A DNA stretch of 64,000 nucleotides from Tubulanus polymorphus (taxonomy: Eukaryota > Animalia > Nemertea): contig NC_134031.1 in the NCBI RefSeq assembly GCF_964204645.1, positions 7,440,001 through 7,504,000 on the forward strand. The letters are read 5' to 3'. Both the position numbers and the translations under genes were made by a program. The notes below the pieces were generated by a model that had not been told where the DNA came from, did not search any database, and saw only the letters and a list, made by a program, of their open reading frames with translations. Shown piece by piece: positions 1 through 64,000 of this stretch (its first letter is position 1; each line of letters opens with the position of its first letter).

Positions 1-540
1 ATAAATAATAAACAGTGACATTTGTAAAGTGCCTATTACATTGTGACCAATTTCCACCAGCGCATGGGCCAAGTTGTTACAGGTTGTAAGCTAATTCTAA
101 CAGGAAGGTTTTATGTGCTTGTTTGAAATCATTGAAATTGGGATTGTTCCTGAGGATATCATCCGAAGAGTTCAAGAAGGACACTTTAGTCTTTAGATTG
201 TATGAAACATGAGACAGCCATCTATTGTTATGTTACAATAAAACAGACAACAAGTCCTGGAGATAATGAAGAGCTAATCAATGCAAGCACTTACAAACTG
301 TATACATTATTTTTGGATTTTCGGGAATAAGTGGCACAAAAAATATACTTCTTACATATTTTGGTGTGTTCAAATTCAATGTTAAAATATAAAATTAATA
401 TTTCTAAAAAACCCCAAGATAATAAAGGCATAACAATTGCATTTTGAACAAAATATTCAAGGAATTCAAGCTTTTTGTTCCAAGGAATTCAGCTGGAGAA
501 AGGAATTAATTATGCAGAAATTGCCCATGATTGTTGATAC

Positions 541-16551
<16,011 letters not shown>

Positions 16552-17403
16552 CGAAAGTTGGTTCAGCACTACTTTATACCGTGATCGCGGTGTGAAATAC
16601 ACGTAGCCCGTACTTTTTTCGCTGTCACTTCCTCATTTCTGGGATTTTGTTTCCAGGAAATTATTTCCTGATAGATGGCAGCACATTGCTGCCACGGACC
16701 GGTGAAAGAACGGACTGCGTCGAATCTACTCGGTGCCAATATACCGGTACCTTTAATAATAGTGTTCATTGATCATGTGAAATTGGCATTCCATTTGGAA
16801 TTAATTTTAACATCTCACAAACAATTTTCATTAAACTGTACAGTTTGGCGATTTGATTTAAAGGATTGATCTCGAAAAATGTATGCGGAAAAATGTTCAA
16901 AATCTCAGACCATGGAGTAATCATTTTCTATTTGGGCATAACCCACTGGCCCACCTGGTTATTAACAAAAGATCCCTCTCCACATAGGCAGTCTAAAAAA
17001 CTTTCAGTGCTCTCAGCCTTCACATCATACTGCATAAAACTCTTAAAAACCGCCTGGGACCAGTAATTGTTCAAGTTGGTTAAAATAAATCATTGGGTAA
17101 ATACCTTGGTAACAATCCGGTTTTAAGTCATCATATCCACTGGTTATATTCATCAAACTTTTAAGCAATAGACCCTGTATACCACTTTAAGTTGGAGAAC
17201 CCTTTGGATAGGTGAAAATCGAAATTGAAGATCATCATGAACATATGGCCAGAACTCAAAATTGAAAGAAAAATAGAAACAGTTGGAAGTCATATAGACA
17301 TATTTATTAAAAACATTTCTTCATACACAAAATATCACACACCAATTGAAAGTTACATACTCGCTCACACCCACAATATGACCATAAAAACAAATCGTAC
17401 TTT

Positions 17404-20381
17404 TCATCCAAACATATCAAAATCATCGCGCTGAAACAGAAAACACAAACGTTTTTCATGTTCTCAGTAAAAAATGAAGATATGCAAATATTATTGGATT
17501 ATAAAAATCTGTTAAAACTGCATAGTTTTTTTTTGTTAGTTCATAAAAAGATTAAACCTACCATTTCATTGTATTCAAGCACCTTCCTTCTGATAGCAGA
17601 TGTGTCTGTCCAAGTAACAAAATCTTCCATATTTCTGTGATAAAAATATATCATTATAACCATTACAATTTATATATTAGATTTGGACAGCACATGCAAG
17701 GAAACAATAAACAACTGAAAGATATAGATATGTAGAAATTGTGCTTACCGGGTGACTAGAAATGCTGGATCTGTGACAGCTTCAGGACCGACTCTAACAT
17801 CTGTATTCACGAATAATTAAAGTAGCAAACACACTTTTATCATTTTAGAAAAATACCCATCTAAAATCACAGGAAGATAACCCTGTCAATCCTGCAGATG
17901 TGGATGATTGAATTTCATGCAGTTTTTTCATCCCTAATTCAAGGATTTAACAGATAGTTAAGTAGGTATCAACCTACAGTCTGATATTACGTACGCATTA
18001 GGGGAGGGATAAGTGCGATTGCGTACTGTAATGCTTAAAGGGGAACTGTAGTGAAAAATCTTGTATCTATATGTGTTAGAAACCTTTATAAACACATTTT
18101 CAAAACAGCAGAAAAACATTTCATCTAATACTTTATCCAAAAAAGAGGTGTTTTGTAGAGTGACTGGCCACCACCATTTTCTCCACGTAGCAGACGCTTT
18201 TCTCTCGGCTGTGACGTAGTTCGGCCCACTTCGATACGTGTTACTGCTGCTATTCATAGTGTTTTCATCATTTTAAGTCCAATAACAGTTCTAAACTGCA
18301 GCATGATGCCACATCAGCAATTATTTGGATATGTTTCACACAGTGAGTGGATAAATAAAAGTAAAGACCCCACTGGCAGCCCAGCAGGAGTATTTAAATC
18401 GCAACTTTCAACTGAGATCTTCAATGAGTGTACATATCTATTTGTGTACACACTGGAGTGTGTGATGCGTCATCAATGTTTACATGCCTCACTTTGGAAT
18501 TTAAATATGGCGGCTCTCATCTTTCGTAAATTCTGCTGATAACAATATCAAAATCGTTGTATACAAGTTAATTAGGAAGAATTGGAAATTTCAACTAGCA
18601 TTATGCTAAATTATAGCAAGAGTAGAAATGAATGGCCAATTATAATTTTTTGACTGCAGTTCCCCTTTTATGTATATGAAAAATGACCGATTTTGCGTAC
18701 AGGGGGGTTGAAAAAGTCAAATTTCATTCGTACGTAAATTAATAAATGAATGATCCCAAGGCGAAATGTCTACTAGTAAACAAAAAATCGAGCAAAAGGA
18801 TACGCCCGGATTCGATATAAGTGACAGCAGCTTTCAGAGTCTCGGCCATATGATTTCGAACCATCACAACTGGGAGTCTACGTCTACAGAATGATGACGC
18901 TGTTACTTTGTCGACGAGTCCGAGATTCTTCTTTGTTGGTATTAAACCCATCGTATGCCTAAAACAAGTCAAGTTTATTCGCGTTCATACAAATTGGAAT
19001 GGATGGTCCATAGTATGGTTTAACTCACTAATCTAAATAGGTGGGTCAGAAATTAAATTCCTTACAATTTTTCCAATAGCTGAGCCGTAGACTCTGTTCT
19101 GAATGGATCTTTTTGGTCACATTCTTTAATCTTTCTAGCAACTTCTCTGATGTGCCGAGACAATTTATTGTATCTGAAATGAAAGAAAAATAGGTACATT
19201 AGGTGTATTCTGAAAATATCAGAGGCATCAAAACTTTTATTGGTGCACGTAAGACATGCGTCAATGTATTCTGTGTTTAATGACAAAAAGTAAGTTTGCA
19301 TTTAGAGAATTAACACCACATCCCCCCGGCTGCGGCAAGGAATGCAAAATTCAACGAAAATTGATTCTCCAATGAAATTCCCGATGTACCTTCTTCGACT
19401 TTTTATCAATTTATTCTTAAATAATAACAATCACTTATTGATTAGGAAGAATCATAGCTTCAGTGGTATATATATTGCTTTATTGCAACCTGTGCCTGTT
19501 GTGGTTCCTCAGTACACGCGCAGCAGTGACCAGTGAATAGGCAGGCAGAGCAGATTAGCGCGAACCAGCCACTTTCTCAGGACTGGGCAGGCGCGTTGGG
19601 AGCAATTTTAGATTGCCAAGGAGAATTTACTACAATTTTGTAAAAAACATGGTTCTCAAAGAGAAAAACATCATTCAGTAAATTATTGCCGCGGCTTTCA
19701 CCGCTGCACTTCCAACGCCACTACTACTTACTAGTGCTGGGACGGTGAAATTTAAGTCAAGAGGATTTTAGACCTATGGCAAACCGAACCGGCAAAATAA
19801 CAGGGTCCGATCTAAGCACTTGTCCAATTACGCGGGACAAGTATATTCTCATCAGGGCAAGTAGGTTATCATTATCATTTGTCCCCAGGGCTAGTGCAAT
19901 TTTTTATGTCACAAAGCTTTTTTTCCTACTCGATACAACGGATGATAGTGCCACCAATCGGACTGCCTGTGTAGGTCAAGAAGCTTTTAGAGGGGCAAGC
20001 GAAATTTCAGATATGCTTGCCACGCGGGCAAGTGGCTTTCATTCCTTAGATCAAACCCTGAAATAACCACTTCCTATCATTCAATATTTTCCAGTATCAA
20101 AGCGTATATATCATATTGCAAAACTAACAAACAAATCATGCTGTGTCGAACAAAGTGTGTTTATTGAATTTGACTTTAGTCATATTGGTCGTTGAAGTAA
20201 CACGAAAATCGCCATATGAGAACAAAATCCCATCTATTACTTACTTCGTATAATCTTCCCTCTTTTGTATGTAGTATTTCTTGAGGACTCGAACCTCGTG
20301 TAAATTGTTGTCGATCTCCCACGAGATAAAATCGACTTTTTTCAGTAGTTTTTGCTCGTGGAACTTCAACTTTCGCACCAT
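17404..20381 (-). CDS. IMP3: U3 small nucleolar ribonucleoprotein protein IMP3 (183 aa, complete)
   Basis: Exons 20381-20245 ([27 protein letters not shown]), 19173-19066, 18958-18804 ([12 protein letters not shown]), 17800-17749 ([18 protein letters not shown]), 17634-17562 (NMEDFVTW), 17430-17404 (RDDFDMFG*). Total 552 nt, all phases consistent. Confidence 0.97.
17801..18803 (-). other. U12-type (minor spliceosome) GT-AG intron of IMP3
   Basis: 5' splice site GTATCCTTTT. Branch-like ACTTTAAT lies ~15 nt from the 3' AG with no polypyrimidine tract. Confidence 0.8.
18039..18666. mobile_element. Kolobok-like MITE nested in another MITE (17985-18757; intact relative at ~33158-33323)
   Basis: TTAA|AGGGGAACTGTAGT...ACTGCAGTTCCCCT|TTTA. 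The flanks rejoin to the TAATGCTTAATGTATA seen (reverse strand) in the uninterrupted copy near 33245. Confidence 0.65.
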
Positions 20382-20903
20382 CTTGGTTTTTTCGATGTTC
20401 GAAACTTCCAACCGAAACGCTGGAAAATAAATCGGCGCCCACTACTATGATTTCAACATAATAACAGCATTCACATCGTTGATTCAGTCTAATTTATTTT
20501 CTCATATGATTAAAGTATATTTATTCATTCAATTTACGACTGGTCGAGGTCTAAGTAGAAACCCTCTTTCAACAATAAGTTTTAAACTTACGTTACGCCT
20601 CGACAACAAGTTGTTTGGATTCCTACGATTTGTAGAGTTAAACAGGTTTATTTCATTATTAGAGAGGTATGTTCATGCGTCGAATTTAGATACCAGATAT
20701 TAATGCAATGATATGTCTTGGTCTGTCTTGGAATCGAAAGATAATATTTACGATAAAGCGTGACACTGGAAGGAAGCTGTGATGATGGGTGCGGCAGTAT
20801 ATTTCCATTCCACTCCCTACAGGACCGAGTCAGTGACTGTCCAGTGTCGGTGTCTCTACTGAATGTCAGTTATACTATGTCTTTTACTAACCCTAACCTA
20901 CAA

Positions 20904-21269
20904 ACCTGATAGAAGTCTTATTAGGACCGGAAAGCATTGGCAGCTGACCTAGAATATTGATTTTCAATCAACTCTTCACTTTATTGAAGGATATCCCAAA
21001 ATTCTTCATTGAAAGGGGTTTATGAGAGAAAAGAGACTCCATGATTTGAAAGTTTTACAATATGTTTCCATGCCTAAATTCCAAATTTCAGTTAGTAGGC
21101 ATGGAAACATATTGTTAAACTTTCAAATCATGAAGACTCTTTTCTCTCATGAACACCCTTTCAATGCAGACTTTTTGCAATCTCTGCAATAAAGTGAAGA
21201 TTGGATTAAAAATCAATGTTTTTGGTCCACTGCCAGTGCTTTCTTGTCCTAATAAGACTTCTATCAGGT
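20904..21269. repeat. Long imperfect palindrome / foldback MITE
   Basis: Two ~172-bp inverted arms (ACCTGATAGAAGTCTTATTAGGAC...TTTCCATGCCTA) around a ~20-nt loop. Confidence 0.88.
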
Positions 21270-21870
21270 AGGCCCTATGTACCTCCAAAACTGACAGCTA
21301 AGCCACCTGAAATACTCTCAAGTCAAGTTGAAATAGACATAAGTAGTCCGGACCTTTTGACTCGGACTATCTGAACCACAAAAAGCAGTCATGCTCAGTG
21401 GATTCAGTAAATCATGATGATGATAGAGGACAGTAAGACAGTGAGTGTGTAAATTTCATTGCCATATTGTTTGTATGAATATTTCTTACCAAATAAGTTG
21501 TAACTATATTCTAACCCAAACACAAACATCATTATTATTACTATATCAATTTATTACTAATTGTCTGTAGCCTATGTCTATTTGCGCACAGCCATACACT
21601 TTTGTTTCACCGGTTGATGCTGAGTTATTTGGCAGGAGGAAGAAGAATCCTACCTTTGTCCGCACGTTCAATTACCTTTTTAATTGATCTGTTAATTGTA
21701 AAAATATGCTTTTGATCACAGGCCTTTATGGGTTGATAAAATAGAACTAGTGCCATATATTGGCTAAATATCCATATCCTAAATAGAAGCATTCATCCTG
21801 ATTAATGTACGGGAGAATATCAGGTTTTACTGGCCAATTATTAGAATTGACTGAATGGATGAGCAGTAAA

Positions 21871-22158
21871 CCCTTTCAATGCATCTACATTGCAATGCGG
21901 TGTATAAATCGGTGATGGATTTTGCTAGTACATCGCACTGTGGTGTATTGATGTAATTAGTTATTAGTTTTTATCTCTATTGAAAGATGGCAGCACCTGT
22001 CAAACATAGTGAAATAGTAACTAACGATACACCGCACCGTGGTGTAGACGCACTATAGTGGTATTCCCGTTAGGCCTATTCAACATACTATGGTGGAATT
22101 TTTCAAAATTTTAGGATTATCTCCACTAAAGGGTATTAATTAGTCGGCACTGAAAGGG
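21871..22158. mobile_element. piggyBac-like MITE
   Basis: CCCTTTCAATGC...GCACTGAAAGGG termini. TTAA on the right side, degenerate TAAA on the left. Confidence 0.5.
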
Positions 22159-22735
22159 TTAAACTAAACCATCAATTTTGAATCTTTATATGTATTTGAA
22201 ACTTAAAACAGTCTTCTCTTTGCTGAAGTTTAATCAAGCAGGCTAGAGAAAAAATGTTTACCTGTAAACTAGGTTTTCATTCCTATACAGTGTTCTCCAC
22301 AACAGGTTTAGAGGGGTAGCTACCCCTTTAATTTACCCCCTCTGAAATAGCCTGCCACCTTGATAAAATATCTGCTGTGCCTACCAGAAGATTACTAATA
22401 GGGCCTACAACAAAATTAAGCTTTAAGTTTCTGCATTTTTGGCGGATTTAAAGCTTTGCTATTTAAGCAGCCCTGATATCATACACCAGAATGCAGCCCC
22501 TTTAGAAGTACAACACATTGAGAGCACTGCTACAAACCTTAATTTTGATTATCTTAAAAAAAGATTGCTGTTTGTAGGCATGAAAACAGTTCGATATATG
22601 TTTAATAGGGTTCAGGTTAGGCTACATTATTGCCGGTGTATGGTGTCACTAATCCTTCACCATGTTTTTACCGGAACATGAATATAGTCGCTATATCAAA
22701 CTGGTTTTTTTTCAACTTAATAGTTTCAGTGAAAG

Positions 22736-25700
22736 ATGAGTCAGCCACCACCTCCAGTGACTCAACAACCACCACCCGTTGGTTTCGCCCAGCCTGGTCA
22801 ACCGGGTTATGGGGCACCACCGCCTGGATATGGTCAGCCACCACCCGCCGGGTACGGACAGCCACCACCGCCCGCAGCTTATGGACAGCAACCAGTCGGA
22901 TATGGACAACCGCCACCTGGGTATGGTCAGCCTCCACCCGGGTATGGCCAGCCACAGCCCGGTTATGGGGCACCACCTATGCCACCTCCGGGTAAGAATA
23001 ACAATTACTGACATTTATACGCTTAATATTCCTATGGGTCTATCAATTCAAATGTACCCTAAAGCCTATACCTCGCTTGTATTATTTATTTCAAACCAGA
23101 TAATTGAAATAAATCGACTCCTAAGGCCTTGTGCTAGTGGTCTGGAGCCGGTTGCATAATCATGGCTTAGATTTAAGACTATCTTTATTCTTAGTTCTAT
23201 AGACTATGGAACTAAGAATAAAGATTGCCTAGATTGACCGTAATAGTCAATCTAACAACTTAAAACCCAGTCTTAAGATTCGAGGTCTACTTTAGATTGA
23301 AGTCACCACTGTACAACTTGGCCCAGGAGTCATTTATCAGGATAGCCAATACCTTTTGGGTCGAGAGAAATGTGTCTTTCTGTGGGACGTGTAGCAAAAT
23401 ACTGTTCTACGTTAATGACGTAGCGCCCAAAGCTTTACACTAACCGCACCCTCATATTGCTGTGCAAGATCAAAATATATTGTACTGGTTTATGCTTTTG
23501 AAATATTTTCTTAAAGTTATGGCATTGAAATGTTGTAGTAGGCCCTATGTGTTAAGCCAGGTTTCCTTCTGATGAAAGAATGCCTGGGATTTTTTTCTTA
23601 ACTTTTCTTTATGGATGTATATATTTAGGTGGCCGGCCTCCAACGCAGTGGATGACCAGACCTCAGGTACCTGGATGTCCGCCTGGTTTAGAGTATTTGA
23701 CTCAAATTGATCAGCTTCTTGTGCATCAACAAGTTGAACTATTGGAAGGCAAGTACATACTCATTGGCGTCGGAAAAATCGAGCCCAGTCCAACATGTTA
23801 TGTTTGAGCTCATCATTGGCTAAGTAGTCAAAATACTTAGTACTTAAAACAATCAACCTGATAAAACCTAGTGAAGAAGTGACAAATTTCTGACCCAATC
23901 ACCCAATTCATACATACTTTATGAATGGGTGGTTCCAGGAAAGTCAGTTTCAACACGCGTAAAATGTTGGCAACCCTGTCGGATAAAATTAAAGCTTGAA
24001 AATCAATTGAATTCAATTAAAACCATCAGCATTAAAAAAGGAGTAGATTGTCTTGTTTTGGTTTACATGTTAGGAGCAAGTGTTAACCCTCTTGCTGCAG
24101 ATCTTGCAATTTTGCGAGTATTGGATAAACGTCACTCAACCCGAGACTTATGTAGTTCTCATAACAGTAGTGTTTTTTGTAACTTTCGAAACCCCTTGTT
24201 GTATTGATTAAGTGGCTGTTAGGTTTTGGTATAGATATAGGCCTACTGATATTAGAAACATTGCGTTTTCTGTTTCCGTTGATAGTGATTATATCGCCGA
24301 TGCTGCTTCAGATTCAAACCCAGAAGTGAAAGTATAAACCCAGAAGTGAAAGTATAAACTATATTGAAAGCACGTGCTCCCCCCTAAAAGTGTCAGTAGA
24401 AAAATGTGGACCAACCTTTTATCACATTGTGCCTTGATACAATTTTTTTCTCTTTTGAAAACTAGAGGAAAATGATGCTGAGAAATATTTTACTTGTTGA
24501 CTGAAGTGAACTTTAGCTTTGAATATGTCTCAATCAAGTCAAGTGATTTGTGAAAATGGTTTATTCATTTATTTAGGCTAGCTAACATTTTTAGGGCAGT
24601 CGTAGGCTGAGCCTATTACTATACAAATGGAGCAAATTTAGATGACATGGTTTCCTGAGCTAAGGCTCCGGCTTCATTCATGCTCCCCCCCCCCCTAAGT
24701 CACCGCCTGGATCCACCCATGTAAGTAAAATAGTTTTGGCAATAAACTGCAAAAATCTGTCAGAAATAGATATACCATGTATGTTCATTGTGGAGTTTAT
24801 CTAGCATGATATAGTTGCTTGCCCGCTATCCTTTTATATGCTGGCATTGATTTCATGTTCAATAAAACCAGTTTTAATGAAGGGATTCACATGAAAATAG
24901 GCGGGATTCGCTCGGCAGAAGCTGCCGTTTTATTTATAGCTTTCATGTGAATTTCATTTTTTATATAAGCTGAATGACGCTCAAAGCTGAAATTGAGAAC
25001 ATTTTACTTTCTCTTAGCCTTGTTTCCTTTGAGGATGAATTTCAATCAATGATTGATTGATTGAAGTAATAAGAAAATCGGATGGTCGTTGTTCACACTT
25101 GTAATTATGATAACTAGAGTAATACCCGTGGAAACCACAGGTGATTGCCTTTGGTCCAGAACTTCTAACTGTTCAATTTATTCGCAATGGAATTAAGTCG
25201 GGCCATTTAAAATCTATGTGTCCATGCGCGTGGAGACCCTATGAGCTTTGATGACCTGTACCCGTGGATACCAGGAACTATAGGAGGTAAACAAAATATG
25301 TAGGTAGTGCGTGGGTAGTGCGCAGGACTCAAACTTCTGACCCATCAGGTGCCAGTCTTGTATTCTACTAACTGGGCCATTGTGACGGCATAGTGATACA
25401 GTGGTGTAGAATTGTTTTGTTGCAGTAAGCGCCTATAATTAGAATTCCTGCTTACTGATTAGTTGAAATGTTGTCTGCCTCCGTTTGGCACCCCTTTAAA
25501 TATTTTCACACCCGTTTATACCCGTTGCATTAGTTTATACAATGATTGACTACCATACAAAATTTCTAGGTCGAATTCTTCTCCACGGCGACGCTATTTG
25601 GTACATAGTTTCGTATTAATATATAGATGCTCGCGACCTCTAGTGCTGGTAACACAAAGTCAATTGCTATTTAGTCGAATGACTTTTTCGAGCGATATGA

Positions 25701-28700
25701 TAATTACATTGTCCATAACAATAAAAGAATGAGCCCTGATGATTTTTGCGAAAAATTGGCCTGGTTCTTGACATTTTGCAATCTAGGGTATGAGTTGTGA
25801 TATATGTAATCAGTATAATAAAGAGTTTATTGAATTATGTAAATCTGTTGACAGGAAACAGTTGGTCTGGCAATAAACAAAATGTGGTGCATGCGTTATG
25901 TGGCTCTAATCAAATATCCTCGGTTTCATTGGTATTTTAATGCAATAATAATAACAATAATATCTCGACTTAGCGCCTGTTTCATTCACAAACTAATGAT
26001 TGAGAAAGGGCGCTATCTAGGTATCCCTAGGGAAGAGCGCCTATGTAGCAGATGTGGAGTAGTAGAAAATGAGTTCCACTTTGTGATGGAGTGTGCAAAA
26101 TTTGATAACTTAAGAACAGACCTGTTGAATAAATTTTATAACCAATTTCCTAACATGTCGAATGTAAATGATAAAGACAAATTTGTAATTATAATGTCCT
26201 CTATAGAAATGGCCTAATATTTAGGGAAATACATTGAAATACATTAACACTATCTGAGTCTGTAATGTTACGTCGCAGTATCCATTATCGGCATTAATAA
26301 TTAATGAAACTTTGACTGATTCACTTACTGAAAACCTGTTTACATCGTGTGTATATGTATATTAAACTGTCATTGTTTATGTTTTATTTTATCACCCGGT
26401 CTTTATTGTACTTAATCTTATAATGTTTAACTACGTCACGGAACAATAAAGAATTAATTGAATTGAATTGAATTGTTCACCAGCGCTGTCATACCATAAG
26501 ATTATTATTACTTAGGACCTTAACTGACAATAGCCGCGATCACATGGAGATGATTTGGCCCAGGCCAAATTGGCATGGATCAGGCTCCGGCCAAATTTGG
26601 CCCATGCCTAATTAGAGAGTGCGTTCACACGCAAACCATTCACTCGATACTAAACAATACCCAAACAAAGTGAAGTGGGTCATTTCCGGTGCCAGTTGCA
26701 ATTCAAACGCAACAATTGTCTGGAGCTAAAATTTGGCTCAGGCCTGGTCCAACGTTTTTGGTTAGGCCGAATTTGGCCTGGGCCAAACAGGCTCGGGCCC
26801 ATTTGGCACCCCTGTGAACAGTTGCTCGTGTGATCGCGGCTATAGACTTTCATCTACCCCCTGGGGAGATTGTAGTTCCTGATCTGCACTTCAGCAATAC
26901 AAGGTACTATGTCTGTCCAGTAGCAAATGTGAATTATTGCCTTGTCTAAGGGCACTACAGAACAGCCGGGGTTCGAACACGCAATCTCCCGATTGGGATG
27001 CCCATGCCTTAACCATTCCGCCACACTGCTCCACAATAATACAAGAGTTATGTTCAGATATACGTTTACAATTGAGACATTATGGAGCATTTGCTGTTGT
27101 ATAATTGTAGGCAGATTTGTTGAAAGTACCTTGTCTGCTCTTTAAAGGAAGCCATACGTGTTGTTGATATACAAGATAGTTTTTTCATGATTTTGACTTA
27201 TAATGTTGAATTACGACTTAGGCCTATTATTTTGAAATTTGACTTATTAAGTCAGAATTGGACTTATGTTGAAATTTGTTCAATCAGAATTTCGAGTTAA
27301 TTATGTCGATAGATATTTTTATGTCGGATTTTGAGTTGATTTTTCGAGTTATTTTTATGTCAAATTTCTGGTTTAAAACGAGTAAAGTCTTGGCATGATA
27401 ACTTGAATTTTGACATTATAAGTCCATCATCAACGTGATAAGTTAAGTTTCAATATGAAAAAAAAGTCAAAATCATGAAAACTCATATATAACCTACGGG
27501 CTCCGTACTGAGCATACGTGGGGCTAAGAAGATTAGATTTATTTTTGGTTCAGTGATTCAGCATGACTTTTGAATGATGCTGTCAGAAGCATATGGGGCT
27601 TAATGTCTTGGACTTCAATAAGACCCCAAAATCTGAAATACCCATATAGTTAAAGGCACAAAAAGGGTGCAATTTAATTTTTTTTAAATATTAAAAGGAG
27701 AAATTTCTGCAAAACAAATGCACAATTTTGTCAAAAATTCAGGAAAGGATATCTCCCACTTTCTTGCTCTAGAAATATTTGCTAGGACCCTTAGATCTTG
27801 CCCATTGAGAAATAGCTGTGGACTTGTGCCCATGAAGGGATGAATGGACTGATAGGTGAAATGACAGTTAAGACTTATTTAGCGCTGAAGTGGGTTCGTC
27901 CGGCATTAAATGCCGCATCTATTAGGTTTGGTATTTCTCGGTTGAGGAATTTCAATCCAGTTCTATTAGGCACAGTATTTCGATGCTGTAATAAGCCTTG
28001 AATATTTTCATTGTGTGAATGCTAAACACCATTTCTAACTCCTTATATGAAAGCAGTTTATCAAAGCATATAGCTTGACTGATGGATAGCTCACTTTTTG
28101 TACGTTGATATAATCTAAAAACAATATTCAATATTTTGATGAAAGTACAATACTTCTACAGTTGTAGGTTAAGATTTCACTTGCAGTAATCTAATGACAG
28201 TGTGAATTGATTGCATTCACTCTTCAACTGTTTCGTGTGATTGACATCGCAAGATCTGATGAACCCATTCTACCAGTCTGTAGCCATTAAATTCATGCAT
28301 GAATTGCAGATGCTCAATTGCTCTGGAAAAACCATTTATGCTTTCAAAATCGCAAATTCTGAAAAATCACAAATTAAATGTCTTATCCCCTGCTAAAGTG
28401 CAGCAATTATCACTAACCTTTAGTAACTGTAGGACTAGTTCTGGTTCATTATAACAATTCTTTGCAGTCTTTTGGCTCTTAAATATTGCTAGGTTGTCTG
28501 ATTAGGGAGATGTTTCTTCAAATTAATTACCCCAATTGCACTACAAAGTACATATATTATTCTTAGGGCAGCACTTTCTGGCTGCAATTTTGACAATTCA
28601 ATTAGGCCTAATATGTTATTGCACAAATCTTGTCAAAAACAAGCCTTACATGTCAAAAACAAGCTTTACAAGGAAATTGTACAGAAATAAGGGTATCGGT

Positions 28701-31700
28701 GGCCGATTATTCAAAATTCATTTATTCTGACGTATATCCAGTCAGCTAGTTATGTCCGTTTTTACAGGTACGCAAGTATCTCAGAAATAGCAATTTTGAT
28801 AAAATAATTGTGGTTTAATAGCTTAACCATAATAAAGATCGCAGAATGGTTTCATTTCTAATTTCCATATAAATTGGTACCTAAACGTATTTTGTATCCA
28901 CAAACAATTGAAAATATACATGTTTATATATATGCATATGTAACTTGATGAACTATAACTTAATGAATGATTTCAATCTTTTCATTCATTTTAGCATTTG
29001 TTGGATGGGAATGTAAAAATAAGTACCAGATAAAGAACGCAATGGGACAGCAGGTCTATTTCGCGGCGGAAGGTATTTTCAGACCAGTGGTTTTATAAAT
29101 TTTCATTTACGTTCAATAGTGAAAACAAAGATAATTTAAGCAAACCTAGTCCGTTCAATATCCATAAATCAGGAGGAACAAATGAATTTCTTATATTAGT
29201 ACGTATGCAGTTCTTTGATGGTTTTACACAGAGTGATAGTGTTTCATGTTGCATTTCTATTTCATCAGAATCCGATGCCTTTCAAAGACAATGTTGCGGT
29301 CCTCAGAGAGGCTTCACAATGCACATAACTGACAATATGAATCAGGTATGATATATAAAGCCTGTAGTTGCAGCTGCGTTCTTGTGTGGGCATTCAATTT
29401 ACGCTTTTAGTGTTCATTTATAGACGTGAGAAACAGGGAATAGCTGCTGTGCATTGAGAAAATCATTTTATTGCCCTGAATTTTCATGAAAGCGTTGAAG
29501 ATGATGAGGGACATTGAAAAATTAGGAAGTCGGGAAATTAAGACGGGTGGCTGCTTAATTAATTGACGGAAGAAGTTCTTTGAACTATGTGCACACGCCC
29601 TTGCTTAAAAAACTATGTTCTTTCAGAATGTGTTGGTGTCTGTTTCTACAGCGGAGTTGGAACTGCAGCGGCAAAAGCTGCGGCAATAATTTACTGAATG
29701 ACTTTTTTTTCTTTGAATTCCATGTTTTTGAAGGCATTGAAGTATATTCGCTGCAGCAATATCAGAACCGATCAAAAATCGGCAATTGGCCGCGGCAATC
29801 AAAATTGCTTCCAACATGCCTGTTCTATTTGTATCGATTCGGTCTTTGATTGCTTCGGAAATTACTACGATTCGCAATGAAAATGGCGATGAAAGTGGGT
29901 TCAAAGTGGCTGTGAATTCGGATCAGCAACCCTGTAATGAACAATGACTTGATACAGCACGATTTAGCCAGAAGAAACAAATCCACAATTGAATATTTCA
30001 ATGGTGTCGCCAAATTCTATTGTATCAATGACCAGCACGTGTGACAATCCACGCACTTTCGCCAAATGGAGTCACTAAATTGTCTCTGTGGATGATTTAG
30101 CACTTTTCTAAGTCAAATTACGAAATCATTTAGACTTAAATTAGGGTAAACAACCATTGAGCCACTGCACAAATGTGTGCCTGGCTGGTAGGAAGAAGCA
30201 CAAATTCATCAAATATCAAACTAGTTTCTTTCATTTATTTTCAGGAAGTGATACGAATAGAAAGGCCATTTAAATGCTGCGCTGGTGTAAACTGTTGTGC
30301 AGGTGCTGAATGTTGTGCAATGGAAATCACTATTGAGTCGCCACCCGGCACTGTTGTTGGATTTGTTCAACAGGAGTAAGTTTTCAGCGATTCTATAAAC
30401 GAAATGAAAGAAAAGCGTTAAGCCTCATAAAAACCCAGTTTTGCTGCAAATTACGGCTCAATGTAAAACACTTCAGGTGACTTTGTGATCTATGTGCTGG
30501 AATGCCTATTATGGCAGCATCAATACTTACAAAAGGGTATCATAGATCATGTGGGTCAGATCATGAGTTCTATTGTTAGATCCAGTTCTCAAGCAACTGC
30601 ATTTCGCTGTTTAATAACAACTCATCAGTGATGCTGGTATCAATCTGTAGTCGTATCAAAAATGATTTCTGCAATTAGATATTAGTATATAAGTACATGT
30701 ATATGAGTTAAGACATTTTCCAGGCTCTTAAGATTCGTAGGTCTTCAGTTAGTAGATAGGCTATTGAACTAAGATGTCTTAGAACGGTCTTGAATCTAAG
30801 CCATGACTGTGCACCTGGACCTACAGCTGTAGGGTGAACTCTTGAGTTAAAATTTGTTCATTTTCAATTAGTTAACTCTGAGTAAAATCTTAACATTGAA
30901 CTGTGGAACTGGGCCCTGGCTATTGATTGAAATTTAAGCTGAAATCTTCAAAACTTAGGAGCTAATTAGAACCCCTCAGTACATCCTCTTAGATCTGCCT
31001 TCGAATGCAAACATTAGCCGAAATATGATGTATCTGTTTTGTATATTCATTAGATGTAGTTGTCTAGAACCTCGCTATAGCGTCATGAATGCCAGTCATG
31101 ATCGGGTGCTCGAGATCGTCGGGCCCGTCTGTGTGTGCCAGGGACCATGCTGTGGTGACGTTGAATTCGCAGTAAGTTTTTCTCCGCTTCTGATAATGAC
31201 GTATGTCAGCTTAAGTGAACAACCAGACCCTTACATTTTTACGAAAAAAAACATGTCCAGCTAACAACATCAATCAAATCAATCAGGTTTATGAGAAATC
31301 CCGATTTCATATCACGTTGACATTAGTTGTCATAGGGGGCCATGATAAAGGGTACGTAAAAGACGTCTTGACGAAATTTCAAAATTCCGACCCACAGAAT
31401 GTCCAAATAGTACTAAGCCCCCTCTATTTCTCCTCTTATTCGAAGTAGAAGAAATTGGCCATGTGACACTAAATGATTTGTTCTAGCTTACAGAAATTAA
31501 GCATGAAGATGAAGGATGTCCACATCCAAACAACCCCCTCCCCTTATCCACAAGTTTGAACTCACTGACTAAACCAAAATCTCAGGGAGATTTTTTCAAC
31601 ATTATTTTGCATTTGAATTTGACAAACTTAATCGGTTTTCAGCATCAATAATTGCTGGTGTCGCCATGTTCAGGGGCGGATTTAGGTTGTGCTTTCAGGG

Positions 31701-34700
31701 GTCTGGACCCCTGCTTTGCCACTGAGGTTGGCCTTTTCCTCAAGATAAAGATATATAACTAAAACCTGCAAATTTGATATCCATCCCCTTGGAATTTGCA
31801 TCTTTTAGGATGCATCCTTTCAAAAGTATCTTAAGACCAAGAGTGGAATCCCATTAGTGGCTTTTAAGATGGCGGCTCTATATGAGGAATGCCTTTTCTT
31901 TTGCATCCCAGCCTTCAAAATTTCGTTGATCAACCCCTGATACTGTACCAATTGCTGAAAAAAGCGTTTCATGCCAATGGAAAACTTGTGGGTCAGGAGA
32001 GGTATAAGAAACTACATGTATATATTTCTAATATCCTGTAAACATTTATTGTTTTTTTGTGCTGATATATCAGCAAGTTGTATTAAAATTTAAGAGGTGA
32101 GATACTTAATTCATGAAAGTGGTTTCTTTAAACTATGTAGTAATTTGTAACAGAGTTTTCACTTTTCCAGGTTAATTCAAGTGATGGCTCAACTCAAGTT
32201 GGTAAAATCTCTAAGCAATGGACAGGATTGGTTAAAGAATACTTTACCGATGCTGATAACTTTGGTGTGCAATGTAAGTGTGGAGTGGTAACTTTGATAT
32301 CATTATCGATTCTATCCCTGTGGCAAACAAGGATAGTGATTGAGAGTAGTGGCTGAAGTGATATCAGCCTTTGGTTACTGGCTTCATTGAGGTCACTGGC
32401 CTTCAGTTGGAAGTTGATTGAAATTTTATTTAAAAAAACAAACTGTTATACACCCCATCGGGACTGTCCCTTGTTTTGCCTACTTTTTTGGTCCAAGTTT
32501 TTACAGAATATTCCATGAGCGCTCAAAATATTTTGTTCACGAGTGTTTTATCTATTGTGAAAGTCTTCCCTAGAATTTAAAGTGTATATTTTGTTGTACA
32601 TTTTAGTCCCAATGGATCTGGACGTTAAAATGAAAGCGGTGATGTTGGGCGCTGTGTTTCTGATTGTAAGTATCGCTGTACTTCCTTGTAATTTGGTATG
32701 GAAAATTTGAGAATGATATTTTTTCTTGCGAAATGTAGTAGACCTCCTACAAGGCTTCATCATTGATAGCTATCAAATAATTCTTAAGTGTGGAAACTTT
32801 TGCAGGATTTTATGTTTTTTGAACAACAAGGACAAAATTCCCATTCCCATGCGGCTACAGGCTTACTTGCCCATTCTCTATGGAATGCTTGATAATTCAT
32901 ATTCAGAATTGGTAACAAGATGATATTCCGGAATTTACAGTTCATAACGTTTTCAGTTATCTAAGGGATAATTCATTCATTACATACCTTGATATCTTAG
33001 GAGTTCTTTGTTCCCCTCCTGTGGGCAGTTTAGTTCTATTGGTACTTCCCGACACACATATGTACCGTAGGTACATCCAATTTCTGTTTTTAATCGCTGA
33101 CTTTTTCTTGTGAAAACCAGTCGTAAGAACCTGAATATTGCTGCTCCCTAGAGGATAGGAATCATTCATTTATTACGTACGCATAAAATTTGAATTTTTC
33201 AACCCCCTTCCCCTCATGTATGCAAAAGCGGCCATTTTTTCGTATACATTAAGCATTACAATACGCAATTGCACTTACCCCTCCTCCCTCCCCTAATGCG
33301 TACGTAATAAATGAATGACCCCCATATCGAAACAAATTTCTTAGATTTCATGTAAACACTTGCATACATGCAATTTCCTCCCTATTATACTATGTTACAA
33401 ATGAATGATCCCTTATTTTTTTTTCGCTTTTAAGTTTTCATTGGAACGGTTTTGACACACTTGAATGATTACCTTTGATTTATTGTGTTTAGAATTCTTT
33501 GAAAATTTATTCATTAGCCCACTTGGGAATTTAGTCCAATCGGGCTACTGTGTTCACTTTTCCTCTTGGGAAGGTTTGAAGACACTTCAATGGATTATCT
33601 TGATATTTTGTTTATACATGTATGTGTATCTTAACATCGGCTGCCCGCTTGTTATGTATAAATGTGTTAATCTTTTTTCTTTAGGATTTCATGTTTTTTG
33701 AAGATAATCAGCAAAACAATCATTATTAGTAAGAAATTCAGTTCATAAATTGTACGATAACAGATTTAACAACTATGGTTAACAAAGCAATAACCGTATA
33801 CACACATATACAATTACCCTATATAATGAAGTTACTAACAAGATTTACCTGGTGCACACAGTTATCGCCGAAAGACAACCACCGTAATTGATAACCTTAT
33901 CAAGTTCATTTGTAACAAGGCTATGTATACAGCCTGCCAGCTTAGGTGGCTATGTTCGTTGAACGTTACTCTTCGATTGAAAGTAATCTACAAGCGTCTA
34001 AGTTAACTAGTCCATTGTTGACACACCTGGGGTCAGTTATTCTAAAGTCGGTTGGAGTTAACCAATGGATAGTTGAGAGCAAACAAACAATCAAAGCTAC
34101 ATTGTTATCATGGTATTTACCTGATGGTTACTGAACCAACTTTTGAGCAACTGGCCCCTGGGACCTTATTCACTAACGTCACACAAGTTTGCGTGGATGA
34201 TTTGTGTTGGGAGACCATTTGCGATGAAAATCAGTCTGCGTTGCGTGGTATTCACTAAAGTCCTTGTAAAAGTGATTCGCAATTTTTCACGCAGTGGGAA
34301 CCAGTCTAACCAATGTAGATCGTGAAACATCACTGCAAATTGATATTTGCAGTGATATTTTCATCTTTTTACCGAAACGATAGCTGGATTCTTGTGGTGA
34401 CCTCATTGAAAATAATTTGTATTTGTTTTGATTTATCATCAAAGAAACAATTATCATATTTACATTAACATAACATTTCAAATATTCATTATCCATGATG
34501 GGGAATGGACGTACCTTTTTAGCCCACTTGGGACTTTAGTCCCAGCGGGCTATTGCGTTCACTTTTTGTCCGTCGTCCGTTCGTCCGTTCTTCCATCCGT
34601 AGAGGGAATCCAGTTATTTTGGGAAGTTTTGAAGACGCTTCAAGGTAATGTCTTGATATTTGAGTTACACATGTATCTACCCTAGACACATCTTCAGCCC

Positions 34701-36667
34701 AAAAACTGGCCCTATCAGAATCAAGATGGCCGACTGGCAGCCATTGTTGTTCGCCAAAATCAGCACTTTTTACACATTTTTGAACTTATTGAGGGAAATT
34801 TTGAAGACGCTTTGATCAATTTCCTTGATCTTTCCGATATATGTGAACCCCCCCAGGGCCCATCAGCATAACAAAAATTGGGTCGATCGGACTTAAGATG
34901 GCCGTCCTATGACCTTTTTAGTGCCCAAAAATGATAATTTTGGCCCGAATTCTGAGTCCTGTAGCTTCCTACTGGTTTACCATTTCTCATTGCAATTTTG
35001 ATGGGCATTCTTTGGAAAGGGATGTTTTATACCTGAGACTATTTTATACCTGAGAGTTATTTTTCATCAGCCAATTATGACGCAATTGGCGGCCATCTTG
35101 GTGTCACCAGTACTCATTCGTAAGTGGGAAAAAGTTTTTCCACATTATATTGATACCTAAGCGTATTTTGTTACCACAATCATTTAGAAAGTTGTAGCTC
35201 ATAACGTGTTCTATGATTGTAGTGAGTTTCAAGGTCATTGGATTTTGTATATGGCCACCAGGGGGTGTTGAATAATGCAATATCTTAGCATTTCTATATT
35301 ATATTCGTACCTATGCATATTTTGTAACCACAATCAATTGGAAAGTTGTAGCTCATGACATCATCTACTATTGTTGCGAGTTTTAAGGACATTGGTTATT
35401 CTATATGGTCACCAGGGGGCGTTGAATAGTAGAATAACTTAATATTTCCTTATTATATTGGTACCTAGGCATATTTTGTTACCATGATCAATTGCAAAGT
35501 TGTAGTTCATGACATGTTCTATGAATGTGATAAGTTTCGAGGTCATTGGGTTTTGAATATGGTCACCAGGGGGCGTTAAATAGTAGAATAACTTAGTTTT
35601 TCCATATTAAATTGGTAACGAGGCATATTTTGTTATCACAATCAATTACAAAATCGTAGCTGCTGACATGTTCTATGATTGTGGTGAGTTTCAAGGTTTC
35701 GCATTGGTTTTTGTATATGGTCACCAGGGGGCGTTGAATATTGAAATTGTTAGATTGTTGAGCATTTGGAACCACTTCCCAAGTGGGCATGGTGTCCCTG
35801 GACCCCTAGTTTAACTTATGATTGATTTTATGATTTTGATATCGACAATACTTTGATATTTAATTCCTTCTTAAAAGTCTTTTTTTCTTGATCAAATAAT
35901 TCTGTAAAAGTGATATAATGATGGAGCCCGCCCACCATAAGGCAAACACAATGGTCAATGCGTTGGGTCTTAACTAACAATGAATCCAAATTGGGCCCCA
36001 GAATATGTTAGTAGGGTACTGGTCTAAAAACTGTACCTTGAAATCAATTATTTACATAATTTTGCTTTAAAAAGCCACAAAAGTATTATTTGGGTGGAAA
36101 ATGAGAATTTAGGGGTGCCCCTTAGTTCATGCAGATTTGCGAGAAAGATTGATGAATTTGCGAGGAAAATATTTGCGTGAATTTTAGTGAATATGGAGAT
36201 TTTCACAAATTTGGAATTATGGGAGGATTTTCGACGAAGATTGCGTGCGTGCCAATAGTGAATAAGGTCCCTGGTAGTGAGAATTCACATTGGTATTTTT
36301 TGATACAATGGTAACGATAACTTTTATGTCACTGGCTCCTGTACTGTTAACCAACTGTTCTGTGTAGCAATGAAGATTGTAAGGTCCATGGTAACTACTT
36401 TTGCCGACTATGTTTTTTAAAGTGATTATGGTACTTTTCACCACGTGAATTTTTCATTAATCTGACCTTACAAACCTTAATCTGACCTTACAAAAGCTGC
36501 GGCAATAATTTACGTACTTAATGACATTTTTTTTCTTTGAATACCATGTTTTTGACGAAATCTAAGTAAACACACTTATGACGGAACCTTGCGATAAATG
36601 TTGTATTTTCTATTTTCAGGATTTTATGTTTTTTGAGCAAAATCAACAAAATCAGAATAATTATTAG
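22736..36667 (+). CDS. PLSCR: Phospholipid scramblase (PLSCR family)
   Basis: Exons 22736-22991 (Pro/Gly/Tyr-rich N-terminus), 23629-23748 ([24 protein letters not shown]; GC donor), 28995-29072 ([18 protein letters not shown]), 29269-29345, 30245-30375 (Cys-rich), 31054-31171, 32171-32273 ([18 protein letters not shown]), 32607-32665 ([19 protein letters not shown]). The last exon is one of 32806-32892, 33685-33729 or 36620-36667, all starting DFMFFE. Confidence 0.95.
25960..26475 (+). mobile_element. 5'-truncated non-LTR retrotransposon (RTE-X/L2-like 3' end)
   Basis: C-terminal [33 protein letters not shown] zinc knuckle, then a 3' UTR, AATAAA (26445) and an (AATTG)n tail. Confidence 0.75.
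26532..26841. mobile_element. MITE (Harbinger-like TIRs)
   Basis: TIRs AGCCGCGATCACA / TGTGATCGCGGCT. Internal subterminal GGCCAAATTTGGCC repeats. Confidence 0.7.
26855..27032 (-). mobile_element. tRNA-derived SINE
   Basis: Minus strand has A box TGGCGGAATGG and B box GTTCGAACCCC, followed by SINE core-like GTGCCCTTAGACAAGGCA. The cloverleaf stems are broken. Confidence 0.7.
34518..35811 (+). mobile_element. HINE/DINE-1-like element with 154-bp tandem array, copy 2 (5' fragment also at ~33516-33630)
   Basis: TT-TAGCCCACTTGGGA subTIR, inverted TCCCAGCGGGCTA, (GTCC/GTCG) microsatellite, four ~154-bp units (35257, 35411, 35565, 35723), 3' subTIR TCCCAAGTGGGC, hairpin GGTGTCCCTGGACCCC, CTAGTT end. 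Confidence 0.85.
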
Positions 36668-37475
36668 AAAGATGGCAGATGGGTAAAGAGGAGGAATACA
36701 TATAAAACGCCTGTCTCAACACTGTTTATACAGCACAAGATCATTCACTGACACTGACGCTATTTTCAGATTATTAGTTGCTTAAAGTTAGCTTGAAGTA
36801 GACTCTGCTTGCCTCGGATTGTGCGCAATGAGTAAAGTCTCTCTGAGTTAGTCAAGTTCTGTGGCATTTGCAGCAGTGATTGGCCATTTTCACATGAATT
36901 GGAGGAGGCAAGCTGAGTGTACTGTAGTCTACAAGACTACAGTACACTTTGGACTCCCTGGCAAGTGGAATGCACTGCAGTCTAGGCCAGTACTTGCATC
37001 ATTCAAATACTATCATCTGTTTTTGCCCAGATTACTATTTGTCAAATGGATCGTCAAAACAGTGAGATCCTATCTTGTACAAACTTGGGTTTTCATTATC
37101 ATTACTCAACAAAGGTACCCATAAATCAAGTACCAATCTACTAAGATTTAGTTCTTAGGTGATGGTTGAACCTGGGAGCAATCATTCTATCAGAGTGATC
37201 ACTCCAAGGATGGACCTAGACCGCAGGGTCCTACTTATAGGGTAAAATAGGCTATAGGACAATGACAAGTTGCAAAATGGATAAAATACACCAACCTGAT
37301 GCATGCATATTCCAGTAATTGTATTTGAGCATAGATACGCACTTCAAATGGGCACAGTCAAGGTCTGTTATACCACAACCCATAAGGTAAATCTCATGTG
37401 TGAAATTTGGTGCAGTATTTTCATTGAATTTGAGTCACATTCAGTCTAGAGAAATGTTGGGGGATAAGTGAGCGC

Positions 37476-37754
37476 TGGTTAAAGAATACTTTACCGATGC
37501 TGATAACTTTGGTGTGCAATGTAAGTGTGGAGTGGTAACTTTGATATCATTATCGATTCTATCCCTGTGGCAAACAAGGATAGTGATTGAGAGTAGTGGC
37601 TGAAGTGATATCAGCCTTTGGTTACTGGCTTCATTGAGGTCACTGGCCTTCAGTTGGAAGTTGATTGAAATTTTATTTAAAAAAACAAACTGTTATACAC
37701 CCCATCGGGACTGTCCCTTGTTTTGCCTACTTTTTTGGTCCAAGTTTTTACAGA
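37476..37754 (+). repeat. 279-bp copy of PLSCR exon/intron segment 32229-32507
   Basis: Identical by eye to 32229-32507. Flanked by 17-bp direct repeat GATAAGTGAGCGCTGGT (37463-37479 / 37753-37769). Confidence 0.92.
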
Positions 37755-40700
37755 TAAGTGAGCGCTGGTGTTTGATTACATTTGCTGCAGCAAAAGCTTT
37801 TCTGATTTTTAGGACTGTTTCAAAATTTTGTGGAATAGTCTACTTAACCCCTAAAGAAGGCTCCACACTTATTTGTACACATAGGAATATAAAGTAATAC
37901 GTCACTTCTTTTTCTAGTGTTCACTCTACAATAGATATATTTTTACATCATTGTACATGTCAAAACTTATGTTTTATGAAAATTTCACAGGGTAGTAATG
38001 ACCAAAACAGTAGATAATGAATGGCAGGTTATACAGTTGCGTCAGGAATCATTTTCTACATGACTGCCATTTTCTCTTATTTTGTGAATGGGATGAATGC
38101 TGATAATTTATGATGCTTTTCGTTCATATGAAAATGAAACGATAACGGCATATTCCACAGCGAACCAAGCTTTTGTGTGAAACAAATAGCGATAGTGAAA
38201 GATTGGCGATCTTGCACGTGAGGTCATAGTTAGTTTGCCAACCAGTGCTGGAGACTTGCCAATAGATATGGCATGATCGCGTCGAAAAAGCACATGGCTG
38301 CAAGAACTCTTAAGACTGATGAAAGATTTTGATTTGTTTTCTTCGACAGTCCTGACCTGCATATTGGGCTGTTGGGTCATTCAACCTGGTACTGGTTTAT
38401 CTGCTTCAAGACATACGAATGTATAACACGTATATGTATATATCCTTTATTTTTAAAGTTTAATGTAATTAAAATCATATGTATGATATAGTTTTTAACT
38501 TTAATTTGCAATTGGTGTTGACCCCATGGCGCCCGACTGAAATTGACTGCCTTACTTTACAGTGGAAGGCCAGTATAATGCCAGTGTTGTGACTAAGTAA
38601 ACATGGTTTTATTAGAAAAGTATTTTCATCGAATTTGACAGATTTTTCATACTTGTTCTAATAGGAAGTATAAGTAAGCAACTGAATCAGTGGCATCAAA
38701 GAAACATAGCGTTGATACTGATTTCAAAAGTAATTTTTTGGAAATCTTATTTTCCATGATGCTCTAAGCCGATTGCGCTTTAGGTCTTGTAATGTAAATG
38801 AATACAACATTTTATGAACAGTTTATAAATGTAGTTATATTCCGAGGTGATTGTGATCCTATTGCTAAGCTCTATCTTAAATAATTTGGTTGATCACTTT
38901 TTGAAATGTTCATTGTTTTTAGAAGTTACTTGAATTTCGTGAATTTATTTTCTTGAAAGATTATTCGTCCACAGTACTGACTGACTCCTCTACTCATTTC
39001 CATTATAATCAAATAAATCTTAGTACTTAATACAGTAAGTGAAACCTCGTTATAACGAACTTGGATACAACGATTCATCAGATATAACAAATAATGAATT
39101 TTTCCCGAAGTAAGAAAATTAAATTAATTTCATTACTGGATATAACAAACTATCGGTTATAACGTACATATTTCATGATCCTGAGTAACAAGGTTCCACT
39201 GTAGCTCTTTCAAAGCATTTTATCGCTCCCTGATCCAATGCATTGATATTTCGGTCCCAAGTTTAACAAGAAAAGAGGAAGTCTATACAGTACGGTATCA
39301 CAAATTACAGATATCATTTGTTATATTATATTATATTATATTATATATATATTATTTATATATTTTCTTTCTTTTTATTTCGTTAGATATTGTTCATTCA
39401 TTTATCATATAGAAGTAAATGCAACATTTGATTTATTTGGCTTAGGTAAAAATATCTTGAAGTGAATTGAGTTTTTTGAAACGAAAATACAGTATTAAAT
39501 GAATACCCGGTACCTGCAATACATATATATCATATTATGGTAAAGGGCTTATGCCATGATGAAGATTTTAGACGCGGAATTAAATATTTTTTTAGAGATT
39601 ATAAGAGCTTTTATACAAAACAAGAATGACTGAAATTATTGGTGAATTTGATTCGCTGCAAGTATGAATCAATTTCGAGGTAATCAGTTTGTTACAGTAA
39701 TGCTGGTCTCGAATGCCCCCTATGCACATGAAGTTACTGAGGGATTTGAAATTTCGAGAACATTTTAAATGTTTATGTAATCACTGTGCATAAAATGCTC
39801 ATTTTGCATATATGATTAATTGATTACACCAGAAGAAATTAAAGAAATCCCTCTACTTAATGTACACTATGTTTTCTAATCGGTATCAACAAGCATCATT
39901 TTGCATTTCTTTGAGCACTAAATGACACAAAATTCTGTATCCCATTACTAGGCCTGTATGATTTTAATATTCATGTATTCGTTGTTTTAAAATAAATCAA
40001 TGCAAATATTGGAAATCACGTTGTTTCTTTATAAATCGTAAAAGAACAGTGTGCGTGCAATGGATACACAATGGAACCTCGTTATACAGTGTACAACGTG
40101 CTTCATCCGACCAGAAAATCTATAAGTTATAACGAGGTTACCTGGTATTAACTTTCCATTTTGTGCTGAGGTACCTCCAGTAATCTAGAACTGACCTAGA
40201 ACACCTGCTACAATGAAATGGGATAATGTGACTCGACCCTAGCTGATTACTACCCTCTGTTCGTAGGCTGAGACATGTCTTGGTTTTGACCATGGACTCT
40301 TAAGACGTTTTAGAATCCATGTTTTTGGTTTACCTTTGTCAGCGATATGATGTTGGCATTGAGCCAATTCATGTAAAATCGCGGTACGTTTTTTTATGTG
40401 AGCATTTGTTTCATTGGTTCTCGGCTTAAACGACGTATAATCGATGCGATTGAAGACATGGCGAACCTCCGTCGATGACATGGTCAACTGAGTTAAAATT
40501 CTACGAAAAACTGTTTTTGGCGGGAAAATTCTTAGCTCTTACGTATAAAATTGCAATGACCTCGATTGGGAGGCGTTGTCTCTACGAGAAAATGTGATTG
40601 GCTGTTTTTGGGATTTACGGGGAATTCCGGCGCTACTAAAATAATTATGGGAAAGCCATGGAATGGCAAACGTTTCATTGGACTAGGTGCCGTATATGTG

Positions 40701-43395
40701 CGAATTTCAAATGCTCATTGCTGGTGATAATGTAATTATTATTCGCCATAGGTATTGTTTCATTTTAATACCCGGTGATTGATTTGATTGACATTGAAGT
40801 GTAGCGAACATTCACTTACACAAGGCCTCCACGTGTGCGCGGAAATCATAAGAAGATTAGACTGTTGCGCACACAAACACACGCGCGTACAGTATACACT
40901 ACTATAGTGATACTGTAACGCTGCTTGCTGGCGCATTTGACATTTAATCAGCAGAAGATGAGCGCTGTGTTTTCTGTTTGATAGAATTTGTAATAAATTG
41001 TTATTTCTTGTGATCTGAAAATACTAAGCAGCAAACTATAGGCATAGGTCGAGGTCTGAATATTGAAGTGGTGAATTCCAGGATTTAAAACGATCTAATA
41101 CGCCGATTTCTTACTGCACCGGTATTTTAGCTTCCGCGGCCATACATGCAGCCACCCTCTGATATGTGACATCATATGAATTTCATTTGAATATTTTTTC
41201 ATATTATGAAAATTATTTCTTTGAAAATATAAAATAGTTTCCATGCCGCGCCTACCTGTATCCTATGAAATTTTTGGTGGGGACCGTAAACAAATGTATA
41301 TCTTTGGTCTTTTGACTACAAAATAATCCTTTAAGAAAGATATTTAAACTTGTAGAACTTTGAAGTCACGAATTAAAAAGATTTTTCAAGCAATGCCCTT
41401 ACCCCAAACAACCTCTAGCTTTCAAGGTAAACCACACTTTGCCCATGGGCAATTTATTGACTTTTCTTTTAATCAGCTTGACCAAGCGCAAAGACTACGA
41501 CGTTAGAACAGACCTCACACACACACTACAGCTTCTCTGGAAAGTTTGGTTCTTGTACTACATGTATAGGTTCCTGCATAATTATGCAGGTAATGCAACA
41601 GGATGGTATGCGATGTATTCATAACATTGTCTTTCACTGCATAGTGATCAACATCCTTCAGAATACGTAGTTTTGAACACGCATGACAATAACATTGTAA
41701 TACGCATGCATTTTCTATTTCAACACGTATGAAATCGTCCCCGAAAATTGTGCGAGATCATCTGAGAATAAATAAAAAGTTTAGAAAAACAAATGAAAAA
41801 TGTGCATAACATTGATGACTATACTGTAGTTGTGATCTCGAATCTCTACCACTGATTGTTATGAGGGGTTACTGTGTTCTAGGCCGGATCTTCGGTACTG
41901 GTTCTTGACTTCTTATAATGCTCCCGTATATAACTTGTCGTTGAACGACTTCTTAAGTTATCTATTCGTATTTATTCTCTCTTAACCAGATGTGTACAAT
42001 CTTTCTCCATCGAGTTCCCTCCTCCTAAAACTTCCCTCACTTCTCTCAAGCCTCCTTCTCTTTTTCAAGCCTCCTTCTCAAACATCATAGCTTTCTTTCC
42101 CCTTTATATTATTTTATTTTTAGTAACGTGTGCAGGCACTCTTCCACACATGGCTTGGAATTCATGACACGTCACAACACTCCTCCAATCCATGTATGGA
42201 GTGTTGACGTATCTACACACGTCGCAATAACCTAAAAATATCTTTTGCACGCATCGGCGCTCATGGCCGTACCATATTAGGTTTACCTACGTGGACACAT
42301 ACGTCGCATCCAGACGTGTTTATTTACATTACTTCAACTGGTATTTATTGTTTATTTAAGACGTACGCATCAACGCAGGTTGTCTGATAACAGCAACGCT
42401 AGCCACGAACACCAGCTTCCGTACATTTATCTAAACTAATAAACTATCTCCCAACGTTACCACTGTATGGACTGATGACGTAATACAAAAACAGGAAACA
42501 TATGATACGACTAGCAAGTGATCGTAATGATACAATCGAAACCACACTCAAAAGCTTGATATTTGCCATTGGAATGATTACAAAAAGCCATTGTAAGCTC
42601 AATGGAACCTCGCGATAATGAATAACAAAGTAGTGGAAAATTCTTGATTACAAGAGGAAGCTAACGCAAAACAAATGTTTCAACGGTCATAAAGCGCACG
42701 TGGAAACGAAATTGAAAACAGTCGGCAAATGAATGTTTCCTATGCATAAAGTATCTCAATTTATAGTTATGTTAATGCAGTTAACATAGATAAATTTCAT
42801 AGATACTTTTTAATCTTTATTGTCATTGAATATTTAGTTTATATTTTAATCATTCAAGCCTGCGGCAGTCGCGTTTGGTTGACTTAATGACTGTCATTTT
42901 GAAATATCATTATAAGTTTAAAAAAGATGGATTTCTATTTTACGACTTCGATACCCGTACGTCATTTTAAAAAGGGACATTTAATGTCTGTTTTGTCATG
43001 TGTTCAACATAAAGAGCCCTTAAAAGCTAATCCTTTATGAAGTTAAACGGCAGACGATTCAATCTGTATCGCAGTTTTAATCTATACCAAGGTACGTAAT
43101 ATTCGGTTTTTCCAATTGAATGTTGTTGAAACAAAAACAGTGGGAATATAAAATAATTTTTTTGAAAACAATGAATTTTCTAATGCTTTCTACAAGCATC
43201 AGACCAGCCATTCGGCTACGTAAGTGGATGGATCCCTAGCGACAACGGCGATTTTTATTCATAGTTCGCCCCCTTTTTCAAATTTTCTAGATCCGCCCTT
43301 GCTTACGTTAAGATTTTTCTGTTAATCATTAATTATCCTATATACATGTAAAACGTATGCTCTTCTTGAATAATTGATATTGTTTTAATTTTCAG

Positions 43396-44852
43396 ATGAA
43401 ACTTCTCGTCGGCATAATAATCGGTAGTAGGATCATAATTTTATTTGCTTCGATCGACCTCGTTCGTAATTAATTTGTAAACTTGTAAACATGACCCCGA
43501 ACTTTGTATAAACCAAATCGTACGACATATCTTTGAGGCCTACCTATTTCGTGAAATATACATTCCAATGAATGTCTTCAATCAATCATCAATTCGGTTT
43601 TAGGTATCCTGTTTGTGAGTGGAGTTGTTGGCAAAACAGAGGTCACAGGGCCTGCAACTGGGACTGGTGACGATGCTGCCAGCGAAGTTCAATGTCCAGG
43701 TGGTTCTTTCGTTGTCCAATGCCGATGTTCCTCGATAAGCGATTGTGACTCGAATATGGTGGTAGGAACTGATCGGTGTAAGGTGACGCATACCGCCGGG
43801 AGACCAAAAGTCAAGGTGAGTAAAAAAAGCAAATTATATACTTTCGATGATCACTGATCGCTCATCTGGATGGTTATTTATTCCCATTTACCTCCGCACA
43901 CTTAAACCAATGGAGTGGATCACTTGAGCTTCGTTATTTCAGGGGATGTAACTATTTAGCCTTAGAAATAGAAATCATGGGGAAGGTTTATTTTTTTTAA
44001 ATCAACTATGATTCTTATAGAATGGTTCTGAGAGTCTATTAGGTCTTTAGAAGGGCCACGGGATATATAAACACAGCTGGTATTTTGTCACGAAGAGAGC
44101 CGGATTCAGGAGTTGGAATTAATATGGGAAATTTTGTCCCATCAGCTCTAAGCTGTTCGGAAGTACCCGGTACTGGAAGGAAGTTATCAATATTTCAATG
44201 ATTTTTCCCCATTCTACTAATCGGTGCTTGACCTTCTTCCCTTGATAATAACAAAAGTAAAAGGTACTCAGTTGACCCTACTGGACCCATAGTCCTGTAT
44301 AAATTGATGTCGAAAACAGAAGAATCTCTGGAAAACTATGATGAAATTTAAAAGTTCAATTGCGTGGTCTATTTCAGCCAATCGCCACGTGTGAATATAT
44401 TTGTGATCAGCAAGATTATCGTGTCGTTAGAACAACCTATTCCAGAAACCCGATAGCCACATGTCCTGATGGCTTCATTGTACGGTCTTGTGGCATATAT
44501 TACCCGTGAGTATTTGGATTTAGTTACCGAGTACTTCCAGATCAATTCGGTCAAGGCTGTAATACGTGTATTCAAAGATTCAAAGATCTTTTTGGTTTTA
44601 AGAATAGCATTAGTGCGTTGATTAAACCTGAAATCTCTGATCCCTGTTCTTATATAATGTTAAATTCATTCGCAAATATCAACGATTTTCAGATGGTCTC
44701 AATACAGTAGAATGACAACGGCGACGAAGAGCGGGAATAAACAGTGTACTGCAACTGCTACATGTTCCCGTTCAAAAGGTTGCCAGATTCAAGCAGTTTG
44801 CACAGTAGACCCAGAGGGCGCATGTAATTCAATGGTAAAAAGTAATCTGTGA
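43396..44852 (+). CDS. Small secreted cysteine-rich protein (175 aa, 14 Cys), PCSK9 C-terminal/resistin-like modules
   Basis: Exons 43396-43423, 43604-43815, 44378-44505, 44693-44852 join in phase (528 nt). Signal peptide MKLLVGIIIGILFVSGVVG. Modules EVQCPGGSFVVQCRC..CD..C..PIATC and IATCPDGFIVRSC..C..C..CQIQAVC. AATAAA at ~44979 and 45001. Confidence 0.8.
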
Positions 44853-45546
44853 AATAAGATGAGAATAATTTCACTCGCAATATAAACATGAATTCTTTAA
44901 TCAATTCTAATGGCACGGAAAGGAATTACAGACGTGCTGGTACTAGTACGTAGCACAAAGTACGAGGAGGACGCGTGGAATAAAGAAAACACAATTTTTA
45001 AATAAAATAACATCCCTCTTTAGTTGAACGAAATGTTTTTTGCCGGAACAAAAAGTGTTTTTCGGGGGAATGAAATGATTTTTCGTGGTAACGAAAATGT
45101 ATAATATGGAGACATGGTGAAAAAATATAGTTTTTCTAAACTAAATGTCGGTTAGGGTTAGGCTTACTAACCTGACTTTCTAAGCCAAATCCTAGCCTAG
45201 ACACTCTAGACAATTAGTCTCAACCGTTTACAAATTAGACATGTTATCCCAGGCCCAATAAAAGCCTTCCTAAAACAATACTTCGCAAAATTACTCTGAC
45301 AATTACCATTCACAAATTATTCCCAAAGAATAACCCCCTTCAAATTTCCCCAGAATAATAATCCCAAGACAACTCCAAACATGGGTATTCCCGCCACCTC
45401 TCCCCCAAATTTACCCTGTTGGAGGAAATTTTGTTAAGGCCAATGGTTAGATGATTTTCGAGGGGATACATCATTGGAGTGTTAGAATATTTTTGCAAAG
45501 ACGTGATCGATCCACTTGTAGATAATGCTAGTTACAGTACGTATAA

Positions 45547-46550
45547 GACTGGAACTGGGTAACTGGATGACTGGACAACTGCTCGACTGGATGTTCGGGT
45601 GACTATTGGACTGGATGTCCGGATCACTGGATGACTGGCCGACTGGGTAAAATAACCATCATCCCTGTCTCCATTATGACCACATGCACCGTGTTCAGCA
45701 TCGGCACAATCATCTCCATCACCTCCAGCATCATTATCATCATCACCGTCGTCTCCACCATCCGCACCATCACCTCCAGCATCACAAACATCACCATCAT
45801 CTCTATCACCAGCATCACCTTCATCACTACCATCGTCCCCACTGTTCCACTATACGCACCAACACATTTTCCACCATCACCAATCTCCATTATCACCACA
45901 ATTGCCTTCTCTAGCATCACCATAACTAACTTCACCATCATCATTATCTACACATTCACCCTTCTCCGAGATCATCATCATCCCCCACCATCACCATCAT
46001 CACTTACTTTGCCATCACGTCCATCAACTTCTCCAGCATCGATGACAACATCTTCGCCATTGCAACGACTAAAAGATGTGACAGTGAAATAACGGGGATC
46101 GAAACCTGGTAGAAAGCAAGCATGCTAACTAGTAGACCAATAGAACTAGTCCACTTGGCCAGTGGTTATACAGCTTGTCCTATGTGCGTAACACCATCAC
46201 CACGATCAGCTCCGGCATCACCACCACCTTCTCCATCTCACCATCACCACTACTGCCACCATCACCTTCTCCAGTATCGCCATCACCAGCGTCACCGCCA
46301 TCTCCACCAGCACCATCACCATCTTCACCACCATCTCCATCATTACTATCACCACTATCATGACTACCATCTCAATCTGCCCCATTACCACGATTTCTCG
46401 CTTCATCTCTCCTCATGATGATCAATTCTATCAACACCACCACCATCTCCGCAATCATCCCCATCATCCTCGTAATCTTCTCCGGTCATCTAGTCACATA
46501 GACGACCAGTTGTACAGTCATCCAGTCACTCGGTCACCCAGTAATCCAGC
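45547..46550. repeat. (CAY)n low-complexity tract flanked by inverted GACTGGAT-type repeats
   Basis: Degenerate CAT/CAC trinucleotide array at ~45655-46470. The ACTGGATGACTGG-rich left arm is inverted at ~46480-46550. Confidence 0.7.
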
Positions 46551-46769
46551 CAACCAATCAGCTGCGCATATACTCTGTAGATAGTTGATATGAATGAATA
46601 TGTGATTCGTCCTGGAACGACTTAACCGTAATCTACACGTGGGTCATACTTTTAATTTAATCTTTAAATGTAACTATACATGTTGCCTGAGTATATTAAA
46701 TCTTTACATAAGATTTACTATTAACAAAACTATACTATTTAAAAATCGTAACTTTATGCCTTAGTCAAG

Positions 46770-47468
46770 TTAGAATGATACGAAATACGAATGCGTTCTT
46801 CACGTCAGATATTTCACCGCATTACTTAAAGGTAGTAAACATTTAACCGACCGAAATAATTACCGAATGGCATTCCATCCAATTAACATATTCCTCTAAA
46901 GAAGACACTGAGGAAGGTCTACACATCGCTTTAAGCTTAATGTGTTGGTTGCGCCACCTCGGAGGGCTTTTTCCGAACGACCGGTCGATGACATTGACGG
47001 AGTTATCCAGAAGGCGTTTAACCTCCCGAGACTTCAACCACCTGAGGTCTCCGGCTCTATATCCCCCAAAGCATTGTAATTTAATCCAAGCGCCATCCCG
47101 AAAAGCAATGGCTTGGTCCCTGTGGCTTAAGACTGTTCTACGTTTCCCCCCTTTAGGTAATTGGCGATCCGACGTACTTTATTACCGAACGAGGGTTCCC
47201 TTCGTTGACACATGGGCTAGGGCCTGCTCATATTTACTGAATTTCGCGTACGCTTTTACTTCATTCGATTTTGCCGTGTTTCCCCTTTGGAAGAGCTTAT
47301 CCCTTCCACTAATTTGAAAATGCTGGCAAGGTTATTGACTATAATATTTTCTACGGTGCTAGTCACTAGACGGGCAATGGCATACATTTAATCTGCATTT
47401 ACCTGATTCCTTACAAGAAACCTTATGGACCTTGGTTTTTTCGCAACCGTATATCCAGATTGATTAAA
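46770..47468 (-). pseudogene. Older degenerate tyrosine-recombinase retroelement (DIRS/PAT-like), YR half
   Basis: Frameshifted minus-strand translation gives CHCP..TVENII..LASIFK, GNTAKSNEVKAYAKFSKYEQALAHVS and RDGAWIKLQCFGGYRAGDLRWLKSREVKRLLDNS..FGKS, matching the RD..F..GDRxGDL recombinase region of this clade. Confidence 0.65.
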
Positions 47469-48118
47469 AATTGGAAAAATAACCGAGACTTACCTGGAAG
47501 TTGAAGGTTGTTTCTAATTCTGTCGAACTGCTGACCAATGGAGAGGTTACATGAGATACGCATGCGTAGATCCGACAGTCAATGTTCAACTTGCGAAATT
47601 TATCACAAAGTTACAATGGTGAGGTTAACTGGGTGAGGTTAAAATAAGGGAGTGCATGTAACCTCTCCATTGGTCAGCAGTTAGACAGAATTAGAAACAA
47701 CCTTCAACTTCCAGGTAAGTCTCGGTTATTTTTCCAATTCTATCTAACTGCTGACGTCATTACGAGGTTCCATGAGATGTTCAAAGTTGTGATAAATGAG
47801 TAAACCATAAATTAAAAACAACTATAACGCAAATCTAAAATTTACCAAAACATAACAGCATATATTTGCTTCAAATTTCAGCAACCCAATCTCAGGGTTT
47901 CATAACAAAACATATTTACAGCTCAGGCGAATAAAGCAAAATGTTCGCCTAAAAAACCACCAACAACTTATTCACACTAACTGATTTGCAAAAACCACAA
48001 AATCCAATCTGCCAAAACCAAGCAGTAAGTTATCTAACAAATAACTACTCAAACTCAATGATTTTTAACAATCTTTCACCACTGCATAAAACAGATTTGT
48101 ATACACGAATATTCCAAT

Positions 48119-49044
48119 TCAAATTACATTGAAATTTGATTCATCAGCTACAGGTTTCCTGTAATATTTTCTAAACACTGATTGATTTGACCATCCTGCC
48201 GTCTTCAATATAGATTGTATAGGCGTATTATTTCTTTCTGCCGCCGTAGTTGCCGCTGACCTAGTACTGTGAGGCGTAAAAATTGTCATGTCAACTCCTG
48301 CCCTTGTAAGCATTACTCTTATCCACCTTGACAATGTATCTCTACTTATAGGTCCATGTGATTTCACATATGAAATAAAAAATTTTGTTGTATCACCACG
48401 CAATTTTTCTGTTCGATTAAGGTAAACTTTACAATAGTTCACAATACAAAGACGTCTGTCTGGTACATAGGCTTTTAATGTTATCTCGGCCTGATGGAAA
48501 CCTGGCCTGGACTGTTTTAACAAATCACCAAACCGAATTTTTAACTTGTTTGTGGTAAGCGTTATATTTCTCAAGTCGATCAGATATAGAGACTGTCCTC
48601 TCGTTGACCAGTTAACAGCGCCAGTAATAAAACAAACTTTAATGTGAGATCTTTTAGCGACAAACTAACTGCCGGAGACAGGCCTTTCAGGAAATTTAAT
48701 ACTGGTTCCACCGACCAAATAACCCTATTTCTGGGTAAAGCTGGCCTTAAATTAAATATACCTCTCATGAATCGGCTAACTATGGGTACCTGACCAATAG
48801 GAGTTTTATCTAGATACAAAAAGGTAGAAAGCGCTGATCTCGCTGTATTAATGGCACTGTAACTTAGGCCTTTAGAATACAACTCAGATAAGAAATCTAA
48901 TACATTATTTACACTTCCCTCGTAGGGATCAGCATTCCTCCGAGCACAAAAACCGAGCCATTTGCGAATTTGCGTTGAGTATTGATCACGTGAAGACTCT
49001 CGCCACGATGCCGTGATAATGTCTCTAACTTCCTGAGAAAACAC
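48119..49044 (-). pseudogene. DIRS tyrosine recombinase
   Basis: SAINTARSALS, LTGQR (catalytic Arg), FTPHSTRSA (HxxR), AGWS, FRKYY (catalytic Tyr). One frameshift near 48580-48600. Confidence 0.93.
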
Positions 49045-50963
49045 TCCGTCTGTTGTTGTACGCCCGATATCCTCGCCGCGAAAAGATTCATCTTCGGTAG
49101 CTCGCTCATCTGTCTGGACGGATGCGTAAGAAGAGTGCTGTGGACTCTGGAGGATAGGAGAATAGGATAATCAATTAGCATGTTTACACATTTAGAAAAC
49201 CAATATTGTGTAGTCCAAACTGGAGCCACAATGATTGCCTGAGCACTTTCTAGCTGCTTGGATTTTTTTGTAGCGTCTTGCCCACCAAACAGAAGGGTGG
49301 AAACGCATAGACGAACTCTTCATTACACGGTACAGAGAATGCATCAACTGCTTCTGCCTGTGGATCCGGTTTCCAAGAGAAAAACCTTGGAACCTTGTGA
49401 TTATTTCGGGATGCAAAAAGATCAATAGCTGGCTCACCCCAAATTTGACACAACTTTCTAAACACTATGTCATTCAGGCCCCATTCAGTGTTATCATGGT
49501 AAGTACGACTCATAGCGTCTGCCTCAGTGTTTAGGGCTCCTGGCAGATAAGCAGCTGTCAACCATAAACCTCTAGCCTTGCACCAAAGCCAAGTTTCCCT
49601 AGCTATAGCATTACATTTTTCCTTTCTGCCGCCCATATTATTTAAGTAGGCGACCGTGACTTGATTATCAATTCTAATCAAGATATGAGTATCTGTTTCC
49701 GTTTTACACAAAGCTTGTAGGGTGAAAAGGGCAGCTTTCATCTCAAGTTGGTTTATATGCAAAGCTGCTTCCCAGCTAGACCGATTTCCACCCGTCTTAA
49801 GATTTCCTCGTGTTCCTCCCCACCCTATGCCACTAGCGTCAGAAGTGAGGAAAATTTCTGCTGGGGGCCTGGAGATTGGGTGGCTAACTTTCATTACATT
49901 TTGAGTCCACCACTGCAGATCCTCTCTGCACTCTTGATTGAGTTTCATTTTTGCGTTATAATTTCCAGCAGAATTTTTCAGCTCTCTTAAGATTGTCACA
50001 CCTTCTATAGTATAGTTTGCCATACTCAACGGCCTGAAAACTAGCCACCATCGTACCCACTAGAACTGCTAAGTCCTGTATCTTAATAGACTCTTTCTTG
50101 AGGGCATTGCTGGCAAGTTTCAAAATTTTTTCCCTTCTTTCTTGAGTGAGGGATATAGTCATTTTTATAGAATCAAAAACCACGCCAGCAAATGTAACCC
50201 TTTGAGCAGGGTCCATCATTGATTTTACAGGATGAGTAATGAAACCTGCGCAATCAGAAACCTCATGGGTATCCCTGACAGTCTTTCTGCACAGTTGTAA
50301 GGTCTGAGCGACCATAAAACAGTCATCAATCCAGGTAACCAATTGATGCTTCCTCAATTGAGAGAGAATCACCTTGACAATTTTAGTGAACAACCTCGGA
50401 GCTGACGTTAGTCCGTTCGGCATGGCATTGTAGGAATAGTATTTATCTCTCCACCTGAACTTGAAATATTTTCTAAATTGGTCTGCAACAGGAATACATT
50501 AATACGCATCTTTCCAATCAATAGTGGCCATATAACATTTAGGAGTAATCAAGTTAATGGCAGAATCTAGGGTGTCCATCTTAAAATGATGATATACAAT
50601 GACCTTATTAAGTTCTGTAAGATCTAAGATAACTCTCAAAGAACCATCTTTTTTATCTCGAGTAAATATGTTGGATACAAATTGGTCTCGTTCTTTTTTC
50701 GACTCTTGAATGACACATTTCTGGAGCATTTTCTCTACTTCCAAATCTATCAAATCTATCTTGTGTGACATGGTGACATCGAAACAGTATGGTTTAGGTT
50801 CTCTAAACTGGTTGGATACATTCTCAAATTCAATTTCGATGCCCCTAACCAACGACAGGATGTGTCGATCAGACGTTAGAGTTTTCAAAAAATCCAAAAA
50901 CTGAGCAATTCTGCCAGCTTTAAAATTTTTTACATCTGACTGAGCTTTAGCCAAGATGGACAC
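48909..50963 (-). pseudogene. DIRS reverse transcriptase / RNase H / Dam-like methyltransferase
   Basis: RT: RVILDL, DWKDAY, MPNGLTSAPRLFTK, WIDD. RNase H: SDASGIGWGG, HINQLE, IDNQ, NTEADAMSR. MTase: DLFASRNN..YAFPPF. Contains stops and frameshifts. Confidence 0.92.
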
Positions 50964-51010
50964 CTTATATTCATCCCACTCTAGATCAAAACTAGTTACC
51001 TGCCTGTTAG

Positions 51011-52058
51011 CTACTTGTTTCTTTCGGCCTTCTTTTTGGTGCCCTGGTTGCTTTGGTATGACCTCACTCTGTTGCCGCGGCCTCTCTGGTACTGATGGTA
51101 TTGTTGGTTGGAGGATTGATGACTGGAGTACTGTTGGCGGGAGCGTTGGTATTGGTAATGGTACGCGCCGCCCCCTCGCTTCGCTAAAAAATGAGGTCTC
51201 ATTTTATAATTCTGTATTTTAGAGTCACGTTGAGAATACTCTTTGTTGAATATGGCGCCAACTTTAGAGGGGTCATTGAGCTCTTTGACCTTATTTGCCA
51301 AGTCAACTCCAAATAAAACTTCAGAGGACTCTTTAACACTCTTACTGGCACAAATCGAACGATATTTTGGGTTTATGTGAGGTCTAAGTTTGTAGCGCCT
51401 TTGCTCTGCCAACGAGTGTATGGCTGCGCATGAAAGCGCAAACACATCCATCGTCATTTTAACGGCAAGTTTCAGATCATCTTGCTCCTTATTACTGAAA
51501 GCTCGATAAAATTCATCAGCTAAATATACGCCAGCATAGGCGGCTTTCGCCATTTTTGTGCCCATTTTTTGCAATTTAACATCATGGCTTCTACATTCTG
51601 ACGATATCGAAGACCAGATTTCTGGATTGATTGCGGGAGACCCCACAGCGATATTTTCGGTCAGACTAAACTTTGCAGGGATATTTACCTGGGCCGTTTC
51701 GCTGGAGGTTCGCCCTGAATAATAGCGCACATTTTTTCTAACTTAGAGTCAATAAGACTGCCCACTTTAGATAGAATCATAGCCTCAATTCCATCAAATT
51801 CATGTGAATTTTCATCATGAATTTCAAGCGCCGGTGAGGGATTGCCCCCATTACCACGGTTAGAAGGCTTGTTTTTATCCAACTTTCTGGTACGGGATCT
51901 GTCTTACTAATTTTAGCGACTGAGGCACACTCCGCGCTCGACTTATTAGCCGAGTCACCATGATTTTGAGGAAATTGTGAAAGAACACTTACTTCGTCAT
52001 TCACTGCATTTTTCTTCCATTTCTTCCATTCTTCCATTTCTTTGGCCATGATCGGCAC
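51011..52058 (-). pseudogene. DIRS gag-like ORF1 (frameshifted)
   Basis: PAINPEIWSSI..DVKLQKM..QRRYKLRPHINPKYRSIC..LFGVDLANKVKEL, typical of DIRS ORF1. Split across three frames. Confidence 0.75.
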
Positions 52059-52373
52059 CGGTAAAATTCAAAATGGCGGAGCGGTTCCGACACGCGAACA
52101 GTGAACACCAGAAAACAAAATCCAATCGCATCCACCAACAAAAAATTTTGTAACACAATGTCAAACGCCCAGCGTTGCTTAGATGGCCTAACAAGACGAT
52201 TGCGCCTTATAAGTTAGGTTTTGACACCGATAAACGAAAATTCGATCCCTTCAATCCGAATAATAGAACGACAAAGCACTGAACTTCGCCGGATCAAGCA
52301 TGCAATTGACTGTCGGATCTACGCATGCGTATCTCATGGAACCTCGTAATGACGTCAGCAGTTAGATAGAATT

Positions 52374-53131
52374 CGACATCCCCTGGGCTAGCAGAAAGAA
52401 TGGTTGTTTGAGTGGCACTAGCCCTTGAAGATGTATCCACAGAAGCGTGGCCGTCTATCCCTTTCAGGCCTCGATAACTGAGAAACCTGGGGAAATGATT
52501 TCGGATTTCCTGCGGAAAGGGGAGATGGTACCTTGTAAAGTGTTTCAGCTTAAAGCCTGTAATGATCGCATGGCATTAGCATCCAACTTTAACATCCAAT
52601 TAGATATTTTTGTATATCACTCCATATTTCCGGATCCAGGTAGGCGTCCTGGGGAGAGACGACTCGACTCCATTTATCCAACGGGTTTGAGGCAAAATGG
52701 TATGTATGAGATGGACAGATCAATATATCGTTAGTGTAAATCCAAATATCTGCTTGACGATGTCGTTAAAACGGGTGTTTCTCTCGCCTTCTAAGTTCCA
52801 AACAGAGATAAGAGCCTTGTTATCGACCAATGTTTCGACTCTCCGGTGTTTCGACTGGCCAACTAATTTCCCGTTGAGAATTCGCAAGCCCTTCAGTTTC
52901 CTTTAGCTGTTGTCTCCTGGTAGCCAGTAATCTGTTCAAGGGTACGTGACATGTCCTTCTGTCAGTGGTACCATGCCGTATCCTGACAGGGAAGCATCTG
53001 TAGCCAATTGAAAAGAAACGTGCTTTTCCACTCTCCATTTTACAAAACCTTGCCAATCCTCGAGAACCTCCAATGCAACACGCTTAAAGTTACCATCCAC
53101 CGAAGTAATATGGAAAGTGGGCTTTCAGATC
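52374..53131 (-). pseudogene. Older degenerate tyrosine-recombinase retroelement, RNase H/MTase half
   Basis: Minus strand reads LEDWQGFVKWRVEKHVSFQLATDASLSGYG, KETEGLAN, VDNKALISVWN, IDLSISYIP..SNPLDKWSR, LDANAMRS..LKHFTRY. Contiguous with 46770-47468 once the DIRS1 element is removed. Confidence 0.72.
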
Positions 53132-53188
53132 AGAGTACGAGAGTACGAGACACCACTCATCACCACAAGTAATTTTTTTTCCTTATAA

Positions 53189-56100
53189 ATGGGGGAGAAT
53201 GAACATCAGCCAGAAAACAATAATGCTAATAAAAATCAATATTATTGCCCATATTGTAAAAAATACATCGATAAATCTAATAAATCTTAACATGAAAAAT
53301 CTTCAAATCATATAAAAAATGTTATAGATTTTGAAACTCCAGAAAATTCCAATGAAAGAAAAGAACGATTAGAAAATATGAATGTGGATGAAATAAAATG
53401 TGAAGTTTGTGATGAATTTATAACAAAAAGGAATTATATTAGATTAATAGAATAATATAATAAATTATAATATCTCGAAACAGAAAAACACCGTCAAAAT
53501 TTGAGAAATAATGTTTTAGGAATAGATAATTTTGATGATAAAACTCAACAAGTAAAAAAACCAACTTCAAAAACTAAATCCATTTCAAATAAACCTTACA
53601 TGGAAAATGTTAGAAATTATATTGATTCACTAGAAATAAGAGATACAATTGAAATATTAGAAACATTACGTAGTAAAATTGGTCCTGCAGCTATTATATT
53701 TAGATTTTTTAAAGGTACAACAATAGAAGATTATAGTAAATTTAATGAAATGATAGAAAAAATACTAGATTTGATAACAGATGTTGAATATCCAAAAATT
53801 AGTATCTCTGGGAAAGTAAGTTTTTTAAAGTCAGAAGATAAAATGGATTATGATATTCAAACACTCTCTGAAGAAATAATTTCAAAAACACAAATAAAAG
53901 AGAAGTTAGAAAAAATATTTAATGAATTTAAACGTCATATTGAAGAAAGATATTTTGAGGGTTCTGGCTTAACATTGAATGAAATTATATTTTTAGATTT
54001 AAATGTTTATAATACAAAAAGAAATAAAACATCAAAAAGTAATAAAATGTTTAAAAATGATTCAAACTTTACAACAGAAAAGGAGTATATTAAAGCATCA
54101 TCTTATATTAAATTACCATTTACAACAAAAGCAGTAATAAATATTCAAAATGAAGATAATAAATGTTTTCTATGGCCAATTATTAGTTGCTTACATCCAA
54201 CACAGGAAAATGTTTGTAGAATAACAGATTACCGGAAATATGAAACATTATATAAAATTGATCAATATCCAGTAACTATAAAAATGATTCCTAAAATAGA
54301 AAAAGTTAATAATTTAAAAATAAATGTATTCGAATTAATGCAATTACCAAAGACAAAAGGTGAAAATATTAAAGATTATACATTGGAAGCTTTATATTTA
54401 ACAGAATATTATGATGATGAAAATGCTATAGATTTGTTATATTACAAAAAAGATGAAAATGAACATTATATGTGGTTAAAACAAATTGATTTATTCTTTA
54501 GAACAGAAAGTGATCATCATCATAAAATTTATCTATGTAGAAAATGTTTATCTAAATTTATGACTGTGAATACATTATTAAAACATAAAGAATTATGTGA
54601 TAATAAAGATTTTTGTAAATTAATAATGCCAACAGAAAAGATTATAAATTGAAATTTACTAATCATAAATTCAAAAATATTGTTCCATTTGTAATTTATG
54701 GGGATTTTGAATCGTTGAATAAAGAATTAACTGATCAAGATAGAAAAGAAATATATAACAAAAAGCAATTATTAAAATCAATGGATAAAGGAAATGAATT
54801 AAACGAAGACACAACACAAGACCCGCCAATTATAAATACAATTAAAAAAGTTCATCAAAGAGCTGCTGCTTATGGAATTTACATCAAATCAAATTATCCC
54901 GAATTATATGAAAGTCAATATATTTCTTTTAGAGGTGAAGATGTAGTTAATGATTTTTGTGACAAAATGATTGAATTAGAAAGTGATTTTGCAAAATTAT
55001 TAAACAAAAATAAAAGAATAGTTATGACAAAAGAAGATGAAATTGATTTTAATTATGCTACTCATTGTTGTTATTGTGAAAAACGTTTTTATTCATTTGA
55101 TAAAAAAGTTAGAGATCATAATCATTTAAATTCAAAATATCGTGGAGCTGCACATGAAGATTGTAATTTACAAGCTAAGAAAGTTAATTTTGTACCAATA
55201 TTATTTCATAATTTATCAGGCTATGATACCCATCTATTTATAAAACAATTATCGGGAAAATTGGGCGCAATTAATCAAGAAATAGAAGAATATAATGCTA
55301 TGAATGGTGTAAATGTAAGAAAATATGATTTTAAACTATTAGCTAAAATATCTGAAAATTATATTTCATTTCAATTTGGTTGCATTAGATTTTTAGATTC
55401 TTATAGATTTCGAGCAAGTTCATTAGATAATTTAGCAAAAAGTTTAGTTGATAATGATTTTGTTATAACTCGATATTATTATCCAAATGAACAAGATTTT
55501 AAATTATTGAGATATAAAGGTGCAATGCCTTATTCATTTTATAAAACACACAATGATTTTAATGTAACAGAATTATTAAAAGATCAATTTTATGATCAAT
55601 TAAAAGAGGAGTACGTGAAAGATGAAGTGTTTAATAGAACATTAAATATTTGGAACCATTTTAAGATGAAAAATCATGGTGAATTAGTTGATTTATATTT
55701 AAAATCAGATGTTATGATATTGGCTGACATATTTGAAAAATTTAGAGAAGTTAATTTGAATCATTTTAATGCTGATCCTTGTTATTGCTACTCTAGTCCT
55801 GGTTTAAGCTGGCAATGTGGTTTAAAATACACAAATGTAGAATTAGATTTATTAAAAGAACCAGACATGGTTTTATTATTTGAAAAATCAATTAGAGGTG
55901 GAATTAGTGGTGTTATGGGAGATAGGTATTTTAAAGCAAATGATGAATACAAATTATTATATATTGACGCCAATAATCTATATGGTTGGGCAATGATGCA
56001 ACCTCAACCATATAAAAATTTTATATTGACAGAAGTTGAAAATGATGATAAAACTGATTGGGAAAGCGCAATTGTGAGTTTAAAAGATGAAGCACCAATT

Positions 56101-58228
56101 GGTTATTTCTTTGTAGTTGATTTAGAATATCCTGAAAATATAAAGTTTAAAACAAGAAACTTACCTTATTGCCCAGAACATTTAACTGTAGATGATAGTT
56201 ATTTAACTGAATACCAGAAGAAAATAAAACCGAAAGATCATGTTTTTACAGAAAAATTAATACTTACTCAAAATAATAAATACAATTATATTGTTCATTA
56301 TAGGATGTTAAAATTTTATCTAAAACAAGGAATGAAATTAAAGAAAGTACATAGATATATTGAATTTAATTAATCGAAGTGGTTAGAAAAATATATAGAT
56401 TTCAATACTCAACAGAGATTCATATCAAAAACATATTTTGAAAAGATTTCTTCAAATTAATGAATAATAGTTTTAATGGTAAAACATGTGAAAATATTAG
56501 AAATAGAAATGATATTGATTTAGTAAATAATTCTGAAAGATTAAGACATTTACAATCAAGTCCTAGACATTTAGGAAATAAAAGATTTGAAGATTATTTA
56601 ACAGCAGTTAAATTAAAAAGATCGTCAATGAAATTTAAAAAAACCTATATTCATTGGTTCAACTGTTTTAGAAGTATCAAAATTATTAATGTATGATCTT
56701 TATTATAATGTTTTACAACCACTTTTTGGGGAAAAACATATAGAAATCTTATATTTTGATTCTGTTACAGCTGACACCCCAATATTATTAAAATGTAATG
56801 ATAAAATATTGATAAGAAGAATTTCAGAAATAATTCCAAAGGAAAATGAACGTTATATTTCATATGGTGAAAAAGAATTAATATAAATAAATGGTTTAAT
56901 GAATGTTTGGACAAGAAATGGATGGAAAAAATTAAAGAATATTATTAGGCATAAAACAAATCAGAAAATCTATAGAGTTAGAACTAAATTAGGGTTTGTA
57001 GATGTTACAGAAGATCATAGTTTAATTAAACGAAATGGTGATGAAATTAAACCAACTGATATAAAAATTGGAGATGAATTATTACATAAAAGATTTTACC
57101 CAAGAATGAATCATATGTCATTCGACGAAATTATTGATAATATTTATAATATGGAACCTGAAACATTAGAAGAAAAAGAATATTTTATCAAAGGATTTTT
57201 TATGGGAGATGGTTCAGCAGGTGTGTATAATTATGTTTGGGGTAATAAATATTGTTGGTATTTATGCAATCAAGACTTAAAATTATTAGAAAGAATTAAG
57301 GAATTCTGTGAAGAAGTTTATTCACATAAAACATTTAGAATCAAGGCATGTTATGAAATCATCAGCAGTTTATAGAATACTTGTAAATAATCCTAAAGAT
57401 TTTGCTATAAAATATAATGATGAATTCTATATTCATGCAATAGTGAAAAGTAATACTTCAACAAAAGAAAAGATAGTTCCAGATTATGTATTATATCCAG
57501 ATTATTTATTAAGTATAAAAAGATAACCTTTGCGCAAAAAGGAAAAGTTGCTATATCAGGATTAAATGTATTATGCAATTCATTAGGTTTTAATATGAAT
57601 ATTGGATTGATTAAATCTAAACCAAATTGCTTTAATTTAAACCATGTAGAAAATGAGTTAACAGAAGAAGTTAAATATTTATTTGAAATATGTAACCCAA
57701 CAGATTATGTTTATGATTTATCAACTGAAGATGGCACATTTAACTGTGGATTTCCATTAATAGCCAAAAATACGGATGCGTACATACTAAAAATCAAGAC
57801 AAATGACATAACAAAAGACTTAAAAACATTAAAACATCATTTTGATTTTAGCAATTATCCCAAAGATCATGAACTATTTAGCAATGATAATAAAAAGATT
57901 CCTGGAAAGTTTAAAGATGAATTAGGGGGTGATGAAATGATTGAATTTGTTGGGATAAGAAGTAAAATGTATAGTTACAGAACAAAAGATCATGAAGCTA
58001 AAAAGTTAAAAGGAATAACAAAACATGTGGTTGATAAACATATAGAATTTCAAGATTATATAAAGTGTTTATATAACTCAATTGTAATGAAACACAAAAT
58101 GAATTGTTTAAGATCAGAAGATCACGAGATGTACATTAATGAAGTTGAAAAAAACTAGTTTGAATCCATTTGATGATAAAAGGCATATTTTAGATGATGG
58201 TATAAAAACATTACCTTATGGTTATTAA
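53189..58228 (+). pseudogene. Protein-primed family B DNA polymerase (pPolB) containing an intein
   Basis: N-terminal C2H2 fingers, OTU-like INIQNEDNKCFLW..EHY region, ExoI VIYGDFES, EndoVII-like insert, ExoII FHNLSGYD, ExoIII YLKSDV, motif A IDANNLYGWAM, motif B KLMNNSFNGKT, motif C LYFD|TDAY split by the intein, PGKFKDE, KLKGI, C-terminal PFDDKRHILDDGIKTLPYGY. Several stops and frameshifts (53288, ~54650, 56371, ~56445, ~56640, ~58150). Confidence 0.95.
56761..57771 (+). mobile_element. Intein with LAGLIDADG (DOD) homing endonuclease in pPolB motif C
   Basis: Block A SVTADTPILL (Ser1), block B DVTEDHSL (TxxH), block C FIKGFFMGDGSAG, block F YVYDLSTEDGTFNCG, block G IAKN followed by Thr+1. 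Removal restores YFDTDAY. Span is 1011 bp. Confidence 0.93.
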
Positions 58229-59541
58229 AATGGATCAATATCATCAAACTCGAAATCACTATTGGTTTCTTCTTTTTCATTTAATTGTTCTTGTATAATT
58301 TGTTTAGGTTCTTCCATTTCATTTTTCTCATTTAAATAAAGTTCTATCTTGTACCACATTTCATCTCGCTCTCTTTGTTTCTTTTTGTTCGTTAATTCAT
58401 CAAATGGAATTATAATATCGATGTTTAAATAATTTACAATCTTATTTAAAAAGAATTCATAATTAATTGAATCTGTTATTTTATTATCCACATAATATTT
58501 TAATATGTTTGTGAACGTTTCTTTTATATTTCTTATATCTTCTTTTGTTAATTTAGGTTTTTTATAATAATCGTTAAATAATAAATATAAATACATTTTC
58601 TTTTCTTGTGTGTTAAATGTTGACGGAATAATTGTTTTTATTATATCTTTTTTAGTTATTTCGCCATTTTTATTTTCTATTTTTTTCATTTTTTCAAGCC
58701 ATTGCTTATATTCTGGTGTATGATCTTCCGTAGAAAATATTTTAAAAATTTCATCTAGATATTTTAATTTTGGTTCTATAAGAATATTTCTAGTTTTTTC
58801 ATCACCCCATAAATTCTTTTGCCATCCACATTCATTACAAAATATCACAGGACCTTCTTGTCTTAAGTACTCATAAATACATTTTGGGCATTTTTGTCTA
58901 TCATTTCTTAGTAATAGATCTTCATTAAGCTCTTGGTATTTTCTTACGTTTTCTTTATGTTTTATTGTTCTATTACGTAGATTTAAATTACTTGTTGTAA
59001 TAATCAATTTACAATAATATGTTTTTCTTACTAATTCATTATATTGTTTATCTAACTTTTCAACTATTTCTTTATTATCTGGTAACGTTTTCTCATATTT
59101 TATTTCTTCTAATAAACTATTTTTTCTTTCATTGAATTCTGTTTCGAATTTATTAGAAATTTTATCTATATGTACTTTACGAAATTGATGATTCTCCCAA
59201 GCTTCTATATTTTCAGGACTAAATTTCATTCGGCAAGGCTCACAGAAATGATCTTTTATATTATCCTTGTCAAAGAATAAGAAAGGTCTTTTCCAAATAA
59301 CTTCAGGTTCAGGTTCAGCAGAATTACTATTACTTTCGTTACTATCAACATTAACCGTTGCGTTATTAATTTTAGAATTCTCTGAATGTTTTTTAACATA
59401 ATTTCTTGAGAATAATTTATTACATTTTGGGCAGTTTATTTTAGGGGGTTTATAATTTTCATCATGTTTTTTCATATGTCGCGCCATATTACTTTTTCTT
59501 AGAAGTTCACCACAAATTTCGCATGGTATCATCTCATCCAT
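58225..59541 (-). CDS. Zinc-finger protein with C-terminal poxvirus/NCLDV late transcription factor VLTF3-like domain (438 aa, intact)
   Basis: N-terminal C2H2 fingers. Zinc ribbon CPKC..GPVIFCNECG, then KLKYLDEIF and INYEFFLNKIVNYLNI..LTNKKKQRERDEMWYKI, resembling the VLTF3 consensus (YxxxLxK..L..K...D.IWKKI). Its stop overlaps the pPolB stop (TTAA 58225-58228). Confidence 0.68.
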   Translation of the reverse strand: MDEMIPCEICGELLRKSNMARHMKKHDENYKPPKINCPKCNKLFSRNYVKKHSENSKINNATVNVDSNESNSNSAEPEPEVIWKRPFLFFDKDNIKDHFCEPCRMKFSPENIEAWENHQFRKVHIDKISNKFETEFNERKNSLLEEIKYEKTLPDNKEIVEKLDKQYNELVRKTYYCKLIITTSNLNLRNRTIKHKENVRKYQELNEDLLLRNDRQKCPKCIYEYLRQEGPVIFCNECGWQKNLWGDEKTRNILIEPKLKYLDEIFKIFSTEDHTPEYKQWLEKMKKIENKNGEITKKDIIKTIIPSTFNTQEKKMYLYLLFNDYYKKPKLTKEDIRNIKETFTNILKYYVDNKITDSINYEFFLNKIVNYLNIDIIIPFDELTNKKKQRERDEMWYKIELYLNEKNEMEEPKQIIQEQLNEKEETNSDFEFDDIDPF

Positions 59542-59610
59542 TTATTTAGGAAAAATTTTATTAAAATTAATTTTTAGTGATGAGCGGTAATTTTTTTTAT
59601 GTTATAAATA

Positions 59611-60369
59611 ATGGTAGAATTAAAAGAATACAGAATATTTGTTGATTCTAGAAAACGTACAAATTATAAATCACATAATTTATTAGTACAATTAGATAGA
59701 GAATTTAAGAATTGTGTTGATTTGAAATTAGTTAATATAAGTTTATGTAATTCTTTTTATAATGTATCGGATAAAAGTCTAGAACATTTAATTTTTTCAA
59801 TCTTTTACAAAAAAAGGAATAAATGGTTTTTTATATATTTAAAACCAGGATTATATAATTTAGATACATTAGCACAAGAAATTAATAGAAAAGCTCGAGC
59901 TTAATTAGGAAGTGATTCCGGATTTAGTATTAGATTTTCAAAAAGTGATAGTTCTAATAAAATAAAGATTAGGTTAGCTCATGACGAACAATTTAAATTT
60001 ACAGTAAGAAAACCTTTAGGTAAACTGTTAGGAATTAACCCAGATATTGTTACAGTAAACGCAGAAGGTAGATCAAATTTAATACCTTACACACATTTCT
60101 GTATTTATTGTAATTTAATTGATCCTACAAAAACATTTGAAGCAACTAAAGATACAACATGTAATTCTAGTATATTAAGTATTTTACCATTGAAGAACGT
60201 TAAACAATTTGGAACGCAAATAAATTATAATTTAGCTGAATGTGATTTTAAACCTTGTATTCCACATTTCAATAATTTTAAATTAGAAATAAGAAATCAC
60301 AATGGATATCTAATTGATTTAAATAACTTTCCTGTGATATATGAATTAGTTATAAGATGTAGAGAGTAA
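59611..60369 (+). pseudogene. Minor capsid (penton)-like protein, single internal stop at 59902
   Basis: Read-through gives 252 codons: IFVDSRKR..FKNC..L.NSFYNV..KPGLYNL..EIN..LGKLLGI..CIYCNLI..ILSILP..FG..FKLEIRNHNGYLIDLNN.PV.YEL, a single jelly-roll penton pattern. Confidence 0.7.
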
Positions 60370-60385
60370 TTTTTTCATTATATAA

Positions 60386-60745
60386 ATGAATATAACTGTT
60401 GGACCGAGTATATGTTTTGGGTTTGATTGTAAACGTGAGAAAGAAATGAAATTTAACATTAATGATGTAATTATACATATTAAAAATATTGCATTTTCTA
60501 ATGAAACATCATTTGAGTATGAAACAACAATAGATAAAGAAACTTTAAATGTAGAAAAGATTACTAATTTAATTAGAGAATCTTTAAGATTTTATGAATT
60601 AGATGAAGATTTTATCATCGATGATATTAAAAAAATAATAATTGAAATATATACAAATGAAACTAGTAATGAAATAAATGTTGAATTAATCATAAATAAG
60701 ATAACTAACTATTTTGAAGATAGTAATTTTTTGATTAATAAATGA
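60386..60745 (+). CDS. Hypothetical Polinton protein (119 aa)
   Basis: Intact ORF preceded by the conserved TAATTTTTT..TAAATG motif. Confidence 0.6.
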   Translation: MNITVGPSICFGFDCKREKEMKFNINDVIIHIKNIAFSNETSFEYETTIDKETLNVEKITNLIRESLRFYELDEDFIIDDIKKIIIEIYTNETSNEINVELIINKITNYFEDSNFLINK

Positions 60746-60973
60746 GTGATAATAAGTGGATAATAACTGGTTTATATAATGGAGCCTTACTATCAGTTGG
60801 AACTGTTGGTTATTCAATGGTATTAAATAAGAAGTATTTAAAATGTGAAGTGTTAATGTTGATAGATTTGATATCAATGATATTTTAAAATTAACATTAG
60901 CAGTTACTTTATCTAATTTAACTATTGATTATTTGGAAAAACAAAAATATATTCCTCCCATATAAATGCGTAA
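60742..60973 (+). pseudogene. Small Polinton protein (frameshifted)
   Basis: Motif-preceded ATG at 60742. MSDNKWITGLYNGALLSVGTVGYSMVL / ..DRFDINDILKLTLAVTLSNLTIDYLEKQKYIP resembles small conserved animal-Polinton ORFs. Confidence 0.55.
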
Positions 60974-60989
60974 TTATTTTACTAAATAA

Positions 60990-61415
60990 ATGGCTTCTGC
61001 AATTATAACTATTATAGGATCGGCAATTGTTATCGCTTTAGCATTTACTGGTGGTGGTTATTTATTTAAGCATATTGATAAAAATAGTTCATTAGGAGAA
61101 CAAAGAAGACATAACTTAGCATTAGAAAAATACAATAAAGCAGCAGAAGAATATAGAGAAAAGAGGCAAAACTATATGGATTATATTAACAAGGAATTAT
61201 ATGATCAGAAGATTTCACATAGAGATTTTCAATCAGTTAATGATGCAATGAGTTTATATAACGCGGTAAGCAATAAAGAAAAATTACATCTATACAAACC
61301 TAAATTATCAGATTATTATACCCCAAGTAAAGAACAACAGAAATATGAAATAATTTGGATTTTAGGCGGAACAGTTATTGTTATATTTGTAGCATATAAA
61401 TTTACTAATAAGTAA
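60990..61415 (+). CDS. Conserved Polinton protein with N- and C-terminal hydrophobic helices and central coiled coil (141 aa)
   Basis: MASAIITIIGSAIVIALAFTGGGYLF..EQRRHNLALEK..DYIN..DAM..Y, a pattern recurrent in invertebrate Polintons. Motif-preceded ATG. Confidence 0.7.
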   Translation: MASAIITIIGSAIVIALAFTGGGYLFKHIDKNSSLGEQRRHNLALEKYNKAAEEYREKRQNYMDYINKELYDQKISHRDFQSVNDAMSLYNAVSNKEKLHLYKPKLSDYYTPSKEQQKYEIIWILGGTVIVIFVAYKFTNK

Positions 61416-61430
61416 TTTTTTTCTAAATAA

Positions 61431-61884
61431 ATGGATGATAAAGTTGATAATATTGATATTATTCCTCATGATATAAATAAAACTAAATTAAAAATATATT
61501 TAGAAAAACAAATATTAGAATTTGAAAAAGATTTAAAAGTTATTAAAAATTCATATTATTTAAAAGAAAAAATATTTAAAATCTAAAATTATATATTATT
61601 TGATTATAATTGGTTCGGTTACAATTAGTTCTGTAATAACATTTCTAGCAATATTTTCGCCATTAACACCTTTAGCTATATCAATTGGCGTATGAGGATT
61701 AAGTTCAAGTGTTTTAACTGCTATAAGTTCAAAATTAAATATAAAAAGTAATAAAGAAAAAATTAAAACTAATATAAAAGAAATTAATAAATTAATGAAT
61801 ACACTAGATTATATAATACGTTTAAATGGCCATATAACAGTTGAAGAACAAGATAAATTATTAAAAGAATCAATAAATTATTAA
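61431..61884 (+). pseudogene. Two-TM coiled-coil Polinton protein (disrupted)
   Basis: Motif-preceded ATG. One frameshift and one TGA. Hydrophobic IIYYLIIIGSVTISSVITFLAIFSPLTPLAISIGV*GLSSSVLTAI. Confidence 0.55.
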
Positions 61885-61899
61885 TTTTTAATTATATAA

Positions 61900-63306
61900 A
61901 TGGTAGATAGTTTTCCAAAAGCTTTCCAATATAATAAATCAATTAAATATAATATTCCAGCAATAGATTTTAATAAAGATATTTCATATAGAAATGAAGT
62001 TTTAAATTCATTAATTGCTTTATATATTTATGTTACTGAAACTAATTATTTTAATGTTAAGATGGGAAATATATTTCATGTGTATACAATTAATTTCAAA
62101 AATTTAAATGAGGCAAAACAATGGTTATTAAAATCTAATATGAAGTATTGGCAGAACCAATTAAATGTTGCTGTTTATTGTGCAACAACAGGATGTGGAA
62201 TTAGTTGGAATGATCATTTAAACAAACCAAGTTTACCATTGATGTTATCACTCTTTAGATTTCATACATACTTTCAAACAATATTAATATTAGATGAATT
62301 AGAATGTCCTTTACCAGGTTCAAAATTTTTTAAAGAATTGAATAATAATATTAATTTTTCTAAGGTTATAAAATATGTAATGAATTTAATATTAATTCAA
62401 ATAAAGATTTTAGAGCCAAAATTGGAACAATGGGTGGATTAGGAATATTATATACTAAAGAATTTGGAAAAATAATGGCAAATTCAGATATAAGAACACT
62501 AAATTGGAATGAATTACCAAAATATTATAATAATATACAACAACAAAACAATAATTGTTGGGTTAATTTCATTTTAGAAAATAGTGAAGGTTTTACTAAA
62601 GCTGGAATACAAAGAATAAATCAATCTATTAGAACTTATTTGATATGTATTTTAGGCGCGCAAGTTGAAACAAGATCACCAATAGTTGGAAATGATAACA
62701 CTTCATTCGATGCGCAGAAACAATTCAAAGTATTATTTGAAGATTTAATTCATAATGATAAAAATAGATCGATTCCAGAAAACATTGTAAGATATCAAAA
62801 TTCTTTAGATAGTATTATTTGAAGATTCAATTCATAATGATAAAAATAGATCGATTCCAGAAAACATTGTAAGATATCAAAATTATTTAGATAAATCTCA
62901 TGTAAGACTAAATTATTGTATAGGCCCTAATCTATTAATTATTTCTAATGATTTAGTATTAAAGATGGGAAATATAATTGGTTATAATAATCTAATTAAA
63001 ACTGCAACAATAAATAATTCATTTGGATTGAATGATATAAATAAAAAGATAATTACTGCTCCCAAATTAATGGAAGGTGAAAAAAATAAAAAACACATTC
63101 AATCAACTGAAGCTAAAACTAAAAATATTAAATTGGATAATGATTCTAAAATAAAAGATTACAATACTACAGAAAATATTAAAACTGATAATATTCAACA
63201 TGAAATAATTAAACTAAATGATGATAATAAATCCCATGAAAATGCTAAATTAGCTTTAACTTTTATAGGAATTGTAATCGGAGGAATATTATATTTTAAA
63301 TTTTAA
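61900..63306 (+). pseudogene. Conserved Polinton protein with C-terminal membrane anchor (disrupted)
   Basis: YWQNQLNVAVYCATTGCGIS..HL, FRFHTYFQ, SEGFTKAGIQRINQSIRTY..CILGAQVETRS, DAQKQF, IGYNN, C-terminal LALTFIGIVIGGILYF. Broken by a frameshift at ~62370 and an 82-bp tandem duplication (62729-62810/62811-62892). Confidence 0.72.
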
Positions 63307-63322
63307 TTTTTTTATTATATAA

Positions 63323-64000
63323 ATGGATGTAGAAATTCCATTGGATCCTTTAGATGAACCTTCTAATTCTAATTTACCTACACTTGAATATATTGATAAA
63401 GCACGTTCAAAGATAAATACTGAAAATGAAGTTACAGAAATAACAAAAAAAGAATTAAAATATGACAATTTAACTGATAAATTCAAACCAATATTAGAAA
63501 AATCTGGATTCAATATAACAAATGAAGGTGTGAATTATTTAGTAAAAGATTTGAAATATTTAAATGGTGATTATTATTGGAATTTGAAAGATGACTATTA
63601 TTTTAAGATTTCTTCTAATTAAAGTCTCGATAAAATAATAACAAAATCAACTTTTATTAAATTAGAACAATCTAGAATTAAGAAAATCAATAATGATGTT
63701 ATAACTGATGTTACAAAAGAAGAGATAACTCTAAATAGATGGGAATTTAATCGAAGAAATGATGATTTTTTGAAGATAATTAATGAAAATTTAGAACCAA
63801 AAACAATTCCTAAAGAAGTTGATAATTCCAAAACTAGTAAAAGTCAAATCAACCGAAGTTCAAACTGAAAAACTTTTACAAAATGGGTTACTTGATGCAA
63901 CAGATCAAGAATTAGAAGATTTAAATATATTTTCTGATGAAGCAATTAGAGAAATTATTAGTATGATTAAATTATTATTAGTTATAGAAATGAAGCTGAT
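63323..64000 (+). pseudogene. Hypothetical Polinton protein (disrupted, truncated by window edge)
   Basis: Motif-preceded ATG. The frame continues past the TAA at 63620. Confidence 0.5.

Follow-up and report, generated by a model that had tools for sequence, protein, structure and literature searches.

How the genes of animal Maverick/Polinton elements are expressed is a long-standing question, and to our knowledge particles of these elements have not been seen. The nemertean Tubulanus polymorphus carries a locus at which the question can be asked: a 64,000-nucleotide stretch of contig NC_134031.1 (hereafter the window, numbered from its first letter) ends within such an element. The original prediction for this DNA held that all of the element's genes start with one motif resembling poxvirus late promoters and are transcribed by a viral RNA polymerase rather than by host RNA polymerase II (Pol II). 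If each gene did carry a helper-virus promoter, this would account for silence in healthy tissue.

Identity, boundaries, and gene content of the element

The assignment to Maverick/Polintons was borne out by a DNA polymerase B of the protein-primed type (pPolB; PF03175, E 8.8e-13, in a broken copy), and this Maverick/Polinton, which is multi-copy and decayed, extends beyond the window. Its left end lies at about 53133-53141 (annotated without strand as 53133..53169), only 30-40 nt outside the first motif. At this end, GC content falls from 0.45 to 0.27, flank contigs stop at 53141-53143, coverage by reads rises abruptly, and different flanks are found on hundreds of reads. Multi-copy integration is evident in the raw DNA run X5, in which depth over the element is 84-1,135 compared with 13 in the single flank bin, and several different flanks are present. 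The contigs of run X7, taken as RNA by guess, included just two short pieces of the stretch.

The plus-strand pPolB gene (53189..58228) has several stops and frameshifts, and its stop codon overlaps that of the convergent gene. An intein with a LAGLIDADG-like segment (56761..57771, plus strand) lies inside the YxDTD motif of the polymerase and is itself broken; it matches Pfam Intein_splicing below the cut-off (E 4.5e-4) and PI-PkoII in the PDB (E 2e-5), and one contig omits this region (56754-57770). The convergent minus-strand gene (58225..59541) is an intact 438-aa ORF, with N-terminal zinc-finger-like segments and a predicted VLTF3 (poxvirus A2-like) domain. The gene divergent from it (59611..60369, plus strand) is likely a minor capsid (penton) gene judging by its sequence: it has one internal stop, matches DUF5901 below the cut-off (E 1.6e-4, with X read at the internal stop), and shares 42% identity with the ORF at 565 of the relative L001. 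Further along the plus strand are a 119-aa ORF (60386..60745), orthologous to the L001 ORF at 1333; a small, frameshifted hydrophobic gene (60742..60965), orthologous to the 75-aa L001 ORF at 1733; an intact 141-aa gene with hydrophobic ends (60990..61415), to which nine relatives are 64-77% identical and a tenth 42%; a broken two-helix membrane gene (61431..61884), whose L001 orthologue is weakly SLATT-like (E 0.0013, below the cut-off); another broken gene (61900..63306), which contains an 82-nt tandem duplication, codes for a hydrophobic C-terminal tail, and is orthologous to the 442-aa L001 ORF at 2996; and a broken gene continuing past the window (63323..64000), orthologous to the L001 ORF at 4328, which is upstream of the capsid gene.

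Capsid, integrase, and ATPase genes of the element would lie beyond the window and are known from L001 alone. L001 encodes an integrase (rve, E 1.5e-10) with a chromodomain, an A32-like packaging ATPase (PF04665, E 4.6e-11), a deoxynucleoside kinase, and a 415-aa candidate capsid ORF with 98 homologues and no Pfam or PDB match. We tentatively take this ORF to be a double-jelly-roll major capsid protein of the group 2 type, and the capsid module of the element is presumably Maverick-type. The window part and L001, both of them partial genomes, showed neither an RNA polymerase gene nor a protease.

In the available sections of three reports (PMC11131425, PMC8502044, 10.64898/2026.06.19.733378), group 2 Maverick/Polintons (adintoviruses) have in common with the element a pPolB and variable accessory genes and with its relative L001 an rve integrase, an A32 ATPase, and a candidate capsid, and VLTF3 is already reported in a subgroup, the coral polintoviruses. 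The element differs from them in its very low GC content (0.20-0.25), the intein in pPolB, and the deoxynucleoside kinase in L001. The same sections contain no promoter motif or helper dependence, and we found no such promoter for Mavericks in the literature.

The motif at gene starts and its retention in relatives

All nine motifs are present where they had been predicted: each of the eight plus-strand strings occurs once, and the one on the minus strand begins at 59560 and leads to the ATG at 59541. The motif is also commoner in the element than expected by chance: a relaxed pattern, derived from the nine window motifs themselves, matched 9 times in the 10.9-kb element and nowhere in the 53.1 kb of host DNA, compared with a mean of 0.45 and a maximum of 3 matches when the element was resampled 500 times with an order-2 Markov model. 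The wording "all nine Polinton genes" is correct for the nine genes within the window and not for the whole element, which continues past the right edge.

The gap between the T-run and TAAAT is 5-7 nt at 9/9 window starts. The motif of pPolB (53170..53191, plus strand; T8, 5 nt, TAAATG) has no upstream gene, and the next two form a divergent pair, one on the minus strand (59539..59560; T5, 6 nt, TAAATG) and one on the plus strand (59588..59613; T8, 6 nt, TAAAT), in which three additional bases separate TAAAT from the ATG at 59611; none of these three motifs has a tandem gene upstream. The remaining motifs are all on the plus strand. One (60724..60744) is contained in the upstream ORF, at its 3′ end, and another (60971..60992) lies 5 nt past a stop. 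In the other four (60367..60388, 61413..61433, 61882..61902, and 63304..63325), the leading TAA is the stop codon of the upstream gene and the gaps are 15-16 nt, so that the predicted identity of this TAA with an upstream stop applies to 4/9 motifs and not to the other five.

The arrangement in these four, with the T-run directly after a stop, could also be read as an end signal of the upstream gene, the T-run and AATAAA (part of the motif in 4/9 window cases) acting as T-tract terminator or poly(A) signal, a reading with which the depletion of T-runs in coding DNA (z -3.7) would agree. We consider it very improbable, as the terminal gene and both divergent pairs (window and L001) have the motif and the convergent junction 58225-58228 lacks it. 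The T-run as terminator was rejected: A-runs are depleted as much (A6 z -4.3), and the depletion is therefore general homopolymer avoidance.

It is also conceivable that the motif is mere translation context combined with compaction, i.e., AAA before the ATG, a nearby stop, and AT-rich filler. Compact genomes commonly have TAA-ATG junctions, and A-rich contexts precede most starts in our AT-rich giant-virus controls, in which ATAAATG occurs at 11/84 starts. The two-part form, however, occurs at only 3/84 control starts compared with 9/9 window starts, the invariant AT at -4/-3 and the T-run at a fixed 5-8 nt fall outside a Kozak-like window, and the motif is kept even where an upstream stop is lacking, all of which makes this explanation improbable.

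Three relatives (L001-L003) are syntenic with the window element, and their silent sites are near-saturated. The 36 starts examined in the window and these relatives, a set that omits antisense ORFs and, in L001, the integrase ATG at 7588 and a short ORF at 10385, all carry TAAAT, which abuts the ATG directly in 33. ATAAATG is found at 33/36 of these starts versus 19/1,084 other ATGs, and ATAAATG plus the T-run at 27/36 versus 3/1,084, although the element starts are mutually orthologous and these counts are not independent. An automatic count in L001 gave 13/14 starts with the motif; its integrase ATG at 7588 has none and lies in frame behind a motif-bearing ORF at 7141, past one stop. Because fourfold sites are identical at only 53/105 positions between the window and its relatives, the motif has been maintained. 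It is retained at divergent genes, at terminal genes, and within upstream coding DNA in the window and the relatives, and therefore belongs to the downstream gene.

The exact motif is absent from the distant relatives L004, L006, and L007. Searches of IMG/VR with pPolB, the capsid, a capsid alignment, and a VLTF3 alignment yielded no relatives of the element, nor did a phage collection; one IMG/VR match (L005) was dropped as a relative, being a phage. When IMG/VR was scanned for the strict motif, 85 single matches came up, many off gene starts and none in a relative of the element; they were used solely to find comparators.

Poxvirus and iridovirus features of the motif

In the available part of one report, poxvirus late promoters consist of a T-rich core, 5-7 bp, and TAAAT[G/A] (PMC5294985). 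The window motif fits this layout as predicted, with a TAAAT initiator that overlaps the start codon and a T-core 5-7 nt upstream. The upstream T-peak, at -13/-12, is the same as in the poxvirus TAAATG genes that we fetched, and the T-rich core, spacer, TAAAT(G), and peak together make up the likeness to the poxvirus promoter as presented in excerpts of three reports (PMC5294985, PMC6211774, PMC4542343). TT is found at -13/-12 in 28/33 element starts, 75/127 starts of AT-rich poxviruses, and 24/41 of GC-rich poxviruses (distal rate 0.07), counts that are likewise not independent, with a poxvirus set of few orthologous genes across 26 and 9 genomes. Compared with the poxvirus late promoter, the motif of the element is tighter, with a fixed A at -4 and TAA/TAW before the T-run. 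In addition, the element uses it at every gene, DNA polymerase included, and has no RNA polymerase in the parts seen.

The initiator is not pox-specific. In iridovirus-like loci (L093, L094, L101, L104, L105, L110, and L115), ATAAATG heads 51/119 ORFs, although the two-part form is present in just 10/119, and TT occurs at -13/-12 in 16/49 of the ATAAATG starts versus 4/59 other starts. The invariant A at -4 (33/33 element starts) resembles iridoviruses (48/49) more than poxviruses (53/127). On the other hand, invertebrate-iridovirus-like starts are nearly always AATAAATG (46/49), compared with 16/33 in the element. A pox-versus-iridovirus likelihood comparison favored pox at 21/33 starts over -20..-4, but at only 9/33 over -20..-10.

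The VLTF3-like protein and the polymerase that may read the motif

The 438-aa protein received an Atlas score of 0.95 (220/256 features), with PF04947 in 29/30 matches. A model of the VLTF3 domain (pLDDT 74.8) matched entomopoxvirus A2 (E 7.9e-6), cowpox A2 (1.3e-5), and MSEV (2.8e-4) in Foldseek. Poxvirus A2 proteins are the best named matches, above named VLTF3s of other families and with many VLTF3 rows in the top 50, but this rank is not a phylogeny, since short targets have an advantage in alignment and the target at rank 2 has no name. Pfam gave no PF04947 match for the protein, hhalign of 7 versus 3 sequences gave a VLTF3 probability of 0.5%, a word-based search with the 438-aa protein had no matches, and Foldseek against the PDB returned nothing at E <= 0.001. 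Because a sequence-profile match was not obtained, we file the C-terminal domain as predicted VLTF3-like rather than as a member of PF04947. A poor single-sequence fold of the protein (pLDDT 48) was set aside, and weak PDB Foldseek rows for Rap94 and TFIIB (E >= 0.36) are a hint only. The gene had gone unnoticed in the original prediction.

We consider it fairly probable that the element is a mavirus-like satellite and that the motif is a late promoter read by the late RNA polymerase of a helper virus. As to the class of such a helper, a pox-like virus is a real possibility short of an even chance, an iridovirus-like one is unlikely, and another large DNA virus would be a slight prospect. Transcription by a viral RNA polymerase, as originally predicted, is favored by the pox layout, the T-peak, and the predicted VLTF3 domain, but weakened by an initiator that is also iridoviral, by the equivocal likelihood comparison, and by nuclear viruses that likewise keep VLTF3. 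The accompanying argument, from a lack of space for Pol II promoters, is weak when taken alone, since upstream coding DNA can hold a promoter.

Those nuclear viruses, Mriyaviruses and ariadnaviruses, are described in the excerpts available as lacking an RNA polymerase and thought to be nuclear. They point to an alternative in which the element is an autonomous nuclear virus whose zinc-finger-VLTF3 protein recruits host Pol II, the pox look having come with the captured factor. Two features would suit such a virus: the VLTF3-like gene has stayed intact although this copy is otherwise broken, and is conserved in relatives (P0113-P0118), and the L001 integrase has a chromodomain. Against it, the VLTF3-like gene and the polymerase share the motif and no host-readable early gene is apparent, although the factor could be packaged. 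The TATA-to-start spacing of Pol II is established, and the TATA-like word at -8 to -1 would put initiation by Pol II within the coding sequence. Coding DNA of the element does not avoid AATAAA (125 seen versus 120.5 expected, about 5 per kb, in a test without a nuclear positive control), which also counts against the nuclear alternative, as does the coincidence of the T-peak with that of poxviruses; iridovirus-like ATAAATG genes do avoid AATAAA (z -2.8). We regard the autonomous nuclear virus as unlikely, though to be taken seriously. The tens of genomic copies signify frequent access to the nucleus, and were counted against the helper-read promoter.

If a helper virus does read the motif, integrated copies would be silent until the cell is infected. 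Helper late machinery would then bind the T-core at -13/-12 and initiate within TAAAT, so that the messages would lack a templated 5′ UTR and would probably have a poly(A) leader made by slippage, and the polymerase, integrase, and capsid genes would all be switched on together, late. The zinc-finger-VLTF3 fusion would then likely draw the helper polymerase to the promoters of the element; the first round would need an outside factor, because the VLTF3-like gene sits behind the same motif.

A close parallel is mavirus with CroV (10.1101/068312). In the accessible portion of that work, mavirus integrates, has pPolB and an rve integrase, and carries promoters that match the CroV late motif, and its activation is proposed to run through a late transcription factor of the helper. 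The element differs from mavirus in its animal host, in a presumably Maverick-type capsid module, in a T-run/TAAATG motif instead of TCTA, and in a VLTF3-like gene of its own. Comparison with virophages yielded one late-type motif common to all window genes and no matching helper, and we liken the element to virophages by lifestyle only and do not class it in Lavidaviridae. More tentatively still, and on balance doubtful, the clade might consist of animal provirophages of a pox-like invertebrate virus, which put copies of the late promoter at each of their genes and joined a captured A2/VLTF3 with zinc fingers, thereby pulling the helper RNA polymerase onto their own DNA; integrated copies could then be an antiviral reserve that is inducible, like mavirus in protists. 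If a helper does read the motif, the virophage strategy would extend from protists to integrated animal elements and, were the helper pox-like, the motif and the A2-like domain would indicate that this host group has a large virus not yet described.

Small animal dsDNA elements have also been proposed as poxvirus parasites in the case of Polinton-like viruses in entomopoxvirus occlusion bodies, two of whose capsids fall beside Maverick group 2, according to the available text (Barth et al., 2024, PMC11296320). The words "promoter," "motif," and "transcription" have no occurrences in the main text of that report. As given there, these viruses encode a cysteine protease and some are without an integrase, whereas the element described here belongs to an integrated family of many copies and shows its signal at the level of promoters.

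A conserved motif at gene starts

The original prediction placed nine motif strings, each a T-run, a short spacer and a TAAAT(G) initiator, at nine gene starts of the Maverick/Polinton element, and all nine are indeed present, with a gap of 5-7 nt from the end of the T-run to TAAAT at 9/9. The leading TAA, also proposed to be often the stop codon of the upstream gene, has this role at four of the motifs and not at the other five. A relaxed pattern matched nine times in the element and not at all in 53.1 kb of host DNA (500 resamplings: mean 0.45, maximum 3), although it was fitted to the nine motifs themselves, and relatives are the stronger test.

Searching with the 141-aa gene (plus strand, 60990..61415) recovered 10 homologues and four metagenome loci, and the gene order of the element is kept in the syntenic relatives L001-L003. 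Further genes in L001 encode a likely capsid of 415 aa, an rve-chromodomain integrase, an A32 ATPase and a deoxynucleoside kinase (10343-10981; PF01712, E 1.7e-31) with the same motif in front, followed by the start of a zinc-finger gene. Among 36 starts chosen by hand from the window and L001-L003, TAAAT occurs at all 36 and ATAAATG at 33, against 19 of the 1,084 other ATGs; with the T-run included, the counts are 27/36 and 3/1,084. An automatic count in L001 found the motif at 13/14 starts, the exception being an internal integrase ATG. The integrase frame (L001 7141-8469) has one stop between its motif-bearing start and the rve domain, which may reflect decay or read-through. Fourfold sites are identical between the window and its relatives at 53/105 positions, which we read as near saturation for such AT-rich DNA; therefore, the motif is being kept.

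Among distant relatives, L004 has TAAATG alone, L006 has TAAAATG and L007 has neither. In L006 (33% capsid identity), TAAAATG stands at 3/4 long ORF starts and is possibly a variant initiator. Overall, the start motif is real, conserved and clade-wide on an integrated animal-type Maverick, the evidence covering one clade rather than all Mavericks. In the window, motifs 1 and 3 are preceded at a distance of a few bases by the word CTCATCAC (53156-53163) and its reverse complement GTGATGAG (59577-59584), respectively; this word is absent from L001-L003.

Poxvirus and iridovirus affinities

The likening of the motif to a poxvirus late promoter agrees in layout with the passages of PMC5294985 that describe a T-rich core, 5-7 bp and TAAAT(G/A); poxvirus late transcripts acquire poly(A) leaders by slippage (excerpts of PMC6211774). 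Our comparators were 36 poxvirus stretches (one verified by Pfam), in which TAAATG heads 259/562 ORFs, and 7 counted of 23 iridovirus-like loci. In promoter counts that contain orthologues and hence are not independent, TT at -13/-12 occurs at 28/33 starts in the element, 75/127 in AT-rich and 24/41 in GC-rich poxviruses, 16/49 in iridovirus-like loci and 4/14 in giant viruses. By contrast, the fixed A at -4 (element 33/33, iridovirus-like 48/49, pox 53/127) points away from pox. In a pox-versus-iridovirus likelihood comparison, 21/33 starts favour pox overall, 24/33 near the ATG and 9/33 over the core. The core of the motif is closest to poxviruses and its initiator to iridoviruses. Four giant-virus bins, themselves chosen via a motif match, show ATAAATG at only 11/84 starts and the T-run plus initiator at 3/84; AT-richness and compaction therefore do not yield the motif. 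On sequence grounds, a putative late promoter of large-DNA-virus type is a fair statement.

In the iridovirus-like records L093, L094, L101 and L104, AATAAATG starts about half of the genes; such a start motif is absent from the iridovirus passages of PMC5294985. All eight ATAAATG within 20 kb of L104 (GC 0.46) are gene starts.

A pox-like late factor is predicted to be encoded beside the motif. In the 438-aa protein (minus strand, 58225..59541), the C-terminal half has a score of 0.95 to VLTF3 clusters (29/30 matches). A structure model built from 7 sequences (pLDDT 74.8) has entomopoxvirus A2 (E 7.9e-6) as its top match and an unnamed protein as its second, with cowpox A2 (1.3e-5) and MSEV A2 (2.8e-4) further down; VLTF3 of other families ranks below poxvirus A2, and rank 4 is an unrelated label. 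Neither Pfam nor hhalign detected VLTF3 in this protein. A contig of 12,994 nt carries one VLTF3-like homologue, and a contig of equal length bears a 56%-identical capsid gene, which suggests that the VLTF3-like gene is distributed across the clade. Some polintoviruses were already known to encode VLTF3 (PMC11131425, in part).

Transcription by helper or host

One motif is common to the polymerase, VLTF3 and structural genes. Mavirus offers a parallel, in that its promoters correspond to the late motif of the virus that helps it (10.1101/068312, sections cited). We consider it rather probable that the element is a mavirus-like satellite whose genes would be read by the late RNA polymerase of a putative co-infecting large DNA virus. 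AATAAA is unavoided in 24 kb of coding DNA (125 observed, 120.5 expected), which suits cytoplasmic transcription in a comparison that had no nuclear control. Both observations speak against the element's own zinc-finger-VLTF3 protein bringing host RNA polymerase II to the motif, which we regard as unlikely, although mriyaviruses and ariadnaviruses keep VLTF3 without an RNA polymerase (parts of PMC11253617 and 10.64898/2026.08.29.747986), and the iridovirus-like ATAAATG genes avoid AATAAA, which weakens the cytoplasmic reading.

Our full-text literature search found no report of such a promoter in Mavericks, including in the portions covered of PMC8502044, PMC8400408, PMC4542343, PMC12945077, 10.64898/2026.06.19.733378, 10.64898/2026.10.13.758929 and 10.1101/2024.03.23.586382; supplements, subscription papers and Repbase notes fell outside it, and an earlier mention may exist. 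Barth et al. tied related elements to entomopoxviruses, and the word "promoter" is absent from the main text (PMC11296320).

The element, its copies and its host DNA

GC falls from ~0.44 to 0.23 near 53140 in the window. Besides a broken pPolB (PF03175) and the intact minus-strand 438-aa gene, the element has a likely penton gene and six others, and it continues past the window edge; its assignment to group 2 and the naming of the capsid and penton genes are presumptive. The host side holds exon-sized scramblase and thioredoxin pieces and, ~760 nt left of the Maverick, a DIRS-like retroelement (47469-52376) with reverse transcriptase, tyrosine recombinase and inverted end repeats; by its flanking DNA, the host looks like an animal.

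In X5, a raw DNA run of the same species label from a separate study, depth is 84-1,135 across the element versus 13 in one flank bin, and several different flanks adjoin it; therefore, the element is a family whose copies number roughly in the tens, and the window copy is decayed. At the left end of the element (53141-53193), 382 X5 reads depart from the window sequence directly after 53193, five bases inside the first ORF; a short terminal inverted repeat bearing promoter and start codon could account for this. If present, such a repeat could allow one promoter to serve both end genes.

Within the catalytic motif of pPolB lies an intein with a homing-endonuclease-like segment (56761-57771). 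Since read depth is lower here and one contig skips the intein, both intein-bearing and intein-free alleles probably exist in the family. To our knowledge, inteins are unusual in animal nuclear DNA, and none is reported from Polintons among the literature matches listed, judged by title. The gene at 61900 contains an 82-nt tandem duplication (62729-62892).

What the first reader, a model, noticed from the sequence alone, without database searches (positions are those of the whole stretch)
53132..64000. Synthesis: a candidate animal virophage-like Polinton recording contact with an unknown giant virus or poxvirus of this host
Three independent NCLDV-linked signals co-occur in one element: a Mimivirus-type pol-c intein, a VLTF3-like factor and TAAATG late-type promoters. 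The element also has extreme AT content, no introns and a penton with an N-terminal DSR motif. Scattered stops and indels show it has been decaying in the host chromosome rather than being a free virus. Inference: this lineage replicates in the cytoplasmic factories of a large DNA virus, where intein homing between the two polymerases would be physically possible. Endogenous copies could reactivate on infection, as established for the Mavirus/CroV system in protists.
Basis: inference. Interest (0 to 1): 0.8.

Follow-up and report, generated by a model that had tools for sequence, protein, structure and literature searches.

The report
Polinton with poxvirus promoters and intein
A broken copy of a multi-copy, virus-like jumping element starts nearly all its genes at poxvirus-style promoters and carries a self-splicing protein insert related to those of giant viruses, so its lineage likely multiplies as a parasite of a poxvirus-like virus not yet found in this host, which is probably an animal.

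Summary
The observation largely holds. From 53104 (not 53132) to the window end lies a decayed, 23%-GC Polinton copy of a family with roughly a few dozen copies in this species. It has three real features. (1) A Ser/Asn intein in polymerase motif C, the Mimivirus pol-c site. (2) A distant VLTF3-like gene. (3) A T-run plus TAAAT at all 9 gene starts (8 as TAAATG), matching the vaccinia late promoter. The promoter marks one polymerase clade (11 of 11 scoreable loci; 2 of 44 outside) whatever the GC content. The three signals do not point to one virus. Polinton inteins form one old clade among giant-virus PolB inteins, and those viruses rarely start genes with TAAATG (82 of 1007). The intein is patchy and homes between Polintons, with a co-conversion tract in a related family. 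VLTF3 in Polintons is already published and is about equally far from poxviral and giant-virus versions. So the promoter carries the helper-virus case (about 0.55), and the intein is an older, separate contact. No RNA data and no helper virus were found. My literature searches found neither trait described for Polintons.

The parts
53104..53193 (+). Left terminus, probably the left terminal inverted repeat (about 60-90 bp), starting AGTA and holding a tandem 8-mer
   Evidence: 486 reads with mixed loose ends before 53104; uniform loose ends behind 53163 and 53193; likeness to L001 starts here. Repeat length is inferred; right end not in window
53169..53191 (+). T-run + TAAATG start of pPolB; same motif at 59544 (-), 60383, 60739, 60987, 61428, 61897, 63320, and TAAATA before the ATG at 59611
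53189..58228 (+). [quoted passage not shown]
   Evidence: Pfam PF03175 E 1.3e-12; tblastn with intact relatives P0002, P0203-P0205; frames
56761..57771 (+). pol-c-type intein in motif C (Hint + LAGLIDADG); one stop, two frameshifts, second endonuclease motif deleted
58225..59541 (-). VLTF3/A2L-like protein, 438 aa, open frame: N-terminal zinc fingers, zinc ribbon, VLTF3 domain; convergent with pPolB as in relative L001
59611..60369 (+). Probable minor capsid protein (penton) with N-terminal DSR motif; one stop
   Evidence: DUF5901 E 1.6e-4, below cut-off; weak tblastn to viral contig L086; no PDB hit; fold untested
60386..60745 (+). 119-aa ORF, unknown
   Evidence: no family
60742..60962 (+). 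Small hydrophobic gene, frameshifted; similar by eye to an 86-aa ORF beside the integrase in L009
60990..61415 (+). 141-aa membrane-anchored protein shared with other pPolB elements (L009, L034)
   Evidence: tblastn E 6e-18 and 4e-15
61431..61884 (+). Broken gene with a hydrophobic stretch, unknown
61900..63306 (+). Broken gene of about 440 codons with an 82-bp tandem duplication (62729-62892) and C-terminal hydrophobic tail, unknown
   Evidence: Atlas gave only sub-0.9 leads
63323..64000 (+). Broken gene running off the window, unknown

Best explanation
This is a decayed chromosomal copy of a multi-copy Polinton whose genes start at poxvirus-late-type promoters, and its lineage is likely transcribed by the RNA polymerase of a co-infecting poxvirus-like virus, working like a virophage. 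Shown: the element, its copy family, the promoter motif across one pPolB clade, the intein and its patchy spread. Inferred steps: (1) in an infected cell the helper's late machinery starts transcription inside TAAAT and slips to add a 5' poly(A) leader; (2) the element's own pPolB, capsid proteins and ATPase copy and package it; (3) its VLTF3-like protein, an accessory gene not seen beside pPolB in all relatives, biases or competes for the helper's late complex; (4) an integrase, seen in relatives, inserts new copies, which then decay. The intein is a passenger: one old jump from a giant-virus PolB into motif C, then homing between Polinton alleles with co-conversion of flanking sequence. It shows that the lineage once shared cells with a giant virus, not which virus helps it now. 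This copy is dead: pPolB is broken many times and the intein lacks its second endonuclease motif.
For: Motif at 8 of 9 starts, T5+TAAATG sites 8 against a simulated mean of 1.9 (max 6 in 200) and 1 in 53 kb of flank. Architecture equals the vaccinia late promoter: T-rich core, 5-7 bp, TAAAT(G/A) (PMC5294985 passage); slippage at this initiator gives poly(A) leaders (PMC6211774 passages). On a 125-row pPolB tree the motif marks one clade (support 97): 11 of 11 scoreable rows, GC 21-38%; 2 of 44 outside; 3 changes against 11.8 shuffled; AT-rich loci outside lack it. Two entomopox-type control loci have it at 6 of 13 genes. Four intergenic gaps are 15-16 nt (coordinates) and coding strands hold AATAAA at 4.9 per kb with no depletion, awkward for Pol II. 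T at -3 is invariant. Clade relative L002 encodes an rve integrase. PLVs packaged with entomopoxviruses exist (PMC11296320 abstract), and shared promoters decide virophage reactivation in Cafeteria (passage). Intein: 6 Polinton inteins form one clade (100/100), sister to 7 PolB inteins (96/80), one of which is in a GVMAG giant-virus contig. Closest pPolB relatives are empty; 3 of 119 new hits carry it; a contig of this species skips it; in a related family all 11 differences between 7 intein-plus and 4 intein-minus copies fall at -6 to +44 aa from the site.
Against: No helper virus was found, and no host genome was held to screen. No transcript starts were seen. The VLTF3-like protein is not clearly poxviral: path lengths 4.5 (giant-virus type) and 4.6 (pox), hhalign 96.6 vs 94.5 with five rows and 95.3 vs 96.3 with three; the Foldseek lean to A2L came from a model whose alignment included an entomopox A2L. 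The intein's nearest viruses do not use this promoter (2 of 41 genes in the four best loci; 82 of 1007 overall), and no poxvirus is among the intein-bearing viral families listed in PMC5784728 (passage). AATAAA is also undepleted in AT-rich loci outside the clade, so that test does not discriminate. Many clade loci hold only 2-3 genes; counting four single-gene loci that lack the motif, the clade total is 23 of 32 genes; the tree is FastTree only. Coral polintoviruses are transcribed with no helper reported (PMC11131425 passages), though their promoter type is not given. How a cytoplasmic polymerase would reach a nuclear provirus is unexplained, and dozens of germline copies need explaining.
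Confidence: 0.55

Rival explanations
1. Helper-independent nuclear virus: the element's own VLTF3-like factor, with host TBP and Pol II, recognises T-run/TAAAT as a private late promoter, so the pox likeness is inherited or convergent.
For: It encodes a transcription-factor homologue with an open frame. Five of nine starts read TATAAATG. High copy number fits unaided transposition. Coral polintovirus genes are expressed. A reference title says TBP targets vaccinia late promoters (title only).
Against: A TATA box touching the ATG would start Pol II inside the ORF (established knowledge). pPolB and the VLTF3-like gene themselves use the motif, so nothing would be early. The motif is wider than the gene: L002, L004, L005 have another gene after pPolB and no VLTF3-like hit (partial contigs). 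AATAAA-rich ORFs and 15-nt gaps.
Confidence: 0.25
2. The helper is not a poxvirus but another cytoplasmic polymerase source: the giant-virus lineage that gave the intein, an unsampled NCLDV, or a yeast-VLE-like plasmid.
For: The intein proves past contact with giant viruses. Yeast linear plasmids use a TAAAN initiator with slippage. A few intein-bearing viral loci reach 5 of 15 TAAATG starts. The VLTF3-like protein is equidistant from both groups.
Against: The nearest intein relatives have AAAATTGA upstream of PolB and few TAAATG starts; known Mimivirus and CroV late motifs differ. The T-core plus spacer plus TAAATG is the poxviral late form.
Confidence: 0.13
3. TAAATG is no promoter, only a stop-start or translation context favoured in an AT-rich element; this is an ordinary decayed Polinton with a stray intein.
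For: TAA and ATG are common at 23% GC; 36 TAAATG sites occur, 28 not at starts.
Against: The TAA is not the stop of the upstream gene; enrichment P 2e-9; motif kept at 31-38% GC in clade members and absent from AT-rich non-members.
Confidence: 0.07

Closest known systems
Maverick-Polintons / adintoviruses (Polintoviricetes)
   Same: pPolB with terminal-protein region, AGTA terminus, probable penton, multi-copy chromosomal insertion; integrase in a clade relative; VLTF3 homologues already reported in a subgroup (PMC11131425).
   Different: Poxvirus-late-type promoter at every gene and a Hint/LAGLIDADG intein in motif C; the pPolB inserts described so far are HNH and VSR nucleases (PMC10748475 abstract; PMC11071308 passage). 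MCP, ATPase, protease and integrase of this copy not seen.
Mavirus / EMALE endogenous virophages of Cafeteria with CroV
   Same: pPolB plus integrase element resting in the chromosome, genes under helper-type late promoters.
   Different: Motif is TAAAT(G), not CroV's TCTA; host is probably an animal; no helper known; reactivation untested; Lavidaviridae-type capsid not testable.
Entomopoxvirus-associated PLVs (PMC11296320)
   Same: Small integrating dsDNA viruses proposed to parasitise poxviruses in animals.
   Different: Those were found in occlusion bodies and are highly diverged lineages; the main text has no 'promoter' or 'intein'. Relationship to this element was not tested.
Mimivirus PolB pol-c intein (PMC549080)
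   Same: Same site (YxD|TD), Ser start, Asn end, Thr +1, LAGLIDADG endonuclease, about 350 aa in intact relatives.
   Different: Extein is a protein-primed polymerase of a transposon-virus; Polinton inteins are their own clade, 34-43% identical to the viral PolB inteins tested; this copy is broken.
Yeast cytoplasmic linear plasmids pGKL1/2 (PMC6211774)
   Same: Protein-primed, AT-rich replicons (recalled) with a TAAAN initiator and slippage.
   Different: They encode their own RNA polymerase and capping enzyme and use an early-type upstream element; none seen in this window.

Membership tests
Polinton/Maverick | Protein-primed PolB | tested here: met
   PF03175; 66-69% identity to intact relatives over the core
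Polinton/Maverick | Retroviral-type integrase | tested here: inconclusive
   Not in the window; present downstream of pPolB in clade relative L002
Polinton/Maverick | Terminal inverted repeats and target-site duplication | tested here: inconclusive
   Sharp left end at 53104 with mixed flanks in reads; right end outside the window
Polinton/Maverick | Double jelly-roll MCP, A32 ATPase, protease | not testable with these tools
   Beyond the window end; no genome held
Polinton/Maverick | Single jelly-roll penton | tested here: inconclusive
   DSR motif, DUF5901 below cut-off, no PDB hit; not folded
pol-c intein | Insertion at motif C YxD|TD with Ser1, terminal Asn, Thr+1 | tested here: met
pol-c intein | Homology to Hint and LAGLIDADG domains | tested here: met
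   second motif absent in this copy, present in P0002-4 and P0215
pol-c intein | Protein splicing and homing activity | not testable with these tools
   Homing inferred from the co-conversion tract in a related family
Poxvirus late promoter | T-rich core, 5-7 bp spacer, TAAAT(G/A) initiator | tested here: met
   against PMC5294985 passage
Poxvirus late promoter | Start inside TAAAT with 5' poly(A) leader, needs viral polymerase | not testable with these tools
   No raw RNA reads available
VLTF3 / A2L (PF04947) | Zinc ribbon plus VLTF3 helical domain | tested here: met
   Atlas, profile hits, fold; direct Pfam scan negative
VLTF3 / A2L (PF04947) | Poxviral rather than giant-virus subtype | tested here: inconclusive
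Virophage (functional sense) | Replication depends on a co-infecting large DNA virus | not testable with these tools
   Inferred from the promoter only
Virophage (Lavidaviridae) | Lavidavirus-type MCP | not testable with these tools
   MCP not in the window; not filed under this family

The most novel reading that the evidence does not exclude
A whole clade of endogenous Polintons in invertebrates are poxvirus virophages, so their promoters are a genomic record of undiscovered poxvirus-like viruses of these hosts; the same clade carries a giant-virus intein that is still homing among chromosomal copies, making inteins resident mobile elements of animal genomes.
Probability: 0.4. Interest if true: 0.87.

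Novelty: new variant of a known kind. Interest (0 to 1): 0.7.

Why it matters
How animal Polintons are transcribed, and whether any need a helper, is open. A promoter that sorts them by lineage gives a sequence test for helper dependence and predicts where to look for poxvirus-like viruses in hosts with none on record. It would extend the endogenous-virophage model from protists to animals. The intein is separately notable: the survey passages I read place eukaryotic inteins in fungal and other microbial nuclear genes, chloroplasts and four giant-virus families, and my searches found none in a protein-primed polymerase.

Tried and rejected
No RNA holder listed for the element; one guessed-RNA assembly, X7, gave a single record with two short pieces; neither is used as evidence. 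Word-based protein search for the VLTF3-like C-terminus found nothing. Single-sequence fold was unusable (pLDDT 45). PDB Foldseek of the good model gave no hit at E 0.001. PHROGs named nothing useful. Viral-contig scans with the window pPolB piece and with P0002 found nothing. Atlas portal-protein leads for 62364-62819 scored under 0.9 and were rejected. TTTTTNT is depleted in all AT-rich groups, so it does not discriminate; AATAAA likewise. The 62-row intein tree finished only in quick mode; I reran 28 chosen rows with the careful method and LG+G4, leaving out 37 of the 62 and adding three. Inteins under 300 aa or without a matched end were left out. The scan of prokaryote genome contigs gave only distant pPolBs. 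53132 as the terminus was rejected. A host single-copy depth control was not obtained, so copy number rests on one flank bin. No complex was predicted.
Full report
The element. GC falls from 29-45% per kb to 21-27% at about 53.1 kb and stays low to the window end. Reads from another sample of the species (run X5, 12% of the run read) place the left end at 53104: 486 reads have loose ends there with only 0.35 agreement, as expected of many different flanks, and likeness to relative L001 starts at the same AAGTAA. Depth over the element is 84-1135 against 13 in the one flank bin, about 330-470 over most of pPolB, which suggests a few dozen copies; that bin is not shown to be single-copy. Of 37,495 reads laid, 901 are 99% alike or more and 27,534 are 90-99% alike. 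At several breaks most reads differ from the window, so much of the decay is private to this copy. The flank holds intron-rich QSOX and scramblase genes and a DIRS-type element. An invertebrate animal is likely but not shown.

Genes. pPolB runs 53189-58228 with about 5 stops and 6 frameshifts and no intron-sized gap against intact relatives. A 438-aa open frame converges on it. Seven further genes follow on the + strand, the first a probable penton (weak). MCP, ATPase, protease and integrase are not in the window, and no genome was held. Clade relative L002 encodes an rve integrase.

The intein is real. It spans 56761-57771 at YFD|TDA, starts with Ser and ends with Asn, the site and type of the Mimivirus pol-c intein (PMC549080 passages). 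A search with its N-terminal part gave 274 hits; among the best 120, three are pPolBs with intact inteins at this site (P0002-P0004) and the rest are PolBs or a few topoisomerases. On a careful 28-row tree six Polinton inteins form one clade (100/100), sister to seven PolB inteins (96/80); the 62-row quick tree agrees. One sister PolB is identical to a gene in a GVMAG giant-virus contig with AAAATTGA upstream, the Mimivirus-type early motif (passages). The window intein is 62% identical to P0002, 47-54% to the other Polinton inteins and 34-43% to the viral PolB ones, so the jump from a giant virus is old.

The intein is patchy and moves among Polintons. The closest pPolBs (67-69% identity) are empty. 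Of 119 new pPolB hits 3 carry it, 91 scored empty (81 with a clean site) and 25 could not be scored. Of 123 pPolB loci, 95 have an alignment spanning an empty site and none had an intein hit. In this species depth over the intein is 182-314 against 329 and 410 beside it, and one contig skips it. In the P0215 family, 7 intein-plus and 4 intein-minus copies are separated by 11 differences, all within -6 to +44 residues of the site and none in about 1,010 residues upstream: the pattern expected of homing with co-conversion. This copy lacks the second LAGLIDADG motif.

The VLTF3-like gene is real but not diagnostic. Pfam misses it. The Atlas gave Pox_VLTF3 for 29 of 30 hits (0.92). A two-row profile against 1.84 billion proteins gave six hits, two with PF04947. 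The model (pLDDT 80) hits entomopox and cowpox A2L first, then giant-virus VLTF3s, but its alignment held one sequence of each type. Tree paths (4.5 against 4.6) and profile scores do not choose between pox and giant-virus types; tblastn hit one entomopox-type A2L and none of six giant-virus VLTF3 loci. VLTF3 in polintoviruses and PLVs is published (passages).

The promoter is the strongest signal. Eight of nine gene starts read TAAATG, against 28 of 437 other ATGs (P 2e-9, starts not chosen blind); the ninth has TAAATA just upstream; all have a T-rich run a few bases before. That is the vaccinia late layout (PMC5294985 passage). The TAA is not the previous gene's stop, and four gaps between genes are 15-16 nt. 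On a FastTree of 125 pPolB rows, 55 could be scored (at least 2 genes and half with the motif, or at least 3 genes and at most a fifth). All 11 scoreable rows in one clade (support 97) have it, at 21-38% GC; 2 of 44 outside do; AT-rich outsiders such as L099 (1 of 9) and L081 (0 of 9) do not. Without the window the clade total is 23 of 28 genes, or 23 of 32 with four single-gene loci that lack it. Controls: two entomopox-type loci (assignment from the A2L match and recalled gene content) 6 of 13; 79 viral loci with related inteins 82 of 1007, none with a pPolB.

Mechanism. The simplest reading is that this clade is transcribed by a poxvirus-type late machinery it does not encode, as Mavirus uses CroV's late promoter (passages). 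Since even pPolB uses the motif, all genes would wait for the helper's late phase. Integration by a virion-borne integrase would explain copies in uninfected germline (recalled from Mavirus; not tested). How a cytoplasmic polymerase reaches a nuclear copy is unexplained. I put this at 0.55, a private promoter read by the element's own factor with host Pol II at 0.25, a non-pox cytoplasmic helper at 0.13 and no promoter at 0.07.

Prior knowledge. Ten paper searches found no report of TAAAT promoters in Polintons or of a Hint-type intein in a pPolB. The library omits most subscription papers and Repbase. Seen: PMC11296320 abstract, outline and a term search; PMC10748475 abstract; 10.64898/2026.10.13.758929 abstract and outline; passages only of PMC11071308, 10.64898/2026.06.19.733378, PMC8502044, 10.1101/2022.07.28.501842, 10.1101/2025.10.09.676808, PMC5294985, 10.1101/2024.03.23.586382, PMC5784728, PMC12220804, PMC11131425, PMC6211774 and PMC549080. 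No supplements were read; annotation tables of the Polinton surveys could list inteins. PMC11071308 calls HNH and similar inserts in pPolB possible intein invasions, which is a different observation. Other notes on Polintons with their own TBP or TFIIB raised my weight on the first rival.

Verdict. Observation mostly confirmed, interpretation partly supported. A new variant of a known kind; interest 0.7.

Noticed in passing
P0215 cluster (P0331-P0344; 15 of 136 members listed, contigs up to 1 Mb): Intein-plus and intein-minus copies are 98-99% identical over about 1,010 residues but differ in a tract from -6 to +44 residues round the site: intein homing caught in progress in a high-copy Polinton family with intact frames.
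   Followed up: partly
P0004: A pPolB of a different type (no BLAST match to the window pPolB outside the motif C region; insert recalled as VSR-like) carries an intein of the same clade at the same site, implying a jump between Polinton groups.
   Followed up: partly
P0051, P0074, P0086, P0098, P0115: Close relatives of the pol-c intein sit in type II topoisomerases at a D|TDG site, which resembles the polymerase site.
   Followed up: no
L092 (viral contig, 9 kb) and L071: All scored genes start with TAAATG (7 of 7, 2 of 2) although their pPolBs fall outside the main clade on a FastTree; L092 encodes an A32 ATPase and a chromo-integrase.
   Followed up: no
window 47469-52376: DIRS-type retrotransposon on the minus strand (RT, tyrosine recombinase, inverted terminal repeats), 730 bp left of the Polinton.
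   Followed up: no
window 469-16632 (-) and 23556-31261 (+): Exons of a QSOX sulfhydryl oxidase gene and a phospholipid scramblase gene, with kilobase introns; a GIY-YIG fragment at 5145-5369.
   Followed up: no
window 45550-46560: Low-complexity CAT/CAC-rich tandem tract flanked by short inverted repeats.
   Followed up: no
window 60140-61690: Read depth is 2-3 times that of pPolB over the small membrane-protein genes, and falls about fourfold after 63236, suggesting shared modules and mosaic family members.
   Followed up: no
P0389, P0390: Unannotated 281- and 305-aa proteins form a further VLTF3-like group between the Polinton and poxviral types; genomic context unknown.
   Followed up: no

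Follow-up and report, generated by a model that had tools for sequence, protein, structure and literature searches.

Motif C of the protein-primed DNA polymerase of family B (pPolB) of a Polinton-type element is interrupted by a 1011-bp insert in the DNA analysed here, a window of 64 000 nucleotides recorded for Tubulanus polymorphus (GCF_964204645.1 NC_134031.1:7440001-7504000). We consider it probable that this insert belongs, as a decayed copy, to a LAGLIDADG intein family residing in motif C of Polinton pPolBs, a family that is predicted to be self-splicing and has likely been spread by homing. The window copy is a broken fossil, and intact intein-bearing pPolBs are present in several Polinton lineages, the distant pPolB2 type included.

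Structure of the interrupted polymerase gene

The insert occupies 56761..57771 on the plus strand. Frame translation showed that the N-extein ...HIEILYFD ends at 56760 and that TDAYIL... resumes in the same frame after 57771, motif C being split as YFD|S...KN|TDA. The insert starts with SVTADTP from 56761 and ends with ...FNCGFPLIAKN at 57771, and the parts of a class 1 intein, a Hint domain with a LAGLIDADG endonuclease, were recognised along it by motifs and profile match. Its N-terminal Hint region (56761..57090, the end being approximate) contains Ser1, block A (SVTADTP) and a TxxH block B (DVTEDHSL); the first LAGLIDADG motif, block C (GFFMGDGS), lies at 57193..57216; and the C-terminal Hint region (57706..57771) carries block F (YVYDLST), the tail FNCGFPLI and a Lys-Asn end followed by Thr+1, all on the plus strand. 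An initial annotation of the window, made from the sequence alone, had named these motifs within an insert of the same extent, and all of them were located in the window copy. A profile of 16 giant-virus inteins, from which the window and Polinton sequences were excluded, matched 56761-57771 exactly (242 bits, E 2.5e-75); when the Polinton region was codon-shuffled 100 times, no domain exceeded 1.3 bits. The insert occupies the same place in motif C as the inteins of archaeal and giant-virus PolBs, as had been claimed, and the signatures that the annotation gave for the Mimivirus PolB intein (P0531) were correct, at an identity of 34% to the window copy. PI-PkoII was the best solved-structure sequence match of the window intein. 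The Pfam family Intein_splicing, proposed earlier as a check, matched its N-terminal part (E 8e-5) at a level under the curated cut-off, and no match to Hog or BIL was found among the listed sequence or fold matches of the intein.

The stop at 56884 and the two frameshifts described previously are real, the frame changing near 57345 and near 57510. The annotation had spoken of a giant-virus-type intein with a homing endonuclease; its class 1 LAGLIDADG character stood, but the second LAGLIDADG motif is absent in the window copy, in which only the first is present. The residues for class 1 splicing given in the accessible part of PMC4031507 (Ser1, the Thr and His of block B, the Asp of block F, the terminal Asn and Thr+1) form a complete set in the window copy and in 5/5 intact relatives. 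A penultimate His, usual though not obligatory, is absent from the window copy, which has Lys at this position, as have P0002 and Mimivirus; the residue is Ser in P0001 and His in P0153, P0459 and P0460. Among 152 cut inteins, 65 had His-Asn ends and 62 had Lys-Asn ends. A spliceosomal intron was rejected as an account of the insert, which starts with TCT, ends with AAT and has protein motifs at both ends. G+C content is 25-26% in the window intein and extein alike, and base composition therefore gives no date for the intein.

The polymerase gene as a whole (53189-58228) was matched by PF03175 (E 1e-12) and grouped with pPolB1-type relatives in a tree. Its N-extein (53189..56760, plus strand) has 4 in-frame stops and 3 frame changes and its C-extein, from Thr+1 (57772..58228, plus strand), has one frame change near its end; with 5 in-frame stops and 6 frame changes in total, the gene is a pseudogene regardless of splicing. 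Motif C provides the two catalytic aspartates of family B polymerase chemistry. Since the insert separates them, an intact carrier would require either splicing or assistance in trans. The earlier proposal that polymerase activity would depend on protein splicing may thus hold for the intact relatives only, the window polymerase being dead.

The element and its flanking DNA

The Polinton-type element (53150..64000, the left end being approximate) was delimited by low G+C and a gene-start signal, and extends beyond the window's right end. Over the roughly 100 bases from 53100 to 53200 the G+C content declines from 41% to 23%, and it remains at about 22-25% up to the window end. Eight gene starts in this stretch share a stop, a T-run and ATAAATG, a signal found nowhere else in the window. 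From these sequence features the host-Polinton junction would lie near 53.15 kb. A short repeat, AGAGTACG-AGAGTACG, is present at 53132-53150, ~50 bases upstream of the polymerase start, and may be the element terminus or a remnant, while an RNase-H-like TDAS motif seen by eye in the stretch 52373-53190 gained no support from Pfam or tblastx. Downstream of the polymerase, a gene with one in-frame stop (59611..60369, plus strand) showed profile homology to a set of 10 genes conserved in Polinton-like contigs (E 4.6e-14). Its homologue is a conserved neighbour of the packaging ATPase in capsid-encoding Polinton contigs, and one such Polinton-like contig also encodes a double jelly-roll capsid, an A32 ATPase and an rve integrase. 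By position and size the gene was named as a likely minor capsid gene; a single-sequence fold model of its product had a pLDDT of 37. Major capsid, ATPase, protease and integrase gave no match within the window, past whose edge the element continues, and no terminal inverted repeat or 6-bp target duplication was visible within the window, the element's right end lying outside. Stops were also found in genes neighbouring the polymerase, and an 82-bp tandem duplication (62729-62892) interrupts a Polinton gene of unassigned function.

The flanking host-side DNA (47469..53130, minus strand) consists of a decayed DIRS-like tyrosine-recombinase retroelement and further sequence of 41-50% G+C. The retroelement (47469-52372, minus strand), with RT and tyrosine recombinase and with split inverted repeats at 47469-47739, stands directly left of the Polinton. 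The left flank as a whole is intron-rich and transposon-rich, with 33-42% G+C. It includes a QSOX- or PDI-like thioredoxin-fold exon with WCGHC that ends at a GT donor (16153-16632, minus strand), a Pro/Gly/Tyr-rich host exon (22733-23011, plus strand) and a scramblase exon (30959-31264, plus strand), of which the thioredoxin-fold and scramblase exons are not animal-specific. A repeat element built of 154-bp tandem units is present twice, in inverted orientation, at 8098-9089 and 34516-35811, and each copy contains a CCACCAGGGGGC-like core resembling a CTCF site (7 matches versus 0.06 expected). The CTCF motif is known from bilaterians. The flanking DNA, with the CTCF-like motifs as a help, would suggest an animal as the host of this Polinton copy, which is likely lodged in an animal chromosome.

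Alternatively, the Polinton stretch could lie outside an animal chromosome, either because misassembly joined a contaminant or a free virus to it or because the host is a non-animal eukaryote. The step in G+C over so short a distance would be in keeping with this, as would host exons that are not animal-specific and an element that leaves the window with neither terminal inverted repeat nor target duplication in view. However, the lesions of the pPolB and its neighbouring genes, together with the 82-bp duplication, amount to a decay unbearable for a replicating virus; the contigs of relatives reach 1 Mb and more, a length well beyond that of a Polinton; and the flank is of the intron- and transposon-rich kind described above, with CTCF-like motifs. 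We therefore regard such a joining or a non-animal host as distinctly unlikely, and treat the copy as one integrated in what is likely animal DNA.

Intact relatives in other Polintons

A search with the window piece of the intein returned 130 proteins; past the top Polinton matches, nearly all of those listed were RNA-primed PolBs or type II topoisomerases according to Pfam. Among P0003, P0044, P0049, P0051 and others of these proteins, the same intein group is also seen in type II topoisomerases, and several PolBs carry two related inteins. Full inteins at the motif-C site were found in five intact pPolBs, P0001, P0002, P0153, P0459 and P0460, and truncated intein-bearing pPolBs were represented by P0005, P0006, P0161 and P0416, the last with the window's own flank. 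The window intein is 57% identical to that of P0001 (64% over the N-terminal piece of the window intein), 45% to those of P0153 and P0002, and at most 38% to giant-virus inteins. In the nearest exteins, P0130-P0132 (67-69% identical), the site is empty and reads YFD|TDSYIL. A further 119 pPolBs, ranked by the P0001 N-extein, comprised 2 intein-plus, 106 empty and 11 uncallable records, and motif C was callable in 20 of 23 IMG/VR Polinton-like loci and empty in 20/20. No relatives of P0001 were found in viral contigs, and a metagenome scan gave at least 80 loci at 33-45% identity, none at Polinton level among the matches listed. Phage records yielded 2 weak matches and PHROGs yielded none. Polinton-type pPolBs were also met in bacterial/MAG records (P0133, P0219 and P0161; Sulfurimonas sp., a cyanobacterium), which are likely mis-binned eukaryotic or viral DNA.

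The Hint fold was checked on the intact relative P0153, the window piece being a sequence match only. P0153 passes the Pfam cut-offs of Intein_splicing, Hom_end and LAGLIDADG_3, and the model of its intein (pLDDT 93) matched the TliVMA intein, PI-PkoII and PI-PfuI (E 1e-16 to 3e-15). The five intact inteins are 44-50% identical between lineages, with 90/367 columns invariant, and S1, T87, H90, D328, N346 and both LAGLIDADG aspartates are invariant in 5/5. Among these pPolBs P0002 is a distant one, and it has a segment that by eye is VSR-like, as in the pPolB2 type; compared with the other Polinton carriers, its intein is 44-55% but its N-extein only 20-28% identical, one short-overlap pair aside.

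These observations also bear on the proposal that the insert is a cleavage domain of Hedgehog/BIL type, or a fused nuclease like the HNH/VSR insertions of pPolB2, and is not spliced. Hint-less nuclease insertions have indeed been described in Polinton pPolBs and the window piece falls under the Pfam curated cut-off, but the insert parts the motif-C aspartates, surrounds a LAGLIDADG core with a two-part Hint domain and ends in Asn|Thr, every sequence and fold match is an intein, and intact multi-copy carriers exist. An unspliced domain is accordingly extremely improbable, and an intein is the reading that we follow below.

Occupied and empty sites

Intein-plus and intein-minus Polinton copies, for which the annotation had proposed a search, were both found among the relatives, even within one family. 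The 90% cluster of P0153 has 136 members, 15 of which were listed: 7 carry the intein and are intact, their contigs measuring from 95 kb to 1.02 Mb, while 5 are empty and 3 are without the site. Extein identity in this cluster is 99.2% among plus copies, 96.9% among minus copies and 97.1% between the two. Of the fixed plus/minus differences, 10/11 fall at -6 to +44 residues of the site, an interval picked after the data had been seen. In one plus/minus pair 13/26 differences lie near the site, a clustering that 0/20000 shuffles reached by a scan statistic. When P0153 was taken together with two sister clusters, the site HCHYMD|TDSF was intein-plus in 7/7 records and 14/14 empty records had other haplotypes (QCQYFD|TDAM in 5, QYHYGD|TDAM in 4 and Q[LH]HYTD|CDSM in 5). 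Empty copies vary at 5/17 columns near the site versus 26/438 elsewhere (p=0.004).

Judged from these sequences, plus/minus differences clustered at the site would be as homing leaves them. A conversion tract or escape alleles would each yield such a site-near pattern, and either would imply an active endonuclease. No donor family was found for the P0153 flank, whose own intein-free family is still the best match (38/49). D-T-D-S is kept in 10/41 empty pPolBs of the intein-carrying subgroup versus 58/65 in the rest, a contrast that is only a lead, since the rows are related by descent. Motif C also varies in P0143-P0243 and the P0153 family, in the Polinton subgroup with inteins, where D-C-D-S, D-T-D-A and D-T-D-G are candidate homing-escape alleles.

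Phylogeny of inteins and exteins

The annotation had expected separate trees to place the extein with Polinton pPolBs and the intein with those of giant viruses. The extein did fall with Polinton pPolBs. The nearest neighbours of the intein were Polinton inteins, and these went with the giant-virus type, although their nesting within it was not secured. Polinton inteins, the window copy included, formed one clade (SH-aLRT 100) among 69 RNA-primed PolB inteins, which had been dereplicated from 187 of endonuclease size. A tree of 52 rows, for which 7 archaeal inteins of the same site served as the root, recovered the clade at 100/99; half of the 'other' rows (every second one), a long branch and a near-duplicate had been dropped from it. 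In the rooted tree it was sister (82/65) to one giant-virus subgroup, inside a branch of 88/96, and a 100/100 branch parted Polinton and giant-virus-type inteins from the 7 archaeal ones; this tree warns of long branches at its root. A clade of all RNA-primed PolB inteins to the exclusion of the Polinton ones was not rejected by the AU test (p=0.188), and passage from giant viruses to Polintons is thus the likely direction, though unproven. The tail FN[CST]GFPLI is shared by all Polinton inteins and one giant-virus subgroup, which is the sister group in the tree. In IMG/VR this tail pattern was found at 15 loci, 13 of them named giant-virus MAGs, and 14/14 inteins that were cut out lay in RNA-primed PolBs; in prokaryote genomes it gave 0 matches. 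The DNA at -9..+9 of the window site agreed with 82 giant-virus-type sites at 11.6 of 18 bases (4.8 at random), and this likeness makes a jump between polymerase classes plausible. The transfer from an NCLDV RNA-primed PolB to a Polinton pPolB that had been put forward for this element is consistent with its extein and with its closest non-Polinton relatives, which are in giant-virus-type RNA-primed PolBs, but the jump is not private to it: as the nearest inteins lie in other Polintons, the crossing dates from long ago, and the intein has likely travelled between Polintons since then.

Another donor or direction, whether an unsampled virus, an archaeal PolB of the L193/L194 kind or a passage from Polintons into one giant-virus subgroup, would be compatible with the AU result, and the best non-Polinton match of P0459 is a Promethearchaeota-bin protein (43%). 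Against this, in the best tree the Polinton clade is nested (88/96) and has for its sister the giant-virus group with the same tail, RNA-primed PolBs hold the allele far more often and in greater diversity (1882 representatives matched; 517 viral stretches), and the archaeal outgroup inteins are themselves in RNA-primed PolB. We consider such origins unlikely and retain a giant-virus donor as the likely one. In L193:5001-6008 and L194:5001-6008 (a Promethearchaeota bin and an uncultured archaeon), a PolB carries a giant-virus-type motif-C intein that is 42-44% identical to L018 and unlike the thermophilic archaeal type; these are either real archaeal genes or mis-binned viral DNA.

For the exteins, holding 6 intein-plus rows together in a 20-row tree was rejected (AU p=2e-52), and the intein-plus rows need 8 changes on a 62-row extein tree. 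Within pPolB1, the tree of the inteins is congruent with that of the exteins and both have diverged to a similar degree, extein versus intein identity being 68 versus 57% for the window and P0001, 67 versus 71% for P0153 and P0005, and 78 versus 80% for P0459 and P0460. This agreement also fits an old gain with repeated loss. The intein could then be real but have entered Polintons once, long ago, to be inherited vertically and repeatedly lost with precision, homing between families being rare or over; the congruence of the pPolB1 trees speaks for such a course, and change counts do not separate gain from loss. In contrast, the intein of pPolB2-type P0002 is nested among pPolB1 inteins, both LAGLIDADG aspartates are retained in 5/5 intact inteins, most differences between the plus and minus alleles within one family are found beside the site, and well-supported branches force at least 5-7 changes. 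Vertical inheritance with loss is therefore improbable in our view, and spread by homing is preferred.

Discussion

The likely history of the family is a single jump from a giant-virus PolB, homing spread among Polintons and integration into host chromosomes. The founding jump, out of an RNA-primed PolB, may have been enabled by the similarity of motif-C DNA across polymerase classes. It may have taken place during co-infection, and entry into the host may have been through the germline, as the annotation proposed. Where the copy is intact, the class 1 residues named above, from Ser1 to Thr+1, would run the four-step reaction; splicing would rejoin the two catalytic aspartates of D-T-D, and the polymerase would be expected to work only afterwards. 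The endonuclease is predicted to cut the empty site, with repair from an intein-plus copy transferring the intein and nearby flank. Integration of Polintons would have taken the intein into host chromosomes, here likely those of an animal, where the window copy died. A bolder version of this scheme has an active family in animal genomes, in which intact multi-copy Polintons need protein splicing in animal cells, homing of the intein continues from one integrated copy to another and across pPolB1/pPolB2, and intein-free sisters are driven to alter motif C (D-C-D-S, D-T-D-A, D-T-D-G) and so escape cleavage. This we put forward tentatively, as a possibility that falls somewhat short of an even chance.

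True inteins, according to the annotation, are considered absent from animal nuclear genes. Surveys do list none: Green 2018 (PMC5784728 and its supplement, in the parts available) gives 0 inteins for Metazoa, and inteins are called absent from metazoan genomes in the available text of PMC8529194. The window intein lies in integrated viral DNA rather than in a host gene. In the same accessible text of Green 2018 (PMC5784728), eukaryotic viral inteins are confined to giant-virus families and unclassified viruses. An insect iridovirus intein, cited in the portion of Ogata 2005 (PMC549080) that describes the Mimivirus intein, was already known, and this, the viral location and the fossil state of the window copy set limits to the significance of an intein in likely animal DNA. 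No report of an intein of Hint type in any protein-primed polymerase, that of Polintons included, was found in the full-text literature, in part seen as extracts, subscription papers and Repbase lying outside the search; PMC12220804, PMC3671162, PMC5718144 and PMC13768754 treat inteins only in general terms in their accessible sections.

With an intein in a protein-primed polymerase, an allele already known from RNA-primed PolBs is seen on the protein-primed side of the family as well, and giant viruses and Polintons are likely to have exchanged genes. It also presents the Polinton as an integrating carrier that brings inteins into likely animal chromosomes, and the family of plus and minus alleles as a testable homing system in a eukaryotic nucleus. 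In the available text of Krupovic 2024 (PMC11071308), nuclease insertions in polinton pPolBs were suggested to stem from intein invasions, a suggestion for which the present family offers a concrete case.

Among known systems, the Mimivirus PolB intein (R322, residues 1053-1403; Ogata 2005, PMC549080, as far as its available text goes) and its relatives resemble the Polinton inteins in the motif-C site and in Ser1/Asn/Thr+1. The Mimivirus intein has blocks A-G, including the Lys-Asn end, and a size similar to that of the window copy, to which it is 34% identical (37% to P0153). Its host polymerase is RNA-primed and Pol-delta-like, whereas the Polinton intein sits in a protein-primed polymerase whose carrier integrates into host chromosomes, and the Polinton inteins form a clade of their own as against the Mimivirus type. 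Archaeal PolB inteins (L199-L204 and L207, with PI-PkoII as the nearest solved match) use the same site, YxD|S...HN|TD, and have the same Hint and LAGLIDADG architecture, but are only 24-29% identical to the giant-virus type and form a separate clade. Inteins in viral-like DNA polymerases on nuclear scaffolds of two green algae, Klebsormidium and Tetrabaena, and a labyrinthulomycete, described in the accessible part of Gallot-Lavallee 2023 (PMC10710043), are like the present one in placing a viral polymerase intein in a eukaryote nucleus; those cases concern algal and protist hosts and polymerases tied to giant-virus insertions, in contrast to a Polinton carrier and a likely animal host here. 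The HNH and VSR insertions in Polinton pPolB2 described by Jeong 2023 (10.1101/2023.08.22.554363) likewise put a nuclease domain within a Polinton polymerase, but belong to other nuclease families, and the main text, as available, describes no Hint domain or splicing motifs and is without the word intein, whereas here a full intein splits the catalytic motif. In the Polinton inteins, an already known intein allele is thus seen in a host protein and a carrier of an apparently new class, and some of its members are intact and, it seems, mobile.

Follow-up and report, generated by a model that had tools for sequence, protein, structure and literature searches.

A multi-copy element in the genome of Tubulanus polymorphus, likely a member of the Polinton family, carries both a divergent homolog of the late transcription factor VLTF3 (vaccinia A2), an assignment strongly supported by computation, and a uniform start signal, composed of a T-run followed by TAAAT(G), at nine of nine gene starts visible in the window (the 64,000-nt stretch of DNA that was analysed). 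The factor and its poxvirus-late-like signal would thus constitute a cognate pair within one element. This pairing makes it testable whether animal Polintons are autonomous viruses or hyperparasites, and how their genes are expressed. If a viral polymerase reads the signal, an undiscovered helper is implied; if host Pol II reads it, VLTF3 works with Pol II. The uniform signal is a better lead than the bare presence of VLTF3 or the intact frame of its gene.

The element and its VLTF3-like gene

The element is an island of 23% GC within DNA of 35-42% GC. On the left it adjoins a DIRS-type element near 53,140-53,170, and on the right it continues past the window end at 64000. Read depth is about 36x that of the adjoining flank, and tens of interspersed copies are present in nuclear DNA. 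This arrangement, together with a gene for a family B DNA polymerase of the protein-primed type (pPolB), makes membership in the Polinton family likely. Among the element's ORFs visible in the window there is no match to an integrase, major capsid protein, packaging ATPase or protease. The pPolB gene (Table 1) is interrupted by an intein with matches to Pfam Intein_splicing (E 5e-4), LAGLIDADG_3 (E 0.15) and TIGR01445 (E 0.004), the joint of which was found in one contig. The DUF5901-like gene presumably encodes a minor capsid protein.

Table 1. Features of the element in window coordinates
Feature	Positions	Strand	Remarks
pPolB, broken	53189..58228	plus	Pfam DNA_pol_B_2 E 1.3e-12, above cut-off; frames
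Intein, 1,011 nt, broken	56761..57771	plus	between YFD and TD of polymerase motif
438-aa VLTF3-like ORF	58225..59541	minus	zinc fingers, helical linker, VLTF3-like module, acidic tail
C2H2-type finger 1, residues 7-26	59464..59523	minus	CxxC-x11-HxxxH; Pfam zf-C2H2 below cut-off, and pattern
Finger 2, residues 37-52	59386..59433	minus	second His missing in window copy
Third Cys2-His2 module, residues 100-124	59170..59244	minus	CxxC-x14-H-x5-H; pattern
C4 zinc ribbon, residues 218-238	58828..58890	minus	CxxC-x13-CxxCG; 13-residue spacing, compare poxvirus A2
Helical VLTF3 domain, about residues 247-405	58327..58803	minus	predicted single cyclin-like fold
DUF5901-like gene	59611..60369	plus	one internal stop; Pfam DUF5901 E 5e-4, below cut-off
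Six further element genes	60386..64000	plus	no family match; four broken
Start signal of pPolB	53170..53191	plus	T-run + TAAATG
Start signal of VLTF3-like gene	59539..59558	minus	T-run + TAAATG
Start signal of DUF5901-like gene	59588..59613	plus	T-run + TAAAT-AATG; divergent from VLTF3
Start signal of 119-aa gene	60367..60388	plus	T-run + TAAATG
Start signal inside upstream coding frame	60724..60744	plus	T-run + TAAATG
Start signal of 141-aa gene	60971..60992	plus	T-run + TAAATG
Start signal of gene at 61431	61413..61433	plus	T-run + TAAATG
Start signal of gene at 61900	61882..61902	plus	T-run + TAAATG
Start signal of gene at 63323	63304..63325	plus	T-run + TAAATG

Most of what a first, sequence-only reading had described for the VLTF3-like ORF is confirmed. 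The frame has no internal stop and is convergent with pPolB, such that its TAA (58225-58227, minus) and the last TAA of pPolB (58226-58228, plus) overlap within one TTAA. Both the CxxC..CxxCG ribbon and the C-terminal motif INYEFFLNKI (residues 359-368, followed by W396) are present. The claimed N-terminal zinc fingers exist as patterns, but finger 1 stays below the Pfam cut-off (zf-C2H2 E 9e-5, 23.1 bits against 25.2) and finger 2 is incomplete. Nearby, at codons 55-56, nearly all reads of other copies differ from the window copy. The third module weakly resembles a finger at the N-terminus of pPolB (pairwise blastp E 2e-4).

The same reading had described this frame as the only long intact ORF, perhaps maintained by selection. 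It is indeed the sole unbroken complete gene above 200 aa, but an open stretch of 584 codons (54619-56373), which exceeds it in length, lies in the broken pPolB, and the genes of 119 and 141 aa are likewise unbroken. Elsewhere in the element, 19 breaks occur in 9,344 coding nt, which gives a probability of about 0.07 that 1,314 nt would escape without one. The window copy differs from most reads of other copies at 76 sites within 58150-59650 and by one in-frame length difference. Eight of the 40 differences listed out of these 76 sites are synonymous, whereas 8.4 are expected under neutrality; near-private differences in the ORF yield 5 of 16 (3.0 expected, p 0.16), and those common to part of the copies 3 of 24 (5.4 expected). 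One could still suppose that host domestication or continued activity has kept this gene intact, because it is free of stops and frameshifts and the probability of no stop would be about 1% if all of the roughly 67 differences arose neutrally on one lineage. Given the neutral synonymous counts and the roughly 7% chance of escaping a break, together with the damage to finger 2, we consider selection on the window copy very improbable and reject it. The open frame is likely luck rather than ongoing function, and the longer stretch in pPolB is a further reason not to make much of an 'only long intact ORF'.

Homology and predicted fold of the VLTF3-like protein

The assignment to VLTF3 made by the sequence-only reading holds as one to a divergent homolog, with likeness found by language-model search, by profile alignment and in the structural model. 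The outcome which that reading had named as its refutation, a lack of profile or structural similarity, thus did not arise. Specifically, 29 of 30 ESM-Atlas matches are VLTF3 proteins (best 0.95). Aligned by hhalign with the profile of 23 giant-virus VLTF3s, the ORF reaches 88% (E 2.9e-6), and with that of 12 poxvirus A2s 83% (E 9.6e-6), compared with 0.1-0.3% for a control ORF of the element and 2.4% for true A2 against the giant-virus set. The reference proteins checked by Pfam proved to be Pox_VLTF3 in 6/6 and 3/3 cases. The poxvirus A2 profile scores the ORF at 17.0 bits, exceeding 999/999 shuffles and ranking top among 233 window ORFs, although this score depends largely on the motif by which those poxvirus sequences had been fetched. 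A degenerate version of the ORF's own motif has 117 matches, 38 of which are poxvirus A2 ORFs. Furthermore, the ribbon aligns with that of both the poxvirus and giant-virus subfamilies, and the spacing from the NY motif to Trp is 27 residues in the ORF and in 12/12 poxvirus rows.

Family thresholds are not reached. Neither Pfam Pox_VLTF3 (PF04947) nor PF08792 (A2L ribbon) matches the ORF at E<=1 or even at E<=10, so the ORF is filed as a divergent homolog rather than as a Pfam-threshold VLTF3 member. No PHROGs or NCBIfam family rises above its cut-off. The giant-virus VLTF3 HMM gives a bias-corrected -4.4 bits that is not significant (62/1000 shuffles score equally high), and it is also not significant once the selecting motif is removed. 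A motif-masked poxvirus HMM is not significant either; since masking brings a penalty of its own in the masked columns, however, this control is unfair. Word-indexed protein searches scored 0/4,853 and 0/162 candidates, and an alignment-based search returned 29/3,311, all of them poxvirus-type A2 with no Polinton relative. A search of viral contigs found no locus related to the ORF or to pPolB. A metagenome motif scan produced 16 matches, one a poxvirus A2 and the others chance, with no tblastn match to element ORFs, and a search of PDB by sequence produced only chance matches.

Such results would also fit a false match to VLTF3 of a helical protein that is AT-rich, rich in lysine and has a generic zinc ribbon: no family lies above cut-off, the three word-indexed searches offer no homolog apart from poxvirus proteins of the query alignment's own family, and the HMMER composition bias for the ORF is 16-41 bits. 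However, the language-model search and two profile alignments with clean controls agree independently, and the ribbon (13) and motif-to-Trp (27) spacings are identical to those of poxvirus A2. We judge a false match to be highly unlikely.

Structure prediction, proposed by the sequence-only reading as a check, gives a divided answer. A single-sequence AlphaFold model reaches a pLDDT of 39.9 and an alignment-guided model 73.8. Five of the eight BFVD matches of the latter at E<=0.001 are named VLTF3 or late factor, cowpox first. Its top 13 VIA rows are made up of chains from Pol II/III initiation complexes, of cyclins and Rb pockets, and of one chain of an ORC complex. Both likenesses are partly circular, since a VLTF3 alignment guided the folding. 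Foldseek against PDB has no match at E<=0.001, and the likeness to TFIIB and cyclins is weak. The solved structure that the model matches best is chain M, which we take to be TFIIB, from the Pol II initiation complex of yeast (Z 6.9, rmsd 3.6 A, 98 residues); no match has Z >= 8, and rmsd values of 8.6-17.5 A are recorded among the structure matches. The protein is predicted to be a TFIIB-like initiation factor with a zinc ribbon and one cyclin-like fold. It shares with TFIIB and cyclin-fold proteins the predicted order of ribbon and helical bundle, but the model has one cyclin-like repeat instead of two, at 10% identity and Z below 8. It would work like TFIIB without being TFIIB.

The affinities of the ORF are split between the known VLTF3 groups. 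With poxvirus A2/VLTF-3 (PF04947 and PF08792; vaccinia A2L, P0004), its top Foldseek match, it has in common the 13-residue spacing of the C4 ribbon, INYxFFLxKI with Trp 27 residues on, the absence of a 13-residue insert, and collinearity over about 185 residues. Identity to A2 is only 17-23%, and the ORF has about 215 additional N-terminal residues with three zinc-finger modules. With giant-virus (Megaviricetes-type) VLTF3 it shares a long helical N-terminal extension, KY before the ribbon, and the C-terminal KK..E.D..W.KI, of which D..W.KI is unlike poxvirus A2. Unlike the giant-virus proteins, it has neither the YEHIPFIKDKLG insert nor the NFLSY motif, its ribbon spacing is 13 rather than 14-16, and its genomic home is a small integrating element with pPolB. 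A poxvirus origin, as read from the spacings, is not upheld by a tree of poxvirus and giant-virus rows only (entomopoxvirus, asfarvirus and iridovirus sequences left out), in which the ORF sits on a long branch (4.38 changes per site) outside 14 poxvirus and 23 giant-virus rows. The ORF matches both groups better than they match each other. It may therefore represent a deep lineage, one that bears on how Polinton-like ancestors acquired NCLDV transcription factors.

Polintons with VLTF3 have been published before, for corals and PLVs. The interpretation offered by the sequence-only reading is partly supported: beside this earlier publication, selection on the intact frame finds no support, and the helper-virus step is plausible at most. 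One report describes VLTF3 as a patchy accessory gene in a subgroup of coral polintoviruses, interpreted as giant-virus exchange (PMC11131425), and polintovirus/PLV clusters with VLTF3 appear in two others (10.64898/2026.06.19.733378; PMC8502044, figure key). The word 'promoter' has no occurrence in PMC11131425, and VLTF has no mention in one supplement file each of PMC11131425 (4 kb) and PMC8502044 (about 4 million characters). In the portions of these sources at hand, no zinc-finger fusion, promoter analysis or poxvirus affinity is described for polintovirus or PLV VLTF3, compared here with the ORF by description.

A start signal throughout the element

The TAAATG promoters named in the sequence-only reading are real and more elaborate than was claimed, comprising a T-run core and an initiator. 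The pattern, written after the sites were seen, has nine matches in the element, all of them gene starts, versus about 1.1 expected from Markov resamplings (150 per order, maximum 5). Outside the element it occurs once in 46.8 kb of host DNA and once in 6.3 kb of DIRS DNA. T occupies positions -8, -9 and -10 at 8/8 TAAATG starts but at only 2/28 other TAAATG sequences of the element. TAAATG itself marks 8/9 gene starts in the element, 95/312 in poxvirus loci, 27/268 in giant-virus VLTF3 loci and 18/278 in other AT-rich viral loci. In the texts surveyed we found no published description of this signal for Polintons. The idea that the T-run combines an upstream stop codon with a terminator was rejected, because the signal precedes three starts that have no same-strand upstream gene and once lies within a coding frame.

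Might the gene and the signal be unrelated? The gene could be optional cargo, captured long ago from a large DNA virus and swapped in and out between pPolB and the capsid gene, with the signal read by helper or host factors alone or serving partly as translation context at 23% GC. Loose read ends pile up at the slot edges, 58200 (258 reads) and 59610 (330 reads), and read depth falls from about 490-555 there to 170-310 inside, which means that in a sister subfamily this place is taken by different or more divergent sequence. The part-shared differences show no enrichment for synonymous changes, and the patchiness reported for corals fits as well. Yet depth over the gene region is still about two thirds of that over pPolB (258 versus 382), a copy of the signal stands before the gene itself, and translation context does not include a T-run at a fixed distance. 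Moreover, the ribbon and C-terminal motif were kept over the very long branch, which requires past purifying selection. We regard the cargo explanation as improbable.

Candidate readers of the signal and known systems

We propose that in active members of the family VLTF3 helps the RNA polymerase of a co-infecting large DNA virus to start at the T-run/TAAATG signals, a proposal about evenly poised between right and wrong. The start signal would be a core-plus-initiator promoter at which transcription begins within TAAAT, as for poxvirus late genes, and the polymerase that reads it would be viral and cytoplasmic. Since the VLTF3-like gene itself bears this signal, the initial round would be driven by factors of the helper, and the VLTF3 of the element would then amplify transcription or bias it toward element DNA, with the zinc fingers perhaps adding DNA or partner binding. 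A broader and distinctly more tentative version holds that this animal Polinton family consists of virophage-like parasites of a poxvirus-related invertebrate helper, whose RNA polymerase the zinc-finger-fused VLTF3 commandeers. Two points count against the helper proposal: a helper would supply its own VLTF3, and vaccinia also needs A1 and G8 (PMC11980589, table).

A helper-virus RNA polymerase is our preferred reader and host Pol II a serious rival. The rival is serious because nucleus-dependent viruses without an RNA polymerase, the mriyaviruses and ariadnaviruses, retain VLTF3 too (PMC11253617; 10.64898/2026.08.29.747986). In an autonomous nuclear programme, the VLTF3-like protein would replace or supplement host TFIIB and guide Pol II to the compact T-run/TAAAT signals, the fingers would act as a tether to DNA, and no helper would be necessary. 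Bringing one's own factor is more sensible if there is no helper, the element resides at tens of copies in nuclear DNA, and a Pol II initiation complex chain is the best solved-structure match. However, a signal fused to the ATG leaves no room for TATA-to-start spacing, and the polymerases for which TAAAT initiators have been documented are those of poxviruses and of linear plasmids in yeast. AATAAA is also not avoided in the element's coding DNA (40 in 8.5 kb versus 34.6 expected, nine of them inside the VLTF3-like ORF), as in two poxvirus loci, a comparison made without a nuclear AT-rich control. Finally, the signal at the VLTF3 gene's own promoter means that the first round needs another source. 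On balance, the nuclear programme is the less likely of the two, and the helper polymerase remains our preferred reader.

Small integrating DNA viruses that share helper promoters or travel with a poxvirus are known. Virophages use the promoters of their helper (PMC11998528), and PLVs are found together with entomopoxviruses (PMC11296320), in a report with 0 occurrences of VLTF or promoter. For the present element, helper dependence is putative. The yeast linear plasmids pGKL1/2 combine a TAAAN initiator with pPolB, as does the element (PMC5294985, PMC6211774), but they differ in having an RNA polymerase gene of their own and a UCS upstream, neither of which is seen for the element within the window. 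The poxvirus late promoter has a similar layout, in which TAAAT overlaps the start codon and T residues lie about 10 nt upstream, the vaccinia consensus being TAAATG with T at -10 (PMC11980589). The T-run is much stricter in the element, where T fills -8 to -10 at every TAAATG start, compared with 8/95 in poxvirus loci.

Homology of the VLTF3-like ORF

The VLTF3-like ORF (VLTF3 being the class of vaccinia A2 homologues) is uninterrupted and convergent with the family B polymerase gene pPolB, and the final stops of the two genes overlap within a shared TTAA, as the sequence-only reading had described. The ribbon and INYEFFLNKI motif named in that reading are both located, and its N-terminal zinc fingers stand in part: finger 1 and a third module are present, but the former falls under the Pfam cut-off and the second finger lacks its last His.

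Features of the VLTF3-like ORF, the element and its flanks
Feature	Position	Strand	Description
Composite repeat, inverted pair	8098-9194 and 34516-35811		units of 154 nt, about 90% similar; copies separated by 26 kb
Exon-sized frame	16150-16632	-	signal-peptide-like stretch, WCGHC thioredoxin motif
DIRS-type retrotransposon, broken	about 46800-53100	-	reverse transcriptase and tyrosine recombinase Pfam matches
CTCATCAC, first site	53156	+	upstream of pPolB
pPolB N-terminus	53189-53500	+	two CxxC fingers with weak similarity to the fingers in the VLTF3-like ORF
Intein	56761-57771	+	LAGLIDADG-like part; inside YxD|TD motif of pPolB
VLTF3-like ORF	58225-59541	-	438 codons
C2H2-type finger 1	residues 7-26	-	Pfam E 9e-5
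Third Cys2-His2 module	residues 100-124	-
CxxC-x13-CxxC ribbon	residues 218-238	-
INYEFFLNKI	residues 359-368	-	plus Trp396
CTCATCAC, second site	59577-59584	-	upstream of VLTF3-like gene
Tandem duplication	62729-62892		82 nt, 98% alike; breaks gene 61900-63306

Pfam Pox_VLTF3 does not match the ORF, and word-indexed protein searches recover no homologue of it. An Atlas feature search, by contrast, returns VLTF3s as 29 of 30 matches (best 0.95), and hhalign pairs the ORF both with 23 giant-virus VLTF3s (88%, E 2.9e-6, 199 columns) and with a profile of 12 poxvirus A2 sequences (83%, E 9.6e-6). Another ORF of the element reaches 0.3% and 0.1%, and a true A2 reaches 2.4% against the giant-virus set; thus the ORF matches each VLTF3 subfamily better than the tested A2 matches the giant-virus set. 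That set derives from 120 giant-virus loci fetched by a short motif, with Pox_VLTF3 confirmed in six of six tested. The ORF's score in an HMM of 68 giant-virus sequences is significant without bias correction (0 of 1000 shuffles as high) but not with it, when 62 of 1000 shuffles do equally well, nor after the selecting motif is removed. A degenerate version of the ORF's own motif has 117 viral matches, and poxvirus A2 proteins (Pox_VLTF3 in three of three tested) account for 38 of the best 45 of these. With the profile of 12 A2s the ORF reaches 17.0 bits, more than any of the 999 scored shuffles and the highest value among the 233 window ORFs.

Three length characters of the ORF agree with poxvirus A2. 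The ribbon spacing of 13 recurs in all 10 A2 rows having a ribbon, the motif-to-Trp spacing of 27 recurs in 12 of 12 (it is 28 in 20 of 23 giant-virus rows), and a 13-residue insert is lacking. In a tree of 38 rows, however, the ORF branch is 4.4 long and lies outside the poxvirus and giant-virus clades. When the giant-virus alignment guides the folding, the resulting model (pLDDT 73.8) has cowpox and entomopoxvirus VLTF3 as its best BFVD matches (E about 1e-5, TM 0.45-0.56, rmsd 9-10 A). Compared with 48,161 solved chains, it is closest to cyclin-fold chains, with Z reaching 6.9 at most and 8 in no case; both searches are partly circular. The earlier VLTF3-like assignment is therefore borne out for what is very probably a divergent homologue rather than a Pfam-threshold member; that the homology is false, as the Pfam result taken by itself might suggest, is the least probable of the alternatives considered here.

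A decayed copy of a variable family

GC content is 23% from ~53,170 to beyond the window end, versus 32-42% elsewhere in the window. pPolB matches DNA_pol_B_2 above the Pfam cut-off, with its frame broken at 11 places; after the VLTF3-like gene, the plus strand carries a DUF5901-like gene and then six genes without family matches. The window contains no integrase, ATPase or major capsid gene of the element and no terminal repeats, so that the element is likely, but not certainly, a Polinton. The DIRS-type retrotransposon adjoins it directly upstream of the pPolB signal. Farther out, the inverted repeat pair is likely a host non-autonomous transposon, and the exon-sized frame, among the signs of intron-rich eukaryotic flanks, resembles a sulfhydryl oxidase. 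Together with the DIRS element, the intron-rich flanks suggest that the host is an animal.

Raw reads with the same species label cover pPolB 382-fold and the VLTF3 region 258-fold versus ~10-fold for the adjoining flank, a ratio that gives only a rough copy number of "tens", as the reference flank is itself a retrotransposon in another individual. At many frame breaks most reads differ from the window copy, which thus belongs to a larger family and has decayed. The reads give no joints breaking the ORF at notable depth, so the finger-VLTF3 fusion is a family trait and not an assembly accident. Forty reads skip 53270-53589, such that the number of pPolB N-terminal fingers differs among copies; the fusion may have arisen by shuffling within the element. 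In one read contig 56754 runs directly into 57770, and the 1,011 nt lost on balance are precisely those of the intein, where depth falls from 382 to 218; intein-free pPolB copies therefore likely exist. The portion of PMC11161782 available mentions homing-endonuclease insertions in Polinton pPolB, and a search of titles and listings found no full intein there.

Many reads end loosely at the two borders of the interval holding the VLTF3-like gene (258 reads at 58200, 330 at 59610). In a sister subfamily, the sequence that separates pPolB from the DUF5901-like gene is thus either different or more diverged. That the VLTF3-like gene is optional cargo at this position is unlikely.

The sequence-only reading called this gene the only long intact ORF, which fails because pPolB holds a 584-codon open stretch despite its breaks. 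That reading also left chance and selection side by side. Given 19 breaks in 9,344 nt of the other element genes, 1,314 nt would escape a break with P 0.07. Between 58150 and 59650, the window copy differs from at least 60% of reads at 76 sites; among the 40 of these listed, 8 are synonymous, where neutrality predicts 8.4; the synonymous share is 5 of 16 for near-private sites and 3 of 24 for sites common to part of the copies. Contrary to this, 67 purely neutral changes would leave the frame free of stops in only 1% of cases, a figure that carries less weight because many of the 67 are subfamily differences rather than decay. The intact frame is probably not meaningful: chance is the likely cause, and selection on the window copy is improbable.

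Start signals and the polymerase that may read them

The TAAATG signals, proposed as promoters, stand at all nine visible gene starts, VLTF3 and pPolB included, each with a TAATTTTT-like core, 6-11 nt, and then TAAATG (one TAAATAATG). The pattern, formulated after the sites were seen, matches nine element sites, every one a gene start, versus about 1.1 expected, and occurs twice in 53 kb outside. T occupies -8, -9 and -10 at 8 of 8 TAAATG starts versus 2 of 28 other TAAATG sites. Among the ORFs of 12 poxvirus loci, 95 of 312 start with TAAATG, and 47 of those 95 have T at -10; the corresponding counts are 27 of 268 ORFs for giant-virus loci and 18 of 278 for other AT-rich viral loci. CTCATCAC, found only twice in the window, is possibly an extra element for pPolB and the VLTF3-like gene, a suggestion from two cases. 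TTTTTNT is mildly rarer in element coding stretches (7 vs 15.7 expected, share 0.036), likewise in one of two poxvirus loci.

We give an even chance to a reading in which the element's factor would act like a one-repeat TFIIB, with a co-infecting large DNA virus supplying the RNA polymerase. The factor would help this polymerase initiate within TAAAT; the helper would start the cycle, and the factor might then amplify or bias transcription. The main rival, a less likely but real possibility, is that host Pol II reads the element, because mriyaviruses and ariadnaviruses retain VLTF3 without RNA polymerase, according to the parts available of PMC11253617 and 10.64898/2026.08.29.747986. AATAAA is not avoided in element coding DNA, in a comparison that lacks a nuclear control.

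Comparison with known systems

The sequence-only reading is confirmed in part as an observation and supported in part as an interpretation. The worth of the finding lies in factor and signal paired in one element, not in the intact frame. Literature searches, including accessible portions of 10.1101/2023.08.22.554363, PMC3671162, PMC11161782, PMC6960288 and 10.1101/2024.03.23.586382, yielded no publication that describes TAAATG promoters in Polintons or a finger-fused VLTF3. As far as the excerpts go, VLTF3 is reported in coral polintoviruses (PMC11131425, which credits an earlier report to Krupovic and Koonin, 2016) and in PLV clusters (10.64898/2026.06.19.733378), and is named in a figure key (PMC8502044). 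Its presence in polintoviruses is not widely absorbed, since PMC11253617, in the part available, states that VLTF3 homologues are not detectable outside Nucleocytoviricota. Partial texts also provide precedents for a helper-supplied polymerase, as Sputnik uses promoters in common with mimivirus (PMC11998528) and PLVs are found in entomopoxvirus occlusion bodies (PMC11296320). Similarly, the vaccinia late consensus, as excerpted, fits the element's signal (PMC11980589; PMC5294985), and in yeast linear plasmids the initiator is TAAAN and the polymerase slips (PMC6211774, in part).
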